Shown: in pieces, positions 1 to 64,000 of the stretch | How the letters are laid out: each line of letters starts with the position of its first letter | How positions within the stretch are numbered: position 1 is the first letter of the stretch | Source of the DNA: Promethearchaeota archaeon | Lineage (GTDB): Archaea; Asgardarchaeota; Lokiarchaeia; Sigyniarchaeales; SOKP01 | DNA length: 64,000 bases | Direction: 5' to 3' | Assembly (NCBI GenBank): GCA_030599585.1 | Contig: JAUVNS010000002.1 | Location: 1 to 64,000, forward strand | The notes under the pieces: model-generated | Databases searched by the model: none | What the model saw: the letters and a program-made list of their open reading frames with translations, nothing else | What the model was told of the DNA's origin: nothing | Made by a program: the position numbers and the translations under genes

Positions 1-2583
1 ACATACAACCTAAATGGAATTTATGCTAATGCTAATTCTGGTAATATTATGACTACAAACATGATTAACAACAACTTACAAGATGGAATATTAATCTTAA
101 ATTCACATTTAAATAATGTAAGTCGAAACGAGATAGTTGATAATGGAGGATACGGAATCAGACTTATTGACAGTAGTTATAACACATTGGATGATAATAT
201 GGTGTTTAATAATTCCAATGGTATAATAAGTGATGAAGGTGGGTCAAATAATGAGTTCGTAGACACATTTGCACCTGAAATTCTGGCAAGAATTACTAAT
301 CATTCTTTTGAATTGGGGACACCTTCCTTTAATCTCTCTTGGGTTGCGAAGGATGGTAATCCTGCCAATTATACAATCTACCGTAATGATACTGCAATGA
401 ATACGGGGTCGTGGACCTATGATGTTCCGATTACCTACACCGTGGAACCTTTGCCTGTGGGTCTCTACAATTTTACGATAGTTGCCAACGATACTTCTAA
501 CCACAATTCACACCATACGGTGTGGGTTATTATTACCAACCCTATTCTGCCTGTGATTGTTTCTGCCCCCGATGATTGCCTCTATGAATTTGGCACCAAT
601 TCTACTTTGCAGTGGTCGGTTTTTGATGAGAATCCTGCGACTTATGACTTATACATAAATGGTACATTGATAAAATCTGATTCTTGGTCTGCGGTTAGTT
701 CGATTTTCCTCTCACTCTCTGCTGTTATGGATCACCTTTCTCTAGGAATTTGTAATATCACCCTCGTGTTTTGGGATATTGCAGGTTGTTCGATTTCTTC
801 AACGGTGTTTGTTACTGTTATTGACACCACGACGCCTACTATTTCAATTAACTCACCAAACCCAAATGACTTATTAGGTTCGAGTGCTCCTGACTACGAA
901 CTTGCAGTTACAGATGCCAATTTAGATTCTATTTGGTATTCGTTGGACGGAGGTTCTACAAATTCTTCGCTCGTTAGTGCTAATGGAACTATTGATCAGA
1001 CTATGTGGAGTGCTTTAGGTAATGGTACAGTTACAATTCGATTTTATGCCAATGATACAGCGGGAAATTTGAATTATGAAGAAGTAATAGTTTATAAAGA
1101 TATTATCGAACCTTCCATAACCATAATTTCACCTAACCCAAATGACTTATTTGGATCGAGTGCTCCTGACTACGAACTTGCAGTTATAGATGCCAATTTA
1201 GTGTCTATTTGGTATTCGTTGGATGGAGATTCTACTAATTCTACGCTCGTTAGTGCTAGTGGAACTATTGATCAGACTATGTGGAGTGCTTTAGGTAATG
1301 GTACAGTTACAATTCGATTTTACGCAAATGATTCAGTGGGAAATATCGGATTTACTGAAGTAACAATCAGAAAAGATATTACAGCACCAACAATAATTAT
1401 TAATTCACCTGCTCTAAACGAACTGTTCGGAACATCTGCCCCAAATTTTAATGTGGACATTAGAGACACAAACCTAGATATGATGTGGTATACTATCGAT
1501 GGTGGAATAACAAAATATTTCTTTCTAACCAATAGTTCATTAAATTTAGCTGCTTGGTCTGCATTATCCGATGGAATAGTTGGTATTCGGTTCTATGCGA
1601 ATGATACTGCTGGGAATATAAGGTTTTCTGAAGTTGAAATTAGAAAAGATATTACTGCCCCAGTAATAACAATCAATAATCCACAAAACAGCGATGTAAT
1701 TGGAGCCATAGCACCAAATTTTGATATGTCTATTGAGGAACCAAATTTAAATAAGACTTGGTATTCGTTAAATGGAGGGAATAACATAACTTTTACGGGA
1801 CTTACTGGAACAATAAATCAAGCTTTATGGGATGCTTTACCCGAAGGGAACATTATCATTAGATTTTACGCAAATGATTCGGCAGGAAATATCGGATTTG
1901 CTGAAGTAACAATTAGAAAAGATGTTACTGCACCAACAATAACTATTAATTCACCTGTTCTAAACGAGTTATTCGAGACATCTGCTCCAAGTTTTAACGT
2001 TGAGATTTATGATGTAAACCTCGACTCGATGTGGTACACCCTTGATAATGGATTGACAAATACAACTTTTACCACAAATGGGGCAATTTTCCAACTTTTA
2101 TGGGATACTTTACTTGATGGAACGGTAACAATTAGATTTTACGCTAATGATTCTGCTGGAAATATCGGATTTGATGAAGTAACAATTAGAAAAGATGTTA
2201 ATGCCCCAGTAATAACAATCAATAATCCACAAAATAGCGATGTAATTGGAACCACCGCCCCGAGTATTGATATATCTATTGATGAACCAAATTTAGATAA
2301 AACTTGGTATTCGTTAAACGGAGGGAATAACGTAACTTTTACGGGACTTACAGGATCAATTAATCAAGCTTTATGGGATGCTTTATCGGATGGAAATGTA
2401 ATCTTTAGATTCTACGGAAACGATACTTTAGGAAGAATAGGATTTCAAGAAGTTACTATTGTTAAGACGAGTTCTCAACCAACTCCACCGGGGATTCCTG
2501 GATACAACATATTCTTACTTTTAGGAATTGTATCAACTATTGCTGTTATAATCATCAAAAAAAGGCTAAATCGTTTAAATTAA
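1..2583 (+). CDS. Cell-surface protein, 5'-truncated: beta-helix (NosD-like) repeats, tandem Ig-like repeats, C-terminal Loki-CTERM-like anchor
   Basis: The frame is open from base 1 (TYNLNGIYANANSGNI-MTTN...). N/G-rich beta-helix repeats are followed by six ~91-aa repeats with FYANDxAGN. The C-terminus is GIPGY + TM helix + KKR. Confidence 0.8.
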   Translation, partial: TYNLNGIYANANSGNIMTTNMINNNLQDGILILNSHLNNVSRNEIVDNGGYGIRLIDSSYNTLDDNMVFNNSNGIISDEGGSNNEFVDTFAPEILARITNHSFELGTPSFNLSWVAKDGNPANYTIYRNDTAMNTGSWTYDVPITYTVEPLPVGLYNFTIVANDTSNHNSHHTVWVIITNPILPVIVSAPDDCLYEFGTNSTLQWSVFDENPATYDLYINGTLIKSDSWSAVSSIFLSLSAVMDHLSLGICNITLVFWDIAGCSISSTVFVTVIDTTTPTISINSPNPNDLLGSSAPDYELAVTDANLDSIWYSLDGGSTNSSLVSANGTIDQTMWSALGNGTVTIRFYANDTAGNLNYEEVIVYKDIIEPSITIISPNPNDLFGSSAPDYELAVIDANLVSIWYSLDGDSTNSTLVSASGTIDQTMWSALGNGTVTIRFYANDSVGNIGFTEVTIRKDITAPTIIINSPALNELFGTSAPNFNVDIRDTNLDMMWYTIDGGITKYFFLTNSSLNLAAWSALSDGIVGIRFYANDTAGNIRFSEVEIRKDITAPVITINNPQNSDVIGAIAPNFDMSIEEPNLNKTWYSLNGGNNITFTGLTGTINQALWDALPEGNIIIRFYANDSAGNIGFAEVTIRKDVTAPTITINSPVLNELFETSAPSFNVEIYDVNLDSMWYTLDNGLTNTTFTTNGAIFQLLWDTLLDGTVTIRFYANDSAGNIGFDEVTIRKDVNAPVITINNPQNSDVIGTTAPSIDISIDEPNLDKTWYSLNGGNNVTFTGLTGSINQALWDALSDGNVIFRFYGNDTLGRIGFQEVTIVKTSSQPTPPGIPGYNIFLLLGIVSTIAVIIIKKRLNRLN
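835..2460 (+). repeat. Six tandem ~270-bp intragenic Ig-like repeats in A-A-B-C-B-C order
   Basis: Units start PTISINSPNPND / PSITIISPNPND / PTIIINSPALNE / PVITINNPQNSD / PTITINSPVLNE / PVITINNPQNSD. Units 1/2 and 4/6 are near-identical at DNA level. Boundaries are approximate. Confidence 0.85.
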
Positions 2584-2595
2584 ACTTTTTTTGTA

Positions 2596-2615
2596 CGTGA
2601 AATAACCGTTTCACG
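2596..2615. repeat. Dyad site A, CGTGAAA-TAACCG-TTTCACG (7-bp arms, 6-bp asymmetric core)
   Basis: Perfect 7-bp inverted arms read directly, between the surface-protein stop and the pAgo stop. Confidence 0.85.
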
Positions 2616-2619
2616 ATCT

Positions 2620-4098
2620 TTACATATAATTCTTATAAGCCGTTGGTGGCGAAATATCCCTTCCTTTTAATTCTCCCATGATTTTTCCTACTTTTTTTGA
2701 TAATGAAATGGTTACTGGTAATCTTTTACAAAAATCAGTGCTGTTCCAATCTAATTTTGTTAAATTAAGAATATCTCGAGCTAGCGTCTCACTACCACTG
2801 TCAGCTTTCTCTATAATCACTTCAATTGGTTTGGGGATCATGCTTCCGGGATATGTATCAATACAAGGAATATACCCTGTAGTGTAAAGATTGAAGATCT
2901 TTTTTTTATAAGAATTTCTCTCAAATACAGAACCGCGAGCTATCGGGTAATCTGTTGAAGTAATTGCGTTGAAATGACAATTTTCTTTAATGTGAATAAA
3001 ATCTTGGATTTCAATTTTTTGAGCAGCTTTTGAAAATCCTTCGTTTTCTTCTTCAGTATATTTTGATTTTTTATGTACCACGATCCTATTAGGATTATTA
3101 TTACTATGTTGTCTTTTATATAAACCGATTGCTTGTAATAAGATGTCCTCAGCTTGTTCTTCTGTAAGATTGGTTCTTCTTATATCTTCTTCATGTTCAA
3201 CCATTAACTCTAATCCTCTGGCGATCTGGGAATCACCTGTCCTCATGTAAACTTGAGCTATCGCTGCTTTGATAACCACACTGTCTCTTTTATTAATATC
3301 ATAGTAAAAAGAAATTCCAACATGAACTGTCTCGGGATTTAAATCAGCTAATTTCCAAGGAATGCCCGAAAATTTATAATATTGTGCTACTGCATAATTC
3401 CAAGCAATTGAAGCGGGATCTTCCAGATTGCCTCCTTTCAATAGTAAAGTTTCAGGTAGCATTAATTGTGTTGGGATCTTTAGCTCATATCCTAAAACCT
3501 TAATATAGTTATGGAAATCATAAAATAAAGGACGATCTTTTTCATTCATAGAAGTAATTCTCTTTAAATCACTAAATCTTCGAGTACTCAATCGAATTTT
3601 GATATTTTTTGTAAAAGGATTCCTACAAACCTTTAATATCTTTTCGGGAAGTGCAATAATTACAACTGGTGTTGGCGGATTTTGCCCACTCAGGTCTTTT
3701 AAAATTTGTTCAATCTGGTTTGAAAATTCAATAATTTTTTTCTTACGATTAGTCATATTAACAATTTTATCTATAATATGTGGAGAAATTTCTTGACAAT
3801 AATTATCATCTCTTTCCAAATAAAATCCTAAAGGGCCATCTTGATATAATCCTGGAAAATTTACACTTCTAATATTAGAATTTGGAAATGTAACTCCTTC
3901 TATTGAATATTGCATTAAAGAAAGAAAATCACTAGCTGCATTAATTGACTTTTTTGACCCAATTATTCCTATTGGAATCTTTAAATTTTCCAATTCCAAT
4001 CCATTTGGTTTATAATTTAATAATCCTACTCTAGGATCAGTACAGGTAGTTTTATCTTTAAAAATTAAATCCGGTTCTGGTACTAAAAATGATCTCAT
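2620..4098 (-). CDS. Short prokaryotic Argonaute (MID-PIWI), catalytically inactive
   Basis: N-terminal EPDLIF...DPRVGL. PIWI motifs VGISFY, RIVVHKKS, YTTG..TYPG..PKP and LTKLDWNS..LPVT. 492 aa with no N or PAZ domain. The first two tetrad Asp positions are replaced. Confidence 0.9.
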   Translation of the reverse strand: MRSFLVPEPDLIFKDKTTCTDPRVGLLNYKPNGLELENLKIPIGIIGSKKSINAASDFLSLMQYSIEGVTFPNSNIRSVNFPGLYQDGPLGFYLERDDNYCQEISPHIIDKIVNMTNRKKKIIEFSNQIEQILKDLSGQNPPTPVVIIALPEKILKVCRNPFTKNIKIRLSTRRFSDLKRITSMNEKDRPLFYDFHNYIKVLGYELKIPTQLMLPETLLLKGGNLEDPASIAWNYAVAQYYKFSGIPWKLADLNPETVHVGISFYYDINKRDSVVIKAAIAQVYMRTGDSQIARGLELMVEHEEDIRRTNLTEEQAEDILLQAIGLYKRQHSNNNPNRIVVHKKSKYTEEENEGFSKAAQKIEIQDFIHIKENCHFNAITSTDYPIARGSVFERNSYKKKIFNLYTTGYIPCIDTYPGSMIPKPIEVIIEKADSGSETLARDILNLTKLDWNSTDFCKRLPVTISLSKKVGKIMGELKGRDISPPTAYKNYM

Positions 4099-4114
4099 TT
4101 TTGTTTGGCCTCTT

Positions 4115-5536
4115 TTAATTAAAGAACTTATCTATTCTAGTATCATTAACTCCTATTGTTTTAGATTTCCACTTTACTGTATATTCCATCAAAGGTTTAA
4201 TCTTAAATTCATCAAACCAAGGATCTTTTTCTCGAGTAAAATAATCGCTGGTTAAGAAATCACTCCAAAATTCTAACCTAAGTCTCCAGCTTGGATTTCT
4301 ATTCCATTTAGGATTTAAGTACTTTTTATGAAGATTACTCGAGTGATCTCCAGTTATGGTATTAATCCCATTATAAGTAAAAACAAATCTAGGCCAAATA
4401 TATAATCCCATTTTGCCATCAAATTCATCTAATCGAATAAAAATGGATTTATGCTCAACATAGTATAATGTTCCATCGGGCTTATAAATTGGTTTTGTGA
4501 CTGTTTGGAGTTTTCTATTTGGTAAGTTTATTTTAATTGGTTCCACACTGTCTTTTGGTTTTTCATCAATAGGATCATCATAAGCGAAGAAAAAATCACT
4601 TTCCCATCTCCTTAATCCTTTACACCATAAATATCTTCGCAATGATGTATAAAGTAATTCTTTTTTCCTCTGAACATCTAATCTATCCGTCCCTCGATCA
4701 TATATTGGACCTTCAATATGCGGTCTAAAAATATTTAAATTCTTCTCAAATGACCTTACAACAGGTTCGGCTGCTTCGAATCGAGGAATGACAAATTCAG
4801 GAAATCTCTCATTTTTTATACCTCTAACCTTGTCAATTATCGTCTTTTTAAGTTTGAATTTTGATTGAACTTGCCAAAATATTTGTGGATATTCTAATTC
4901 CATAATATTTAAGATTAGTTTATCTTTTTCTCTAATTGGATCTCTACGATTTTTAATTTCTCTTAGCAATCTTTTATGCTGTGAATTAAAATTTTTTCTG
5001 AAAACATCTTCTCTATCTCTTACTCGTTCGACTAAACCAAATAGAGAACAAACCTTTACATCTGTATTTCTAAAAAAACCTAATATTTCTGATTCATTAG
5101 CGGAATTTATTCTATTCAATTTCTTTTCTTCTAAATTTAACTCTTCTTGATCAGTAAACCAATTTAAAATATCTCCTTTTTCTGCTTCTCTAGTTAATAT
5201 TTTTTTAGTATCATTTTTTCTAGAGAATTTATTAGCAAAAATTACGAATTTAAATCTTCTCTCAGGTCTTAGAATTAACCAATTGTAAAAATAATCAAAA
5301 ATTTCACTTCTAAGTTTATCAGATTTAGCAAATATAGAGACTTGAGTGTTTTTTGCTTCTATCCATAAGTTTTCATGCTTATTTTCCATTATTATATCAG
5401 ACAAAGTGCCCTCATTTAAGGAATTTTTAACTAAATGATACCCTTGCGTTTGATAATACCTTGTAATATATTTTTTATAAAGTTCGGAATTATAATTGCG
5501 AGCTTCTCTCTCTGATTCAAAATCTTCCCATGACAT
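4115..5536 (-). CDS. PD-(D/E)XK (Mrr-like) nuclease-APAZ fusion, partner of the short pAgo
   Basis: N-terminal SDIIM...WIEAK. C-terminal APAZ-like IWPRFVFTYNG...RNPSW...FWSDFL. Lies 16 bp upstream of pAgo on the same strand. Confidence 0.75.
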   Translation of the reverse strand: MSWEDFESEREARNYNSELYKKYITRYYQTQGYHLVKNSLNEGTLSDIIMENKHENLWIEAKNTQVSIFAKSDKLRSEIFDYFYNWLILRPERRFKFVIFANKFSRKNDTKKILTREAEKGDILNWFTDQEELNLEEKKLNRINSANESEILGFFRNTDVKVCSLFGLVERVRDREDVFRKNFNSQHKRLLREIKNRRDPIREKDKLILNIMELEYPQIFWQVQSKFKLKKTIIDKVRGIKNERFPEFVIPRFEAAEPVVRSFEKNLNIFRPHIEGPIYDRGTDRLDVQRKKELLYTSLRRYLWCKGLRRWESDFFFAYDDPIDEKPKDSVEPIKINLPNRKLQTVTKPIYKPDGTLYYVEHKSIFIRLDEFDGKMGLYIWPRFVFTYNGINTITGDHSSNLHKKYLNPKWNRNPSWRLRLEFWSDFLTSDYFTREKDPWFDEFKIKPLMEYTVKWKSKTIGVNDTRIDKFFN

Positions 5537-5689
5537 CTTGTTTATTATTTTTAAGTTAATTTTTATAGAATGAAAAATTATTTTCTTCTCATGTTACTTA
5601 TGTTGTATATTAATATATAAAGGTTATGGTAAATTATTTTTAATTGAAAAATTACTAATTTCTAATAAACTAAATCTTTAAATCATAGT

Positions 5690-5715
5690 TTATCGATATA
5701 TTATAATGTCGATAA
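5690..5715. promoter_or_regulatory. Inverted repeat TTATCGA-N12-TCGATAA overlapping a TATA-like element
   Basis: Seen in the divergent intergenic region, 26 bp upstream of the AAA-wHTH ATG. Confidence 0.4.
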
Positions 5716-5741
5716 TGTTGCTAATTTATTAATAAGTTAAT

Positions 5742-6869
5742 ATGCCCGAAAAAAATTCAATCTTTCCAAAAATTAGAAGTTTAGTGATGGATGCTGTAAA
5801 GGAAGGCATTTCAGAGAAAAAGATTTTTTATGATACTTCTCCTAATTGGTATCGATATTTTTATTATGAGAGTAATCCTTTAGATTCATTCACTCCATAT
5901 GAACCTCTTGAAGACCATTTGATTGATTTATTTGTTAATAGAGAAGTTGAAATTCGTATAATTTCAAGTTATTTCGGCAGTATAAAAACTATTCCCTATA
6001 ATATGCATATCGCTATCATAGGTTCTAAAGGAATAGGTAAGCATACAACTTTAAAAATAATATCTAAAATAATTCAAGAATCTTTTCCCGATATTTCTTT
6101 TGAATATTATAACCTTAAAACTGGTAAAGACTTTAAAAATAATTCAAATTTAGATGACTCTGAGATAACAGATTTAGATAAACAAAAACTAGATGTTCGA
6201 CTCATTTCATGTTCGGGTAAAAATAAGTGGTTAATATTAAAAAGAATTGATGAATTTAAGAATAACACAAAAATACTGTTCACAATCTGGCATACGAGGG
6301 ATTATCCTATACAAGATAATTTGAAAATTAATAAAATAATTTACTTTCGTAATTATAATAAAGAGATTATTACTGAAATATTCAAATGTAGAATTGATAA
6401 ATTTCTAAAAGAAAAGGAAGAAAATGAAAACTACATTACTAGTCTTTACAAGAATCTTATTCCCTCCATTATCGAAGCCTTTCAAGGTAATTTAAAAATT
6501 AGTTTTCTTTTTTTTGAACAGATTCATCAATTAGCTAAAATGCAAAATATAAGTGAGATTCCGCAATCCTTAATAGATGAGTTGATGAATAATTATCTAT
6601 TAATAAAAAACCAAAAGATTACTAGTAAAGAAAAAGCGATAATTAATTATCTCATAAGTGCTCAAAATGTTAAATTTATCACTACTAGCGATTTAAGAGA
6701 CAATTTGCACATTGATCGGACAGTAGCGTGGAGATACTTGGAAAATTTAACTAAAAAAAACATATTAAACCGAATAAAATACGGAAATCCCTCAAGATAT
6801 AAAATCAATGACATTTTTCTGAGTTTTTACGAAGATGAATTAAAAAAGAAAGTAATATTTAAAGAATGA
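5742..6869 (+). CDS. AAA+ ATPase-like protein with C-terminal winged HTH (Orc1/Cdc6-like architecture, degenerate)
   Basis: FVNREVEI, Walker A GSKGIGKHT, FQGNLK lid, C-terminal TTSDLRDNLHIDRTVAWRYLENLTKKNIL. No clear Walker B. Confidence 0.6.
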   Translation: MPEKNSIFPKIRSLVMDAVKEGISEKKIFYDTSPNWYRYFYYESNPLDSFTPYEPLEDHLIDLFVNREVEIRIISSYFGSIKTIPYNMHIAIIGSKGIGKHTTLKIISKIIQESFPDISFEYYNLKTGKDFKNNSNLDDSEITDLDKQKLDVRLISCSGKNKWLILKRIDEFKNNTKILFTIWHTRDYPIQDNLKINKIIYFRNYNKEIITEIFKCRIDKFLKEKEENENYITSLYKNLIPSIIEAFQGNLKISFLFFEQIHQLAKMQNISEIPQSLIDELMNNYLLIKNQKITSKEKAIINYLISAQNVKFITTSDLRDNLHIDRTVAWRYLENLTKKNILNRIKYGNPSRYKINDIFLSFYEDELKKKVIFKE

Positions 6870-6882
6870 TGAGTGTGATAAT

Positions 6883-7686
6883 ATGCCATTATTAAGAATC
6901 TTTCATGATGTATACACCAAATCTGAAATAACACAAATAGAAAATAAAATTAAAAATGAGACAGACAATTTTGCTGAATTTGATAATGAAAAGAAATTAG
7001 TGAGACCTGGTTTTCGTAAAAACCAACAAATCTTTAAACCCACATCAAAGGGATATTATATTGCAGAATATTTTGAGATAGATAAAAGGTCGATGCCATC
7101 TTATTATACTGAAATGTATTACTTTAAGAATTTATCTGAGAAAGTTGAATCGGAGGAAAAATTTTATCCCATACTTATTAAAATTTTATTCAATAGAAAA
7201 AAAAAAGTACTATGTTTATATAGTAAACAAATCTTAAGAAATGATCTTGTAAATAACTTAATCAATAAATTAAGAAATAACCATGGTTTAGATTTTAAGA
7301 TGCAACCCCAAAATTATGTTTTTAAAGAAGATGAATTAGATGATCTTGTTAATGCCTTAGATATAAAGGATTATACTGCTATATCTGTTTGGGACAAAGA
7401 TAATAGGGCAATCTTAGAGAACCCTCAGAAAATTACTGAGACTGAAAAATTTATTTCGTTCCTAAATGATACATATAAGGGTAAATGGCATTATTTAAAA
7501 GTACTTTTTGATGATCTGAACATAGAACTTAAAATTAATAATAAAACACAGAAATTTATCACTTTTGTTAATGATTATGTTGATGATGTGCATTTAGCAA
7601 AGGCTGTCGATTTTCTAGTTTCGAAAATTTTCGAAGTTGAGGATTTCAGCGGTTCAAAACAAGCGTTTATTGATTCTTTTCAATGA
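6883..7686 (+). CDS. Hypothetical protein with C-terminal PIP-box-like motif
   Basis: 267-aa ORF 13 bp after the AAA gene; ends KQAFIDSFQ. Confidence 0.6.
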   Translation: MPLLRIFHDVYTKSEITQIENKIKNETDNFAEFDNEKKLVRPGFRKNQQIFKPTSKGYYIAEYFEIDKRSMPSYYTEMYYFKNLSEKVESEEKFYPILIKILFNRKKKVLCLYSKQILRNDLVNNLINKLRNNHGLDFKMQPQNYVFKEDELDDLVNALDIKDYTAISVWDKDNRAILENPQKITETEKFISFLNDTYKGKWHYLKVLFDDLNIELKINNKTQKFITFVNDYVDDVHLAKAVDFLVSKIFEVEDFSGSKQAFIDSFQ

Positions 7687-7788
7687 AAAACATAATCTAA
7701 TTTATTAGAACCATAAAATCTTAGAAAATTGATTATTAATTTTGTCCCTATTTTAATTGTTTATTTTGGATTTAAAATTAAGCGAGAC

Positions 7789-7802
7789 CGGTTATTTCAC
7801 GA
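7789..7802 (-). repeat. Partial dyad site B (CGGTTA-TTTCACGA)
   Basis: 7789-7801 is the exact reverse complement of 2596-2608 (CGTGAAATAACCG). Confidence 0.8.
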
Positions 7803-7818
7803 TAAATTCAAACAAAAC

Positions 7819-7834
7819 AATAACCGTTTCACGA
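7819..7834 (+). repeat. Partial dyad site C (AA-TAACCG-TTTCACGA)
   Basis: 16/16 identical to 2601-2616. Confidence 0.8.
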
Positions 7835-7971
7835 AATTATTGTGATATATCAAACTGAGTAAACCGAAGGATTCATATTTAGTGAACGAATTAAAATCAT
7901 ACACTTAGATATTAATATAAAGACCCAAACGGCAGAATTATTAATAATGAAATCTAATTTTATTTTAAGGA

Positions 7972-9645
7972 GTGTGTAATTTTATGAGACGAGGATTTTT
8001 AAGACGATCTTATGATCAAACTTTTAATTTTGGATTAGGGAATTTCAAATCATTCCAGGAACTACAAAAAATTAATGTTAAACCACTCACTGTTATTTGT
8101 GGTACAAATAATTGTGGTAAAAGTTCGTTAATCCAGAGTATTCTATTATTATCTCAAAGTATTTCATCGTCATCTAGAGAATATCGAGGATTTCCAAGAT
8201 ATTATCATTCGAGGGAGAAAATTAAATATGAAAAATCTTTATATTTTGAGGGAGAATTCTGCCATTTAAGTGATTATGATAATATTATAAACTCTTATAG
8301 TATTGATAAGGAATTAGAATTTGAGTTTAAAGATAGCAATAATAAATTAAAAATAATTTTTTCTAATCCTAAAAGTGAATTATTAGTTGCATATATTAAA
8401 TCTATTATATATGATGGAAATAAATTGAATTTTAGATTAGATGCAATATTAAATAAAGAGGGATCTGTAGATTCCTATTTTTTAACCATGTATGATACCT
8501 ATCTTACAGAACTATGCGATTGCTCTTTTGAATTAGAGCAATTATTTGACAATAAAAAGAGATTCCTTAAAAAATTAAATTTTATAAAGTTTCCCGATTG
8601 GGAGTGTAAAGATGTTAGTATTATCTTCTCAGGCTTTATACCAGAAGATATATTGATTCCAAATAAACCATTATTAAGTTTAATTAAAGAAAAATTAGAA
8701 GAAAATAGAGAAGAAATAATAAATGTACAAAATAAACCCAATGATCTTAAAACTATATTAGAAAGGTTAGAAAAAGCTATATCAGGAAAAGAGAGAAGGC
8801 ATTTTCGATTTTATGATAACTTTTTTAGTATAAGTATTAATAACTCAGATTTTTTAGATTTTTTTTCAAATATTCATTATATTGGGCCATTAAGAAGTGA
8901 TCCACATAGATACTATCAATTTTTTGATATTAAACAATTTAAAATAGGCAATAGAGGTGAATTCACGCCCCAAATACTTACTTTAGAGAGAAATGTAGAA
9001 ATCCCGAAATTTTACACCTATGATATTTTGGGTGATATTTTGAGCTTTAATAAACATGAATCTTTAAGTTTAAAAGACGGTTTAGAACTCTGGTCAAAAA
9101 AACTTGACTTACCAAGTATAGATCCTAAAAAAGTTGAACAAACTTTATTTAAAATTATGGTTAAATTACCTGTAGGTGACAAAACCGTTACACTGCAGGA
9201 CGTTGGTTTTGGAATAAGTCAAATCTTACCTGTTTATGTCGAGAGTCTCCGAATGGAGGAAGGTAATACTTTAATTTTAGAACAACCTGAAATCCACTTA
9301 CATCCAAGTATGCAATCAAAGCTGGCTGATTTTCTTTTAAGTATGGCATATTCAGGTAAGAGATTTATTATAGAAACACATAGTGAACACATTATTAACA
9401 GATTATGTCTGAGAATTGCTCAAGATCCGAAAAATGAAATTAATGATTTAATATCAATGGTCTTTTTAGAGCCCCCGAAAATTAAAAAGAAAAAATATTG
9501 GGGAACGCATATTAAAGAATTAGAAATAAATATATATGGCGAGGTTGAAAATTGGCCCGTAGGTTTTTTTGATGAATCAGATTATGAAAAGATACTTGTT
9601 GCTGCAATCAGTAAGAGGAAGAGAGAAATGGAGGAAAATATATGA
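7972..9645 (+). CDS. ABC-type AAA ATPase (AAA_15/AAA_21-like) with DUF3696-like C-terminus
   Basis: Walker A GTNNCGKSS, signature DVGFGISQ, Walker B/D-loop LILEQPEIHLHP, H-loop ETHSEH, C-terminal WPVGFFDE. The start may be the ATG at 7984. Confidence 0.85.
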   Translation: MCNFMRRGFLRRSYDQTFNFGLGNFKSFQELQKINVKPLTVICGTNNCGKSSLIQSILLLSQSISSSSREYRGFPRYYHSREKIKYEKSLYFEGEFCHLSDYDNIINSYSIDKELEFEFKDSNNKLKIIFSNPKSELLVAYIKSIIYDGNKLNFRLDAILNKEGSVDSYFLTMYDTYLTELCDCSFELEQLFDNKKRFLKKLNFIKFPDWECKDVSIIFSGFIPEDILIPNKPLLSLIKEKLEENREEIINVQNKPNDLKTILERLEKAISGKERRHFRFYDNFFSISINNSDFLDFFSNIHYIGPLRSDPHRYYQFFDIKQFKIGNRGEFTPQILTLERNVEIPKFYTYDILGDILSFNKHESLSLKDGLELWSKKLDLPSIDPKKVEQTLFKIMVKLPVGDKTVTLQDVGFGISQILPVYVESLRMEEGNTLILEQPEIHLHPSMQSKLADFLLSMAYSGKRFIIETHSEHIINRLCLRIAQDPKNEINDLISMVFLEPPKIKKKKYWGTHIKELEINIYGEVENWPVGFFDESDYEKILVAAISKRKREMEENI

Positions 9646-10499
9646 TAAATTGCTTTATAGATCCAATTTTTTTAGCTATTAACAATAATATTTCCACAAA
9701 ACATTATTCTGAAGTGTTATTTCCAATTTTATCAGGTTTCTGTAATAGAATTAAGGATATTGAACAAGAAAAGCAAGAAAGAATCTTTAAATTCAATTTT
9801 TCTTCAGAATTTCTTTTACTCTGTATGAATCAAGATCCTTTCAGATTTGCGAAAAATATTGCATTTAGTCACTTATTTAGAAAATTTTTATCTAAATTTT
9901 TTAAAACCCATAAAAATCCTTCATGTCAAATTAAAAACAGCAACCATTCCAAAATAAAATTTAAATATATAAATAAAAATGTCCCAAAAGAAATTATTGA
10001 TAACTGGAATTTGTTTCTAAATGATTGCAATTCACTAGAGTGTTGTGAAAAAAATTTGATTTTAATTACAAACAGTAAATTAGGTTCAATACAAGATTCT
10101 GGGTATGATGATTTATTTCAAAGAATATCTCAAGATTTATCAGAATGGTTAAACAATCAGACTTTATGTGATTCAGGTATAATACCTCCTAAAACTAAAA
10201 TTGATCCAAAACTAAAACTCGATGGGGATTGGAAACATCATCATGATAAATCACCTCTTTTAAGTAGAATTTTGAATAAAATCTGCAATTCTAATTTTAT
10301 TACAAAAATCATCCCCAAAGCACATGAAAACCCTCCTCATTCACACCGAATTTCAGTCCATACCTCAAACTCAATTAAATTGATAATAAAAGCTAAAAAA
10401 ACGGGAGAAGTTTATATTTTAAAAACAACTGCAAGGAATGTTTCTGAAGTTAATTATATTATCACAGATTTAAAAAAGAATATCCAAGCAATTCAGTAA
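9642..10499 (+). CDS. Hypothetical protein, putative effector of the ATPase
   Basis: ATGA overlap with the ATPase stop. Cys/His-rich, with GDWKHHH near the C-terminus. Confidence 0.6.
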   Translation: MINCFIDPIFLAINNNISTKHYSEVLFPILSGFCNRIKDIEQEKQERIFKFNFSSEFLLLCMNQDPFRFAKNIAFSHLFRKFLSKFFKTHKNPSCQIKNSNHSKIKFKYINKNVPKEIIDNWNLFLNDCNSLECCEKNLILITNSKLGSIQDSGYDDLFQRISQDLSEWLNNQTLCDSGIIPPKTKIDPKLKLDGDWKHHHDKSPLLSRILNKICNSNFITKIIPKAHENPPHSHRISVHTSNSIKLIIKAKKTGEVYILKTTARNVSEVNYIITDLKKNIQAIQ

Positions 10500-10623
10500 T
10501 CTCTATCCAATAAAAATTATTTTTAATAAAATTTTAGATGCAGGAATCTTTAGGTTTTTTGATTTTTTTCACTAAAAGGTCTCTTAATTCCATTTTTTCT
10601 TTCTTTAATATATTATTGAATTT

Positions 10624-10637
10624 CGGTTATTTCACGA
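10624..10637 (-). repeat. Partial dyad site D (CGGTTA-TTTCACGA)
   Basis: 14/14 identical to 7789-7802; intergenic. Confidence 0.8.
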
Positions 10638-10747
10638 AGAATTAAAAAGAACTTATTTTAAACAATTATTAATGGCGGTTTAATAGTAATTAATTTATTA
10701 AATATCCCACATATAATAGATTAAACATCCAAGAAAGGCCAATTTTA

Positions 10748-13720
10748 ATGACAATAGATAGTTATGTAAAGTCTAAAGATACTATTCCTGATTTCAATAT
10801 TGGGGAGATTGTTGAAGCTCGAGATAGATTGTGGCGTATAGATCAAATTCATAAAGTAGAAAAAGAAATTAAAGAAGTCAAGAACAAATTTATTTATTAT
10901 TCTGTTAGCAATATTACAGGTCAGCCATCGTCTCAAGTGTTAATTCCCGATATTGAAATAATTAAAAAATCGGTTGTTCCAAAACCCTCCTCTGAAATTA
11001 TTGGCTCCCCATTATATCAGAAATTATTATTGGACGCAATTAAATTGGACTTAATTTACGGAACAACTTCATTTATCAGCCTTCAAAATTCGAAGGTCAT
11101 TCCAATATCTTATCAAATGGTTCCTGTTTTAATGGCATTAAATTTAAAAAATGTCCGATTGCTGTTAGCTGACGATGTTGGGTTAGGTAAAACTATTGAA
11201 GCGGGACTGATTTTGCAGGAACTCTTAGGACGCAAGAGAATAAATAGAGTTTTATTTGTAACGCCCGCAAATCTTCGAGAACAATGGCAAGCAATACTTA
11301 AAAAGTTCTTTGGAATTGATGCCGTAATTATGTCTCGCAGGAATCGAAGAAAATTAGAATCAGAGTTGTTAGTTGGTGGTAATCCGTGGGGTTACTATAA
11401 TTTTGTTATTACATCCATCGATTATGGTAAGAGACCAGGAGTCAAAGAAGAAATAATTCAGTTTGATTGGGATATGATTGTCATTGACGAGGCTCACAAT
11501 GTAATGCGACCTCATTTAGGCACTGACGACGAAAAATCTAAATCTTTTAAGCAAAGTTATGGTTTCGCAAAATTATTAGCTAATCAAGATAAGTTCCCCC
11601 ATTTTCTTCTGCTATCAGCAACTCCACACAATGGATACAAGGATTCTTTCGTCAGTCTGCTTGAAATGATTAACTCCAAAATTGTTTCGAAAGATTCTTC
11701 AAATAATATTCATATCGATAGAGATCTTGCTATAAGTCACATTTGCCAGCGTAGGCGTGAAGATGTTCAAGATTGGATATTAGAAAGTAAGTATAAAAAA
11801 AGAGTTTTCCCAGATAGGGATTCTGATGAGATATATATCACTCCTTCAGATAAATTTATCGAGACTTTCGAACTAATAAACCAATATTTTGATTTTGTTT
11901 TAACTCGATCTGAAGGTGACCCACTAGAAAGAAGGAAGTTGAACTATTGGACTATACTTCACTTTCATAAACGAGCTATTAGCTCTCCAAACGCTTTAAA
12001 GCGTTCCATTGAAAATCGTTTGGAAGAAGTTAATAATGTTCTAAATAAAAATTATAGAGCTATTGAGGATACGAGCTCTTTTTTATCCATAGATGAAGCA
12101 GCACAATCTGTTATGGATGGCTACGAGACAGATAGATTAACCGAAGAAGAACTCGATCTAAGAAACGATAAACTAATCCTAACTAAAAAGATGGCAGATT
12201 TAAAAAGAGAAAAAGACATGCTCATTGAGATAAAAGAATCGGCATTAGAGTTAATGAAAAGTGACAGAAAAATTATTGAATTATTAGATGTCATTCTTCC
12301 TGAAAGGTTTAAAATTTCTAAAAAGATAATCATTTTCACGAGATATATTCATACTCTTGAATATATTAAGGAACGATTGGAAGAAAAGATAAAAGAAAGC
12401 CCAATGAAATATAAAGATATTGAAGTTTTTCATATACACGGTCAAATGGCATCCCAACTTAGAAAAGACACTTATGATAACTTTTTGAAAGCTAAACAAG
12501 GTATTTTAATATCAACTGATTGCATGGCAGAAGGAATTGATCTACAATTCTCAGCAGATCAAATCATAAATTACGAACTTACTTGGAATCCTAACCGTCT
12601 TGAGCAGAGAAATGGTAGAATCGATAGATTTGGTCAACCTAAAGATATTGTTTATATTAGAACATTAATTTTAAAAGACACTTTAGAAATGGACATTCTG
12701 GAAGTTCTTGTAAAAAAAGCAAATGAAATTAAAAAAGCATATGGCTTCGTACCTGGTTTTTTTGGAGACCCTGAATCTGTAATTGACCATATATTAGCAA
12801 AACGCAAGAAAGAGCGAAAACAGACAACAATGGATAAATGGATCAAATTTTCGAAGGTTTTAGACGATTTAGTTTCAATTTTTTTCTCTGAAAAGAATGT
12901 AAAAGCCATGATGGAGGACTCTTTTTACGGTCATTCTAACATTAACTTAGAAGAAATTGAGCAACGGATGAGGCTAACGGAGGAAAATATTGGAAACGAC
13001 CAAACTTTACTCGCGTTTTTAAAAAGTGCTATTGATTTATATAAAGGTAATATAGAACCCTCAAAAGAAGAAGATCGAATTTTTGAGATTACGCTTCCAA
13101 AAGAAGTACAAAAAGATATCGGTGAGAATTTTGGAGAAAAATATTTAATCACCCCAAACATGGATGTTAGTGCTTCTCGCAACGATGTAGAAGGAATAAA
13201 TTTAAAGAATCCATTAGTTTCTGGACTTGTAGAAAAAGTTAAGAACGAAGCATTTTCGGTTGATAATGAGTTTTATGGCAGAACTGCTGCTTTTCTTAGC
13301 TCTGAGACTAAGAAGGTTTCCGTTTTGTTTTATGCTAAAATAAGATATGTTGTACATACAGAACCAAAAAGCTTAATGGAAGAAATTACTCCTTTAGGAG
13401 TTGATTTATTTAGTGAAACTCGATTGGATAACGCTTTAGTTGATAAGATTTGGAATTCCGAGTGGGAAAATCACGGTAAAAATTTAGTTGAATTAAAAAA
13501 ACATCTTAATAGAGCTCTCAGTATACACAATTTGGAGTCCATGTTCAATGATCTTGCTCACGAAAGGCTGAAGATAATTATCAACGAGCGAAAAGAAATG
13601 ATAAATAATTTGGCGAAACAAGGGATCGCAACGGATCTAGAGGGAATTGAAAAGATTGATGTAGTGGGCGTCGATTTATTAACAATTTCTTTGGTTTATC
13701 CACCCATTAGGGGTACTTAA
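10748..13720 (+). CDS. SNF2-family helicase, DISARM DrmD-like
   Basis: LLADDVGLGKTIEAG, DEAH, LSATPHNG, EGIDLQ, WNPNRLEQRNGRIDRFGQ. Confidence 0.85.
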   Translation: MTIDSYVKSKDTIPDFNIGEIVEARDRLWRIDQIHKVEKEIKEVKNKFIYYSVSNITGQPSSQVLIPDIEIIKKSVVPKPSSEIIGSPLYQKLLLDAIKLDLIYGTTSFISLQNSKVIPISYQMVPVLMALNLKNVRLLLADDVGLGKTIEAGLILQELLGRKRINRVLFVTPANLREQWQAILKKFFGIDAVIMSRRNRRKLESELLVGGNPWGYYNFVITSIDYGKRPGVKEEIIQFDWDMIVIDEAHNVMRPHLGTDDEKSKSFKQSYGFAKLLANQDKFPHFLLLSATPHNGYKDSFVSLLEMINSKIVSKDSSNNIHIDRDLAISHICQRRREDVQDWILESKYKKRVFPDRDSDEIYITPSDKFIETFELINQYFDFVLTRSEGDPLERRKLNYWTILHFHKRAISSPNALKRSIENRLEEVNNVLNKNYRAIEDTSSFLSIDEAAQSVMDGYETDRLTEEELDLRNDKLILTKKMADLKREKDMLIEIKESALELMKSDRKIIELLDVILPERFKISKKIIIFTRYIHTLEYIKERLEEKIKESPMKYKDIEVFHIHGQMASQLRKDTYDNFLKAKQGILISTDCMAEGIDLQFSADQIINYELTWNPNRLEQRNGRIDRFGQPKDIVYIRTLILKDTLEMDILEVLVKKANEIKKAYGFVPGFFGDPESVIDHILAKRKKERKQTTMDKWIKFSKVLDDLVSIFFSEKNVKAMMEDSFYGHSNINLEEIEQRMRLTEENIGNDQTLLAFLKSAIDLYKGNIEPSKEEDRIFEITLPKEVQKDIGENFGEKYLITPNMDVSASRNDVEGINLKNPLVSGLVEKVKNEAFSVDNEFYGRTAAFLSSETKKVSVLFYAKIRYVVHTEPKSLMEEITPLGVDLFSETRLDNALVDKIWNSEWENHGKNLVELKKHLNRALSIHNLESMFNDLAHERLKIIINERKEMINNLAKQGIATDLEGIEKIDVVGVDLLTISLVYPPIRGT

Positions 13721-13722
13721 CA

Positions 13723-16700
13723 ATGGTATCTAAAGGTGCGTTATTAAGAAATATTAGACCAAGTGGGGGGCTATTTACTGAAAATATCCTCTTAAGATTG
13801 CGTGATAACCCTATTCAACTAGAAATTGGAAAAATAGATTCATTTCTCGAAGAAGATACTAAAGAAGAAAGAAAAAAATTAATAGAAAAAAAGCAAATAA
13901 TTTTTGATTGGTGTATTCAAAAATGGGATGAAATATCCCCAAATATAGAAGAATGGTCAATAGAAGATTTAGCAAAAAAATGGTTATTCCCTCTCTTTAC
14001 TCTTTTTGATCATGAAATTGAAGACTTTGAAATAAATAAGGAAAATTTGGACGAGGACAGCATACTAAAAGAATTCAGAATTTCTTATCAATCCCAAGAT
14101 CATAGAGATCCATTCTTTCATTATGTTAGTGTAGATGAAGATTTTGATTCTAACATTGATAGAAATCCCCAGAAGAAATCACATCATAATGTGTGTCAAC
14201 AATTTATAAACTTTAATCCCGAAATAAAATGGCTCTTCCTTTCCAATGGGCGTATTCTACGGATATTAACCAAATATTATCATTCCTATTCGAAAGGGTA
14301 TTTGGAATTTGATTTAGAAAACATTTTCGCAAATCGAGATGAAAGGGAATTTGATACACTCTATTCCATAATTCACATGAGTAGATTTATTCCTGATTAT
14401 AAAGATCATAAATTTTTGATTGATGTATTTCAGAAAGAATCTATTTCTGAAGGTGTTAAGATAGGTGATGCTCTAAGAGATAACATCCATGATGCGATAG
14501 AACTATTAGGAAATGAATTAATCCAACAAAATCCAAGATTTCAGGAATATTTTTTTACAAATGAAATTGATAAAGAAGAATATTATGCTGAACTTTTGAG
14601 GATTATCTATAGGATTATCTTTCTATTATACGCAGAACAGCGAGAAATGTTGCCAATGTTGGATTCTATATATTTTAAAGAATTCTCTCTTTCTTCTCTG
14701 AGGTTATTATCAGAAAAACCAATAAAAGCAGAAAAGAATTACGATTTGTGGAAAAAAATCTTTATCACCTTCAGATTGGTGGATAAGGGCAACGAACTTC
14801 TTGCTGTTAATTGTTTTAATGGGAGCTTGTTTAATAACGATTATTTACCTATAATTGTAAATAATGATCTTAAGATATCGAATGATGTTTTATTAAATAT
14901 AATTAGATTATTAACTACATCCAAGAACTATAATGTGCTTCAAAAAATTAATTTCCTTGAAATTAGTGAAGAAGAAATTGGTGCAATATATGAATCCCTC
15001 CTTGATTATAAACCAGAGTTTGATATCAATTCTCAGTTTAAATTGACTCAAGGGAATGATCGAAAAAGTACAGGATCTTACTATACCCCAAAGAGCATTG
15101 TAGATTTACTAATAGAATCAACATTGGAATCTACAATAAATGAATTAGAATCTCTTCAAGGAGATTCAAATAAAATACTTGAAAGCTTAAAAGACATTAA
15201 AATATGTGATCCTGCATGTGGAGGGGGTACTTTTTTACTTTCTGCTATGGATTTATTAGGAAAAAAAATAGCAGAAATAAATTCTAATCTTGAAATACCC
15301 TCAGAACTTGAGATAAGAGAAGCCAGGAGAGAAGCGCTTCAAAGATGTATTTATGGGGTAGATAAAAACTCGCTCGCAACTGAATTAACTAAGATATCTC
15401 TTTGGTTGCGAGCTTGTGTTAATGATAAACCACTCAATTTTCTTGATAATCACATTAAAAATGGAAATTCTTTAATTGGTTTCGAAATATATAATAACGA
15501 TTTGCAGATAAGACCTGAAAACTTCAAGGCTCCATCAAAAGAGGTTAAAGAACTAAAATTTGATCATAAAAAGCTTACAAATCAGATAAAGAAAGAAGTT
15601 ATTATGAAATCAAAATCTACAAAAAAAATAGTACACATTACATCCTTCATTTCAGAAAAGGAAGATACTATTTCAGATTTGGATGAATTCCAAAATTTAT
15701 TACAAATGAGTGAAACAGACATAAAAGATTTAAAAAAAAAAGAAATTGAATACAACAAATTGCGTAAAAAACAAAATTTCTTGAAATTATTAAATATAGG
15801 AAATTCGATAACCGCGACTTATTTCTGGCCTACTACAGAGCAATTTTTAAAAAATTATCCAAATAATACAGTTTTAGATGAATTTAAAGCGGGGATTCTG
15901 AGTGATAACAACAAAAAAATCTTAAAAAACGCAAATCAAATTGCATATAGAATTAATTTTTTTCATTGGTATTTAGAATTTCCAGAAATTTTCACGAGAA
16001 AAGCAAAAGGATTCGATATAATTATTACTAACCCTCCTTATATAAGTTCAAAGGAGATAATTCTTGAAGAGAAACATTATTATAAAAATCAATATCAATC
16101 AGCCATTCAACAATACGATCTTTATTCATTATTTTTAGAAAGATGTTTTGGATTACTAAAGCAAGGAGGAAGAATGGGATTGATAATTCCCGATTCTTTT
16201 CTAGGACGTAGTAGCTTTGAATTTATAAGATCATTCTTATTGAGTAATTCAATAATCATAAAGATAATTCAAATCAATAATGTATTTACGGATGCAAATG
16301 TTTCAAATGTAATAATCATTTTACAGAAAAATAAACCCTATATTGAACATCAGATTTTATTTTCACGCTACATTGATCTTGAAGATTTTCGAAACAATTT
16401 GTGTGAAAGTGTTAAAATTCCACAAAAGTTTTTATTAGACTTTCCTAAATCTCGGATATTATTTTTAAAAAAGACAGCTCGAAAAATCCTTGAAAAAATA
16501 AAATTAAACTCTTTTCTATTAGGAGCTATAATCGATATTCATAGAGGTGAAGAAATAGGTCGGAAATCAGATAAGGTTAAAGAAAAATCTAGTAAAGAGA
16601 ATCAGAAATTATTAAGAGGAGGAGATGTTAAGAGATATACAATAGATTTTTCAGAAAAATACATTCCAATAACAGCAATAAAAAAAACGGAATTATACTC

Positions 16701-17118
16701 CTCGCCTAAGATTGTAATAAGGCAGCTTGGTGATTCCATTAATGCAATGGTCGATTTGAAAGAAAATTTTGTTACAATACAAGCAATTTATAATGTTAAG
16801 TTAACAGATGACATTTATGATTATTATGCCATTCTGGGGATACTTAATTCAAAAATGATGAATTTTTATTATAATGTAATGTATAAAGAAAAAGAACTAT
16901 TTCCGAGAATATTGTTAGAAAATATTAAAGATTTACCCATTCCCTTAGATTTAAAAGAAAATCAAGAAAAAATTTCAAAGAAGGTTCAACAACTAATTGA
17001 AAAGAAAGAAGAAAATGAAAGCATTGAAAAGTTAGAAACTGAAATTAATAATTTTATTTTTAACTTATACAATTTAGAAATTAATGAAATTGAATATATT
17101 ACGAATGTTATGGATTAG
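13723..17118 (+). CDS. Type IIG-like N6-adenine DNA methyltransferase (DrmMI/Eco57I-like) with TaqI_C-like TRD, copy 1
   Basis: IGAIYESLL, RKSTGSYYTP, DPACGGGTFL, FHWYLEFPEIF, TNPPY, LGILNS. Confidence 0.9.
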   Translation: MVSKGALLRNIRPSGGLFTENILLRLRDNPIQLEIGKIDSFLEEDTKEERKKLIEKKQIIFDWCIQKWDEISPNIEEWSIEDLAKKWLFPLFTLFDHEIEDFEINKENLDEDSILKEFRISYQSQDHRDPFFHYVSVDEDFDSNIDRNPQKKSHHNVCQQFINFNPEIKWLFLSNGRILRILTKYYHSYSKGYLEFDLENIFANRDEREFDTLYSIIHMSRFIPDYKDHKFLIDVFQKESISEGVKIGDALRDNIHDAIELLGNELIQQNPRFQEYFFTNEIDKEEYYAELLRIIYRIIFLLYAEQREMLPMLDSIYFKEFSLSSLRLLSEKPIKAEKNYDLWKKIFITFRLVDKGNELLAVNCFNGSLFNNDYLPIIVNNDLKISNDVLLNIIRLLTTSKNYNVLQKINFLEISEEEIGAIYESLLDYKPEFDINSQFKLTQGNDRKSTGSYYTPKSIVDLLIESTLESTINELESLQGDSNKILESLKDIKICDPACGGGTFLLSAMDLLGKKIAEINSNLEIPSELEIREARREALQRCIYGVDKNSLATELTKISLWLRACVNDKPLNFLDNHIKNGNSLIGFEIYNNDLQIRPENFKAPSKEVKELKFDHKKLTNQIKKEVIMKSKSTKKIVHITSFISEKEDTISDLDEFQNLLQMSETDIKDLKKKEIEYNKLRKKQNFLKLLNIGNSITATYFWPTTEQFLKNYPNNTVLDEFKAGILSDNNKKILKNANQIAYRINFFHWYLEFPEIFTRKAKGFDIIITNPPYISSKEIILEEKHYYKNQYQSAIQQYDLYSLFLERCFGLLKQGGRMGLIIPDSFLGRSSFEFIRSFLLSNSIIIKIIQINNVFTDANVSNVIIILQKNKPYIEHQILFSRYIDLEDFRNNLCESVKIPQKFLLDFPKSRILFLKKTARKILEKIKLNSFLLGAIIDIHRGEEIGRKSDKVKEKSSKENQKLLRGGDVKRYTIDFSEKYIPITAIKKTELYSSPKIVIRQLGDSINAMVDLKENFVTIQAIYNVKLTDDIYDYYAILGILNSKMMNFYYNVMYKEKELFPRILLENIKDLPIPLDLKENQEKISKKVQQLIEKKEENESIEKLETEINNFIFNLYNLEINEIEYITNVMD

Positions 17119-17136
17119 AAATAAAGGAAATAAAAA

Positions 17137-20100
17137 ATGGCTTCAAAAAGTGCGTTATTGAGAAATATCAGGCCCAGCGGAGGTTTATTCACCGAAAATA
17201 TTCTCTTAAGGTTAAGAGACAATCCAAATCAATTAAAAATTGGAAAAATTGATTCATTTCTCAAGGAAGATACGAAGGAAGAAAGGAAAAAATTAACAGA
17301 TAAAAAGCAGATAATTTTTGATTGGTGTATTCAAAAATGGGATGAAATATCCCCAAATATAGAAGAATGGTCAATCGAAGATTTAGCAAAAAAATGGTTA
17401 ATCCCTCTGTTTACTCTTTTTGATCATGAAATAGAAGACTTTGAAATAAATAAGGAAAATTTAGACGAGGACAGTATACTAAAAGAATTCAGAATTTCTT
17501 ATCAATCCCGAGATCATATAAATCCATTTTTTCATTATGTTAGTGTAAATGAAGATTTCGATTCTAAAAATGATAGAAATCCCCAGAAAAAATCGCATCA
17601 TAATGTATGTCAACAATTTATAAACTTTAATCCCGAAATAAAATGGCTCTTCCTTTCCAATGGGCGTATTCTAAGGATATTAACAAAATATTATCATTCA
17701 TATTCAAAAGGATATTTGGAATTTGATTTAGAAAACATTTTCGCAAATCGAGATGAAAGAGAATTTAATACACTCTATTCAATAATTCATTCCAGCAGGT
17801 TTAATAGTAAAATTGAAGATGATTCTTTATTAATTGATGAATTTCAGAAAGATTCTATTATTGAAGGTGTGAAAATAGGCGATACTTTACGCGATAACGT
17901 CGAAAACGCATTAGAATTACTAGGAAATGAATTAATACAACAAAATTTAGATAAAATTGATTTAGATAAAATTGATGTTAACGAATTTTACGCTGAATTA
18001 TTGAGAATTATTTATCGAATTATATTTATCCTTTATGCTGAGCAGCGAGATATGCTCCCTGGAGCGGGTTCTCTTTATTTCGAGCAATTTTCTTTATCTT
18101 CTCTTAGAATTCGAGCCGAAAAACCCATAAAAGCTGAAAAGAATTACGATTTGTGGAACAAGATGTTACTAACATTCAATTTAGTTAGGGATGGAAATTC
18201 TCTTCTCGGAGTTAATAGTTATAATGGAAGTCTATTTAAAGAAGATAACCTGCGAATAATCCTGAAAAATGGCATGAAGATTTCAAATGATATAGTTTTA
18301 AAGGTTATTAGATTATTAACCACTTCTGCTAATCATAAAGTAAGACAAAGAATAAATTTTTTAGAGGTTTCGGAAGAGGAAATTGGAGCGATTTATGAAT
18401 CTCTTTTAGATTTTAAACCATATATATCGTCAACCTCGCAATTTCAACTAATTGAAGGAACTGAAAGAAAGAGTACTGGTTCATATTACACTCCAAAGGC
18501 TTTAATTGATATTTTAATCAGAACTACATTAGAACCTTTAGTTGAGGATCGATTAATTAAGATTGTAGATGATGGACATGCGAGAGAAAGTGCTATATTG
18601 AGTATAAAAGTATGTGATCCGGCTTGTGGTGGCGGAACATTTTTATTATCAGCTCTAGACTATTTGGGAAAAAGATTGGCAGAAGTAAGAACTATTTTAG
18701 ATTCTCCTTTAGAAGGTGATTTGAGGGAAGCTCGTAGAGATGTTTTACAGCATTGTATTTATGGTGTTGATATGAATCCTCTTGCCGTAGAACTAGCGAA
18801 AATATCTTTATGGTTGAGAGCTTGTGTTAAGGATAAACCTCTAAATTTTTTGGATAATCATATTAAATGTGGAAATAGTTTAATTGGTTTAGGGGAAAAA
18901 ATAGAAATAGATAAGATAAATCCAAATGCTTTTGAAACAATTTCAGGAAATAAAGCAACTGGGATCCCTCCTGAAAATAAAAGATTAAAAAGTAAAGCAC
19001 GTGAAATTATTAAAAAAGAAATTAATGAAAGAAATAAGCAAGGAAAAACATCATTAATAACATCTTTTTTTACTGAAAGAAGAACTGCAGATATTTGCAG
19101 TGCTAAATTTAAAGAAATTATCTATATGCCCGAAACTGATCCTAATAAGATAAAAGAAAAAGAACAGAAATATGAAGTTCTAAGATTAAATGAAAATTAT
19201 CAACAAGCTCTTAATGAAGCACATATTTGGACTTCCACCTTCTTTTGGCCATTTGAGGGAGATTCATTAGGAGAAATTCCAAGATATACCACAATTGAAC
19301 AGTTAAGAGATAAGATTGTTGACCCCGAATTGGATAATTTAATGAAAAAAATAAATAATATCACTAAAGAGAACCAATTTTTTCATTGGTATATTGAATT
19401 TCCGGAAGTCTTCTCTTCTGAGAGGGGAGGATTTGATTGCATTTTAACAAATCCACCTTGGGAGGCTTTAGAACTGAAGGAAAGTGAATTTTTTACAGGG
19501 CTTGATGATGAAATCCTCAATGCTGCTAATCAATCTGAAAGAAGAAAACTCATTAAATCTCTTAGAGAAAAAGCACCTAAACTTTTTATTGAATATATGA
19601 ACGCATGGAGATCAATGAAAAAGCTTGGTCATTTTTTAAGAAAATCTGGTTTATATGAACTTTCTGCTAAAGGAACAATAAATACTTATGCTATATTTGT
19701 TGAAAGGTGTTGGAATATAATTAATCCAAATGGTTATGCTGGAATGATTACACCTACCGGAATAATTATGAATTTTTATATGCAAGAATTGTTTCAAGCA
19801 TTTGTACAAAAGAAATCGATTATGTCGATATTTGATTTTAAAAATAAAAAAGGAATTTTTAAAATACATAGGGATTATCGTTTTTGTTTAATAACTTTGG
19901 CAGGTAAAAAGATTGTAAAGGATATCATCCCTATGGTTTTTTATAGCTTAGATCCTTTTGAGATACAAGAGTATTTAAGTTTAATAATTGAAAATAAAAA
20001 AGATTTAATTAATAAAGTCAAAAAACTTCCTGATGATCATAAATTAATCCTTCTTCAACAGCAAGATTTTGAAGTATTCAATCCAAATACATTGACCTGT

Positions 20101-21132
20101 CCATCTTTTAAGAGTAAAAAAGATTATCACTTATTAAAAAAAATATATGATGAAGCATCCATATTGATAAAAAGAGATCCAAACTCAGGAGAAATTATTG
20201 ATAATCCTTGGGATTTTCAATTTAAAAGGATGATAGACATGTCGCTTGATTCAAAACATTTCCTAACCAAAAATGATCTAGAGCGTTTAGGTGCTTTTCC
20301 CTTTAAAAAGAATAATATTGGTTCAACATGGATTGATAAAGAAAAAAGAAAATTCCTTCCATTATACGAAGGTCGGATGATAGGTCAATATAATCATAGA
20401 TTAAATTCAATGGATTTTGCACAAGAAGGTAAAAAAAGAAAAGCTAAATCAATTGGAACTGAAGAAGAAGAATATAAAAATCCTAATTACTCGGCAATAC
20501 CTAATTATTGGATAAATGAAGAAATTGTCAATGATAGAATAGAAGAAAATTTTACTAAAAATTGGTTTATTGGTTATAGAGATATCATCGGATATGAGAG
20601 ATTTTTCATTTCTACAGTAATACCTAAAGTTGCCGTTGGGAATAAAATAATATTGTTATTATCTAATAAGAACCCAGAATTGTTATGTTGCTTGCTTGCT
20701 AACTTAAATTCTATAGTTTTTGATTATGCCATAAGCCAAAAAATTTCAGGAATGAGTCTAAACCAATTTATCGTTGATCAATTACCTGTCTTTTCACCAA
20801 ATAAATATAATAAAAAAATTAAACAAATTATTAAATCAAAAATATCCAAGTTAATATTTGTTTCTTATGATCAAAAAAAATTTGCAAACGATTTAGGTAT
20901 TGATCGAGAACCCTTTGAATGGAATTTATCAGATAGGGAAATCCTAATTTCAGAATTAGAAGCAATTTTGGCTCATTTATATAATATAGAAAGAGATAAT
21001 TTGATTTATATTCTTAATACATTTAAATTATTAAAAAAAAAAGAAATTGATAAGTATAATGAATATAGATCTATGAGATTAATTATAGAAGCATATGATA
21101 AATATTCAAAACAAAAGGAGTTGTTTGAATAA
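17137..21132 (+). CDS. Type IIG-like N6-adenine DNA methyltransferase (DrmMI-like), copy 2
   Basis: Same core motifs but NPPW. Different TRD (FNPNTLTCPSF, LPLYEGRMI, LLANLNSIVFDY). Confidence 0.9.
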   Translation: MASKSALLRNIRPSGGLFTENILLRLRDNPNQLKIGKIDSFLKEDTKEERKKLTDKKQIIFDWCIQKWDEISPNIEEWSIEDLAKKWLIPLFTLFDHEIEDFEINKENLDEDSILKEFRISYQSRDHINPFFHYVSVNEDFDSKNDRNPQKKSHHNVCQQFINFNPEIKWLFLSNGRILRILTKYYHSYSKGYLEFDLENIFANRDEREFNTLYSIIHSSRFNSKIEDDSLLIDEFQKDSIIEGVKIGDTLRDNVENALELLGNELIQQNLDKIDLDKIDVNEFYAELLRIIYRIIFILYAEQRDMLPGAGSLYFEQFSLSSLRIRAEKPIKAEKNYDLWNKMLLTFNLVRDGNSLLGVNSYNGSLFKEDNLRIILKNGMKISNDIVLKVIRLLTTSANHKVRQRINFLEVSEEEIGAIYESLLDFKPYISSTSQFQLIEGTERKSTGSYYTPKALIDILIRTTLEPLVEDRLIKIVDDGHARESAILSIKVCDPACGGGTFLLSALDYLGKRLAEVRTILDSPLEGDLREARRDVLQHCIYGVDMNPLAVELAKISLWLRACVKDKPLNFLDNHIKCGNSLIGLGEKIEIDKINPNAFETISGNKATGIPPENKRLKSKAREIIKKEINERNKQGKTSLITSFFTERRTADICSAKFKEIIYMPETDPNKIKEKEQKYEVLRLNENYQQALNEAHIWTSTFFWPFEGDSLGEIPRYTTIEQLRDKIVDPELDNLMKKINNITKENQFFHWYIEFPEVFSSERGGFDCILTNPPWEALELKESEFFTGLDDEILNAANQSERRKLIKSLREKAPKLFIEYMNAWRSMKKLGHFLRKSGLYELSAKGTINTYAIFVERCWNIINPNGYAGMITPTGIIMNFYMQELFQAFVQKKSIMSIFDFKNKKGIFKIHRDYRFCLITLAGKKIVKDIIPMVFYSLDPFEIQEYLSLIIENKKDLINKVKKLPDDHKLILLQQQDFEVFNPNTLTCPSFKSKKDYHLLKKIYDEASILIKRDPNSGEIIDNPWDFQFKRMIDMSLDSKHFLTKNDLERLGAFPFKKNNIGSTWIDKEKRKFLPLYEGRMIGQYNHRLNSMDFAQEGKKRKAKSIGTEEEEYKNPNYSAIPNYWINEEIVNDRIEENFTKNWFIGYRDIIGYERFFISTVIPKVAVGNKIILLLSNKNPELLCCLLANLNSIVFDYAISQKISGMSLNQFIVDQLPVFSPNKYNKKIKQIIKSKISKLIFVSYDQKKFANDLGIDREPFEWNLSDREILISELEAILAHLYNIERDNLIYILNTFKLLKKKEIDKYNEYRSMRLIIEAYDKYSKQKELFE

Positions 21133-24100
21133 ATGAGTAAAATATCAACAGACCAAAAACCCCAAAACATCTTTCTCATTGCCGACCACCTTCAACAAAC
21201 TTATAAAAACTTCGTTAAAACTTTCCAGAAGTTTCAAAACTCCGAAATCCAAAAGTGGGTTGATCGACAAATGGAAAAAGAAGATCTTCTCTATAAAGAT
21301 CCGCTTATTGAATTGAATTTTCAATTCGAGAAAGGAACACCATTGAAAAAATTCGTTCAAAAAGGAGCAATTAATCCCCAAATACCAACCATTTTTGACA
21401 TTAACCCTTATAAACATCAATCAGAAGCAATTGAACAAGTTTGTGTTGAAAAAATAAACATTATTGTATCAACTGGAACAGGTTCTGGAAAGAGTATGTG
21501 CTTCTGGATTCCTATAGTTAATACTTGTCTTGAAATGAAAGGTCAAGGGTTAGACGGGATTAAAGCGATTGTTATATTCCCAATGAATGCTCTTGCCAAC
21601 TCGCAATACGAAAATATAACAAAAGCCTTAAATGGAACGGGATTAAAAGTTGCGAAATATACTGGAGACACTGCCTACACAAGAGACGAAGGTTTAAGCC
21701 AATTGGAAAAACATGGACTTTTAAAGAGGAGAAAAACTGATAAGCCATACAACTGTGAGCTACTTTCTCGGAAGGAAATTCGTGATGCACCGCCTGATAT
21801 TTTACTTACGAATTACGTAATGCTCGATTTAATTTTAACTCGTTTCGAGGATAAAGATTTATTTCCAGAAAGACATAAAGGACATTTAAAATATTTAGTT
21901 CTTGACGAGATTCACACGTATTCGGGAAACTCAGGAGCCGATGTTGCTGGACTCATCCGCAGGTTAAAAGAAAAAACGCATACTCGAGAAAAAATTCGTT
22001 GTATCGGAACCAGTGCTACAATTCAAGATAATAAGAAATCTGGAGGAACTGCTTCTATCATTGAGTTTGCCGAGAAGATATTTGGAGAGAATTTCGAACC
22101 TTCAAGTTTGATTCAAGCAACTTATGTAAATTTAGATATTCCTAAGGAAGAAATTCTTCCTTTACCCTCAAATATAACAATTACAGAAGAAAATTTAATT
22201 GATTTTGATGGTACTTTTAGTTCAATTATCCCTATTGCCCAAAAATTGTTAGATCGACCTTTAGAAGCAAACGAGCGCAAACCTGAAGCTCTCGGTAAAT
22301 TATTTCAAACACATCCAACAATAATATTTCTAAGGAATGCACTAAAGGAAGAAGCAAAGGCTCTTAAGAGACTTGCTAAAGAGTATAAAGAAGATATAAG
22401 GAGCAACGAATCGATAGAGATCTGTCTTAGAGAGCTTAAAGCAGCCTTTTTGTTAGGAACTATTGCAAAAATCACGGTTCAAAACGAGCTAAGACCGTTG
22501 CTCGTACCAAAATTACATGTGTTTTTTACTCGAGGGCAAGAGTTATATTTGTGTTTAACTAAAGAGGCTTTAACTTCAACACCCCATTTAAGCATAGATG
22601 GAGATTTAAAGTGTAAGATATGCGAATATCCATCTTTTCCGCTCTATTTCTGTCGTAATTGTGGACAAGAATTTCATAGCGTGTATATCTTGGAAAATAG
22701 TGCATTCCCAAGGACTTTTAATTCCGAAGGATCAGGTGAAATGGCATATTTAACGCCTAAAACAAATGATAATGATTCTTGGGAAACTCCTGGGAACTGG
22801 TTGGATAAAAATAGTAATCTAAGAAAAAATTATAAAGATGTTATTCCTGAAAGCACGGAGTATTGTCCCAATTGCAATAAAATCAGTACTGATTGTTCTT
22901 GTTCAGAAAAAATTACAGTCTGGAAAATTCCTTATCCGCTTCAAATTTGCCCGTCGTGTAATATATTCTATACTAAAAATAAGGGAGAATATAGTAAATT
23001 GTTCTCGTTCAATTCTACAGGGCGGAGCTCTTCTACTGATGTATTAACGGCAGAAGTTTTAAGATTGTTAAATAAAGACCAAAAAAAACAAATAATTTTT
23101 ACAGATAATAGACAAGACACAGCTTTGCAAGCAGAACATTTAAACGAATTCCAAAGAAGAACAAATTTTAGGCAAGCATTTTTACATACCTTAAAATCTA
23201 TTAATTCAAAGGAGCTTAGAGTCACAGATAGGGATATTGGTAAGATTATATTTGATTTTTTAAAAAATAACGATAAACTGCCCGACTTTCAAAAAGAAAG
23301 GGATCAAAAGAGCAGATTTAGTACTGCACCAATCCCAGAAAAGGAATTTACGGAGTTTTTACAATTTTTAGCTTTATCAGATATCATGCAATCGCAATAT
23401 TTTTTAGATTTAAATCTTGATAAGTTGGGATTGTTAAAAATAGACTATGACGGTTTGGAATTGTTAATAAAAGATCCGCTTATAACAGATGTAAAGCTTT
23501 TCGAAAGATTATCTGAAGATGAGAGATACGATTATATTCGTGGAATTTTAGATATCTTTAGGTGGAATGGAGCAATTGAAAGCAGCGCTTTTATTGACAC
23601 TGTTCGCAAGTACGAAGATTGGAAAAACAAATTTAAAGAAGATATATTATTCGATATTAACAAATCTCACTGGAATAGAGTTGGATTTGCTTATAAAAAG
23701 CCAGAAAAGGGTCATAAAGTCTACCATAATCATCAAAGAGTTGTTTTTAGGAGCATTTCGTGGTATACTACAACCCTTATTAATTGGACTAAAAAATATT
23801 TCTCGATAAACAAATTCGAAGAAGCTGACAACTTACTTAGAAAAACGATTGAAATTCTAGAGGAAGCGGGATTCATAACGTCTTTCTGGACAAATCGCCC
23901 CTCTTTTCAATTGTATCAAATTAGTGAAGGAAAGATACTATTCAATTTGAATCAAAATAAGGAATTTTCTCAATGTCCTAAATGTAAAAGAACCTATCAA
24001 TTTAAAAAATATCATAAATGTGCTTGGAGGAACTGTCCAGATTTAAAAGAGATTAATGATTACGAGGATCATTTTTATTCTAAGTTATATAAAAAATTAC

Positions 24101-26973
24101 CTAATAAGGAATCTGAGGTTCATGCTAAAGAGCACAGCGCTCAAGTAAAAGGTACTAAGAGGGCACAATTTGAGAACGATTTTGAAGAAAATGCTATAGG
24201 TACCACAAATGTTTTAGTATGCACACCAACAATGGAACTTGGTATTGATATCGGAGAACTTTCAGCAATTATGATGCGGAATGTTCCGCCAGATCCAAGT
24301 CGCTACGCTCAAAGGGCTGGGAGGGCGGGAAGAAAAAACCAGCCATCAATCATACAAATATTTTGTGGGACGGGATATGCTAAAGGTCCGCACGATCAAT
24401 ATTTTTACCGCGAACCTGAAAAAATTGTTTCTGGAAAAATAAGTCCACCTAATTTTCTTTTGGATAATAAAAAACTAATAAAAAAGCATATACACTCTGC
24501 GATAATCGAAACGCTTTCTATAAAAATTCCGCAAAAAGCGGGTGAAATCCTTGATTTAGAAAAAAAAGTAGATAAATTTCCATTTTATCATAATTTCAAA
24601 ACTTCGATTGTTGATGAGATTAATAGAAACTACGACATCTTAGAAAAAACAATTAAGAGTATTTTTAGCAACGAATTGAACAAATTTCCATGGTTTACAG
24701 TTGATTTCTTGGGTTCTGCAATTAGGAGTTTTTATTCGGCTTTAAATGAAACGTTTGATTATTTTCGAGATACATTTTTCGAAGTACTAATTCAGTTGGA
24801 ATATTTATATCATAAAAGCAATTCTAGAGCCGGGCTCGATAATAAAGATAAACGTGAGCGTGCTGCTTTAGAAATAAAAAGAGATAAGATGAGAAATGGA
24901 AAGCAACCCTATGATACATTCAGCTTCTTAAGAAATTATGGTTTTTTACCAAATTACGCTTTTCCTAGCGATACTACATTGCTGACTATGTTTAATCAAG
25001 ATAGAGCTGAATATTACGATAATTGGCGATCTTCCGTTATAGCGATACGAGAATTTGCTCCTCACAATCAAGTTTACTTTTTAGGTAATAAGTACAGTAT
25101 TAATAGAGCGATGGTTAAATCTGAAGGGGGAGAGTTAAATATCGATAACATTTATATCTGCGAAAATTGTAATGAAATTTTGATCGATAGCTCAAGTTCA
25201 ACCTCTACTTCTTTAATAAAGTGCCCGATTTGCGATACTGAAATACGATTAAGTAGTTTTAAATCAAGCCTTAGATTTCCTCAGATGTTTTCAACTAGTG
25301 GTCCTAGAATTACCTGCGACGAAGAAAGTAGGCAGATCAAGGGATACGAAATAACAATAAATTACAAACATAAAAAATCCAAAATTGTTAATTATGAAAT
25401 CATATGTGATCAAATCCCCACGGCAAAAATCTCATATGAACATAATGGAAATATTTATATGGTAAATAAGGGTTCTCGGATTAAATCGAAAACTACCAAT
25501 GAAATTGAACTCCAAAGTTTTAACTTTTGCAGTGCTTGTGGTCAATGGTTACACAACAATGAGGCTGGAACTCATATTGAGGTGTGTCCGAAGGGTGGTA
25601 GCGAGCGTCATCTCCAAAAAGATTTCTGGTTATTTATAGATGGAAATCACGATGTCGTAGTATTTGAATTTCCCTTAATTGGAGATTTCGATCCAACTTC
25701 TTATTACACTACTTTAAAGGAAGCTATAATTCAAAGTATAACGCTCACATATAATTTAGAAGAGTCAGAAATAAGTAGTTTTCTCAACCCAGTTCCAGGT
25801 AAAAACGAGCAATCGATTGTTATTTTTGAAACAGAAGAAGGAGGGACGGGAGTATTAAAATCGTTGCTAAATACCTCACTAGACCGATTTGATAAATTTA
25901 TTGAAAACTTATTTAGAATATTACATGTTAAATCACTAGAACCTTATGAAGAGACTATGGATGCCTGTATAGAAGCATGTTATAATTGTCTATTAAGATT
26001 TCGTAATCAATTCGAACATAATCTTTTAAACCGTAAAATAATACTTCCTTTAATTAATTCATTAAAAAAAAGTACTTTAAAAGGAATTTCGAAAGATTCT
26101 GAGCTTGATCTAAGAGAAAAATTAAAAAAACTCAAGGAAAAATGCGATTCTGAACTAGAAAAAATGGTTTTAGATGAAATAGTACGACAAAATTTACGCT
26201 TACCAGATGATGCCCAAAATTTAATTTCTGAAAATGGTATACCAATAACAAAAGCAGATTTCTTCTATAATCCCGGTACTTATCTTTTCATAGATGGACC
26301 TCCTCACATCCCCGAGAATGTCCAAAGAGAGGATAGCATTAAACGTGATAAAATTGAATCTCAAGGTTTAACTATAATAGTACTTGATTTTAAAGATGGC
26401 AAATACCATGAGGATTCATCTTATATTACTCGGGAAGTATCTAAGTTGAGAGATTATTTTGATGAAATTATCGATTACGATTTCCAAAGTGAAGGAGATG
26501 ACTCAATTAAAGATGCTCCCAAAAAGCCAAAAATTAAAGAACCTATTAAAGTTAGTGATAAAACAACTGCTACTAATAAATTAATTAGTGATTTTGAATT
26601 AAAAATACGAGAATTCATTGAAAATCAATTAGATAAATATTATGGAGAAGATTGGTGGACTCAGGGAATTCCTGGGAATACTCGAGAAATGGCTGAAAAT
26701 AGAAAATTGAATAAAGAGAAAATAGAACCAAGGAGAACCTATAAGATTGTTGATTTCCTCAGTTTTTGGGATTACGGTATCATTGTATTGTATAAAAAAA
26801 ATTGGACTAACATTTTTAAAGAATTTTTTCGAGAGAAGTACGTTGTTCAAGCTCCTTTTGAAAAGTTATCAAACATTCGGAACGATATTGCTCATAACAG
26901 ATTTATAGAGGAAGATTTTGAAAGATGTAAAACTTACATCGATGATATATTGAAATACTTACCAAATTTGTAA
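21133..26973 (+). CDS. Giant DEAH-box helicase with Zn-ribbons, DUF1998, Vsr/DUF559-like nuclease and C-terminal Swt1-like HEPN
   Basis: TGTGSGKS, PMNALANSQ, DEIH, SAT, TMELGIDIG, QRAGRAGR; ACYNCL (DUF1998); ADFFY..FIDGPPH; RNDIAH. Confidence 0.85.
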   Translation: MSKISTDQKPQNIFLIADHLQQTYKNFVKTFQKFQNSEIQKWVDRQMEKEDLLYKDPLIELNFQFEKGTPLKKFVQKGAINPQIPTIFDINPYKHQSEAIEQVCVEKINIIVSTGTGSGKSMCFWIPIVNTCLEMKGQGLDGIKAIVIFPMNALANSQYENITKALNGTGLKVAKYTGDTAYTRDEGLSQLEKHGLLKRRKTDKPYNCELLSRKEIRDAPPDILLTNYVMLDLILTRFEDKDLFPERHKGHLKYLVLDEIHTYSGNSGADVAGLIRRLKEKTHTREKIRCIGTSATIQDNKKSGGTASIIEFAEKIFGENFEPSSLIQATYVNLDIPKEEILPLPSNITITEENLIDFDGTFSSIIPIAQKLLDRPLEANERKPEALGKLFQTHPTIIFLRNALKEEAKALKRLAKEYKEDIRSNESIEICLRELKAAFLLGTIAKITVQNELRPLLVPKLHVFFTRGQELYLCLTKEALTSTPHLSIDGDLKCKICEYPSFPLYFCRNCGQEFHSVYILENSAFPRTFNSEGSGEMAYLTPKTNDNDSWETPGNWLDKNSNLRKNYKDVIPESTEYCPNCNKISTDCSCSEKITVWKIPYPLQICPSCNIFYTKNKGEYSKLFSFNSTGRSSSTDVLTAEVLRLLNKDQKKQIIFTDNRQDTALQAEHLNEFQRRTNFRQAFLHTLKSINSKELRVTDRDIGKIIFDFLKNNDKLPDFQKERDQKSRFSTAPIPEKEFTEFLQFLALSDIMQSQYFLDLNLDKLGLLKIDYDGLELLIKDPLITDVKLFERLSEDERYDYIRGILDIFRWNGAIESSAFIDTVRKYEDWKNKFKEDILFDINKSHWNRVGFAYKKPEKGHKVYHNHQRVVFRSISWYTTTLINWTKKYFSINKFEEADNLLRKTIEILEEAGFITSFWTNRPSFQLYQISEGKILFNLNQNKEFSQCPKCKRTYQFKKYHKCAWRNCPDLKEINDYEDHFYSKLYKKLPNKESEVHAKEHSAQVKGTKRAQFENDFEENAIGTTNVLVCTPTMELGIDIGELSAIMMRNVPPDPSRYAQRAGRAGRKNQPSIIQIFCGTGYAKGPHDQYFYREPEKIVSGKISPPNFLLDNKKLIKKHIHSAIIETLSIKIPQKAGEILDLEKKVDKFPFYHNFKTSIVDEINRNYDILEKTIKSIFSNELNKFPWFTVDFLGSAIRSFYSALNETFDYFRDTFFEVLIQLEYLYHKSNSRAGLDNKDKRERAALEIKRDKMRNGKQPYDTFSFLRNYGFLPNYAFPSDTTLLTMFNQDRAEYYDNWRSSVIAIREFAPHNQVYFLGNKYSINRAMVKSEGGELNIDNIYICENCNEILIDSSSSTSTSLIKCPICDTEIRLSSFKSSLRFPQMFSTSGPRITCDEESRQIKGYEITINYKHKKSKIVNYEIICDQIPTAKISYEHNGNIYMVNKGSRIKSKTTNEIELQSFNFCSACGQWLHNNEAGTHIEVCPKGGSERHLQKDFWLFIDGNHDVVVFEFPLIGDFDPTSYYTTLKEAIIQSITLTYNLEESEISSFLNPVPGKNEQSIVIFETEEGGTGVLKSLLNTSLDRFDKFIENLFRILHVKSLEPYEETMDACIEACYNCLLRFRNQFEHNLLNRKIILPLINSLKKSTLKGISKDSELDLREKLKKLKEKCDSELEKMVLDEIVRQNLRLPDDAQNLISENGIPITKADFFYNPGTYLFIDGPPHIPENVQREDSIKRDKIESQGLTIIVLDFKDGKYHEDSSYITREVSKLRDYFDEIIDYDFQSEGDDSIKDAPKKPKIKEPIKVSDKTTATNKLISDFELKIREFIENQLDKYYGEDWWTQGIPGNTREMAENRKLNKEKIEPRRTYKIVDFLSFWDYGIIVLYKKNWTNIFKEFFREKYVVQAPFEKLSNIRNDIAHNRFIEEDFERCKTYIDDILKYLPNL

Positions 26974-27012
26974 AATTAGATAAACATTTTGTTTTTTCAG
27001 TTTTTCTATTTA

Positions 27013-27318
27013 TTACTCCAGAATGATATCACAAATGCGGTTCCAGAAGTTTTTTTCAAACATTTGAGCTTGAACATAACACAATTTTAATTTCTTTTCA
27101 CATTCGGAATAATTTAAATTAAGAAATTCCGAATTTTGAGGAGTCCTACTAAGCCCATATAGTTCTTTTTCTTTAATTTGCCATAAAAGGTTGAAAAAAT
27201 CATGGCCGTTAGCAGTCATTTTAAGATCTCGATTATTGAGATTCAAACTTAAAATTTCATTTTCTATTTCTTTACTTAAAATATTCCAAAATTTCAGTAT
27301 AGAAATACTAAAAAACAT
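27013..27318 (-). pseudogene. Possible C-terminal gene remnant (NGHD motif reminiscent of DUF4435-type proteins)
   Basis: Short ORF with TANGHDFFNLL. No obvious RBS and no open upstream continuation seen. Confidence 0.25.
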
Positions 27319-27638
27319 TCCCTAAGGAAAGTTTAAAATAATTCAAATATTACGATTTTACGAATAAAAATCCTAAATAACACTAATAATTGCGCTTAAA
27401 TTTCTAAAATATTTCTAGTATTTATTTCTTCTCTTTTAATCAAGTACTTATATACAGTCCAAATTGTTATTATTGAACAAAAGAAAACATAATTTTGGTC
27501 TAAAAATTAAAAGTAAATGAAAACATAGTGATAAATTTTCAGAATTGAAATACTCTACAAAGAAAAAGTGTTAAGTAACTTTTAATAAGTGTTTTGTACT
27601 ATGTATAAGAAATAAATTAAACTGTTTCTGCAAATTAG

Positions 27639-30515
27639 ATGAAATATCCAATGGATTTTGAAGATGATAAGAAAGATATTCACTTTTTAGCAACTGATTG
27701 GGATATCGAGAAGAAAAAAAAATTTATTAAGAAAGCTAAAAACGTTTCTGAAGAGAACAGAGTTAACATCGGAAAAGATTTCGCTCTTGATAATATGTTA
27801 CAAATCAAATTTTTATTTAATAAAGCCTTTAAAAATTTTGTTTTCCACGATATTTATAATAATCCTTCTAAACGGCGAGTGGTTTTTAAAGAATTAATAA
27901 AACTAATTCCAGATTACATAAGAGTTGATTGTGAAATAGAAAAGTATACCTCTAAAAAACAAATTAAATATGAGATAACTGTTAATGACGATATAAAAAC
28001 TGCGAAAAACAAGCTAACAAACAATTATAAGGAAGTGAACGAATATTTAATTGAAAAATGGGAACATTTAATGAATAAACGTGATTTAGATGGCGCACAA
28101 GCAGTCTTAAACTGCATGTTATTGAATGAGAGAGATCACTTTTATTTTGATAATCTTTATCTTGATGATTCACCTTATTCAGGGTTGGTCCATCCTCATA
28201 AATTTCAATTTTTGGTTGAATCTTTTATGGTGAGTAAAGTGAAAAATTATCGTTTGTATTGTGATGAAGATCCCCGCTGTTTTAAATTCTTAAAAGAACT
28301 TTCCCATCTCTTCTCAGATGAAGTGATTAATAAGCTAACAATCCTTGTATACGAGACTTTTGAGGTTGAAAGAACAGAAATCAATATTTCTTACTACTCC
28401 GTTTTAATTGAGAGATTGTTGAGAATAATCCCTGATATATATTTTAGAACTTTGAATATGGAGCAAAAACTCAAGTTATTAAATGAGAATTTTGATTTAC
28501 AGACTTTATTGCGATTGTTTATTCAAGATGATACTAATATTACTTTTGCTAAATGGTTAAATTTTGTTAAATTTTTGATCGATCAAAGGTTTTATCATAA
28601 GGCATTTGAACTGGTTGAGTGGTATACTGAATCTCGGTTCAAGAATATTAAAGATATGCATAAATATTATTATTTTGATATTCTGGGTGAAACTAATTTT
28701 CATAATAGGAATTTTGAGGAAGCATTAAAAAATTTTGAGGAGGCATTAAATTATATTGAATTTATAACAGATTACAGTTTTAGTGGTAATGATTCAAAAT
28801 ATTCAATTAAAAGTACTTCGAAAGGGTATAAGGCACATTGTTTGGTAAAACTCGCTAAAACACTTGGACATCTCAGAAAGACGAATGATTTTTATAATTG
28901 TATTAATAATCTTAAGGAATTAGTAAAAAATATTGAAAATCCAGATGAAAAATTCTACATTTATATGCAACTATCGTTCGTATTTAAAGAATTAAGCTAT
29001 TTTGATAAAGAGAAGGTTTGTTTAAATAACGCCTTGAATCTCCAAGTTCAATCAAACAAACTTGAGATTGTTAATTACATCGAATTTCGAATAAGATGTT
29101 ATGACCAAACAATGATGAATCTAGCTAAATTAGGAATAATTGAAATAGAACAGATAATCGAAATTGTTTTGAAAAACGCAAGTTTAATGTTAAAATGCTT
29201 CAATTTTAGAGACGCTAAGAAGATGTGGGAAAACTTATTGCCAGAAGTGGAAAAATTGCCTCAAGGAGAATGCAAGGATTATAAACTCATTATTAATAAG
29301 AACCTGGGCTATGTAAACCTGATTTTAGGTGATTATCAAGATGCCTTCAAATATTTTGGGGAAGCTTCTCTTTTTGACAAAGATCCTGAAACAAAACTGT
29401 ACTTAATTATTTTACAAATTCTACAGGGTAATGATTCTCAAGCTATTGATTTGATAAAGGAGATTTCAAATATTTTCGAATTAAATAATAGATTCAATAG
29501 CAAGGCTTTAATGTTTTGGATCATGGAATTGATGAATTTTATTGGTGAAAAAAAATTGACCACATTTACAAAAGCTCTGCAAAAAGAGAAATTCAATTAT
29601 AAATACGAGTTTTTCTATAAGTTGGGAGATAAAATTGCAGGTTCAGGATTTTTTGCAACTTCTATAAATTTAATAGATTTCGCACTTAGGAATACAGACA
29701 ATGAACAGTTACGTGCACTCTGCTTTAAAGTAAGGGGAAATGTTTACGCATTTCAAGATAAACATCAATTGGCCATTCAGGAATATCATAAAGCTATTGA
29801 GAAAGACAAAGATTTAATAGAAGCGTATAAAAACATGGCCTTATGTTATAAAAATATTTTCGATTACATTAATGCCTCCAAGTCAATAGATACTGCCATT
29901 CAAATTGCTAAAAAGAAGAAAATTCATCACGATGACCTGTTGGATTATAAGCTTAAGATTGAAACCTTATTTATGGATAAGCTAAATTTCAGCATAATAA
30001 AATCTCAAAAGGCCCGAGATGCACTTAAATCCGCCGAACAGATATTTTTTGATTATCATACCAGAAAAGATTTACCTGATGGGTTTGCTGTACCAGTAGG
30101 TTATGCTAAAGCTCTTGAAATTATTTTAGATGAAGAATTTTCTAGCTTATTTAAGCCATTACTCTCAGATTATCAACAACGATATTTCAAGAAGAATTTA
30201 TCTTATGACTTTCATGTAAAATTTGGAAACCTATTTAGGAATAAGTCTATTATGTTAGGTAGTTGGCAAATCATATTAGAAACTACCCTATATCAAAATC
30301 TCAATAATTTGGATAGAGAGGTGCAAAAATTCTTAAAAGTTCTTAAAAATAATTTTACAAATAAAACTATTGAAACTGTAATTAATGCAATTAGCTACAT
30401 CAGATCTGTAAGGAATTCATTATCTCATACAGAAGTAATTTCAATCGCTAAAATTAAAGATATACGGAAGAAAGTAATTAATCACTTAAACCATATTATT
30501 GACTTATTATATTAA
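27639..30515 (+). CDS. TPR-repeat protein with C-terminal HEPN-like domain
   Basis: Multiple TPR motifs (LGETNFHNRNFEEALKNFEEAL; RGNVYAFQDKHQLAIQEYHKAIE). C-terminal KALEIIL...RNSLSH (RxxxxH). Confidence 0.75.
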   Translation: MKYPMDFEDDKKDIHFLATDWDIEKKKKFIKKAKNVSEENRVNIGKDFALDNMLQIKFLFNKAFKNFVFHDIYNNPSKRRVVFKELIKLIPDYIRVDCEIEKYTSKKQIKYEITVNDDIKTAKNKLTNNYKEVNEYLIEKWEHLMNKRDLDGAQAVLNCMLLNERDHFYFDNLYLDDSPYSGLVHPHKFQFLVESFMVSKVKNYRLYCDEDPRCFKFLKELSHLFSDEVINKLTILVYETFEVERTEINISYYSVLIERLLRIIPDIYFRTLNMEQKLKLLNENFDLQTLLRLFIQDDTNITFAKWLNFVKFLIDQRFYHKAFELVEWYTESRFKNIKDMHKYYYFDILGETNFHNRNFEEALKNFEEALNYIEFITDYSFSGNDSKYSIKSTSKGYKAHCLVKLAKTLGHLRKTNDFYNCINNLKELVKNIENPDEKFYIYMQLSFVFKELSYFDKEKVCLNNALNLQVQSNKLEIVNYIEFRIRCYDQTMMNLAKLGIIEIEQIIEIVLKNASLMLKCFNFRDAKKMWENLLPEVEKLPQGECKDYKLIINKNLGYVNLILGDYQDAFKYFGEASLFDKDPETKLYLIILQILQGNDSQAIDLIKEISNIFELNNRFNSKALMFWIMELMNFIGEKKLTTFTKALQKEKFNYKYEFFYKLGDKIAGSGFFATSINLIDFALRNTDNEQLRALCFKVRGNVYAFQDKHQLAIQEYHKAIEKDKDLIEAYKNMALCYKNIFDYINASKSIDTAIQIAKKKKIHHDDLLDYKLKIETLFMDKLNFSIIKSQKARDALKSAEQIFFDYHTRKDLPDGFAVPVGYAKALEIILDEEFSSLFKPLLSDYQQRYFKKNLSYDFHVKFGNLFRNKSIMLGSWQIILETTLYQNLNNLDREVQKFLKVLKNNFTNKTIETVINAISYIRSVRNSLSHTEVISIAKIKDIRKKVINHLNHIIDLLY

Positions 30516-30558
30516 ATCTTACATAATATTAACTAGTCACATTTAATTATTAAAGAGA

Positions 30559-32616
30559 CTAAAAAGTCGGGGAATCATTTGAAGAGAGATCAATCCTGAG
30601 GTGGTTTAGGTATCCAAATATTAAATTTCTAGAGTGTTCATATTTAGTGCGGTCAACAATTTTTCCAGGGGTATGAACAAGACTATTTCTTAACCGATTA
30701 AAATTATCTAATTCGATAAGAAAATTCTGATCAATTAGCCAGTTCTTTTCTAAGAAATCTTTCAATTCATGTGTAATTTTACAACCTTTCTGAATATAGC
30801 ATATATCTTTAATAATTCTAAGAAATATACCTAAAGTAGTTTTAGCACCTCCTCTTTCGAGTAGCATAATAAAATAACGCTTTTCATCTTTATCTGTGCC
30901 AGTTTTTAGTAGATTGAGACAATCATAAGTATTGGTCTTTTGAAGAAACATATTCATAATTATCTTAAATATATATTCTATAGTAGATGCTAATTCAATT
31001 ATACATAATTTAAATGATCGTTCATCAAATAAACTATATAATTTGAAGTGCAATTCAGCACTTCTTAAGGTTTCAATTAGATTTTTGGGAAGTTTATTTA
31101 TAAAGTTTAATTTTAAGAATTCATCATCAAATCTTTTAAACCAAATTATGTTTGATATTTTTTTATTATAACCTTTAGATATTTTAATAATATTATGAAG
31201 TAGAAATTCTTCAGGAGAATCTGGTACTACCTTATTGATCAGATGAGTTTCATATTTTTTTAATAAAGTATAAGCTTTATTTATATCTCCTTTGAATGTT
31301 ATTCCAAGAGAAATATAATTTTCTGTAATTGATTTATCTAAATTTAACTTTTTTTTTATAATACTATATTCTTGGTTAGTTGCTAGAGATAAAGCATTCA
31401 TGAAATCCTCTAGAATCCCTAATTTTTTATAAGTCTTAAATGGTTTAATTTCTTTCCTTCGTATCCAAAACTCAGGTTTTATATAGAAGATATAAGTTAA
31501 AATGAAACCAATCATAATTCCTATTTCAATTCCAATAATTGAGCTGTTATTAATTTCATCGATAAATATTAATTTAAGAAAATTCGTATCAAATAGTGAA
31601 AAATCAGAAATATAAGTTAGAATTGACCAGGTAAAAAAAGAAAGCAAAAAGAAGTAAATTGAGTTACCACCCAAATGACTTCCATCCTTACCAAAGTCCT
31701 GACAATCAATTTGAAACATTCTAAACGAAATTATCGATACCGCCCAACCTAACCATCCTAATGCAAAAAAAAACAAAGCGTTAATAGTGATTGAAATATT
31801 CGGTAAAATCAAAAAAACTAAAATTAGGTAAATTAAATATATAAAAAATAGAGAAGTGAAATGAATACGATACCATATATTATCAACATTCTTTAAAATA
31901 ATCCAAATATTAAGAAAAAATAAGAATAGAAACCAAATACTTACGAAAGACCAAAAGAAAAAAGGAATGTATACAATTCTCATATAAATAAGAAATATTG
32001 TTAGAATTATTACTAGAGGGATATTTGCAAAGATTAAGTTCCTTTTATACTCTCTTTTCCATTTTATGACATTTTTATAACCATTTATATTCTGTCTTAA
32101 AATATCTATTATTTTATAATAATCCAAATTAAAATTAATTTTTAAGTCGATTGAAGTTTTAACTAAGTTAACACCTTTCTTTGTTAGTTGGCGTAAGAGA
32201 ATTGTTCCAACGATCACCTCAGCTTTATCCTTCCCAAATTCATTTAAAAGATTCTTTTTTGTTTCAAACCATTTTCTTATTATTGGTTTCTCCCACCAAT
32301 CGCAAAATTCTTCAACAAATTCGACAAAAGGTTGTTGGAGCTTTGCTTGATAAGTTTCGTCATTCCAATTATTAAAAAAGTGAATAAAAAGCAAATTTAT
32401 AACTATATTCGAGAGACATCCGTTCTTTGGTCCAGAATCCCATATATCTAAGATTAAGTCGAATCTTTTTTGACCAATATCTTGTTTTAAATGAATTGGA
32501 GAAGAAAAACTAGAGGATAAATCACCGTAATCATATTTTTCAAATAATTTAATTAATAATCTAATGTTTCTTCTATGCTTATCATTCCAATCTATTGGAA
32601 CTTCTATGTGCTTCAT
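30559..32616 (-). CDS. Multi-pass membrane protein with C-terminal HEPN-like domain
   Basis: About six hydrophobic helices at aa ~193-378, then LRSAELHF...TTLG...RNSLVH. Confidence 0.7.
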   Translation of the reverse strand: MKHIEVPIDWNDKHRRNIRLLIKLFEKYDYGDLSSSFSSPIHLKQDIGQKRFDLILDIWDSGPKNGCLSNIVINLLFIHFFNNWNDETYQAKLQQPFVEFVEEFCDWWEKPIIRKWFETKKNLLNEFGKDKAEVIVGTILLRQLTKKGVNLVKTSIDLKINFNLDYYKIIDILRQNINGYKNVIKWKREYKRNLIFANIPLVIILTIFLIYMRIVYIPFFFWSFVSIWFLFLFFLNIWIILKNVDNIWYRIHFTSLFFIYLIYLILVFLILPNISITINALFFFALGWLGWAVSIISFRMFQIDCQDFGKDGSHLGGNSIYFFLLSFFTWSILTYISDFSLFDTNFLKLIFIDEINNSSIIGIEIGIMIGFILTYIFYIKPEFWIRRKEIKPFKTYKKLGILEDFMNALSLATNQEYSIIKKKLNLDKSITENYISLGITFKGDINKAYTLLKKYETHLINKVVPDSPEEFLLHNIIKISKGYNKKISNIIWFKRFDDEFLKLNFINKLPKNLIETLRSAELHFKLYSLFDERSFKLCIIELASTIEYIFKIIMNMFLQKTNTYDCLNLLKTGTDKDEKRYFIMLLERGGAKTTLGIFLRIIKDICYIQKGCKITHELKDFLEKNWLIDQNFLIELDNFNRLRNSLVHTPGKIVDRTKYEHSRNLIFGYLNHLRIDLSSNDSPTF

Positions 32617-32651
32617 AACTAAAACTATTTTTTAATAAAATGTTAAAATAT

Positions 32652-35483
32652 TTAATTGCTTTTAATTGTCAAAATTAATTTGGATATATTATTATTTGAT
32701 TCTTCAAGTAATTTAAAAATCTCTTCTCTTTCAAAAGTGGATAACTCAGTTCTTTTAAATTTTGATCTTAACAAATTTATGCGATCTCGTATTAATTTTG
32801 AATGTTCTAAGCAAGATCTTCTCTCTTCTGATATTTTGATTTTCTTAACTAATCCAGTAAATAATATTTGAATTCGCTTTTTATCCTCAATTTCTTGATT
32901 TAGAATTTGATCAATTATACTACTTTTTACTGGATCATTAATTATAAATTTAAATTTTTTAATCATATTAGCTTTCAATATCTTTTTTTTAGAGACAAAT
33001 TTTTTGTCAATATTATTCCTTAACCAGAGAAAAGTCATGTTTTTGATTTTCTCTTTCATTAAAATTAATTCTCTACCTCCTTTCCCTGTGTAAACTCCTA
33101 ATTTCGATAATTCAGAGTTTAATACTTCAAAATGTTCGAATATATCAAATTTTTCAATAATATAAAAGTCATTCTCTAAGCCATTTTCTACTAAAAATTC
33201 TTCCATAAGATCATAAAGAAATCTGTATGTCGAAATTTGATTAAAATCAATGTTAAAGATTTCACAAATTTCTTCGTGTTTAATCTCATTATTCACCATA
33301 TTTATTAACAATTTTAGATCTTTTAAATCAAATGGTTTATTCAATTCATACTTCGATTGAATATTAATTTCTGATTTTAATCTACTTAATTCCTTAGTAG
33401 TTAAATCTTTTGGGAACTGAACGATTTTGATAAAATTCTTTGAGTTAAAGGCTGTATCTGTTAATATTGGGCTTAAAATATTAGATAATTTTATTGTTGC
33501 TAACCTTTTATTTCCATCTATAATATTACCATAATAAGAGACAAGTATTGGATCAGTCTGCCCTTTATTTTTATACATTTTAACATATTCATTCGATTTT
33601 TCATCAAAGTTTAAATAATTAAGAATTATTTTTTCAAAAATAGGATAATTTTCGATATTATCTTTAGAAATATGAATTCCAATCCTCCTTTCAAATTGAT
33701 TAATAATGTGTAAAAAATAGTCGCTATCAATATCTAATTTTAAGTATTTAGCTTCAATTTGTTGAATTGGGAAACTATAATGTTTAAAATTCCACAGATT
33801 GATTTTATCGATTGAATCTTCAACATCAGTTATTATTATCTCTAAGTTTTCCTCGCGGAATTGAAATTTTTTATAATTAATGAGAATTTCATATAATTCT
33901 TTCGAATTGACATGAAGTTCTCTAAAAGATTCTTGAACTTTTTCATTCTCCATAATATTTTTCAAGATACTTTTAGCTAAGGATATTTTTTCATTTTCAA
34001 TTAGGTATTTTGATTTTAATATTTGGGAAAATATCATGTGTTCAAGAGGTATATAATCAAATTTATTGTATAGCTGAAATAAATGTTTTAATATTTTTAA
34101 TGCGGATTTGTTATTTCCTTTTGAACTTTTTTCTCTGGCTACAAGATATAATTTGTATCTTTCAAGATTTTTAATTTCTTTGAATTTATGGCTTAATGAT
34201 CTTTTGTTTTGATAGTATAATGCTTTTTCAACCCTTTTTAAAGCATTTGTAAAATCTGATTGTTCAAAAAGCAATCTTGCTTGAACTTCTTCTCTATAAG
34301 CGTTAATAATAAAAAAAATATCTTCTACAAAATTACCTTTTAATAGAGAAGAGATCGATTGGTATTGGTTTCTTAGAAAATTATTACAAATATTAAGACA
34401 ATCTTGATATTCATTTTTATATAATGAATTTTTCACTTTGACATAAATATATTTTAATAATGAACGGTAATATCTTTTTATATACTTTTCCTCTTTGAAA
34501 GAAGTCAGATCTTTATATGATTTAACATAAGAAGCTAACGCGATTTCTTGATCTTCAAATCTTTTCTCTTTTTTATAAAAGTATGCTAGACCTTCATAAT
34601 AATATGCTTCTGATATCTTTTGTTCATATTTTTTGTTTCTTAATTTAAAAAAATATTGAGCAAAATCATAACAAATTAAAGACAATTCTTTATTATCATT
34701 GAAATAGCAAATCTGGCCAATTGTATAGAAATATTTGGAAAAACAGAATTGAATTATTTTATCATCATAGCCCATTGCAATTTTTATTGATCTCATATAA
34801 AGTTCAGATTTTTTTCTTAAACATTCATTATTTTTTTCTGTTAATTTCCTTGCTTCGTCTAGGTAATAATTTAATAGTTTGCGATCTCCTCTATTTTTAA
34901 ATCTATAAAATTTATTATCCTTATATTTTTCTGCTAATGTTGCGATAACTAATATTTCTTCAATATCTTCTGACAATAATGATTCTAAATCATCTTCAAA
35001 ATCCAAGAAATAACTCAATTTTTCAAAATGATAATGAGAAATTATTCCTTTCTTTTTCAAAAGTTTATTATAAATAGCTTTGAATACTTCATATTTAGAA
35101 CATGAGAACCCTAATTGCTCAAAATCAGCTAATACTATTTCTAATTCATTTTTTGTTCTAATAACAAAGCCACTTTTACCTAAACCGAGTATCATGTTTG
35201 CAAACATTCTTTTATAAGTAATTTTCAATGCTTCTTTATTTCCGGGGAACAGCTTAAAAAAAGTTTTAAGTGCATTAATAGAATCTATATATAACGCGCT
35301 ATGACAATTTTCTGCATTTGTTGTTATTTTTTCAAAAAGGCGCCAACCTAAAGCTTCTTTATCTAAATTACGTTCTCTGATAATTAAGCGAATCGCATTA
35401 TCATTAAATTCTTTATTAGTAATAATTAAATTATATATCTCTTCTATATACTTATCATTAAGGAGTTCTTCTTTTAGATTCAT
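32652..35483 (-). CDS. Helical/TPR-like repeat protein fused to a ParB/Srx-like C-terminal domain
   Basis: Long alpha-helical repeat region, then GQTDPILV...IIDGNKRL. The C-terminal third is visibly homologous to 38624-39883. Confidence 0.7.
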   Translation of the reverse strand: MNLKEELLNDKYIEEIYNLIITNKEFNDNAIRLIIRERNLDKEALGWRLFEKITTNAENCHSALYIDSINALKTFFKLFPGNKEALKITYKRMFANMILGLGKSGFVIRTKNELEIVLADFEQLGFSCSKYEVFKAIYNKLLKKKGIISHYHFEKLSYFLDFEDDLESLLSEDIEEILVIATLAEKYKDNKFYRFKNRGDRKLLNYYLDEARKLTEKNNECLRKKSELYMRSIKIAMGYDDKIIQFCFSKYFYTIGQICYFNDNKELSLICYDFAQYFFKLRNKKYEQKISEAYYYEGLAYFYKKEKRFEDQEIALASYVKSYKDLTSFKEEKYIKRYYRSLLKYIYVKVKNSLYKNEYQDCLNICNNFLRNQYQSISSLLKGNFVEDIFFIINAYREEVQARLLFEQSDFTNALKRVEKALYYQNKRSLSHKFKEIKNLERYKLYLVAREKSSKGNNKSALKILKHLFQLYNKFDYIPLEHMIFSQILKSKYLIENEKISLAKSILKNIMENEKVQESFRELHVNSKELYEILINYKKFQFREENLEIIITDVEDSIDKINLWNFKHYSFPIQQIEAKYLKLDIDSDYFLHIINQFERRIGIHISKDNIENYPIFEKIILNYLNFDEKSNEYVKMYKNKGQTDPILVSYYGNIIDGNKRLATIKLSNILSPILTDTAFNSKNFIKIVQFPKDLTTKELSRLKSEINIQSKYELNKPFDLKDLKLLINMVNNEIKHEEICEIFNIDFNQISTYRFLYDLMEEFLVENGLENDFYIIEKFDIFEHFEVLNSELSKLGVYTGKGGRELILMKEKIKNMTFLWLRNNIDKKFVSKKKILKANMIKKFKFIINDPVKSSIIDQILNQEIEDKKRIQILFTGLVKKIKISEERRSCLEHSKLIRDRINLLRSKFKRTELSTFEREEIFKLLEESNNNISKLILTIKSN

Positions 35484-35570
35484 TTTTTTACACCGATTTT
35501 TTCGTTATTAATACAAATTGGAATTGGAAATCATTTAATTTAGAAATATGGTTTTAAAAATCATATATAA

Positions 35571-36647
35571 CTATTTTAAACCATCATTTTCATAATTATC
35601 ATTTTCTCTTTCAATATCTGAAAATTTCATAGTTTCGTGCCTAAAACTGTCAAATGGAACTTCTACTTCATATAATGTAGGTTTCAAGGGTATTATTCCA
35701 TTTTCAACTAAATAGTGAACATTATTGAATTTCTTAAGAGTATTATTTTTTAAATTGACAAAATATATCCAATAATCTTCATTAAATTTAATAGAAGTTG
35801 AGTACTCATTTCGCGAGAGAAAAAAGCGTGAGTTTAGGCTATTAGTTGTTTTGACTTCTATATATTTACTACTCCCATCTTTATTAACAGATAAAATATC
35901 ATAACCCTTGTCAACATAATCTCTTGCGATTAGTCTAACACGGTTTATTAAATTTGGATCAGGAAATTTATTTACCTCTTGTTTTTCTAATCTAAAAGCT
36001 ATATTCTCTCCTAAAGTCCCGATAATTTTTTGTTTTTTTAAGATTTTTTCTAAATCATCCTCAGTAAATTTTTTTCCCATTAAAATTTTCTTCCAATAGT
36101 CCTCATAATCCAAAATTTCAGGGTGAAATTCAACCAGGTTTTCTGAAATTTGAAGATTAGCCTCCCAATAGTGATTTAGATTTGTAGATAATTCGAAGAA
36201 ATCATCCTCCATAGAATCAGACAATAAATTCAATGTTTTTAACATCGAAATAAGAACAGCGCAATATTTTGAACTGTGTAATTTATAAATTAAAAATCTG
36301 TCTTCTTTTTTTATTGCATATTTTTGTAAATCTTCAAATATCCAATTATTTAGCATAAACTCTTCAATTAGTTTCATCTGTAAATCTGTTATTTTTATTA
36401 AAGAATCTTGATCTGAATGACTTAAATAGTGTTCTCCAAATTCAGTTAAATGAATGATATTATTCTCATTAGAATAAAAAAAATTTAAGGTTTTTCCTAA
36501 TTTTAAACCTAAATCTGAATCACACGTACTAAGCAAGGGATTTTCCTTAATATATCGATCAAATTCATTATAGGGCATTCCTACCCCGATTGCCCTATAC
36601 TCCAATACTTTTTTTAAGATTAAATTAAATTGCCATAAAAAAGTCAT
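35571..36647 (-). CDS. DUF3883 (NO VEIN C-terminal-like) PD-(D/E)XK nuclease
   Basis: GTLGENIA...GYDILS...YIEVKTT...FFLSRNE...YWIYFV. Confidence 0.8.
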   Translation of the reverse strand: MTFLWQFNLILKKVLEYRAIGVGMPYNEFDRYIKENPLLSTCDSDLGLKLGKTLNFFYSNENNIIHLTEFGEHYLSHSDQDSLIKITDLQMKLIEEFMLNNWIFEDLQKYAIKKEDRFLIYKLHSSKYCAVLISMLKTLNLLSDSMEDDFFELSTNLNHYWEANLQISENLVEFHPEILDYEDYWKKILMGKKFTEDDLEKILKKQKIIGTLGENIAFRLEKQEVNKFPDPNLINRVRLIARDYVDKGYDILSVNKDGSSKYIEVKTTNSLNSRFFLSRNEYSTSIKFNEDYWIYFVNLKNNTLKKFNNVHYLVENGIIPLKPTLYEVEVPFDSFRHETMKFSDIERENDNYENDGLK

Positions 36648-36666
36648 TTAAATTACCCGAAATTAA

Positions 36667-38616
36667 TTAAATATCATCATAAAAAATTTCAAACTCTTCA
36701 GCATCAGGTTCGTTTGAAAAACCAATAAAAGATTCTGTATCATTTAGAATATGAAGCATATCTATTTCTTTTTCAATTAAGCGATTATGGATTTTATGAT
36801 CGATCGTTCCTTGAGGTAGATCGTCAGAAACTGATACTAAATAATAATATGTGATCTGATCATCATCTTCTAAACCAATTCTGTGAATTCTATCTTTTGA
36901 TTGAATAAATTGGCCACAATTATAAGACCTATCAACATAAATTGCATCGTGGCATACTTTATGGAGGGAAATTGATTCTGCGCAAGCTTGCGGATTAGCA
37001 ATTAATATAGAAAACTCATGAGGATCTTTTTTAAACCGGGAAATATAGTCTTCTCGGGATTCTTCGGTATAAATACCATTTCTTAAATCTTTTGCTTTAG
37101 ATTTAGGAGTATCTCCAATGATTAGAAAAACATGATCCTCCCCAAATTCCTCCTTGAAGAACTCATATAAGGTCTCAAGATTAATTATAAACTCGGACCA
37201 AATTAGGATTTTCTTTATATTTTTTTCATTTTTTAATTTTCTTACTAATTCAACTGTTTTTAACAATTTTGGGGAACATTCATAATTTGAATATATCTCC
37301 AAATTATTAATTACTTCCAGAATTTGATTGTCTGCTTCAATATTCTGAGATTGCCCAGCAATTTCATCTTTTAAAGATTCTAAACCATATTCTGTAGATT
37401 TTTCCATTAGTAAATTTAAATTTGAAGAAATTTGTCTTAATCTAACAATTAAACAATTTTTGTAACTATTTATTATCTCAAAATGAACTAAATTTTCAGC
37501 ATATTCGATAATATCCTTCCATCTTTCACTTACTAACTTATACAATGCTAATTGAGATGGAGAAAGGGGCACTTGAATCACCAATTCCTTTGGTTTTGGT
37601 AGATTCATTTGCGTTTTAGAGATTCGAGTAAAAAAAGGGTAAATTTTTTCTTTTATATCTTCTATAACTGAAGGGTTGGAGTTTCTAGTAAGATATTTAA
37701 AATGATTTTTATCACCTAATAATGCTCCAGGATATAAAAATGAGAATTGTGCAAAAAGATCATGAATATTATTTGGGACGGGTGATCCTGTTAAAATAAT
37801 TTTTGCTGAGCTATAAGGAGATAATCTGAGGATCGCAGAGGATCTTTTACCATCAATATTTTTGATATTATGAGATTCATCCAATACCAACACAAAACTA
37901 TATTTACTGAGTAGATCAATCAGATATCTTATATCTCTACGAGCAGTTTCATATGTTGTTAAAAATATATCAGTATCCGAAATAAGTGTCTCATCATTAT
38001 AATATTCTATCCTATCCTTTTTTCTACCATGAATTCTAATTAAGTTTGGAAGAGGCTCTTTAAAACATTCCTTGATTTCTTCTTCCCATGGCATCAATGA
38101 ACTATAAGGTCCAATTACAAGCAATTTATCAACAATCCCCTCATTTTTCAAAAAATCAAATCCTGCTAATACTATTGTTGTCTTTCCACTTCCAGGAACA
38201 CTAAAGTTTGCCACGCATTTTAATTCTATAAAATGATATACCGGCATCCTTTGATAATCAATTAATATTCTTTTAAAAGAAGGAGGGTTTTCTGAAAAGA
38301 TATTATCATGTTCTTTTATAGATTTGCCAACTTCAACTAAATCTATAATATCAACACGAGTTTTCAAATTAGTTAGAAAATTTTCTAAAACTTGTGTCTT
38401 TTTAATTTTATAATCTTTTTGTTGTTTTAAATACTCAAAAGAAAGAAGGGCTAGTTCATGATTTAATTCAAAATTTTCGAAAGTATATTGAGTGTCTTTT
38501 GGATTAGAGACTTTGTACCCATAATTATTCAATTTTACTCTAGTTTTAGCATTTGGTTTTTCTTCAAATCTTAAGATAAGGTTTCTTCTTTCATAATCCG
38601 CTATAATATTGTTCAT
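36667..38616 (-). CDS. SNF2-family helicase
   Basis: NFSVPGSGKT, DESH, LTGSPVPN, AESISLH, QSKDRIHRIG. Confidence 0.85.
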   Translation of the reverse strand: MNNIIADYERRNLILRFEEKPNAKTRVKLNNYGYKVSNPKDTQYTFENFELNHELALLSFEYLKQQKDYKIKKTQVLENFLTNLKTRVDIIDLVEVGKSIKEHDNIFSENPPSFKRILIDYQRMPVYHFIELKCVANFSVPGSGKTTIVLAGFDFLKNEGIVDKLLVIGPYSSLMPWEEEIKECFKEPLPNLIRIHGRKKDRIEYYNDETLISDTDIFLTTYETARRDIRYLIDLLSKYSFVLVLDESHNIKNIDGKRSSAILRLSPYSSAKIILTGSPVPNNIHDLFAQFSFLYPGALLGDKNHFKYLTRNSNPSVIEDIKEKIYPFFTRISKTQMNLPKPKELVIQVPLSPSQLALYKLVSERWKDIIEYAENLVHFEIINSYKNCLIVRLRQISSNLNLLMEKSTEYGLESLKDEIAGQSQNIEADNQILEVINNLEIYSNYECSPKLLKTVELVRKLKNEKNIKKILIWSEFIINLETLYEFFKEEFGEDHVFLIIGDTPKSKAKDLRNGIYTEESREDYISRFKKDPHEFSILIANPQACAESISLHKVCHDAIYVDRSYNCGQFIQSKDRIHRIGLEDDDQITYYYLVSVSDDLPQGTIDHKIHNRLIEKEIDMLHILNDTESFIGFSNEPDAEEFEIFYDDI

Positions 38617-38623
38617 TGTTTAA

Positions 38624-39883
38624 TTAGTCCTCATCATCCTCTTTTAATAAGAAAATAATATCATTTATCTTCTCTTGATTTTGCTCCATTATTCCCAACA
38701 ACCTTTCTTCATCGATTTCAGTTTCTCCTTCATCTATAACATTTTGGATTCCATCTAATTTATCAGAAATCTGTTCAGCAAGAGTATAGATTTTTTCTTC
38801 CTTCTCACCTTCACGTATAGAATTAATTGCTGCTGTCATCAATTTATGGACTTCTCTCTTTCCTGAGACATTTTCATCCAGAGAGAGCACTTTTTCCACA
38901 GTATTTCTTAAGTCATTTCTATGTACAACTGAATTCAATTTTCTGATAACTTCTCTACTTTTCATTACCTTTTTTTCGGCAATCATTTCTGGATCTATGT
39001 TATTTTTTAACCATTTAAAAGCTAATTCTTGCATTAAGTCTAGTTCACGATCTAATTCAACTCCCTGTAAACCTGTATATCGAGCATGGCCTCTATTTAA
39101 CTTTCGCAGCTCTCTAAAATGATCAAAAAGATTTCTTTTATCGATTATTGTATACTTCTTCTCTATATCATTATCTTCCAAATAAAGTTCAATTAAATTC
39201 AAGACTTCTTCAAATTCTTCAACATCAGCATCAAATAGGTTGAACATTTTTGCTATCTCAGTTTTACTATAATTAAATGATTTTAATTTTCTTACAGCAA
39301 GAGCCTGATTTATTAAGGTATAATTTACTCTTTCATCTATAAATAATTGATTAAAAGTCTGAATTGCAAGCAACTGGCTTTTGGATAATCCTGAATCTAA
39401 CCTTACTACATCCATATGTTTATATTTATCATAGTTTCCTTCAGTTTTTACTTTTTCTTCCTGATACAATTGCCTTATAACCATATATCTTCTATTGCCG
39501 TCCAGTATTATCCCACCGTTAGTGATAATACCTGGGACTTCTTGTTGAGTATTAGAAATACTTTTCTTCAATTTTGATGTTTTTGTTTTATCAGATCCAC
39601 GCTGAAGTGTATCTTCAAATATTCCTGCATAAATCTCGCGATCTGACAAATTTTCAAAGTCCAATTCACTTCCTAATTTATTTAGTTCTTCTATTAACTG
39701 ACCCTCAATTCTCATATTATCAAAATTATATGTTAAAAATTCAATTGGAACTTTAACTACTTTTAAATCTTTCATAGTACCATCGAACCATCTTATCCGA
39801 TGTGTTCTTTCTGTAATTGCTATAACTCCATTAATTTCAATAAAATTATTTATTCTTAACGAATTCTCCTCTTCAAAAACCAT
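38624..39883 (-). CDS. ParB/Srx-like domain protein
   Basis: YNFDNMRI...QQEVPGIIT..GIILDGNRRY, followed by an HTH-like segment (SKTEIAKMF). Confidence 0.75.
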   Translation of the reverse strand: MVFEEENSLRINNFIEINGVIAITERTHRIRWFDGTMKDLKVVKVPIEFLTYNFDNMRIEGQLIEELNKLGSELDFENLSDREIYAGIFEDTLQRGSDKTKTSKLKKSISNTQQEVPGIITNGGIILDGNRRYMVIRQLYQEEKVKTEGNYDKYKHMDVVRLDSGLSKSQLLAIQTFNQLFIDERVNYTLINQALAVRKLKSFNYSKTEIAKMFNLFDADVEEFEEVLNLIELYLEDNDIEKKYTIIDKRNLFDHFRELRKLNRGHARYTGLQGVELDRELDLMQELAFKWLKNNIDPEMIAEKKVMKSREVIRKLNSVVHRNDLRNTVEKVLSLDENVSGKREVHKLMTAAINSIREGEKEEKIYTLAEQISDKLDGIQNVIDEGETEIDEERLLGIMEQNQEKINDIIFLLKEDDED

Positions 39884-40119
39884 AATTTAAACCATCCTAA
39901 TTTAAAGATTTTTTTATATTTAATATATTGAGAGATTCCACCATAACAAATGAAATAGATCATATATTTGTCTTTAGTAAATTCATAAAACTATTCTTTT
40001 CAAATTAAAACTATAATAATTTGATGAACAAAAATTATTTAAATTTATACAATGCCGTAAATTTGTGTATTCCTGATGTAAAAAAAAATCCTGCTTTTTA
40101 CAATTTAAAATCATTTCTT

Positions 40120-40239
40120 TCATTTTTTTTTTAAAGCAGCCCTTTGAGCTCTCGATTTAAAACCCTGGTTTTTTCCGCTCTTATCTGCATGAGATTGTAT
40201 CCTACGAGCTGCTTTTGAACTCATCTTACTTTTTCCCAT
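40120..40239 (-). CDS. Small basic 39-aa protein, SMP/LEA-like 'RIQS...GF..RAQ.AA' family (absent from ORF track)
   Basis: Translates MGKSKMSSKAARRIQSHADKSGKNQGFKSRAQRAALKKK*. Perfect RBS GGAGGTGA at 40252-40245. Confidence 0.8.
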   Translation of the reverse strand: MGKSKMSSKAARRIQSHADKSGKNQGFKSRAQRAALKKK

Positions 40240-40381
40240 ACTTTTCACCTCCTTTTGGATTACTGTTTTTTCTCATATTAAAATTAAAATCATTATTATA
40301 TTTAAATATTATTGTTTTTTTCTAATAATATTGAGAAAAAGTAATATTTATTAATACGGACTGATAATATTAATTAAAAGA

Positions 40382-41065
40382 ATGAGATTAAGTGATCCTA
40401 TGAAAATCCAAATCGCTTCATTTGCGTTAGTGCCTGACCATATTTTTATAGCTGAAAGATATTTTCATACTGAGAAAATAATTCTGATCTTAAGCGAAGA
40501 GAATAAGGAAAAACAAGCCAATAACAATGAGGAAATTAGCTCTAAAATTAATGAGGTGATTGGATTCTATGAAAAATTAAATGTTCCCGTAGAAAAAATA
40601 TATGTGAATTATAAGAACTTTATGGAAATGACTTTGAAATTAGCCAGATTACTTAAAATGTTTTCTCCTGATGACCAAATTTTGTTGAATCTTAGCGGTG
40701 GTCGTAGGTCAATCCCGATTTCTTTAATATATGCGGGAACCTTTATTAGTAATTTCAAGGATATTAATATTAAATGTGTAGTTATACCTGAAGACAAGAC
40801 TTATACTCCATTTAACTTGTTACCAAATTATTTACCGGACGAAATCGATATCAATCTAATGTCAAGGTTACCACAGAATTTAACCCTAACTGATTTAGAA
40901 AAGGATTTAGGAATAAAGCAACCTACAATATCAATTAGGTTAAAAAGGCTTGAAAAGTATGGATTCATAACCATGAAGGGAAGAAAAAGAGAATTAACGG
41001 ACTTAGGACTATTAATGGTCGACATTACTAATCTGGAATTCAATAAAGAGGATGAGGTAAACTAG
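40382..41065 (+). CDS. CARF + winged-HTH transcription regulator (Csa3-like)
   Basis: CARF motif LNLSGGRRS; C-terminal LTDLEKDLGIKQPTISIRLKRLEKYGFI...LTDLG. The start is probably the ATG at 40400. Confidence 0.8.
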   Translation: MRLSDPMKIQIASFALVPDHIFIAERYFHTEKIILILSEENKEKQANNNEEISSKINEVIGFYEKLNVPVEKIYVNYKNFMEMTLKLARLLKMFSPDDQILLNLSGGRRSIPISLIYAGTFISNFKDINIKCVVIPEDKTYTPFNLLPNYLPDEIDINLMSRLPQNLTLTDLEKDLGIKQPTISIRLKRLEKYGFITMKGRKRELTDLGLLMVDITNLEFNKEDEVN

Positions 41066-41066
41066 T

Positions 41067-41909
41067 ATGATAACCTGGATAACAACTGTAGGATGGAGTC
41101 CATTTGCGGTTATAAACCCGATATGGGCGTATTGTAAGGAAAATGAGAAAACTCCAGACAAGTTATTTCTTATACACACCGAAAATATGAAGGTATTAAA
41201 AAACGTAGAAACTTGTAAAAAATATCTCAATGAGATTTTACGAGAATATTCCAATAATAATTTTAAAGAAGAAAATTTAATCAGCTACCAGATTGAAAAT
41301 GAGACCTACGAAATATATTCCCTCGCAATGAAAAAAATAATAGACCGGGAGCTTAAGGATGATAAAGCAAAGATAATCTTAGATATGACTCCAGGTAGAA
41401 AATATATGTCAGCAATTAATATGTTTTTCGGTCTAAAAGCATTAAATAATTCAATTCAGGTTCTTTATCTCTATTTAGAAGAAGCTAAATACCAAAAAGT
41501 TCCATATCCATTAACACCAATAATTAAAAATGAACTAGTAGACATCATTGAATCAGCTGAAATATTTTCTAAAGATATTATTATTGATGAGGTGATAGAT
41601 CCAGATGATGAAATTATCAAAAACATTTCTGACATAGATCTTTTGAGAAAGTTTCTGGTTTTAAGGGCTATAGTAAAAGATTTCAATACAATCACGAAGA
41701 TAAAAAAATATTTTTTAGCTAAGAAACAAAGCATTAGAAGCATAGAACTTAGACAAATTCTTAAAGAGTTGCTGGAAGGTAAATATGTAAGTATTACTAA
41801 AGTCCCAAACAAAAAACAAAATTACTTTTTATACAAAAATCTTGAAAAAGCAGATAAATACATAGAAGAAACATTAAATCAGCTTAATATCGGGGAGGAT
41901 GGTGGCTGA
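41067..41909 (+). CDS. CARF-domain protein with C-terminal wHTH-like region
   Basis: N-terminal WITTVGWSP (CARF motif I) and LDMTPGRKYMS (CARF motif II). Confidence 0.8.
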   Translation: MITWITTVGWSPFAVINPIWAYCKENEKTPDKLFLIHTENMKVLKNVETCKKYLNEILREYSNNNFKEENLISYQIENETYEIYSLAMKKIIDRELKDDKAKIILDMTPGRKYMSAINMFFGLKALNNSIQVLYLYLEEAKYQKVPYPLTPIIKNELVDIIESAEIFSKDIIIDEVIDPDDEIIKNISDIDLLRKFLVLRAIVKDFNTITKIKKYFLAKKQSIRSIELRQILKELLEGKYVSITKVPNKKQNYFLYKNLEKADKYIEETLNQLNIGEDGG

Positions 41910-41915
41910 TTAAAT

Positions 41916-43031
41916 TTGATTGATATAAAAACTATTTTAGAAAAATATATTCTATTAGACTCAAACGAATTTGTTATGTTCTTCAATGAACTTTTTTTAG
42001 ACGCTAAACACCACTTAACAATAAAAGATGCGCTCTATGGTTTAGATTTATTTGATATCAAAATTTCGGACCAGATTGAAGTAGAGATACTAATTGATTT
42101 AGATCTGATCAACCAAAACAGAAAAAATATGCCAATTAATACTCAAAATGAGTTTCCAAACAAATCTCGATTTTTTGAGATATTCCTCAAGTCAGGTCTA
42201 TTTTTTAATAAATATTACAGAGGTTCTATTGATCATATTCTACGAGATATGGATCAAGTCAATCCCCTTAATGGAGATCTTCCCATAGCGATATCTTTTG
42301 ATACGAATCTATATTTCAATCATTTTTTTAGTCAGATGTATCCAATGTTACTTGAACGATATGGAGCCCCAAGGTTTCCAATCAAATTTCTCATGTCGGA
42401 AGGCGTTAAAAAAGAACTTACTCGCTATGAAAAGAAGTATAAGCAACATGATATAGATGATTTGAAAAATGTTGTGAAATATCCCTCAATTATACAAGAT
42501 TTCTTTAACCAATCCACATTAACTTCCCGCTTATGGCATTTAGGGCATAGTGACTTTTTAAAATGTATTGATAATGTTAATTATAAACTTGTTGATGAGG
42601 ATACTTCAGTTAACCATAACGATATGGACAATAAAATAATTAATGGGTTATTGAAGGAAATAAAGCAACAAAATATTAAATTGTTTATTTTAAGTCAAGA
42701 TTCTGATTTCATTGCAAGATCAAGAGGAAATAAGAATTTAGTTGCCAAATTTTTGGATAAAATTCCATACTCAAAACTTAAACAACTATACTCAATTAGC
42801 TGGGAGAAATTCGTAAGATTCATTTACACGCTTTCAGTGACTTTTGGAGCAATTATTTTAGAGTTTAAGGAAAAACCAATTATCGTTATACAAGGAATTT
42901 GGCGCGGAAAGAAATTGTTTCATTGGGAAAATGAAACCATGAAGGTTTGTTCTGCCAATAATTTACTTAGTAAGATTGAAAGAGATTTAACCATCTTGAG
43001 AAATATTAAATTAGAGGAGGGGGTAAATTAA
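41916..43031 (+). CDS. PIN-domain ribonuclease
   Basis: ISFDTNLY...GVKKEL...DNKII...ILSQDSDF acidic PIN motifs; TTG start after GGAGG. Confidence 0.7.
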   Translation: MIDIKTILEKYILLDSNEFVMFFNELFLDAKHHLTIKDALYGLDLFDIKISDQIEVEILIDLDLINQNRKNMPINTQNEFPNKSRFFEIFLKSGLFFNKYYRGSIDHILRDMDQVNPLNGDLPIAISFDTNLYFNHFFSQMYPMLLERYGAPRFPIKFLMSEGVKKELTRYEKKYKQHDIDDLKNVVKYPSIIQDFFNQSTLTSRLWHLGHSDFLKCIDNVNYKLVDEDTSVNHNDMDNKIINGLLKEIKQQNIKLFILSQDSDFIARSRGNKNLVAKFLDKIPYSKLKQLYSISWEKFVRFIYTLSVTFGAIILEFKEKPIIVIQGIWRGKKLFHWENETMKVCSANNLLSKIERDLTILRNIKLEEGVN

Positions 43032-43056
43032 TCATGGTAATCTGGAGGTTGATTGC

Positions 43057-45813
43057 GTGAGTAATCTTTACTATGCTAATTTAGATATTCCTAGATATGA
43101 AATTGAAAAAGCTAATGCTTACTACAGGCTCAAAGATTTTATAAATTATTTAAGATTAGCAAAAGAAAATCAAGAGCGTCAAAAACATGCAATTTTTTGG
43201 AAATTCTTGAAACCAGAATCTATAGAGGAAATTATTAAAAAAAGATTTATTTTAAAAACTTCTAGAGAGGAACCTTACGATGAATGGACTTTGAATGAAT
43301 TAGGTGAATACATTGAGAATGATTATGATCTGAATACTAAATTACAATCTGAAATTCAAAAGGAATTTAACCAGATATCAGATGAGGAAAAAATATGGAT
43401 CAAGATTTCTGATAAGAATAGGACAGAGGAAGGATATAAACTAATCCAGAAATTTTTTCAAAATAATTTAATTTATGATTCTCCTGATCTTTTAAAGGAA
43501 AATAGTGTTAGAGTTTTAAGTAAGGATAGAAATTACAATGCATTAATCATTAATCGTAAACCTAAGAGCGAAAAAATTTATGTAAAATATCGAGCTATCC
43601 CCTTAATTCGTCAATTAGATGCACTCCTTAATTTACAGAAAAGACCACTTAAGGCTCATCTGCCTTTATTAAAATTGGTTATGAATAAGTACTTCGCAAG
43701 GTGGGCACCTGTTGATGTAAATACAGCAAACATAATTCAATGGCATCTTCTTAAAGATGATAATCGTAATGGAATAGAGAAACAGAGAGAATTTGTAAAA
43801 ATAGCTCTTAGTACTCCTGATTTTGCAATCTTAGAAGGACCCCCTGGGTCCGGAAAAACCTATACAATCTGTGAGTTAATACTGCAATTAGTAAATCTAA
43901 ATAAGAGAGTTTTGTTATGTGCATCAACGCATGTCGCTGTGGATAATGTCCTTGAGAAAGTTAAAGATAAAAAAGCAGTAATAGCTATAAGAATTGGAAG
44001 AGATAATATATCTGAAAAGGTTAGAGAATGTCAAATAGATGAAATTGAAAAGTATGAGAGTAAAAGGATAAGGAAGAATCTACTGATAAGGAAAAAAAAA
44101 GGAGCCATCACAGATAGTCAAAATTACTTATTAGAATGTTTACAATCAAATAAATCTAATATAATACGAGACACATTTCTTGATGCAGCAAATCTAATTT
44201 GTGGTACGAACATTGGAATTCTTAATCATCCAAAAATAAAACTTAATTTAAAAAATACTGTAGCAAATATCGATTACGACTATTTAATACTAGACGAGGC
44301 TAGTAAGACTACATTTCAAGAGTTCCTAGTCCCAGGGATGCTCGCTAAAAAATGGATCATTGTTGGTGATTTTAAGCAATTATCTCCTTATGTAGACGCT
44401 GAGGATTTGGAAGGTAATTTAATAGGTTTATTGAACCCTAAGGAAGAGATAGTATGTACTGATATTTTCGAAAGCTTCCTTAATTCTTCCAAATCTAAGA
44501 AAAATGTTAATTATTGGATGAACAGTTTAATAATAGAAAACGATGATAAAATAAGAAAATTGTATGAAAAACAAGCTAAAGCACTAGGTTTAGATTACAT
44601 TAGAATTGAAGATGAAAAATATAATAAATTTGAATTGTTAGGCTCTCAAATAATAATTACATCTGAATCATTAGTAAAAACAATAGAACATGATTTACCT
44701 GTTAATATACATCATATACGCGGAGATTTTCAATTAACTAATTTTAAAAGAAGAAGAGAGTTTTGGAAGAAGCATTGCAATCCAAAAATTTATGAAGATG
44801 ATAATGAGAATAATATACTAGAAAAAGAAAAATGGCCTCATCAAGTTGCATGGAGATTAATAAGAGCTAATGAGACGAGAATTACTAAAGAGAATCATGA
44901 ATACTATTTGAATCAATTGAAAGGACTGTATCCTAATTTTCAATTGTTAAATTCATCCAAAGATGAAGATATTGAAATTGAAAAAGATGTTGAAATTGAC
45001 ATTAATGAAAAACTTAAAGAAAAAATTGATTTAATTAGCACTATAGGATTACCATCAATTATTGAATCTCTCCAAAATGGAATAAAATCAAGTGTAAAAA
45101 GTAAATATCCATACATCCTTTCTGAAGGTTTTGATAAAGAAGTTCTTAACACAAGGCATGTATTACTTAACTACCAATATAGAATGCATCCAGAGATCTC
45201 AGAATTCCCCAGAAAATATGTGTACAATAATGATGCTCTCAAAGATTATCCAGGAACGAATAGAGAATGGAATTTTCCAAGATATGAAAATAAACGCATT
45301 GTATGGGTAAATACGTTGGGAAGTAAAGACTCTGAACTGAACATGAACCGTTCAGAAGTAGAGAATATTATTTTTGAACTAAAAGAATTTATGAAATGGT
45401 CGGAAAGAGGGGGAAGATATAAAACATGGGAAGTAGCAATTTTAACTTTCTATCGTGCTCAAGAAAGGCTGATTAGACGAGAATTACAAAAATTTTTCGC
45501 AACAAAAAGTAGAAGGTTTTTCAATTCAACGAAAATGAATGTTGCGGTTGAGTTATGTGTCGTTGATCGGTTCCAAGGACATGAAGCTGATGTTATTTTC
45601 TTATCTTTTGTTCAAACCCAAAAAGAAGGTTTTTTAAATAGTGTGAATAGATTAAATGTTGCCTTGACCAGAGCTAAATATCAATTAGTCATTTTTGGTT
45701 CTCATAAGTTTTTTATAAAAACAAAATCAGAAATTTTAAGAAATCTTGCTGAATTTTGTATGAAGAATATAATTATACCTTTTAGAGGAGGGAAAAAAAT
45801 TGGATACAATTAA
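43057..45813 (+). CDS. SF1B UPF1/DNA2-like helicase (AAA_11/AAA_12)
   Basis: EGPPGSGKT, STHVAVDN, DEAS, GDFKQL, QYRMHPEI, VDRFQGHEAD, RLNVALTRAK. Confidence 0.9.
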   Translation: MSNLYYANLDIPRYEIEKANAYYRLKDFINYLRLAKENQERQKHAIFWKFLKPESIEEIIKKRFILKTSREEPYDEWTLNELGEYIENDYDLNTKLQSEIQKEFNQISDEEKIWIKISDKNRTEEGYKLIQKFFQNNLIYDSPDLLKENSVRVLSKDRNYNALIINRKPKSEKIYVKYRAIPLIRQLDALLNLQKRPLKAHLPLLKLVMNKYFARWAPVDVNTANIIQWHLLKDDNRNGIEKQREFVKIALSTPDFAILEGPPGSGKTYTICELILQLVNLNKRVLLCASTHVAVDNVLEKVKDKKAVIAIRIGRDNISEKVRECQIDEIEKYESKRIRKNLLIRKKKGAITDSQNYLLECLQSNKSNIIRDTFLDAANLICGTNIGILNHPKIKLNLKNTVANIDYDYLILDEASKTTFQEFLVPGMLAKKWIIVGDFKQLSPYVDAEDLEGNLIGLLNPKEEIVCTDIFESFLNSSKSKKNVNYWMNSLIIENDDKIRKLYEKQAKALGLDYIRIEDEKYNKFELLGSQIIITSESLVKTIEHDLPVNIHHIRGDFQLTNFKRRREFWKKHCNPKIYEDDNENNILEKEKWPHQVAWRLIRANETRITKENHEYYLNQLKGLYPNFQLLNSSKDEDIEIEKDVEIDINEKLKEKIDLISTIGLPSIIESLQNGIKSSVKSKYPYILSEGFDKEVLNTRHVLLNYQYRMHPEISEFPRKYVYNNDALKDYPGTNREWNFPRYENKRIVWVNTLGSKDSELNMNRSEVENIIFELKEFMKWSERGGRYKTWEVAILTFYRAQERLIRRELQKFFATKSRRFFNSTKMNVAVELCVVDRFQGHEADVIFLSFVQTQKEGFLNSVNRLNVALTRAKYQLVIFGSHKFFIKTKSEILRNLAEFCMKNIIIPFRGGKKIGYN

Positions 45814-46900
45814 ACTTAAAAGAAAAGTGGAAATTCAAAGATTTAGAGCTATAATTGATTTAGGAAGGCAAAGAGAAAAAGAAGTCTATATAGCAATATT
45901 AAAACTGGCACAAGAAAATGAGGGGATAATTACACCAGAATTAATAATTGAGAGTTTCTTCGAGGGAAGACCCATAGATTTTGCAATTAGAATTATTCAA
46001 AATTGTAAAATAGATGGTTTATTTGATGATTATGGACATATTTCTGAAGAGGGGAAGGTTGCATTAAGTGAAAATAAGATATTTCTAGGAGAGAATGGAG
46101 CTTATGAATTTTGGACTACTTTAGATCCACTAATTCCCCAATTAATCCTTGACATTAAACTAATTGATGTACGCCAAATGAATAAAAAAGCAAATCGTGG
46201 TTCAGTAGAAGTAATTCCAGATTGGATTAAAAATCTGGAAAATCAAAAAATTAACCTCCTTAACAAGAATAAAGATGTTATAAAAATTTATGAGTTTCTC
46301 CCTCAAATTGAAGTATTAAAAAACTATTTAAATGTTACTGTTCACTTTCATATTACTCCATTAGAAGTATCTGAAGAATCCAAGCTAATGGTTGCTGGAG
46401 ATTTAAGGAAAAATCTAACTCAAATTCCAAAATATTCATTTGAAGAAATTTGGTTTTCTCTATTAGGAATTGAGAAAAATAAATGGGATCCAAATAAATC
46501 TGCATTGCTCTACAATTTTGAAGATGTTAAGGACAATAATTCAAGGATGAGTTTTTCTATCGATAAACAATTTCAAAGACCTGATATTTTAGATTTAGGT
46601 AAGTTTGAGGATGTATCTGTCAGGAATATTCCAATAATACCCGTCAACGAGAAAGAAGCAAATATATGGGCAAATTGGATATTAGAACAAGAGATTAATA
46701 ATTATACATATGAGGAATCATATATAGAAATATGCTACGGTATTGCTTCCAAACCTCAGTTTTCAGATTTTCAGATCGCCTTTCCATCACAAATAGAGCT
46801 TGCTGAAAAATTCATTAGGAGAGAAGATAACGGAGAAATAAAATTTTTAGAGAAATTTTGGTATTTACAAACACCAATAGATTTAAGAATTAAAAATTAG
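45800..46900 (+). CDS. Hypothetical protein coupled to helicase and PLD
   Basis: Overlaps the helicase end by 14 bp; possible N-terminal wHTH (ISEEG). Confidence 0.65.
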   Translation: MDTIKLKRKVEIQRFRAIIDLGRQREKEVYIAILKLAQENEGIITPELIIESFFEGRPIDFAIRIIQNCKIDGLFDDYGHISEEGKVALSENKIFLGENGAYEFWTTLDPLIPQLILDIKLIDVRQMNKKANRGSVEVIPDWIKNLENQKINLLNKNKDVIKIYEFLPQIEVLKNYLNVTVHFHITPLEVSEESKLMVAGDLRKNLTQIPKYSFEEIWFSLLGIEKNKWDPNKSALLYNFEDVKDNNSRMSFSIDKQFQRPDILDLGKFEDVSVRNIPIIPVNEKEANIWANWILEQEINNYTYEESYIEICYGIASKPQFSDFQIAFPSQIELAEKFIRREDNGEIKFLEKFWYLQTPIDLRIKN

Positions 46901-46912
46901 AGGGTTTTTAAA

Positions 46913-48493
46913 ATGTTTGAAATAATTCAGAAGCAGAAGGAAATTGATTTAAGAAGAGAAGAAATTCCTCATTGTTGGATTTATAAAGAATCTAATCAAG
47001 ATTTAGCATTAAATAATTATTTTAAGAATACACAATTATCAGATGACATTTGGTTGAGTGGTCAAGATCGGAAATTGCTTATTCAATTAATAAATTCAAT
47101 CAAAAAGGCAAGGAATATCATATGTTTATCAACATTTATTTTTAGTAGTAAAGAAATCAAGGATGAACTTATAGAAGCAAGTAAAAGAGGTGTGAGAGTT
47201 TATATGATTACTGCATCAAATAAACATTTAAAATCCTTACCTGAAGATGATGATAATTTCAACAAGCATATGTACGTGGAAATGAGCGAATTATTTAATG
47301 AGTTACAAGGAATAGTAAAAATAAGAACATCAGAAAACTTTCATACAAAATTCTTATTAATTGATCCAGGAAGAGATGAGATTTCTGAAGGTTATCTACT
47401 TACATCTAATTTTGATACAAAGGGATTGATCGGTAGGGATATTAAAGGGATTTATCATGTTAATCAAGAAATAGGTATTTTTTTAAATAAAAGAGAGGTT
47501 GAGGATCTTTTTAAGCAATTCTGCTTAGGTTTTTGGGAGTTAAGCAAAGAAGAATCCAAAGTTGATGGTTTTTATCCTTTAAATAGCAATATTCAACAGA
47601 ATTTTACCTTTAATAATCTTCTACTCAATTCTCCTAATCATAAGTCTTTAAAGAATGAAATAATTAATATTATTTCAAGTACCAGAGGTAAAATATTTAT
47701 CAGTACTTATGGTATTACGGACGATAATGAGATCTATAATTTAATTTTAAATGAACTTGTTGAGAAAAAAAGAGAAGTGTTCATTTTAACTCGACCCCGA
47801 GTAACTAAAATGGAAAGTTTAATTAAGTTATCACAAAATGGAGCAAAAATTTACGGACACTACGATATTCACGCTAAACTCGTAATTGTTGAAAATATAA
47901 ATAATCCACAAGGCATAGTTATGACAGCTAATATTGATAATATTAGTTTTGAAAATAGTTTTGAAACAGGAAAAATCTTAGATCCAGTTCAAGCAAGAAC
48001 ACTTTTAAATGTAATTTATACTTGGATTAATTATTTCCCATTGGAATTAATGTGTAATATTGAGAGAGGAAAATTGGATAGATATGCTCTAGTTTGGAAT
48101 AGATTAACAAAAACATTGGATCGTAAAAAAGTAATATTTGAAAAGATTGAAGAATTAAAACCAGAGTATGCAAGTTCTATCTTACATTACAGAAATTATG
48201 AAATTTCAAATAAAAAATTAGATTTTGTTGAAAGTAATTCTGAAATCGTTCAAAAAATGGTCTTTAAATACAAAGTAAAACCCCCAATCAAACCAGTTAA
48301 TGCAAAAACATATTTGGAAGAAGCGGACAAAGAAAAATCAAAATCAAAGAAAAATAAGAAAAATTTTCAATTCTTTCTTCTAAACAATCAAAGTTATATT
48401 GTAGTTAAAAATGACGATGAGTTAAAAGAAGCAATAAAAATCACAGAAAAATCAAATGTAAAAATAGTAACTCTCGAGAAATATCTCTTTTAG
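46913..48493 (+). CDS. Phospholipase D-family nuclease with two HKD-type motifs
   Basis: HTKFLLID...TSN and HAKLVIVE...TAN. Confidence 0.85.
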   Translation: MFEIIQKQKEIDLRREEIPHCWIYKESNQDLALNNYFKNTQLSDDIWLSGQDRKLLIQLINSIKKARNIICLSTFIFSSKEIKDELIEASKRGVRVYMITASNKHLKSLPEDDDNFNKHMYVEMSELFNELQGIVKIRTSENFHTKFLLIDPGRDEISEGYLLTSNFDTKGLIGRDIKGIYHVNQEIGIFLNKREVEDLFKQFCLGFWELSKEESKVDGFYPLNSNIQQNFTFNNLLLNSPNHKSLKNEIINIISSTRGKIFISTYGITDDNEIYNLILNELVEKKREVFILTRPRVTKMESLIKLSQNGAKIYGHYDIHAKLVIVENINNPQGIVMTANIDNISFENSFETGKILDPVQARTLLNVIYTWINYFPLELMCNIERGKLDRYALVWNRLTKTLDRKKVIFEKIEELKPEYASSILHYRNYEISNKKLDFVESNSEIVQKMVFKYKVKPPIKPVNAKTYLEEADKEKSKSKKNKKNFQFFLLNNQSYIVVKNDDELKEAIKITEKSNVKIVTLEKYLF

Positions 48494-48545
48494 TATCATG
48501 AGTAGTATTTCCAAAATTATTTTGGTAATTTCTCTTTCACTTAAA

Positions 48546-48842
48546 TTATTCGTTTTCTTTTTTATTGCTGTGCGTTTCTATACTGTAATACCAGTGTTTC
48601 ATATGGTATGGCATGTATATCAGATCACATATCTTAGCAGCAGCGAGAGCTTTTGCAAATCTTTTTTTTGTAGTTTCATTGCCCCTTGCGTAAAACTCAT
48701 TAATTGGAAAAATCTCATTAGCCTTTACCCAAATTTCAAAACAAAAGCTTGAATTGATTGTTGGAACTTCTTTATACTTAATAGACACAATAAGTCTTTT
48801 TTTTTGTAGTTCATCTAAAGTATTTATTGGATTATTTAACCC
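48546..48842 (-). CDS. dsRNA-binding-motif (dsRBD)-like reading frame, probable frameshifted 3' half of 48836-49360
   Basis: The frame is open from 48842: GLNNPINTLDELQKK..IKYKEV..FCFEIWVK..FYARGN.TTKKRFAKALAAAKICDLI, matching the alpha-beta-beta-beta-alpha and KKxAKxxAA pattern. Confidence 0.55.
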   Translation of the reverse strand, partial: GLNNPINTLDELQKKRLIVSIKYKEVPTINSSFCFEIWVKANEIFPINEFYARGNETTKKRFAKALAAAKICDLIYMPYHMKHWYYSIETHSNKKENE

Positions 48843-49360
48843 TTACCTATATCTTTATATCTTACTTGAAAGTTATCTCGTATATCGATTTCATTGGGAT
48901 CACTTATGTCAGTGAAAAATTTGTAGTATTTCATCTCATCATCTTCGATTTCAAATTTCCAAAAACTCATTTCATCTGTTGTGTAGTCCCAACTTTCAGA
49001 ATTAACAGCCAAGCCTGTGATAGATTTAATATCAGAGTTTATTTTTTTGAAGGCTTTCATATAATCTATCACTTGCTTTCTCAATTCTGTAGGATCTTTT
49101 TTTTTACATTCTACAATTAAAAATTTTCCTAAACCATCAGTAAAAACTAAATCTCCTTTTCCTTTGTCTGTTCGGCCTTGTACAACTTCCCATTCATAAT
49201 CGTAAGCATATTTATACTCTCTGAATTGAGGCATTTTCTCTGCAAGATGATTGATAACCTCTTTGACAATTAAAAATTCAGGATTTTTATCCCAATTTCT
49301 ATTAATAATGTAAGAGCGAATAGTATTATCCCTATGTTTTAAAATCTTTTTATTTCTCAT
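48836..49360 (-). CDS. PD-(D/E)XK nuclease domain protein
   Basis: YEW...GKGDLVFTD..KFLIVECKK...KQ..Y. Confidence 0.7.
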   Translation of the reverse strand: MRNKKILKHRDNTIRSYIINRNWDKNPEFLIVKEVINHLAEKMPQFREYKYAYDYEWEVVQGRTDKGKGDLVFTDGLGKFLIVECKKKDPTELRKQVIDYMKAFKKINSDIKSITGLAVNSESWDYTTDEMSFWKFEIEDDEMKYYKFFTDISDPNEIDIRDNFQVRYKDIGKG

Positions 49361-49492
49361 ATTCTTCTTTAAGAATTCTTATCATTTATCTATCTATTAA
49401 TTGCTTAATTACATTTATAAGATTCAACTTATCGCCAAATATTTAAGCATAATAAGAACTACGGATTTTGTCTTTGGATAACATAGTTGCAA

Positions 49493-49975
49493 TTATTCTT
49501 TTTCTTTATCCTTTCTCGCTTGAAGATATGATGAGAACCCCAAATGTAATAGTGAAAAGAGCATACGCGCGTGTTTTTTTCTAGCCTTAGGGTCTTCGTT
49601 AAGGTAATAGATTTCCTTAGCAAACTTGGTTATTTCATCTCGATAGTAGTCTACATACGCTCTACAGTGTTTTTCGAACTCTTCACCATCAAAATCAACA
49701 ATAAATTTTGGTCTTACTTTGTCTGTAGCTCCTATTTCGGATTTTACCTTATCGGTTGCTTTTTTTGATTGATGTAAGATGTCATCAACAGCATATACAT
49801 CGTCTTTTTCTGGTTTTTTGTTATACTGAACTAATTTTCTCCCATAAGGACACATTAACTTACAATAAGAGCAGTAAGTTATTTGTTCATCAAAATCCAA
49901 GGAATCCCAGGCCTTATCTGGAATTTTTTGACACGCATAAGGAAAATTATTGGCTTTTTTTAGTATGTCTTTCAT
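49493..49975 (-). CDS. Hypothetical protein with Cys cluster (C..CSYCKLMCP)
   Basis: Start reassigned to the ATG at 49975, preceded by GGCGGAGGT; this removes the overlap with RNase HI. Confidence 0.65.
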   Translation of the reverse strand: MKDILKKANNFPYACQKIPDKAWDSLDFDEQITYCSYCKLMCPYGRKLVQYNKKPEKDDVYAVDDILHQSKKATDKVKSEIGATDKVRPKFIVDFDGEEFEKHCRAYVDYYRDEITKFAKEIYYLNEDPKARKKHARMLFSLLHLGFSSYLQARKDKEKE

Positions 49976-50000
49976 ATAATTACCTCCGCCTTGATTATTT

Positions 50001-50441
50001 TTAATTTTTAAATCCTTCAGCATCCAATCGGTCATTACACAATTTATCGCATTTTTGGATGTAGGGATTATTCCTTCCCACATGAAAAAACTCCACCTTT
50101 TCGTATTTCTCGCACAGCTTATAGACCTCGCTGCACATTTTCGATAAGTGTGGATAGTTGATTTTCCATTTCTTATTGATTTGCTGGACTGCTAAGTTGC
50201 TATCAGAATACACTTGAATGTGCCCTCGTGAGAATTTTTCAGCAACTTTTAAAGCGTTAATTATAGCTTGATATTCGGCAGTATTGTTTGTCGCAGTTCC
50301 AATAAAAACACACTCATCGCGGATAATTTTATCATTATGAAGGAATAGAAAAGCGCTAGCAGCGGGTCCGGGATTGCCGCGTGAGGCACCATCCACATAA
50401 ATTTTAAGTTTATCTCCTTTTTTAACGGGACTGTTGTTCAT
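50001..50441 (-). CDS. rnhA: Ribonuclease HI family protein
   Basis: YVDGASRGNPGPA, TNNTAEY, YSDSNL, CDKL. Confidence 0.9.
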   Translation of the reverse strand: MNNSPVKKGDKLKIYVDGASRGNPGPAASAFLFLHNDKIIRDECVFIGTATNNTAEYQAIINALKVAEKFSRGHIQVYSDSNLAVQQINKKWKINYPHLSKMCSEVYKLCEKYEKVEFFHVGRNNPYIQKCDKLCNDRLDAEGFKN

Positions 50442-50568
50442 AATAAAGATGAGTGAATTTTTTAATTTAAATTTATAACAACCTTCTTTGTTCTTTCCTT
50501 TCTCGACTTGAAATTCTTTAACAATTCCCTATTTATTAGTAATATTTTTATAAAACGAAACAGAAATA

Positions 50569-51189
50569 TTGATTATGGAAAATCCAAATATTAGCACTCC
50601 TGCTAGCGAGGAGAAACTTGAACCAGAGAAGCCAGAATTTAAAAAAAATGATTTTACGATAACATTTGATAATGTAGGGGACGGTTTCGAAATGTTTGTT
50701 CAGAAGTCTGCTGATGCTTTGTTCGGCTTGGGAAAATATATTAAGAATTTATTTACTTCAAGAAAAATAAAAAGGAAGAACGATACAAAAACAGTTAAAC
50801 CTTTTAAAATTCGAAGAAAGACCCCCGCTGAACGGCAATATGAGTTATCAAAGAAAATTTATCGCGAGCATAGGAAGCTGGAGAAGCAATTAGAAAAAAT
50901 CGATGCGTCGCTTACTAAGACACAAGAGCTTGCGGGTCAAATTAAGGAGGATACTTCGAAGATAAAGCTTGATATTGAGGCGGTGAGTGTTATATTGGAG
51001 TATCAAATGGACCGAATCGATGATGTCGAGGATTACATGAAGAACCACCTTGGAAGTGATTGGCTTCAAATCAAAAATCTCTGGTCTGAGTATAAGGAGG
51101 GTGACATGACGAGGGGCGATTTCACAAAAGCCGCATTGAAGAAGTTAGGAAAAAATTTCCTTGGAATATTTGTAAACACCGTTTCTTAA
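50569..51189 (+). CDS. Hypothetical coiled-coil protein
   Basis: 206-aa ORF with a heptad-rich middle. Confidence 0.6.
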   Translation: MIMENPNISTPASEEKLEPEKPEFKKNDFTITFDNVGDGFEMFVQKSADALFGLGKYIKNLFTSRKIKRKNDTKTVKPFKIRRKTPAERQYELSKKIYREHRKLEKQLEKIDASLTKTQELAGQIKEDTSKIKLDIEAVSVILEYQMDRIDDVEDYMKNHLGSDWLQIKNLWSEYKEGDMTRGDFTKAALKKLGKNFLGIFVNTVS

Positions 51190-51324
51190 GTCTTTAATAT
51201 TTCTTCTTTTTTTTTCAAAACAAGAAAACTTCCAAAACATCCAATTTTACAAAAAGGTAAAGACTTAAATGCTCTTTATACCAAACAATGCTTATACTTT
51301 AAATAATAGAGAGTTGGTGAGATT

Positions 51325-51837
51325 ATGGAACACGATAATCAGGCTAAATTTGACGAGAAGATTAAGGAGTTAGAAGAGAAACTGCCTAAAATGACCGTTG
51401 GCGTGAATTGTGCTGAATTGACATTGACGAGTATTTTAGATGTATTAGGCATCAATGACGGTATTATTAACAACCTTATGATTCCGCTAGCTGGTGGCTT
51501 TGGAGGATATAAATCTGAGAAGGGATGGCAAGGTGCTTGTGGTGCTGTATGTGGAGGGGTGGCAGCGTCAGGAGTAATTTTAGGCGGTAAAGAAAGGATG
51601 TCGAATGCTTCAATTCCAGTTGCGTATTTGAAAGGGGCAAAATTTGCCACAGATTTCGAAAAGGAGTTTGGGACAGTTGTATGTTCAGGGTTGTGTGGTT
51701 ACGATTTTAGCGATCCTGCGGCTTTTATGGAATACGAGAAAAATAACACTTGGGAAAAGACCTGTTCTAAGTATGTTATATGGGCAGTTGATCACACAAG
51801 AAAATTAATGCGTAAAGATTTAAGAAAAAAATGGTAA
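51325..51837 (+). CDS. C-GCAxxG-C-C family redox protein
   Basis: NCAE...GFGG...CGAVCGG...FGTVVC...C. Confidence 0.85.
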   Translation: MEHDNQAKFDEKIKELEEKLPKMTVGVNCAELTLTSILDVLGINDGIINNLMIPLAGGFGGYKSEKGWQGACGAVCGGVAASGVILGGKERMSNASIPVAYLKGAKFATDFEKEFGTVVCSGLCGYDFSDPAAFMEYEKNNTWEKTCSKYVIWAVDHTRKLMRKDLRKKW

Positions 51838-51955
51838 TCTTAAATTAGTTTTTTATTTTTTTATATATTTATTTAATTGAATTATTTTATTTCTACAAAT
51901 TCTTTTACTATTCTTTAAATATTTCAATCATAATAGGCTGGAAGGTGATAAATTA

Positions 51956-53218
51956 ATGAAAATGATTACTGGTGTGGACATTTTAGATAAAGAGATAAAG
52001 GAGAAGTTAAGGACAGAGAATATTTATAAGATTTTTAATAATTTTATATTTCCACTTATAACAGAGGAAGAACGGGAGTTTTTGGAGGAACTGGAGCAAT
52101 TTTTACTTAAGGAAATTGAGCCTAAAGTGAACTTAAATGAAGAAGTGTACGAACTTTTTCCTATCCTGGGTAAGAAAAACTACATCCAGAGATTAAATGC
52201 CTATGGAGATTCTGAAAGGTATAGCATGCGCTATGAAATGCTCTTAGCAATGGCAACATCAATTATTGATCCCGAGTTAGATCTAGCCCGTGTGGTTACA
52301 GGAGTAATATTTGCCAATCCTTTGTTTCAATTTGGTAGAGGAGATAGAATTTCTGAAATTTTGAATGAAATTATTACGGGGAAAAAGATAGGTTGTATTT
52401 GTATCACTGAGAAAAAGCACGGTTCTGATGCTGTGAATATGGAAACCAAGGTTATTGAAAAGGGAGATCATTTAACATTTACGGGAGAGAAATTATATAC
52501 GACGAATGGTCCAGTAGCTGATTATTTTATTGTGTATGGGGTCTCAGACGTCTCAGATCCACGAGGAACAATGTATCAAGCAGTTGCAGAAAGAGGATAT
52601 GAAGGATTGCAAACTAATAGACTTGGTATTCAATCAGTTCCGCGCGTACAAATAGGGCAAACTCTTTTTAATTCTGTGAAAATCCCTAGAGAAAATATTC
52701 TTGGAGGGAAGGGTCAAGGTTATAAGAATCTATTTTCTGGACTTGTCGCTGAAAGATGTTCTATTATTGGATCTAGTTTAGGTATTGCGTGGTTAACTGC
52801 GGTTACAGGTCTTATATACACAAATTTAAGAGTTCAATTTGGTCGCCCTTTATATGATTTTCAAGGTATTTCGCTTCCTCAAGCCCAGAATTTTACCGAA
52901 CTTATGGCAGCTACAGAACTTGGTTTTAAGTCAGCTTCGGAGTATAATAAAACAATTGAGCAAAAACATTTCGATCAACAAAAATTCATTAAATATAACG
53001 CCGCTTTTAGTTCCGGGACAAAATATCTTGCCTCACACTTAGCTCATAAAATATCGTATGAAACTCAACAATTATGTGGAGGTATTGCATTTACAGATAA
53101 CCTGCGAATTGATAAAGCATTAGAAGTTGCGAAAGTTCAGGAAATAATAGGGGGAGCTCGAAATATACAGCTCTATTTGGTTAGTAGAGGCATTAAAGAC
53201 ATGATATCTCTTTTATAA
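51956..53218 (+). CDS. Acyl-CoA dehydrogenase
   Basis: CITEKKHGSD, GEKLYTTNG, RVQFGRPL..FQ, QLCGG, IIGGARNIQ. Confidence 0.9.
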   Translation: MKMITGVDILDKEIKEKLRTENIYKIFNNFIFPLITEEEREFLEELEQFLLKEIEPKVNLNEEVYELFPILGKKNYIQRLNAYGDSERYSMRYEMLLAMATSIIDPELDLARVVTGVIFANPLFQFGRGDRISEILNEIITGKKIGCICITEKKHGSDAVNMETKVIEKGDHLTFTGEKLYTTNGPVADYFIVYGVSDVSDPRGTMYQAVAERGYEGLQTNRLGIQSVPRVQIGQTLFNSVKIPRENILGGKGQGYKNLFSGLVAERCSIIGSSLGIAWLTAVTGLIYTNLRVQFGRPLYDFQGISLPQAQNFTELMAATELGFKSASEYNKTIEQKHFDQQKFIKYNAAFSSGTKYLASHLAHKISYETQQLCGGIAFTDNLRIDKALEVAKVQEIIGGARNIQLYLVSRGIKDMISLL

Positions 53219-53287
53219 TTATACAAAAGAAAAAAAAGTGGTATAATTTAGGTAAATAAATCTGGAATTCGTATTTAGATTAACATT

Positions 53288-53587
53288 TTAACCTAGACCA
53301 ACCATACTCAAGGCGTCTTTCGCTTCTAAAACGGGATGGATCGTATATTTGTAGCCCACTATGTCCATATATCCAGAAAATCTTTTAGTGATTGCTTTTA
53401 AAGCGTCGAAGTATTTACTATCATCTTCAATCTTATAAATCGTGAAAAAAATATAATCACCCGCCGCAGAGTTAAATACATGCTCAGTTTTTATATAATC
53501 AGGTAATTTTTCAAGTTTTAGAAAGGTTTTTCCAACTTCCATTCCAACGTGAGCCGGGAAACTTCCTGTGATAACAATATAAGCCAT
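53288..53587 (-). CDS. Small hypothetical protein, paralog of 62883-63239
   Basis: FPAHVGMEVGKTFL matches FPPHKGEEVGKKFL; RBS GGAGGT upstream. Confidence 0.7.
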   Translation of the reverse strand: MAYIVITGSFPAHVGMEVGKTFLKLEKLPDYIKTEHVFNSAAGDYIFFTIYKIEDDSKYFDALKAITKRFSGYMDIVGYKYTIHPVLEAKDALSMVGLG

Positions 53588-53714
53588 TAGTATTACCTCC
53601 TTTTATTAATTAGCAGAAAAAGTTATGAATTAGATAATTTTAGGTAGATTTCGTTAAGTGTTTTAAGACACTTTTGTATAAAACTTTTATGATATTAAAT
53701 GTAATATTTTTGAA

Positions 53715-54335
53715 TTACTTAGCATAACGGAGGAGATACCACTGTTCGACATCAGTCTTGGGTATAGTTCCTTCTCTCACTACCTCAAATTCAAACCGTT
53801 TGTAGAATTTCACATTTATTTCAGTAGAAGTTTCAAGAAATACGGGTAGTGGATTTGTGTTATCGATTTTTTCAAGCATATATTCCATCAACAAGCTTCC
53901 ATATCCTTTCCCCTGATGTGTGGGTTCTACACCAAGCGTTTGCAAGTACCAGTGATCACCAGGAGCAAACTCCCGATGCACCACAGTACTATGTTCTTCA
54001 ATAGGTTTAATCCGCTTACCAGCTTCTCTTCCTAATTTGTAGAATTTTGCCTTTAGTAAACATCCGATGTCCATTATTAACTTATATTCTTTATTAATGT
54101 AAGGTAGCCATACAGCTACGCCTTCTAAATTGGAAGAGGTCGCGTGTGTCTCGCCGTATTTAACGCCCAAACAGCTTGTCATTTGAAAAACATATTTCAT
54201 CACAGCATGCCTTTTTTCTTTGTCAGGAATATCATAAACTGAAACAGGATCGTCCTGTAGAGCGCGACCCAAAACTTCACCTGCGTTTCTAACTTGAGTT
54301 TTGTCTAACGTTATAATATCTTCTTTTGATAACAT
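53715..54335 (-). CDS. GNAT N-acetyltransferase
   Basis: WYLQTLGVEPTHQGKGYGSLL; LETS..NVKFYKRFEF. Confidence 0.9.
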   Translation of the reverse strand: MLSKEDIITLDKTQVRNAGEVLGRALQDDPVSVYDIPDKEKRHAVMKYVFQMTSCLGVKYGETHATSSNLEGVAVWLPYINKEYKLIMDIGCLLKAKFYKLGREAGKRIKPIEEHSTVVHREFAPGDHWYLQTLGVEPTHQGKGYGSLLMEYMLEKIDNTNPLPVFLETSTEINVKFYKRFEFEVVREGTIPKTDVEQWYLLRYAK

Positions 54336-54483
54336 ATGAAAGAATTAAATTATTTCAATAAAAAGATATAATAGACCAATAAACGAAAAAAATGTTATCA
54401 AACTTATTTACCAGGAGCAGTTGTATTTTACTCTTGAATTATTAAAAAAAAAGTAATATTAAAGTTTAAAACTTGATTTTAAA

Positions 54484-55857
54484 CTATTTTAGTTTGTATT
54501 TCTGCTTCTTTATGAGCGAAATAGTTGATATCGTAGTGAGCGCTATGATAATAGGGAGGTAATATCCTGGGATAAAAGGATTCTGAGGAGGAAGAGGCGC
54601 AATGCATCCGAACATGTCGTAATATATATAGTTCTCGTTCTGTTGTTGTCTTATGCTCTGATTAAATTCACTATATACCCAAAAAACTTCATTAGGAAAT
54701 GACATGGTTCCGTATCCACCTACAATAATTCCGATTTCTTCGGACGCGTTGTAATGTTCAAGTTCCGTTTTTGGAATGCTCATTTCAAACATCCTATGAT
54801 CGGATGCGTTGTTTGCGCTTGGTCCAAAGCTCCATTCAATATTGTAGTTTGAAATCGATGAGTAAGGGCTCAACATAGCACCATTAAATGTATTGGTGTA
54901 ATTATATCTAATTGTAAACTCGAGGTATTCGAATTGAGTCATGAATGGTGCGCTATTATTACCGATGATGCTAAATTTCATTACATACTTTGACGACAAA
55001 TTTGCGGGTCCGTAATCGAAGGATTCTGCGAGAAGGCTTGTGCCCGTATTGATTGATCGAGTTTGTAGCGGATCGTTAGAATCCATAGTTCCATCGTTAT
55101 ACCAGAACACCAGTTTATGGTCTGAGATTGTTGTGTTCATCCGAGTTTTAAGCTCTAATTTCACTTCGTTTACTGCATCGGCGAAGAGTTCAGGAAAAAG
55201 TGGGAACCATTCTTTAATGTCTACGGAAAAATCCAGCTGAGTTAGGTGATCGCCTGCGCTTAACGATGATGTTATATTAAAATAGGGAACGGGTCCCCAA
55301 TCGAAATGAGCATAATTACCTTGAGTTGTTCCATAGATTGCATTGTATTCGCCATCATTATTAACATCGTAGCCTCCATATAATCCAGTGTATTGATTCC
55401 GGAAAAAAGGAAAAACATCATCGTTTTCGACATCGTGAAGTAATGATTCAGTCCCATTATTGAGGTAGGAAGCCCAACTTGTAACATCATCAAATGTCTT
55501 GTTATTCACATTCATCCAGACACCGACCCATTCGTCTGTTGTACCCCCCGTCTGATCACTACATAAATCAAGACCTACATAAAAATTAGTGACATCTTCA
55601 CCAAGATACATATAATTGAAGCCATCCTTGTCTGGTGGATTAAATGTATCGTCGATATTCAGGTAAAACTTAACTTTCCAATCACGATCTGACCACTCTG
55701 CTTCGTTAATAACTCCGTCCACAACGATATCCTCCATAGGCGCTGAACCGCTACTTTTAGGCACTTGTGCTGAAAGGTTAACTGAAAACATACTAAGGCT
55801 CGACAAAAATGTTAAAGAGAACAACAATAATAAGGTTTTAAATTTTTGATTTACCAT
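54484..55857 (-). CDS. Secreted surface protein (DOMON/CBM9-like) with Loki-CTERM-like anchor
   Basis: Signal peptide, VVDGVINEAEW, FEMSIP, C-terminal IPGY + TM helix + KKQK. Confidence 0.7.
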   Translation of the reverse strand: MVNQKFKTLLLLFSLTFLSSLSMFSVNLSAQVPKSSGSAPMEDIVVDGVINEAEWSDRDWKVKFYLNIDDTFNPPDKDGFNYMYLGEDVTNFYVGLDLCSDQTGGTTDEWVGVWMNVNNKTFDDVTSWASYLNNGTESLLHDVENDDVFPFFRNQYTGLYGGYDVNNDGEYNAIYGTTQGNYAHFDWGPVPYFNITSSLSAGDHLTQLDFSVDIKEWFPLFPELFADAVNEVKLELKTRMNTTISDHKLVFWYNDGTMDSNDPLQTRSINTGTSLLAESFDYGPANLSSKYVMKFSIIGNNSAPFMTQFEYLEFTIRYNYTNTFNGAMLSPYSSISNYNIEWSFGPSANNASDHRMFEMSIPKTELEHYNASEEIGIIVGGYGTMSFPNEVFWVYSEFNQSIRQQQNENYIYYDMFGCIAPLPPQNPFIPGYYLPIIIALTTISTISLIKKQKYKLK

Positions 55858-56064
55858 GATCTTTTCATTTTTAATTTTAAAATTAGTTTAAAGATAATAT
55901 TCAAACTGCCTATATAAATTTGCTGATGGTTTGCTTGAAAATTGTTCGCTTGTCCCTTTTAGTTATTTTAATTAATACTCTAGAATTGACAAGAAAAAAA
56001 TTTAGACCCACGAATATCCCCTTAAGTATTAACAAGTGATTCTACGGAAATCCGAAATGTATTT

Positions 56065-56802
56065 ATGACTGGAATTATTTATGTACATGTAATAATGAAG
56101 ACAGAAACAGAAAAAGACGACCAAGAGTCGTGCCAATCCACTATAAATCCCAGCGAGTGGAAGGGAAGAACGATAGAAATTGACGACGCTGGGACGGGTG
56201 ATCTCGTCGGAGATGCCTTTATTGGCTTTCGAGACACGAACACGGGAAAAATAATTTTTCAATCGGTTCCAGTTATCCTCTATAACAAGGAGAACAAGGA
56301 AGAGGATCGACCGAAGAAACATATTCTAAAGATAGTTATCAAAGCTCTTAGAGCGCTTAATCACAGCAAGGGAGATAGAATACTCCTATGCCGGGGTAAT
56401 TGTTTTGATCTTGTTAGAGAATATTTTGACGAGAATAAAATATACTACGAAGCGGCAATTGTCGAAGGAGAACTCCAAGACGCTGTGGAGGGTAGATTTA
56501 TTCAACACCTCAGAACATTAGGAATGGGCTCAAAGAACCTTACGAATGACTCAGGTATCAAGAGATATTTTATCTCGTTTAACTGGGTATGTCAAGACTT
56601 CCCAAATCGGGAGCGCTACGTTAAGACGGGCTTCCCATCATGGAAAAGGAAGTGGCGTAATATAGCTATTGAGCGCTACCAAAATTCTAGGAGAGGTAAG
56701 GCTCAAAGAAGAGAGTTAATCGAGCGAAGAGCGAACGAAATCTATAACGTTATGCTTGAGAAACCTATTTCTATAAGAAAGGCAGTCTCTGAGAGTAGAT
56801 GA
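56065..56802 (+). CDS. RNase H-fold (RNase HII-like) hypothetical protein
   Basis: IEIDDAGTGDLVG resembles the RNase HII GxDEAGxG motif. The start may be the ATG at 56095. Confidence 0.5.
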   Translation: MTGIIYVHVIMKTETEKDDQESCQSTINPSEWKGRTIEIDDAGTGDLVGDAFIGFRDTNTGKIIFQSVPVILYNKENKEEDRPKKHILKIVIKALRALNHSKGDRILLCRGNCFDLVREYFDENKIYYEAAIVEGELQDAVEGRFIQHLRTLGMGSKNLTNDSGIKRYFISFNWVCQDFPNRERYVKTGFPSWKRKWRNIAIERYQNSRRGKAQRRELIERRANEIYNVMLEKPISIRKAVSESR

Positions 56803-57027
56803 AACCCTTAGTATTTAGAGAATAGAACCTAATTATTGTTAAAAAAGCAGTTTCTTATACTTTAAATGCAAAAACATCACCCTTCTATCTTTTTATAAAA
56901 GATTTATTTAAATAAAACCAATGTGTAAAGATAGAATTAATACGCTTTCTAATGGTGTTTTTAAATTAACATAATAAATAAAAGAATTGTATCTTTACGA
57001 CCTAATTTTTTATGGAGGTAATTAACC

Positions 57028-57546
57028 TTGGGTAAGGGTAGTACAGTTTTAGGTGTAATAGCATTAATTTTGGGAGCAAGTGGTTTAGGATTAGGAGGTT
57101 TAGCGTGGATATCTGTATCAAGAGTAGAAACTCAAGTAGCCAGCTTTTCTGAACAAAATACATGGTATAAATACAACGAGACAGTATTTAGCTGTGATCC
57201 AATACAAACATATTTAACATTTACTGGTTTAACGATTGAATTTGAACTAGGACCAAACGAATCGGCATATTTTAGTTTTACAAGTCGGGGACACACGGAG
57301 CAAAATCTAGGAGCGTGGTCCCGGATTTTAATTCTTTTTAAAGTAGATGGAATTAGTAGACTTGATCCGAGTGCTGAGGTGGGAGCTTATAATGTAGGTT
57401 TTGTCATGCATTCTATGATTCATTTACAAGATGTTAGGGATGATTTATCACCCGGCGTACACACAGTTACTGTAGTTATTAGAGGGGATCCAGCAGCAAA
57501 TTATGTTTGGAAGAGTTCATTATTCGTCCAAAAGTTTCCTATGTAA
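57028..57546 (+). CDS. N-terminally membrane-anchored beta-sandwich protein
   Basis: TM helix ALILGASGLGLG; RBS GGAGGT; beta-rich domain. Confidence 0.65.
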   Translation: MGKGSTVLGVIALILGASGLGLGGLAWISVSRVETQVASFSEQNTWYKYNETVFSCDPIQTYLTFTGLTIEFELGPNESAYFSFTSRGHTEQNLGAWSRILILFKVDGISRLDPSAEVGAYNVGFVMHSMIHLQDVRDDLSPGVHTVTVVIRGDPAANYVWKSSLFVQKFPM

Positions 57547-57560
57547 TTTAAAAAAATTGG

Positions 57561-57574
57561 TTTTTTTTTTTTTT
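57561..57574 (+). terminator. Poly-T archaeal terminator-like tract
   Basis: T14 run 14 bp after the stop at 57546. Confidence 0.45.
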
Positions 57575-57581
57575 GAAATCA

Positions 57582-57604
57582 AAGTGGACAATAAAGTATA
57601 TTAA
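57582..57604 (+). promoter_or_regulatory. Duplicated BRE/TATA-like promoter AAGTGGACAATAAAGTATATTAA (copy 1)
   Basis: 23/23 identical to 58259-58281; both lie ~85 bp upstream of paralogous genes. Confidence 0.65.
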
Positions 57605-57687
57605 CGCCGATGAAGAAATACATATCACATAATCAGTATTTAGTTTAGAATTTGAGTAAATCAATATAAGAAAACATGAGTTGAGAA

Positions 57688-58239
57688 TTGATGGGAAAAC
57701 GAAAAGTTTCAATATTTAGTATTTTAGCGCTTATTGTAGGGCTTTCTGGGCTTGGACTAGGAGTGTATTCGCTATATAATTACCAACAGCTTGTTAATCA
57801 AGTAGAGCCCCCAAGACCTTTAGCAAGAGCATACCTAAATTTTGGATACATGTTCTCGAGCGGGAGCTATAATCTCGTGAATTTTGATGTTTTAGATTAC
57901 GACGAGACAGGTGACTTTAATTTAATGACAGACAGGTTTATTTGTCCGATTTCGGGATATTACCTCATTTCAGGAATGGTTACATTTGGTGGTATGCAAG
58001 ATGGAGAGGCGATATTTGCGGCAGCGTTTATAGAGGGCGTCTTAAAAGCGTGGATTATAGCACGCGCGGCTCATTCAACCATTTTATCAACGAGTTTTAC
58101 AGATATCGTATATTTAAACGAGGGAGATTATGTTGAGCTGCGGGCGTATCATACTGGGAGTGGTCCAAGAGAGATTTTTGGAGATTCACAAGGCATATAC
58201 ACGTACCTTACGATCGCAGCTACAGATATTCTAAATTAA
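57688..58239 (+). CDS. Membrane-anchored C1q/TNF-like domain protein, copy 1
   Basis: TM helix, then VNFD...GDFN..TDRFICPISGYYLISG...LNEGDYVEL. Confidence 0.75.
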   Translation: MMGKRKVSIFSILALIVGLSGLGLGVYSLYNYQQLVNQVEPPRPLARAYLNFGYMFSSGSYNLVNFDVLDYDETGDFNLMTDRFICPISGYYLISGMVTFGGMQDGEAIFAAAFIEGVLKAWIIARAAHSTILSTSFTDIVYLNEGDYVELRAYHTGSGPREIFGDSQGIYTYLTIAATDILN

Positions 58240-58258
58240 TAATACTTTTTTTTTATTT

Positions 58259-58281
58259 AAGTGGACAATAAAGTATATTAA
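58259..58281 (+). promoter_or_regulatory. Duplicated BRE/TATA-like promoter (copy 2)
   Basis: Identical to 57582-57604. Confidence 0.65.
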
Positions 58282-58366
58282 TCCCGGAGTGGAAATACTT
58301 ACCATATTAATTAGCTTATATTTTAAAATTAAGAAAATCAAATAAGAAAAAGCGAGTTGAGAAAAG

Positions 58367-58903
58367 ATGGGAAAGAAAAAGGTTTCAATTTTTAGCGTTT
58401 TAGTATTTATTGTAGCGCTTTTGGGGCTTGGAGTCGGAGCGTATTCATTATATAATTACCAGCAGCTGGTTAGCCAGGTAGAACATCCTAAGTCCTTGGC
58501 GAGAGCATTTTTAGAAAACAGTTATTCAACCCTGGATGAAGAATGGTTTAAAGTTGATTTTGATGTGCTAGATTACGATGTGAGTAGTGATTTTAATATT
58601 ACAACTGATAGGTTTACCTGTCCGACTTCGGGGTATTACCTTATTTCAGGAATGGTTACATTTAGTTCTATGCAAGATGGAGAGAGAATCGAAGTGGGAG
58701 CGTTAAGCGAATTTTTTTTTGAAGCGGGAAGTGTAGCTCATGCATCTCATACAAACATTCTATCAGCTGGTTTTACAGATATCGTATTTTTAAACGCAGG
58801 AGATTATCTTGAGTTTGTAGCATATTATACTGGGGCTGCGTCGATTTACGGAGACTCTTCAGGTAAATACACGTACTTTACAATCGCAGCTATGGATTTT
58901 TAA
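58367..58903 (+). CDS. Membrane-anchored C1q/TNF-like domain protein, copy 2
   Basis: Tandem paralog: FTCPTSGYYLISG...LNAGDYLEF. Confidence 0.75.
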   Translation: MGKKKVSIFSVLVFIVALLGLGVGAYSLYNYQQLVSQVEHPKSLARAFLENSYSTLDEEWFKVDFDVLDYDVSSDFNITTDRFTCPTSGYYLISGMVTFSSMQDGERIEVGALSEFFFEAGSVAHASHTNILSAGFTDIVFLNAGDYLEFVAYYTGAASIYGDSSGKYTYFTIAAMDF

Positions 58904-58965
58904 ATTAATAACTATTTTTTTTTTAATTTCGTACGTGTGGAAAAGCCCATTATCAGAATATTCAT

Positions 58966-60189
58966 TTAGTTCTTAACTAGGTAAAATATAAAAGCTGAGA
59001 TTAAAAGGACGATGCTAACCATTAGGAACACACCTCCAAAAGAAAAAAAGATTAGGATATATCCACTTAGGATGGGGCCGATAGTTTGTCCTATGTCCAT
59101 AATGGTACTCAAAGTTCCGATTGCGGTACCATAATCTTCTTTTTTAGAAATATCTGATACATAAGCGGCGGTAGAAGAGATTACCATGGCCATACCGATT
59201 CCAAAAGCGCACAATATCAAAATTACTCCGATATAATTGGTCGTAATTGGAATTATCCACGATACTCCTCCACCTAGTAAGAGTCCTACGAGAATAGTTA
59301 AACGACGACCAACTTTATCTGATAAAAATCCCATTAGGGGTTTGAACACAACAAGCATTAAAGTTAAGATTGCAGGAATTAAACCAATCAACCAGGTGTC
59401 GAAATTAAGCGAGTTGGCATATATTATTATATAGGCTTCAATAATCCCGAAGGCAAAATATTGGCTAGCTTGAACAATGGAGGTTGATAGTATGATCTTA
59501 TGGGTTAAAACTTCTTTAATTCCTTTCGCGAATTCTTTTATTGTTAGTGAGGGTTTTTCCGTTACTTGTTCGAATTTAATATTGGTGGTTCGATTTCGAT
59601 AAAAGAACACCGTAATCGTAAGAGCGATAGCGCCTGAAATCGCACATCCAATGTAGACGCCATAATAATAATTAGTGGTTATAAATAGAATTGTCCCTCC
59701 AGTTATAGGTGCCAGGAAGCGTCCGATGAGAGTAATTGAAGAAAACGACGAAATATATTTACCTTTATTATCAGGATACGATTCAGCAATAGCAGCCATT
59801 GCAACGGGAACGAAAATTGCGGTTGAAAAGCCGTGATAGAAACGAATAATCATCAAAATCCAAATGTTTATCGCAAAAAGATAAAAAAAGGGAGCGGTCG
59901 CAAAGATTATGGTCGAAACGAGAATTAGTTTTCTTCGGCCGTACATGTCTGATAATCGTCCAGCGATCATGCTAACTAAAATTCCTGGAACGGTGGAGGC
60001 CGCAATAACGTAACCAATAAATCGCATTTCGAATTCCGAAGTAATTAAAGATTCTGCGAAGAGGGGTAAAATTGGACTTTTGGACATTGTAGAACTAAAC
60101 AACGCAAAAAATCCGATAAAGCTGATAACAAAAAAAGAAATTATTTTAAGGTTTTTGACACCTTTTTTATCTTCTATTTCGTTGGTCAT
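58966..60189 (-). CDS. MFS transporter
   Basis: About 12 TM helices; motif A GRLSDMYGRR and GFLSDKVGRR. Confidence 0.9.
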   Translation of the reverse strand: MTNEIEDKKGVKNLKIISFFVISFIGFFALFSSTMSKSPILPLFAESLITSEFEMRFIGYVIAASTVPGILVSMIAGRLSDMYGRRKLILVSTIIFATAPFFYLFAINIWILMIIRFYHGFSTAIFVPVAMAAIAESYPDNKGKYISSFSSITLIGRFLAPITGGTILFITTNYYYGVYIGCAISGAIALTITVFFYRNRTTNIKFEQVTEKPSLTIKEFAKGIKEVLTHKIILSTSIVQASQYFAFGIIEAYIIIYANSLNFDTWLIGLIPAILTLMLVVFKPLMGFLSDKVGRRLTILVGLLLGGGVSWIIPITTNYIGVILILCAFGIGMAMVISSTAAYVSDISKKEDYGTAIGTLSTIMDIGQTIGPILSGYILIFFSFGGVFLMVSIVLLISAFIFYLVKN

Positions 60190-60719
60190 AGAGACTCATT
60201 GAGTTTTTGTTTAATGAACGCATGCCTTTCTGGTCGTGTTTTGATGTTCGCTATTTCGTCCTTATATTTTTCACGGATTATTTGTTGTTTAAAGTACGTG
60301 TATACGGCGTCGTAAACCGGAAATTCCTTTTCCAATGCTTCGTGATCTGAATCTACTAAAAATGGAGTTCCAACTGCCACAAGTTCTAACGCCCACGCCA
60401 AAGGTTCCTTGTCTATTCCTCCCGTATCTGCGGCTCTCACAAGTTTTCTAACTCTTTGCAGAGCTTCATCACTTTCGAGCTCATATTTTTCCACGATGGC
60501 GTCAAACGTGCAATGTTTCTCACCGTTGCATATGTGGTGATCGAGTTCTACTCCCGTGCCAGCAGTATCAAATGGAATTGCTCCAGTATTCGCTACAAAA
60601 TCGGGTATTTCGTCTCTCGGTAGGAAAACGAATTGAGCGCGCTTGTCAACGAATCTTTTGATTAACCAAGGGCTAGCTACTCTATCAATATGTACATAAT
60701 CTCGGGTTACCCATAACAT
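60186..60719 (-). CDS. ChrB-domain (chromate resistance) protein
   Basis: WVTR...HIDRVASPWLIKRFVD..A.F; PFD; CTFD. Confidence 0.8.
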   Translation of the reverse strand: MLWVTRDYVHIDRVASPWLIKRFVDKRAQFVFLPRDEIPDFVANTGAIPFDTAGTGVELDHHICNGEKHCTFDAIVEKYELESDEALQRVRKLVRAADTGGIDKEPLAWALELVAVGTPFLVDSDHEALEKEFPVYDAVYTYFKQQIIREKYKDEIANIKTRPERHAFIKQKLNESL

Positions 60720-60785
60720 TTTTTTCTCACTTTTTAATTGATTTTGCTTCTGTATCTATTCAATTATTCAATTTATTTAAAATTT

Positions 60786-61283
60786 TTATTCTGGCAATTT
60801 AGTTCCGCATTCTTGACAAAAAGTATTATTTCGGTTATTTTTTTTTCCACAACTTGGGCAATAAATGATAGGTTCTTGCACTCCTGCTTGAGGTGGCATG
60901 TTTTGTATTTCGTCAAACATTTTTATATAGTTTGGAGCGATGGTCCGTTCGAGTTTCATAGGGTTAGTTCCCAATTCAAGAGCCCATCGCTTGATAACGC
61001 CTTGTGGTTTCAGCCATTGCATTCCATACCCAAAAGATAGTGCTACTTCAACGCTCACGTAAGTCGTCGCATTATCAGGATTATACCCAATCTTCATGGT
61101 ATAAGTTTCTCCGTACGACATCATAGATATATCACGCTGGATAATTAGGGTATATATTAACGAATTTGGAGATTTTATTTGGCTGTTAATTTTTCCGCTA
61201 TTATTTGCCCAGAATGAATGTGTTCTATTGAGAACTTCTTCTAAAGACATTTCCAGGGAGTAATAACCAAATTTATGACCCAT
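60786..61283 (-). CDS. Zinc-ribbon domain protein
   Basis: C-terminal YCPSCG...FCQECGTKL. Confidence 0.75.
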   Translation of the reverse strand: MGHKFGYYSLEMSLEEVLNRTHSFWANNSGKINSQIKSPNSLIYTLIIQRDISMMSYGETYTMKIGYNPDNATTYVSVEVALSFGYGMQWLKPQGVIKRWALELGTNPMKLERTIAPNYIKMFDEIQNMPPQAGVQEPIIYCPSCGKKNNRNNTFCQECGTKLPE

Positions 61284-61460
61284 TTAGACTCCACTCTTTT
61301 TTTCATGAAAAGTAGTTAATTGAATCTGTAGTATTATTTAAAATCGTCTTTTATTTGAATTTTATAATTCATTAATTCTGGTGGTCTTATTATTATAAAT
61401 CTATTATCAGAAGTATAACTATTCAATAATCTATAATGAAGAGCTTTATACGGGTAAGTT

Positions 61461-61961
61461 ATGTATCTTCTAATTAGACAAATAATTATAATAGAGATGA
61501 ATAAAATGTTTAAAAAAATATTGTTAGGTATTGATATTTCTGAAAATTCGATGAAAGCTGTTGATAAAGTAATTGAGATACAGAAAGAAACTAACTCTGA
61601 AGTTGTATTATTCCACTCGTTTTTGCACCACATTTCAGAACTAAGACCCACTTTTGGGATGAGTTCTGTACCTGATACATCTTTGAGTTATGAGATTCAT
61701 AACGACATAGTTAAAGAGGGAACTAAACTTTTAGACGATATTAGGAAAAAATTCGAGAGTAAAGGATTAAAAGTCGAAACCAGAAGGATTTTTGACTTTG
61801 GACCGGAGTATTACATTGAAGAAAGGGTAAAAGAAGAAGGTTTTGATCTCGTTGTATTAGGATGTGGAGGGAAACATTCAAAACTAAGACGCACATTTAT
61901 CGGAACGGTCCCGGAGTATGTTATTAATCATGTGGACGTGGATGTTTTAATCGCTAAATAA
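61461..61961 (+). CDS. Universal stress protein
   Basis: MFKKILLGIDISENS; DLVVLG..G...IGTV..YVINHVDVDVLI. The true start is likely 61497 or 61506. Confidence 0.9.
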   Translation: MYLLIRQIIIIEMNKMFKKILLGIDISENSMKAVDKVIEIQKETNSEVVLFHSFLHHISELRPTFGMSSVPDTSLSYEIHNDIVKEGTKLLDDIRKKFESKGLKVETRRIFDFGPEYYIEERVKEEGFDLVVLGCGGKHSKLRRTFIGTVPEYVINHVDVDVLIAK

Positions 61962-62014
61962 TATTTTTATTTTTCAATTTTTTATTTTAATGAATTAGAA
62001 TATAACTAAATGAG

Positions 62015-62425
62015 ATGATACTAATGAATAAAAAAAAAACAATTGAACAGGAAATAATAATTAAGGGCACGCCTCACGAAATTTATGAAGTGTTTATGGA
62101 TGCAAAAAAACATTCTAAATTAACTGAGAGCAAGGCTAAAGTAAGTCGTGAAGTTGGGGGAAGTTTTTCAATATACGAAGGAGCACTAAGTGGAAAAAAT
62201 GTCGAATTGATACAGGATAAGAAGATAGTCCAAACGTGGCGTGGTGATGGCGAGAATTGGCCAAAGGGGTATTATTCAAAAATTACTCTAATCTTTGAGC
62301 CCGATGATAAAGGAACTTTGATAAAATTTACACATATAGACATTCCTGAAGCGTCTTATGAATCAGTGAAAGAAGGATGGGACATGTATTATTGGGAACC
62401 ACTTAAAGAAATGTTTGGGAAATAA
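62015..62425 (+). CDS. SRPBCC / AHSA1-like domain protein
   Basis: PHEIYEVFMD..VGGSFS..KKIVQTWR...GWDMYYWEPLK. Confidence 0.85.
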   Translation: MILMNKKKTIEQEIIIKGTPHEIYEVFMDAKKHSKLTESKAKVSREVGGSFSIYEGALSGKNVELIQDKKIVQTWRGDGENWPKGYYSKITLIFEPDDKGTLIKFTHIDIPEASYESVKEGWDMYYWEPLKEMFGK

Positions 62426-62431
62426 TCAGTT

Positions 62432-62617
62432 TTACAAAAATTTGTCCATGAGGTATCTCTTTGCCTTTATATCAGTTATGCTAAAATCTAATGTATCGAT
62501 GACATGTTGAGCCTGGTCATTAGCGATTTCCCTTGCTTCTTTTTCATCTTTAGCGCTAATTTTGAATTTTCTATACGGAAAAAGGTGGAATTTTACTTTT
62601 ACATCATAATCTGGCAA
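62432..62617 (-). CDS. Small hypothetical protein
   Basis: 61-aa ORF filling the gap; TTG start with GAGGG upstream. Confidence 0.55.
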   Translation of the reverse strand: MPDYDVKVKFHLFPYRKFKISAKDEKEAREIANDQAQHVIDTLDFSITDIKAKRYLMDKFL

Positions 62618-62882
62618 CTTGAGTCCCTCTAGTTATTTAAATATTATCAAAAAGGTTTACTATACTTTAAGAAATCTTATGTTATAAAGCTAAATTATCT
62701 ACCAGACAATTCTTCAAATTGTTGAGTTAAAGGACAGACAATAAAAAAAGTATATATTAGATTTCTCAAGTTCACAAATCCTTGTTTATTGTAGATTTCT
62801 TTTTGATAAATTTTTGACGATGATGTAAAGACTTAAATTGAAAAGAGATATTTTTAACTTGCGATTATTCAATTAAATTCGA

Positions 62883-63239
62883 ATGATTTTATTATCGCAT
62901 TTTAAGGTGAAAAATATGGTTTATTTACTAGCAACAGTATGGTTTCCGCCCCATAAGGGAGAGGAAGTTGGAAAGAAGTTTCTTGAAGTTGCAAAGAAAT
63001 TTCCGGAGGATAGGTCCCTCGGAAAACTGGTTTTAGATGGCGCATTGATGAGAACCAAAGATGGTATAAAAGCTATAACAATTTCTAAAGTAAAAGAAGG
63101 GAAACTTGATGATGCACTTGCCAAAGTTAACGATATGTTAGCGTTTTACTCCGAAATCGAAGGCGTAAACTCGAGAGTAGACACTATGGCTACATTAGTA
63201 GAATCTCTGGACATCGTAGGGATTAAAATACCAGAATAA
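62883..63239 (+). CDS. Small hypothetical protein, paralog of 53288-53587
   Basis: Shared FPxHxGxEVGKxFL motif. Likely start is the ATG at 62916 after AGGTGA. Confidence 0.7.
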   Translation: MILLSHFKVKNMVYLLATVWFPPHKGEEVGKKFLEVAKKFPEDRSLGKLVLDGALMRTKDGIKAITISKVKEGKLDDALAKVNDMLAFYSEIEGVNSRVDTMATLVESLDIVGIKIPE

Positions 63240-63614
63240 AACATTTTAAGCATAAATCTTTACTTTTTTTTATTTATTTTTGAAATTGAATTGAATAACT
63301 AGTCTAAATTATTTTAGCCAAATTCATGTAATATTAATTGAATGCTTTTTTCCTTCAATTCATATGACAAAAAGGAAAAAGTCGAATGTACCTCACGGAA
63401 TTTAATTTTACTATTAATCAGCGTGAAAAAAATGAAAAACTGGTTAATAATTTAGAAAAGATATAAATATGTAAATTTATATGTCTAGATTTGTATTATT
63501 TTTTTACAAAAAAGGCGTGTTTAAGAGAACCATTACGACGGGGTAAGTTTAATTAAGATAATACAACTTTAACAAGGTTGGTTAAGAAAATTAAAAAGTT
63601 ATAATTAGGATAAT

Positions 63615-64000
63615 ATGCTTGACGCAATTTTTAAGATTATCATTTTTGGTGATGCAGGTAGTGGAAAAACAACACTAACAAAAAGATTTAAAACAGATTT
63701 ATTCGTATCAGATTCCCAGATGACTATCGGAGTTGACTTTGAAACTAAAACTTTTGAGGTTGATGGAAAAACCGTAAAGTTAATGATCTGGGATTTCGGC
63801 GGTGAGGAGAGATTTCGATTCATGTTACCTGAGTATATAAATGGTACGATGGGGGGGATATTAATGTACGATATTACGCATTATCCGTCTCTTGCTCACA
63901 TTGACGATTGGTTATCCGTTATAAATGGTAAAAAAGATCGATTTCCACTCGTTTTACTTGGCGGTAAAGCTGATTTAGATATAATTAGAGAAATTCCTTT
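63615..64000 (+). CDS. Rab-like small GTPase (eukaryotic signature protein), 3'-truncated; absent from ORF track
   Basis: MLDAIFKIIIFGDAGSGKTT...TIGVDF...IWDFGGEERFR...YDIT...LGGKADL, i.e. G1-G4 plus RabF-like motifs. Confidence 0.9.
   Translation, partial: MLDAIFKIIIFGDAGSGKTTLTKRFKTDLFVSDSQMTIGVDFETKTFEVDGKTVKLMIWDFGGEERFRFMLPEYINGTMGGILMYDITHYPSLAHIDDWLSVINGKKDRFPLVLLGGKADLDIIREIP

Follow-up and report, generated by a model that had tools for sequence, protein, structure and literature searches.

The repeated sites found in the window (the whole stretch of 64,000 nucleotides analysed here) and in related genomes point to a gene-capture system in Loki-type Asgard archaea, probably run by the recombinase that resolves their chromosomes. 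The reading that we favour, with moderate confidence in the absence of biochemical or read-level evidence, is a cassette platform worked by a tyrosine recombinase, with site A as its hub, XerA as the most likely enzyme and the other palindromes of the genome as dif-like sites.

Four sites are present in the window (Table 1), one complete palindrome with seven invariant inner positions in each arm (2596-2602 and 2609-2615) and three half-sites. When the sequence was re-read, all four proved to be as originally predicted, A at 2596-2615, B at 7789-7802, C at 7819-7834 and D at 10624-10637, all of them intergenic, with the right arm and the A that follows it kept at each, the core alternating in orientation from one to the next, and 16 bp between B and C. 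Apart from B, C and D, the 4.85-Mb genome (assembled in 52 contigs) has no one-armed copy with the site-A core, chance predicting about 0.13 such copies genome-wide and 0.0002 per 8 kb. All four sites are real, far beyond chance. Beyond D and up to 64 kb, the intergenic DNA yielded no other site with this core. The short filler between B and C, which stands at the rank usually taken by spacers of 134-140 bp, is probably a shrunken cassette or spacer, the shrinkage being inferred.

Table 1. Sites and genes of the window, with positions in nucleotides
Feature	Position	Strand	Remarks
Repeat-rich surface-type protein gene	49..2583	+	Probably first cassette of leftward array
Site A, hub	2592..2619		11-6-11 palindrome; core 2603-2608
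Short prokaryotic Argonaute	2620..4098	-	Cassette 1; Pfam Piwi 1.6e-07; PADLOC pAgo_I 3.6e-116
REase-APAZ partner of Argonaute	4115..5536	-	Cassette 1; PADLOC Aga_REase_Archaea 5.1e-23
P-loop NTPase-like protein, C-terminal wHTH	5742..6869	+	Cassette 1; Pfam matches weak, below cut-off
267-aa protein	6883..7686	+	Cassette 1; no known family
Site B, half-site	7789..7802	+	Core inverted relative to hub; end of cassette 1
Filler between B and C	7802..7820		19 bp; 32 bp arm to arm
Site C, half-site	7819-7834	+	Core in hub orientation
AAA_15/DUF3696 ATPase	7972..9645	+	Cassette 3; NsnB-, HEC-03B- and PDC-M55A-like
285-aa partner, overlapping ATPase gene	9642..10499	+	Cassette 3; single weak C-terminal match
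Site D, half-site	10624..10637	+	Inverted core; last of rightward array
DISARM-like block (drmD, two methyltransferases, large helicase)	10748..26973	+	Past site D

Pfam and PADLOC bore out the gene labels first given to the two cassettes (a short Argonaute with its REase-APAZ partner and an NTPase-wHTH protein; an AAA_15/DUF3696 ATPase with its partner). The DISARM-like block follows the last arm and has no closing site, hence its status as a cassette is not shown. The four-gene cargo of cassette 1, with the NTPase-wHTH gene again accompanying the Argonaute pair, is also present in a relative (G196) without sites at its ends, which counts against the platform reading. In this site-less copy the place of site B has no cryptic core, which leaves the first formation of a new cassette unexplained. 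Armless cores, which would be expected if cassettes arose by inversion with cryptic cores, occur near hubs at 0.15 per kb, within the range of control hexamers.

Site A had been taken for the start of the island. The G+C content does fall there, from 0.36 to 0.28, but an 86%-identical copy of the gene to its left follows a core-plus-arm half-site in a relative (G031:C157), and A is therefore probably not an edge but the middle of a two-sided array, of which the leftward part is truncated in the data because the contig begins at the first base of the window.

The same layout recurs in the family. A single complete hub is observed, and the arms of the half-sites around it are without exception directed outward (94/94 around 80 hubs), those on the right on the plus strand (52/52) and those on the left on the minus strand (42/42). 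The array of one relative (G243), 46 kb long and carried on a 300-kb contig, has one hub with the site-A core, 6 arms leftward and 17 rightward. Core orientation follows rank: it is inverted at the first site to the right (37/39) and direct at the second (14/17), inverted at the first to the left (18/26) and direct at the second (13/14). Counted by hub, the first right-hand neighbour has an inverted core in 32 of 33 cases, and alternation weakens farther away (167/241 neighbours alternate). As these loci are related and in part redundant, the counts do not amount to independent events. Nearly all sites are intergenic (344/346), the left flanks of half-sites have no arm consensus, and non-coding spacers of 134-140 bp are recurrent in the arrays. 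The cargo is mostly, not solely, defence, and cassette content varies between genomes.

Complete palindromes also occur away from the site-A locus: the genome of the window contains 11 further perfect copies, making 12 (0.014 expected) with 12 different cores. All have a central spacer of 6 bp, none being found with spacers of 0-5 or 7-15 bp, and in the arm 7 positions are invariant and 4 partly conserved. Palindromes occur in 36/36 genomes of the genus (3-14 each; none in the reversed control). Most of the other 11 loci are conserved in relatives and most are empty; empty and filled alleles observed at two palindromes other than A locate the crossover at the boundary of core and arm. For site A itself no empty allele was found, the flanks being different at almost all hubs.

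Evidence of rearrangement at the sites comes from metagenome contigs in which one and the same flank is attached to different sites, as inversion and exchange of cassettes would produce. Three contigs have the same DNA outward from the left arm of the hub and from an inverted-core site to its right (76/76, 102/102 and 110/110), and in two contig pairs, each from within a single assembly, one flank is joined to different sites (110/110 and 283/287). Duplicated cassettes could be an alternative source of these isoform-like contigs. Assemblies of these genomes break at the islands because of the motif; contig ends at most 125 bp from the hub number 20/66, against 5.6 expected. The original prediction held that cassettes are exchanged or inverted by a recombinase acting in trans. 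Comparison across relatives agrees with it, junctions being observed to exchange at the boundary of core and arm, and the polar arrays, these junction swaps and the isoform-like contigs together support such a reaction, with the enzyme inferred.

Site architecture, polarity, the junction swaps and the position of the crossover rest on direct observation. In the mechanism that we infer, a recombinase would bind the 7-11 bp arm, a cassette would have an arm at its start and variable AT-rich DNA with the 6-bp core at its end, and the two-armed hub would recombine with one-armed sites. The presumed rules of the reaction are that a core in the same orientation as that of the hub would give integration or excision, and an inverted core inversion, by which the hub would shift along the array and the contents of its two sides would be swapped. 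Directly repeated neighbours would be lost, so cores would come to alternate next to the hub. The likely mobile circles, which are inferred along with the role of the spacers, would be two-segment units, either gene and gene or gene and spacer of about 137 bp. The same enzyme would bind the other 11 palindromes, which, having different cores, would not recombine with one another or with the hub, and would take up cassettes only rarely, with a match of 1-3 bp of core next to the arm. Housekeeping XerA is the most likely enzyme, and the other palindromes would most likely be its dif-like sites, a function that is again inferred. More tentatively, in a reading that we hold to be less likely than not, dif may have expanded to about a dozen mutually incompatible XerA sites per chromosome, one core having become a family-wide exchange standard whose hub walks by inversion in a two-sided defence array, with adaptors of about 137 bp letting single genes move while the array remains stable.

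XerA is the best candidate for the enzyme but is unproven. No tyrosine recombinase was found in the window, at the 80 hub loci or in 100 kb of the G243 genome, and six array-rich genomes have a single one, the XerA orthologue, with an intact catalytic set and with XerA and XerD as its best solved relatives. XerA is near-universal and intact in the genus. In the genome of the window it is encoded at 928-1854 of contig C31, and a second tyrosine recombinase at 210008-210931 of contig C32. In 11/19 genomes of the genus, xerA has a palindrome 1.2-5.5 kb upstream; another genome (G163) has a degenerate copy at 1.35 kb, likewise upstream, and in a distant family a palindrome stands about 6 kb downstream of the gene. 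The same cassette system could nevertheless be served by a different enzyme, either the transient tyrosine recombinase of a mobile element or a divergent one missed by PF00589, in which case the dispersed palindromes would be its landing pads or the borrowed sites of another chromosome protein. We regard this as unlikely, if the most serious of the rivals. It is favoured by the conservation of XerA in genomes lacking the palindrome (three single-contig genomes have a XerA of 48-53% identity with similar recognition helices and no palindrome excess), and recognition helices do not separate genomes with the palindrome from those without. A second, element-type tyrosine recombinase in the genome of the window and some relatives also speaks for it (a motif search and phmmer detected none beyond these two in the former), as does an arm unlike known archaeal dif arms, the inner bases of the Pyrococcus site (PMC2958812) being different. 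Two genomes have the palindrome and yielded no XerA with the queries used, and dif has been described as single-copy (PMC8371274). Yet a recombinase is missing near any array, many array-rich genomes show XerA alone, the palindrome is linked to xerA, and sites conserved at 10-12 loci are easier to explain by a resident enzyme.

Under target-specific transposition, insertion at the arm would duplicate 7-8 bp, so that the repeated arm would be a target-site duplication and the core an element end. The empty and filled alleles alone do not tell a shared arm apart from duplication of the target, and a distal core need not match that of the target. This account is very unlikely, however, for the element end would need two exact reverse-complement forms alternating with rank, inversion-like contigs exist, and we saw neither shared cassette ends beyond core and arm nor a transposase common to the arrays. 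A transcription-factor operator shared by defence genes, which palindromes with a free 6-bp spacer, in 12 copies conserved in relatives, also resemble, was thought from the outset to fit poorly and is now scarcely credible, as 7/12 palindromes lie between converging gene ends (13.8% of intergenic length) and only 1/12 between diverging starts, half-sites conserve the spacer, unlike operators, polarity follows the hub rather than gene direction, and the exchange of flanks at the site already contradicts it.

The full hub was absent from the viral contigs searched, where a 14-mer gave 116 single matches, assumed without inspection to be due to chance, and a scan of bacterial promoters stayed at chance level. 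One cassette gene of a Loki array also occurs in a Patescibacteria record that has the spacer doublet; this record is most likely a contig assigned to the wrong bin.

The tyrosine-recombinase platform offers a testable route by which archaeal relatives of eukaryotes build and reshuffle their antiviral arsenals, Argonaute included. As the junction motif delimits cassettes, it allows unknown defence genes to be catalogued directly, in the way that attC sites do for integrons. The existence of a dozen natural sites that share an arm sequence and differ in core would be relevant to the resolution of chromosome dimers in archaea, and would form a parallel in nature to the orthogonal lox sites that have been engineered.

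No description of the site was found in the literature searched. Among known systems, the pdif modules of Acinetobacter, served by XerCD (PMC6449649, PMC11705084, PMC12907356), similarly have adaptive and toxin-antitoxin genes between sites of the 11-6-11 type, a recombinase in trans, inverted neighbouring sites, a central region that governs compatibility, and linear multi-module islands. Each pdif site, however, offers one arm to each of two enzymes, and most are plasmid-borne, whereas the Asgard arrays have one symmetric hub, one-armed sites polar away from it, a single invariant core in both orientations and recurrent spacers of fixed length. Archaeal XerA/dif and IMEX (PMC2958812, PMC5357621) share inverted arms, a 6-bp spacer, reliance on a single recombinase, donor sites in which one arm is degenerate and insertion despite a partly mismatched core; they differ in having one dif where the Asgard genome has about 12 sites that differ in core, in arm sequence, and in moving a phage or one island instead of many small cassettes. 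Integrons, including archaeal CALINs (10.1101/2022.02.06.479319), likewise have a polar cassette array running from a single complete site, defence-rich and toxin-antitoxin cargo and cassettes shared across genera. The Asgard arrays, in contrast, lack IntI, are two-sided and have multi-gene cassettes in either orientation; no attC-like hairpin was detected (mean folding z of -0.15, 80 sites), and the GTTRRRY box occurs in 0/208. The sfx sites of the R64 shufflon, recombined by Rci, are also asymmetric, in that core and right arm are conserved while the left arm varies, and artificially symmetric ones permit inversion and excision (PMC11852207), the behaviour that we infer for the Asgard hub. 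Natural sfx sites have a 7-bp core and 12-bp arms, lie inside pilV beside rci and undergo inversion only (PMC11852207), whereas the Asgard sites are intergenic, gain and lose cargo, have no adjacent enzyme and swap no 3' end of a gene. In its workings the Asgard system resembles pdif modules, integrons and the R64 shufflon, but it belongs to none of the three. The exchange-standard reading, with XerA serving multiple dif sites and a walking hub, would, if true, set it apart in kind, as a gene-capture platform, from integrons, pdif modules and shufflons alike.

Re-reading of the sequence placed all four sites of the window where the original prediction had them, that is, the complete palindrome A (two arms around a 6-bp core) and the half-sites B, C and D (the same core with a single arm), and all four are intergenic, as had been claimed. 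In the source genome (G000; 4.85 Mb in 52 contigs, with the window making up the 64 kb at the start of contig C24), a whole-genome scan found B, C and D to be the sole one-armed sites with the window's core, with 0.0002 expected in 8 kb versus the three observed. The palindrome at A is real but not unique to its locus, as this genome carries 12 perfect palindromes (0.014 expected by chance), every one with a 6-bp spacer and with 12 different cores. Eleven of the 12 have ordinary genes around them, and by our own reading of the gene map convergent gene ends flank 7 of the 12, versus 13.8% of intergenic length. The loci of the 11 others are mostly conserved in relatives and mostly empty, and these palindromes are candidates for multiple dif-like sites (dif being the chromosome-resolution site).

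All 36 genus genomes sampled contain 3-14 copies of the palindrome, compared to 0 for the reversed control. Cores recur between species, and a locus keeps its core, unchanged or with slight drift (only where flanks were compared). Some distant Asgard families are also multi-copy (11-13 near-matches vs 1 in the control); in three single-contig genomes of a sister family the palindrome was not above control. One relative (G011) has a same-core palindrome twice, on different contigs and with different neighbours, and in another (G004) two cores are duplicated, mostly at contig ends. These repeats may be allelic variants or insertion ends.

When the motif was searched for in the genome and its relatives, half-sites with the window's core, in either orientation, were found in 22 of the 42 genus genomes, forming arrays (two of the matches fall inside genes and look like chance); one form alone of this half-site occurs in 41/105 family genomes. 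Neighbouring pairs in the arrays are always on the same strand (36/36), and 344 of 346 sites lie outside genes. The complete site with the window's core, called here the hub, was found at 93 metagenome loci, 80 of which were covered by the hub analysis. Flanks differ at nearly all of these 80 hubs, with arms directed away from the hub at every site (52/52 on the right side, 42/42 on the left). A 46 kb array in a further genome (G243) has a single hub with the window's core, 6 arms leftward and 17 rightward, with no recombinase in 100 kb. Inside this array lies another palindrome that is also complete but differs in its core. In the light of the metagenome and G243 arrays, the best interpretation of site A is thus that of an array hub. 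A homologue of the gene left of A, 86% identical, is located behind a half-site in G031, so by sequence comparison the leftward array probably continues past the contig end. A hub and spacers array was also found in a record binned as Patescibacteria; since one of its cassette genes is also present in a Loki array, this record is probably misbinned.

Coordinates of the features discussed (window positions unless a locus is named)
Feature	Location	Remarks
Site A	2596-2615	
Argonaute module	2619-7705	
Eco57I-type methyltransferase genes	13723-21132	two in tandem, DISARM-like block
DEAD-box helicase, 1946 aa	21133-26973	MrfA zinc domain, C-terminal Swt1-like HEPN domain
More defence-like genes	27639-48493	no site of the hub system; TPR protein, SNF2 and SF1 helicases, NOV_C, Csa3-like wHTH regulator, PLD nuclease
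Very basic ORF, 39-42 aa	40120-40248 (-)	strong ribosome-binding site; between the island's two halves
11 other palindromes, G000	C1, C8, C9, C11, C20 (two), C22, C26, C34 (two), C40; e.g. L029:1501-1520	each with its own core
Inverted repeat just upstream of xerA	L001:883-906	10-bp centre
Second tyrosine recombinase	L002 (G000:C32:198781-213232)	element-like region, contig end
Second palindrome, G243 array	L484:14314-14333	
Same-core palindromes, G011	L071:3307, L072:7659	
Patescibacteria-binned array	L502:2600-4975	
Spacers, 134-140 bp	L370, L383, L391, L499 and others	non-coding; one family occurs in more than one genus

The recombination originally inferred at these sites is supported by flank swaps, empty and filled alleles, isoform-like contigs and an excess of contig ends at the hub, and we hold a cassette system based on recombination to be very probable. 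One and the same left flank plus core continues into different right flanks, which means that the core moves together with the cassette end. Empty and filled alleles are known at two conserved palindromes. At the first, G034 and G004 have the empty allele and G002 an 8.4 kb insert, in whose distal site the cassette core runs into the arm and flank belonging to the target; the second is empty in G016 and holds a 3.5 kb insert in G000. At the three junctions seen, distal and target cores match in the 1-3 bases adjoining the arm and little otherwise. This would fit a one-strand exchange at the core edge, an inference by analogy with IMEX elements, for which such an exchange has been described (PMC5357621). 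In three contigs, identical DNA is read going away from the left arm of the hub and away from an inverted-core site to its right, and in two contig pairs, each from a single assembly, one flank is joined to different sites. Such contigs are the assembly signature of coexisting inversion/exchange isoforms, but duplicated cassettes would look similar. Contig ends fall within 125 bp of the hub in 20 of 66 cases, versus 5.6 expected.

The alternation of cores noticed in the window exactly matches the pattern of hub neighbours in relatives. On the right, the first neighbour has an inverted core (opposite to that of the hub) in 37/39 cases and the second a direct core in 14/17; on the left, the figures are 18/26 and 13/14, respectively. 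These counts come from related loci and are not independent. In the simplest reading, the two-armed hub would recombine with one-armed sites in a core-dependent manner: direct cores would give excision or integration and be purged beside the hub, and inverted cores would give inversion, shifting the hub. Segments of 134-140 bp account for 32 of 241 and fall into 16 sequence families; all but one of these segments (31) share one core order. Their constant length and variable sequence suggest that the spacer may be an adaptor of ~13 helical turns, through which a single gene could move with alternation kept. The 32-bp B-C interval occupies the rank of these spacers, probably as a segment that has shrunk. 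The model leaves the first acquisition of cassette ends by a gene unexplained: the window's four-gene cargo has an 84%-identical copy without sites in G196, and near hubs there is no enrichment of armless cores.

The description of the cargo as defence cassettes holds near the hub, where restriction, Thoeris, HepT/nucleotidyltransferase and OLD/PARIS-like genes abound, but not throughout, as outer arrays also hold toxin-antitoxin-like pairs and metabolic genes (our own reading of gene lists). In another genus, the Argonaute module is found at 83-90% identity, against only 33% in the one other genome of its own genus having a homologue, which suggests, as far as sequence identity can tell, that it moved between genera. 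The shared DNA begins where the hub arm ends on its outer side, a point that coincides with the stop codon. Elsewhere in the window, the two Eco57I-type proteins are nearly identical over their first 210 residues, with diverged C-termini (58% over 900 aa), as would be expected of a duplication with two specificities. The large helicase is DrmA-like, with a ribonuclease-type domain fused to it.

No recombinase had been noticed in the window, and both tyrosine recombinases of G000 are indeed encoded on other contigs. One is an orthologue of XerA, the housekeeping enzyme, with its catalytic set intact in the sequence, and in several array-rich genomes no other tyrosine recombinase was found. Of 19 genus genomes, 11 have a palindrome 1.2-5.5 kb upstream of xerA; a degenerate one is upstream of it in G163, and in a distant family one lies ~6 kb downstream; this linkage reflects shared ancestry rather than many events. 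Against XerA, orthologues with similar recognition helices are present in genomes without a detected palindrome, and the arm is unlike known dif arms. XerA as the enzyme together with this hub model is a reading that we favour only mildly. The inverted repeat upstream of xerA, kept in nearly all of the 19 genomes and without a second perfect copy in G000, is possibly a regulator site for this gene. Upstream of the second tyrosine recombinase, a small DNA-binding-like protein is encoded.

The hub system resembles pdif modules, in which Xer acts in trans and compatibility is set by the central region (PMC11705084), the R64 shufflon, whose sites are a core plus one arm and in which symmetric sites both invert and excise (PMC11852207), and integrons, in its polar array running from one site. 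It fails defining tests of each. One-armed sites, the lack of an adjacent enzyme, the absence of any attC fold found at the sites and the many sites per chromosome set it apart from pdif, shufflon, integron and dif as a group, dif being single-copy per chromosome (PMC8371274) whereas palindromes are many here. No description of a hub/half-site system was found in the literature searched. It is a real and apparently active cassette platform, and constitutes a new architecture within a known class, the tyrosine-recombinase gene-capture systems.

Follow-up and report, generated by a model that had tools for sequence, protein, structure and literature searches.

Mokosh type I consists of MkoA and MkoB (Millman et al., bioRxiv 10.1101/2022.05.11.491447), and operons joining CnuH to a wHTH-nuclease, CnuE, were described together with the CoCoNuTs (Bell et al., eLife 2024, PMC11090510). 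Among CARF proteins, Csa3 binds cA4 (6WXQ; PMC8844856), and stand-alone CARF-PIN accessories of type III CRISPR systems are known, e.g. Msed_1167 and ST0035 (PMC6546367). Sensing of RNA fragments was proposed for RtcR-like CARFs (PMC7790460) and the same argument was made for CoCoNuT-linked CARFs (PMC11090510).

Organization of the cassette

The cassette compared here with these systems was found in a Promethearchaeota archaeon (Archaea; Asgardarchaeota; Lokiarchaeia; Sigyniarchaeales; SOKP01). The window, i.e. the whole stretch of DNA analysed, comprised positions 1 to 64,000 of contig JAUVNS010000002.1 (assembly GCA_030599585.1). Six ORFs, all on the + strand, occupied positions 40382-48493, and a small additional ORF was located upstream:

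40120..40248, - strand: very basic microprotein ORF of 39-42 codons in the divergent intergenic region (ORF list, sequence, tblastn)
40382..41065, + strand: P0001, 227 aa, Csa3-like CARF and winged-helix transcription regulator (PADLOC, Pfam and PDB matches)
41067..41909, + strand: P0002, 280 aa, CARF_m1 sensor half of a split CARF-PIN (PADLOC CARF_m1--CARF_PIN)
41916..43031, + strand: P0003, 371 aa, PIN-domain RNase, effector half of the split CARF-PIN (PADLOC CARF_PIN)
43057..45813, + strand: P0004, 918 aa, UPF1/MkoA-like SF1B helicase (Pfam, PADLOC, PDB)
45800..46900, + strand: P0005, 366 aa, protein X, predicted adaptor for the PLD nuclease (fold comparison, complex prediction)
46913..48493, + strand: P0006, 526 aa, double-HKD PLD-family nuclease (PLDc_2, PADLOC)

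The six co-oriented genes were separated by 1, 6, 25, -14 and 12 nt, the negative value being an overlap between the helicase and X ORFs. The ORF list thus agreed exactly with the preliminary description, whose domain calls for each gene also stood up to Pfam, PADLOC and PDB comparisons. Such spacing suggests co-transcription of all six genes. The arrangement is not due to chance, as the same order recurred in six other loci (seven in all). Homologues of the microprotein were found by tblastn next to CARF-wHTH or viperin genes in four loci (L044, L056, L046 and L059); it is possibly an optional accessory of the cassette. A family scan of flanking genes characterized the window as a dense defence island around the cassette. 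HEPN_Swt1 was encoded in the same island.

CARF regulator and split CARF-PIN pair

P0001 matched the PADLOC families CARF1/CARF3 down to 2.6e-21 (CARF1) and Csa3 at 5e-18, as well as Csa3_N and HTH_5/MarR of Pfam. Its nearest solved proteins were Csa3 structures (2WTE, 6WXQ and 6W11; E about 0.003), the match covering both the CARF and the wHTH. The two-part architecture of Csa3, a CARF N-domain followed by a C-terminal winged helix, was therefore present.

P0002 matched models PDLC01973 and PDLC01972 at 1e-26 to 1e-27; the match to the first of these (CARF_m1--CARF_PIN, 1.9e-27) spanned model positions 1-147. Some 120 aa extend the protein at its C-terminus. G9 and the loop D106-x-T-P-G-R-K112 were kept in 85% or more of the 12 homologues compared. 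P0003 covered positions 186-455 of the CARF_PIN model (3.1e-22). Its acidic tetrad D129 (DTN), E167, D238 and D262 was invariant across 12 homologues, and the homologue in L053 passed Pfam PIN_4.

The preliminary description had listed CARF and PIN as separate genes. They are indeed two ORFs, here (6 nt and a stop codon between them) and in all 12 Asgard loci, where the CARF_m1 gene immediately preceded the PIN gene in every case. They are not unrelated genes, as together they cover the fused family model: they represent a split form of the known CARF_m1 CARF-PIN type III accessory family.

Helicase, protein X and PLD nuclease

The helicase P0004 displayed the Pfam domains AAA_11 (9e-32) and AAA_12 (4e-38) and matched PADLOC MkoA (PDLC03920) at 2e-81 over model positions 459-1085. 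Its nearest PDB proteins were UPF1 (best, 6e-29), Nam7, IGHMBP2, Sen1 and DNA2. Walker A (GPPGSGKT), DEAS and motif VI were kept across 28 homologues. The first 458 positions of the MkoA model remained unmatched and no kinase family was found in P0004, residues 1-240 included.

P0006 matched PLDc_2 (1e-18) in two stretches with HxK motifs; H144, K146, D151 and N166 as well as H320, K322 and N340 were invariant in 22 homologues. Among PADLOC models it scored 5e-12 with DrmC and only 0.006 with MkoB. UPF1-like helicases and PLD nucleases both have RNA and DNA as substrates.

Protein X (P0005) was composed of an N-terminal winged helix (residues 25-93, Z 8-8.8 in structure comparison) and two domains without known fold match. 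Residues 95-366 were modelled at a pLDDT of 94.6, and the best PDB score for this part was Z 4.0, no match being found beyond the winged helix. A profile search gathered a family of 637 clusters, and none of 86 members belonged to a Pfam or PADLOC family.

Complex prediction of X with the PLD protein reached an ipSAE of 0.77, against 0.00 for the best control; in a benchmark, 58 of 80 solved complexes attained this mark, as did two of 110 mismatched pairs. Runs had at least 79% of contacts in common, with a partner pLDDT of at least 83. On the X side, the predicted interface included the invariant W354 and the nearly invariant D361, and on the PLD side the invariant W208 and the nearly invariant Y97 and F203. 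In these models the conserved C-terminal tail of X docks on the PLD protein. X is a putative adaptor that would couple the nuclease to the helicase. Adjacency of X and PLD was kept in distant members of the X family and in the bacterial plasmid examined.

Distribution of the cassette and of its parts

X was present in 29 of the 400 genomes searched, and in one other of 41 in the window's own genus. Of the 25 Asgard loci compared, 22 had a complete helicase-X-PLD trio; L051 and L052 were truncated at a contig end and X was not called in L059. Proteins of the loci sharing the six-gene order were 46-95% identical to the full-length proteins of the window, except for the trio of L047. Twenty-one of the 25 loci had CARF genes beside the trio, and the other four displayed none in the fetched stretch. 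Twelve of the 25 had the CARF_m1 and PIN pair, placed upstream of the trio or in divergent or convergent orientation to it; in the 13 others the trio stood without PIN. Viperin was added in 11 of 25 loci and is absent from the window's cassette; other RNA-flavoured neighbours in relatives were a NYN RNase and an RNase III-like protein.

The association of CARF genes with the trio was met, in varied orders and orientations, across five or more families of the phylum. Within the window's genus, the three genes of the CARF/PIN half in G242 were 68, 51 and 47% identical to those of the window, and its helicase, X and PLD 38, 27 and 30%; this unequal divergence indicates that the association was re-formed and not merely inherited. 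Bacterial trios, some of them on plasmids, were accompanied by an RtcR_PspF1 CARF-AAA-HTH regulator (6e-207), so that the trio goes with a CARF regulator in Bacteria as well as in Archaea, the CARF architectures being different.

The preliminary description had proposed that the CARF/PIN and helicase/X/PLD halves belong together. Their repeated co-occurrence in different arrangements upholds this, since the halves cannot be said never to stand together elsewhere. It had also recognized no described system in the six genes; likewise, PADLOC recognized only the MkoA-like helicase and the CARF families, and no published description of the six-gene ensemble was found.

Signal synthases and type III CRISPR links

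The assembly (4.85 Mb, 100% complete by marker genes, 8.9% contamination) was searched as a whole for synthase families, and neither a Cas10 palm nor a CD-NTase/SMODS, mCpol or class III cyclase was detected. Cas1 and RAMP were equally absent from it, Csm1 gave nothing beyond a weak HD match, and a k-mer scan for CRISPR arrays uncovered only protein-coding repeats. No Cas10 was found in G186, a 97% complete genome carrying the same six genes.

The statement that the system has no cyclase thus holds for the window's genome but not for the ensemble. In L050, cmr1-6 ran directly into the helicase gene within one operon, with a GGDD-bearing Cas10 and convergent CARF and PIN genes; in L002 a csm operon was located 2 kb from the trio, and in L082 cas6 adjoined the regulator gene. 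A cyclase-active Cas10 in the genome, as expected of a type III ancillary, was thus missing from the window's genome; relatives L050 (GGDD Cas10) and L002 (csm operon) agree with the expectation. Cas10 occurred in 13 of 29 X-bearing genomes (leaving 16 without) and in 58 of 371 others, an odds ratio of 4.4 among relatives that are not independent. Presence of the trio in a cmr operon or beside csm indicates that, in some genomes at least, the module is an ancillary of type III CRISPR.

Cleavage by PIN or PLD as the source of the CARF ligand, as suggested earlier, found no support: these enzymes leave 3'-OH/5'-P ends and not cyclic phosphates.

Proposed function

Recurrence of the same parts together in many relatives suggests that they probably form one undescribed composite antiviral system. 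At a probability of about 0.5, the six genes are a single CARF-gated, RNA-directed antiviral cassette, in the viperin-less and all-co-oriented arrangement of a modular ensemble distributed patchily in Asgard archaea. What was observed comprises the order of the genes, their domain identities, the intact motifs, the recurrent co-occurrence and, in relatives, the adjacency to Cas10; the defence function, the ligand, the RNA target and the following order of events are inferred. Infection would generate a small nucleotide signal, most likely a cA4-type cyclic oligoadenylate by analogy with the Csa3 and CARF-PIN relatives. The Csa3-like regulator would bind it and switch on transcription of the operon, while the CARF_m1 protein would bind the same signal, release or activate its partner PIN RNase and perhaps also degrade the signal. 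The helicase would move 5'-3' along invader RNA (or ssDNA), with the double-HKD PLD nuclease tethered to it by X, whose conserved tail binds the PLD protein in the models; the winged helix of X may contact the helicase or nucleic acid. Where type III CRISPR is present, Cas10 would supply the signal. As no synthase is recognizable in the window's genome, the cassette there would either await a signal made in trans by an unrecognized enzyme or element, or sense another ligand.

A tentative alternative, clearly less probable than the reading above, is the same cassette with CARFs that do not sense Cas10-made cyclic oligoadenylates. In Cas10-less Asgard genomes, regulator and CARF-PIN might answer a non-CRISPR signal, either RNA fragments ending in a 2',3'-cyclic phosphate or a molecule made by an unrecognized synthase. 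The cassette would then be an innate, inducible and CRISPR-independent RNA-surveillance pathway, and X the new-fold adaptor defining a machine common to Archaea and Bacteria. Absence of a synthase from the window's genome and G186 and of Cas10 from the majority of X-bearing genomes is consistent with this, as is the HEPN RNase (HEPN_Swt1) of the island. HEPN RNases leave 2',3'-cyclic phosphate ends. Bacterial trios, moreover, pair with RtcR-like CARF-AAA-HTH activators, the class proposed to sense RNA fragments (PMC7790460). The Asgard regulators are nevertheless Csa3-like and their sensor is CARF_m1, both families being tied to type III loci; Csa3 binds cA4 (6WXQ; PMC8844856), the canonical D-x-T-x-G-x-K loop is kept, and in L050 a cmr operon whose Cas10 looks active is joined to the trio.

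Two or three uncoupled defence units sharing an island seem unlikely; they would be a regulator of the Csa3 type, a CARF-PIN RNase acting by abortive infection and a helicase-X-PLD system resembling Mokosh. Since about half of the trios lack PIN and CARF-PIN is known alone as a type III accessory (PMC6546367), one regulator might govern what are distinct systems; the four trios for which the fetched stretch contained no CARF, the recombination of modules of different lineages in G242 and the density of the island point in the same direction. Short gaps with an overlap, association across families in differing orders and orientations, and the company of CARF regulators in two domains of life argue for coupling instead. 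A housekeeping, NMD-like RNA quality control is very improbable, for although the helicase and PIN nuclease have the domain types of UPF1 and SMG6 and the Asgard host encodes four actin homologues, the spread is patchy, the context is a defence island with CRISPR, viperin and CARF links, trios occur on bacterial plasmids and no UPF2/UPF3-like partners were seen.

The single CARF-gated cassette would bring together, in one conserved Asgard gene set, the sensing of second messengers by CARF, attack by a helicase and nuclease of the Mokosh/UPF1 type and, where sister loci carry it, viperin. The helicase-adaptor-PLD core of this set is regulated in Bacteria via a different CARF architecture. Complete genomes without any known synthase offer a testable case of 'orphan' CARF signalling, which bears on what CARF domains sense outside CRISPR. 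Some 640 sequence clusters make up the unnamed X family, for which the model is confident and PDB structures resemble no part other than the N-terminal winged helix. Should the signal prove independent of CRISPR, the UPF1-like helicase-nuclease, and viperin where sister loci have it, would be induced by a transcription factor that senses a nucleotide, which recalls the induction of interferon-stimulated genes. Innate, inducible RNA surveillance would then exist in Asgard archaea, the nearest archaeal kin of eukaryotes.

Comparison with known systems

P0001 shares with Csa3 (2WTE, 6WXQ; PMC8844856) its two-domain architecture and a detectable sequence similarity, and its gene heads, or diverges from, an operon presumably under its control. 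Unlike Csa3, it displayed no linkage to type I-A CRISPR genes, and cA4 is a putative ligand. Like CARF-PIN type III accessories, the ORF2-ORF3 pair spans the family model and keeps the ligand loop of CARF and the four acidic residues of PIN. Those accessories are single polypeptides, in contrast to the two genes of the Asgard version, and the window's genome is without cas10.

The preliminary description had invoked the helicase and PLD pairing of Mokosh. The MkoA-type, COG1112/UPF1-like helicase (2e-81) next to a PLD-family nuclease agrees with Mokosh type I; the rest does not. MkoA has a serine-threonine kinase domain that the cassette helicase lacks, and the two-gene system has no counterpart of X, an obligatory third component whose gene separates those of helicase and PLD. 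The nuclease, at E 0.006 on MkoB, scores better with DrmC models, and CARF regulators, CARF-PIN and, often in relatives, viperin are added.

In logic, and by analogy, the helicase/PLD pair is closer to the CnuH-CnuE operons. As in CoCoNuT type III-C, the gene of a UPF1-like SF1 helicase is followed by one for a winged-helix protein, which is predicted to bind the PLD nuclease here and is joined to two PLD domains in III-C; CARF regulators, RtcR-like ones included, are frequent in both, and the predicted target is RNA. No McrB/McrC (CnuB/CnuC) families were found in the scanned flanking genes. Type III-C fuses wHTH and nuclease, whereas X and PLD are separate proteins predicted to bind; X has two extra domains without fold match, and the archaeal regulators are Csa3-like, not RtcR-like.

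The domain-type pairings of UPF1-SMG6 in NMD (UPF1-like helicase with PIN nuclease) and of MOV10L1-Zucchini in the piRNA pathway (UPF1-like helicase with PLD nuclease) both recur here. The NMD parallel drawn earlier thus holds for domain types and is an analogy only, as is the piRNA one. In contrast to both, distribution and context of the cassette are those of a mobile defence system.

The six-gene cassette and its conserved domains

The preliminary description had proposed six co-oriented genes here, and the ORF list returned them at the same positions, all on the forward strand and separated by gaps of 1, 6, 25, -14 and 12 nt:

40382-41065 (+), ORF1 (P0001), CARF-winged-helix protein
41067-41909 (+), ORF2 (P0002), CARF_m1 protein
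41916-43031 (+), ORF3 (P0003), PIN protein
43057-45813 (+), ORF4 (P0004), helicase
45800-46900 (+), ORF5 (P0005), unnamed 366-aa protein, here called X
46913-48493 (+), ORF6 (P0006), PLD protein

All domain assignments of that description were borne out by profile searches (Pfam, PADLOC). ORF1 displayed a CARF and a winged-helix domain (PADLOC CARF1, 2.6e-21; Csa3, 5e-18), and all its sequence relatives of solved structure in the PDB belonged to Csa3, among them 6WXQ, a complex with cA4. ORF2 and ORF3 matched positions 1-147 and 186-455, respectively, of one and the same fused CARF_m1 CARF_PIN model and were therefore considered a split CARF-PIN; no sequence relative of ORF2 was found in the PDB. 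ORF4 was an SF1B helicase (AAA_11 and AAA_12; PADLOC MkoA, 2e-81), whose top solved relatives in the PDB were UPF1, Nam7, IGHMBP2 and Sen1. X had no match in Pfam or PADLOC, and ORF6 contained two PLDc_2 stretches for which the DrmC models outscored MkoB (E 0.006). No Pfam family covered residues 150-280 of P0002, 1-125 and 280-371 of P0003, or 1-240 of P0004.

Catalytic and ligand-binding motifs were well preserved among homologues. D129 (DTN motif), E167, D238 and D262 were invariant in the PIN protein (n=12), as were H144, K146, D151 and N166 together with H320, K322 and N340 in the PLD protein (n=22). CARF_m1 retained G9 and a D-x-T-P-G-R-K loop, and P0004-type helicases conserved the Walker A, DEAS and VI motifs.

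An 84-aa ORF situated 3' of the PLD gene (48498-48752) was not counted as part of the cassette, being devoid of any family and missing from the close relative L010. Matches to sigma-70 promoters and terminators were no more numerous than in shuffled sequences, and this model is inapplicable to archaea. On the opposite strand, an ORF preceded by a GGAGG site (40120-40248, -) encoded a very basic microprotein of 39-42 aa. Its homologues adjoined CARF-winged-helix or viperin genes in L044, L046, L056 and L059, the L059 copy displaying an in-frame stop.

Protein X and its predicted partner

Alignment of 10 sequences gave a first, low-quality model of whole X (pLDDT 61), for which winged helices were the only matches. 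Residues 25-93 of X formed a MarR-like winged helix (Z 8-8.8). The remainder (95-366), modelled from 86 sequences, reached a pLDDT of 94.6 and had no match in the PDB (best Foldseek E 0.67; best Z 4.0 by exhaustive alignment, VIA), nor did a feature search of the ESM atlas with the C-terminal part return anything.

Prediction of an X-PLD complex scored 0.77, versus 0.00 for the best control; this mark was attained by 58 of 80 solved complexes and two of 110 mismatched pairs, counts which are approximate here since custom alignments were used. Runs shared at least 79% of their contacts, with a partner pLDDT of at least 83. The modelled interface joined the C-terminal tail of X (339-364, including the invariant W354 and the nearly invariant D361) to PLD residues 68-97, 133-136 and 201-208, among which W208 was invariant and Y97 and F203 nearly so. 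These predictions support a putative binding of X to the PLD protein.

Conservation and distribution

Close homologues of X were rare, only 10 being found among 5.8 billion proteins. Profile searches added distant members in 637 clusters, typically of about 370-400 aa, and none of the 86 X members scanned belonged to a Pfam or PADLOC family. Within the phylum, 29 of 400 genomes encoded X, which was thus present in 24 of 85 genera; the genus of the window contributed only one other genome out of 41. Such a patchy distribution is typical of defence genes.

Around the close homologues of X, the same six genes were found in the same order on every contig long enough to hold them (L002/L003, L004, L007, L009, L044 and L047), with 46-95% identity to the full-length proteins of the window, the helicase, X and PLD proteins of L047 excepted. 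Twenty further loci were fetched and families were mapped by BLAST and iterated HMMs, giving 25 loci including the window. The helicase-X-PLD trio was tightly packed and identically ordered in 22 of them; the other three were truncated by a contig end or carried a fragmentary helicase (L051, L052), or lacked the X ORF on the gene map, from which it had been dropped (L059). At least one CARF gene lay beside the trio in 21 of the 25 loci, mostly a full Csa3-like CARF-winged-helix gene, e.g. in L053 (CARF3, 1e-51). The CARF_m1 and PIN pair was present in 12 loci, CARF always immediately 5' of PIN. It was located upstream and co-oriented in seven loci including the window, divergent in L048, L053 and L059, downstream in L056 and convergent in L050. 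Prokaryotic viperin (PADLOC pVip, 1e-78 to 1e-83) accompanied 11 of the 25 loci, immediately 5' of the helicase gene or nearby, sometimes with a kinase or an NYN RNase.

Genome G242, from the genus of the window, displayed 68, 51 and 47% identity to its three CARF and PIN proteins versus only 38, 27 and 30% for helicase, X and PLD. Judging from these identities, the two halves have been recombined between lineages and yet kept together.

Individual loci displayed further neighbours or variants:

L047 (G242) 12199-13299, RNase III-like protein, 3' of PLD
L060 (G011) 14259-14750, NYN/Zc3h12a-like RNase, 5' of viperin
L012 2619-4178, Metallophos and RNase_H_2 protein, 3' of PLD
L061 (G135) 5665-12925, variant trio with enlarged proteins (helicase 1276 aa; PLD 762 aa, with a weak PLDc_2 match)

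Bacterial counterparts

The nearest predicted structures to X were bacterial hypothetical proteins (TM 0.82 and 0.78). On a Vibrio rumoiensis plasmid and one metagenomic contig, the gene order was helicase, X, PLD and a sigma-54 activator, the latter matching the PADLOC CARF-AAA-HTH model RtcR_PspF1 (6e-207):

L086 (plasmid NZ_AP018688.1 of Vibrio rumoiensis) 512-7340, operon of four genes, whose annotations read helicase, hypothetical, PLD-like and sigma-54 regulator

As bacterial trios stand beside an RtcR-like CARF activator and archaeal ones beside CARF regulators, CARF control of the trio seems conserved across domains, in two CARF architectures.

Links to type III CRISPR and the host genome

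The helicase gene of L050 (G312) directly followed a complete cmr1-6 operon, and its start was overlapped by cmr6; CARF and PIN lay downstream in convergent orientation. The Cas10 of this operon displayed Cmr2_N and palm2 domains, with a GGDD motif at residue 394. L002 (GCA_019058395.1) carried a csm operon (Cas6, RAMPs, Csm4, Csm2, Cas10) 2 kb downstream and a divergent viperin gene upstream, and in L082 a cas6 gene was located 5' of the regulator. Cas10 was found in 13 of the 29 X-bearing genomes versus 58 of the 371 others (odds ratio 4.4, the relatives not being independent). It was absent from G000 and G186 (97% complete), both of which harbored all six genes. Depending on the genome, the module is thus either a type III ancillary or an orphan.

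The relatives of the locus came from archaeal MAGs. The assembly of the window (4.85 Mb, 52 contigs, of which the window belongs to contig 24) was 100% complete with 8.9% contamination, and encoded four actin homologues (top one 442 bits). Together with the archaeal origin of those relatives, this places the host among the Asgard archaea. Genome-wide searches returned no Cas10 palm domain and no RAMP, Cas1, SMODS/CD-NTase, mCpol or class III cyclase gene; the absence of a cyclase, previously claimed from the window, thus held across the whole assembly, as far as a draft genome allows. A Csm1 candidate on C40 was rejected as a weak match restricted to an HD-domain stretch. No CRISPR array was found by a k-mer repeat scan, the only repeats detected being LRR and beta-helix coding repeats. 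The proteins that matched the pVip model proved to be radical-SAM enzymes of a generic kind, sharing about 25% identity with the viperins of true neighbours; the genome thus lacks a viperin partner, and the cassette is a viperin-less variant.

Genomic surroundings

The remainder of the window contained the following features:

835-2400, tandem coding repeats of about 273-276 nt within an open-ended 860-aa ORF (repeat protein)
7972-10499, AAA_15/AAA_21 ATPase with a DUF3696 tail and a familyless 285-aa partner, an OLD/Gabija-like or PD-type two-gene unit
10748-26973, DISARM-like block: SNF2 helicase (990 aa), two Eco57I/MmeI-type N6 methylases and a 1946-aa helicase
30559-39883 (-), operon of five genes transcribed away from the cassette, two of which encode an SNF2 ATPase and a NOV_C (DUF3883) protein
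50001-50441 (-), stand-alone RNase H (RVT_3/RNase_H), about 1.5 kb downstream of PLD
57569-58903, tandem duplication of about 676 nt (gene and upstream region), yielding two paralogues 76-77% identical

The two methylases shared a 300-nt repeat at their starts (86% identical), and the 1946-aa protein combined a DEAD and MZB (DUF1998-like) helicase with a terminal Swt1-like HEPN domain. The five-gene operon is probably another defence system; its other three genes had no Pfam family. An RNase H gene also lay immediately 3' of PLD in L010, which indicates shared local synteny with the window.

Proposed mode of action

A CARF-gated multi-effector regulon was the best-supported reading. The Csa3-like protein would be its switch, the split CARF-PIN RNase would be activated by ligand, and a helicase-adaptor-PLD machine would processively destroy invader RNA, or possibly ssDNA. 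RNA is favoured on account of the UPF1-like helicase and of its company, namely PIN, NYN, the RNase III-like gene, viperin and RtcR-like regulators. In genomes that have it, Cas10 would be the obvious source of the signal.

The main rival retains the same parts, with RNA fragments ending in a cyclic phosphate as the ligand of the CARF domains. Earlier work put forward such sensing for RtcR and CoCoNuT-linked CARFs (PMC7790460, PMC11090510), and HEPN RNases that could produce these ends are present in the same island. A CARF ligand made by the PIN or PLD nucleases, as the preliminary description suggested, was set aside on chemical grounds only. A reading as nonsense-mediated decay, offered there as an analogy, was rejected in view of distribution and context.

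Comparison with known systems

No description of this gene set was found in the literature, and published overviews of defence in Asgard and other archaea cover viperin and Mokosh without it (PMC11291487, PMC12988326); the composite system is apparently unpublished. It differs from Mokosh type I (bioRxiv 10.1101/2022.05.11.491447), since its helicase lacks the kinase domain, its PLD protein cannot be clearly assigned to MkoB and X is an obligatory third component. CARF-PIN proteins are already known as type III accessories (PMC6546367); here, the family is split over two genes. The cassette is not a CoCoNuT either, because no McrBC occurs among the flanking genes scanned, but it may follow the same logic as CnuH-CnuE, a UPF1-like helicase followed by a winged-helix-linked nuclease, and shares the association with CARF; in CoCoNuT type III-C, the CnuE-type nuclease has two PLD domains (PMC11090510). 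The cassette is a real, conserved composite of known kinds of parts and one unnamed adaptor family, with a putative function and a putative signal.
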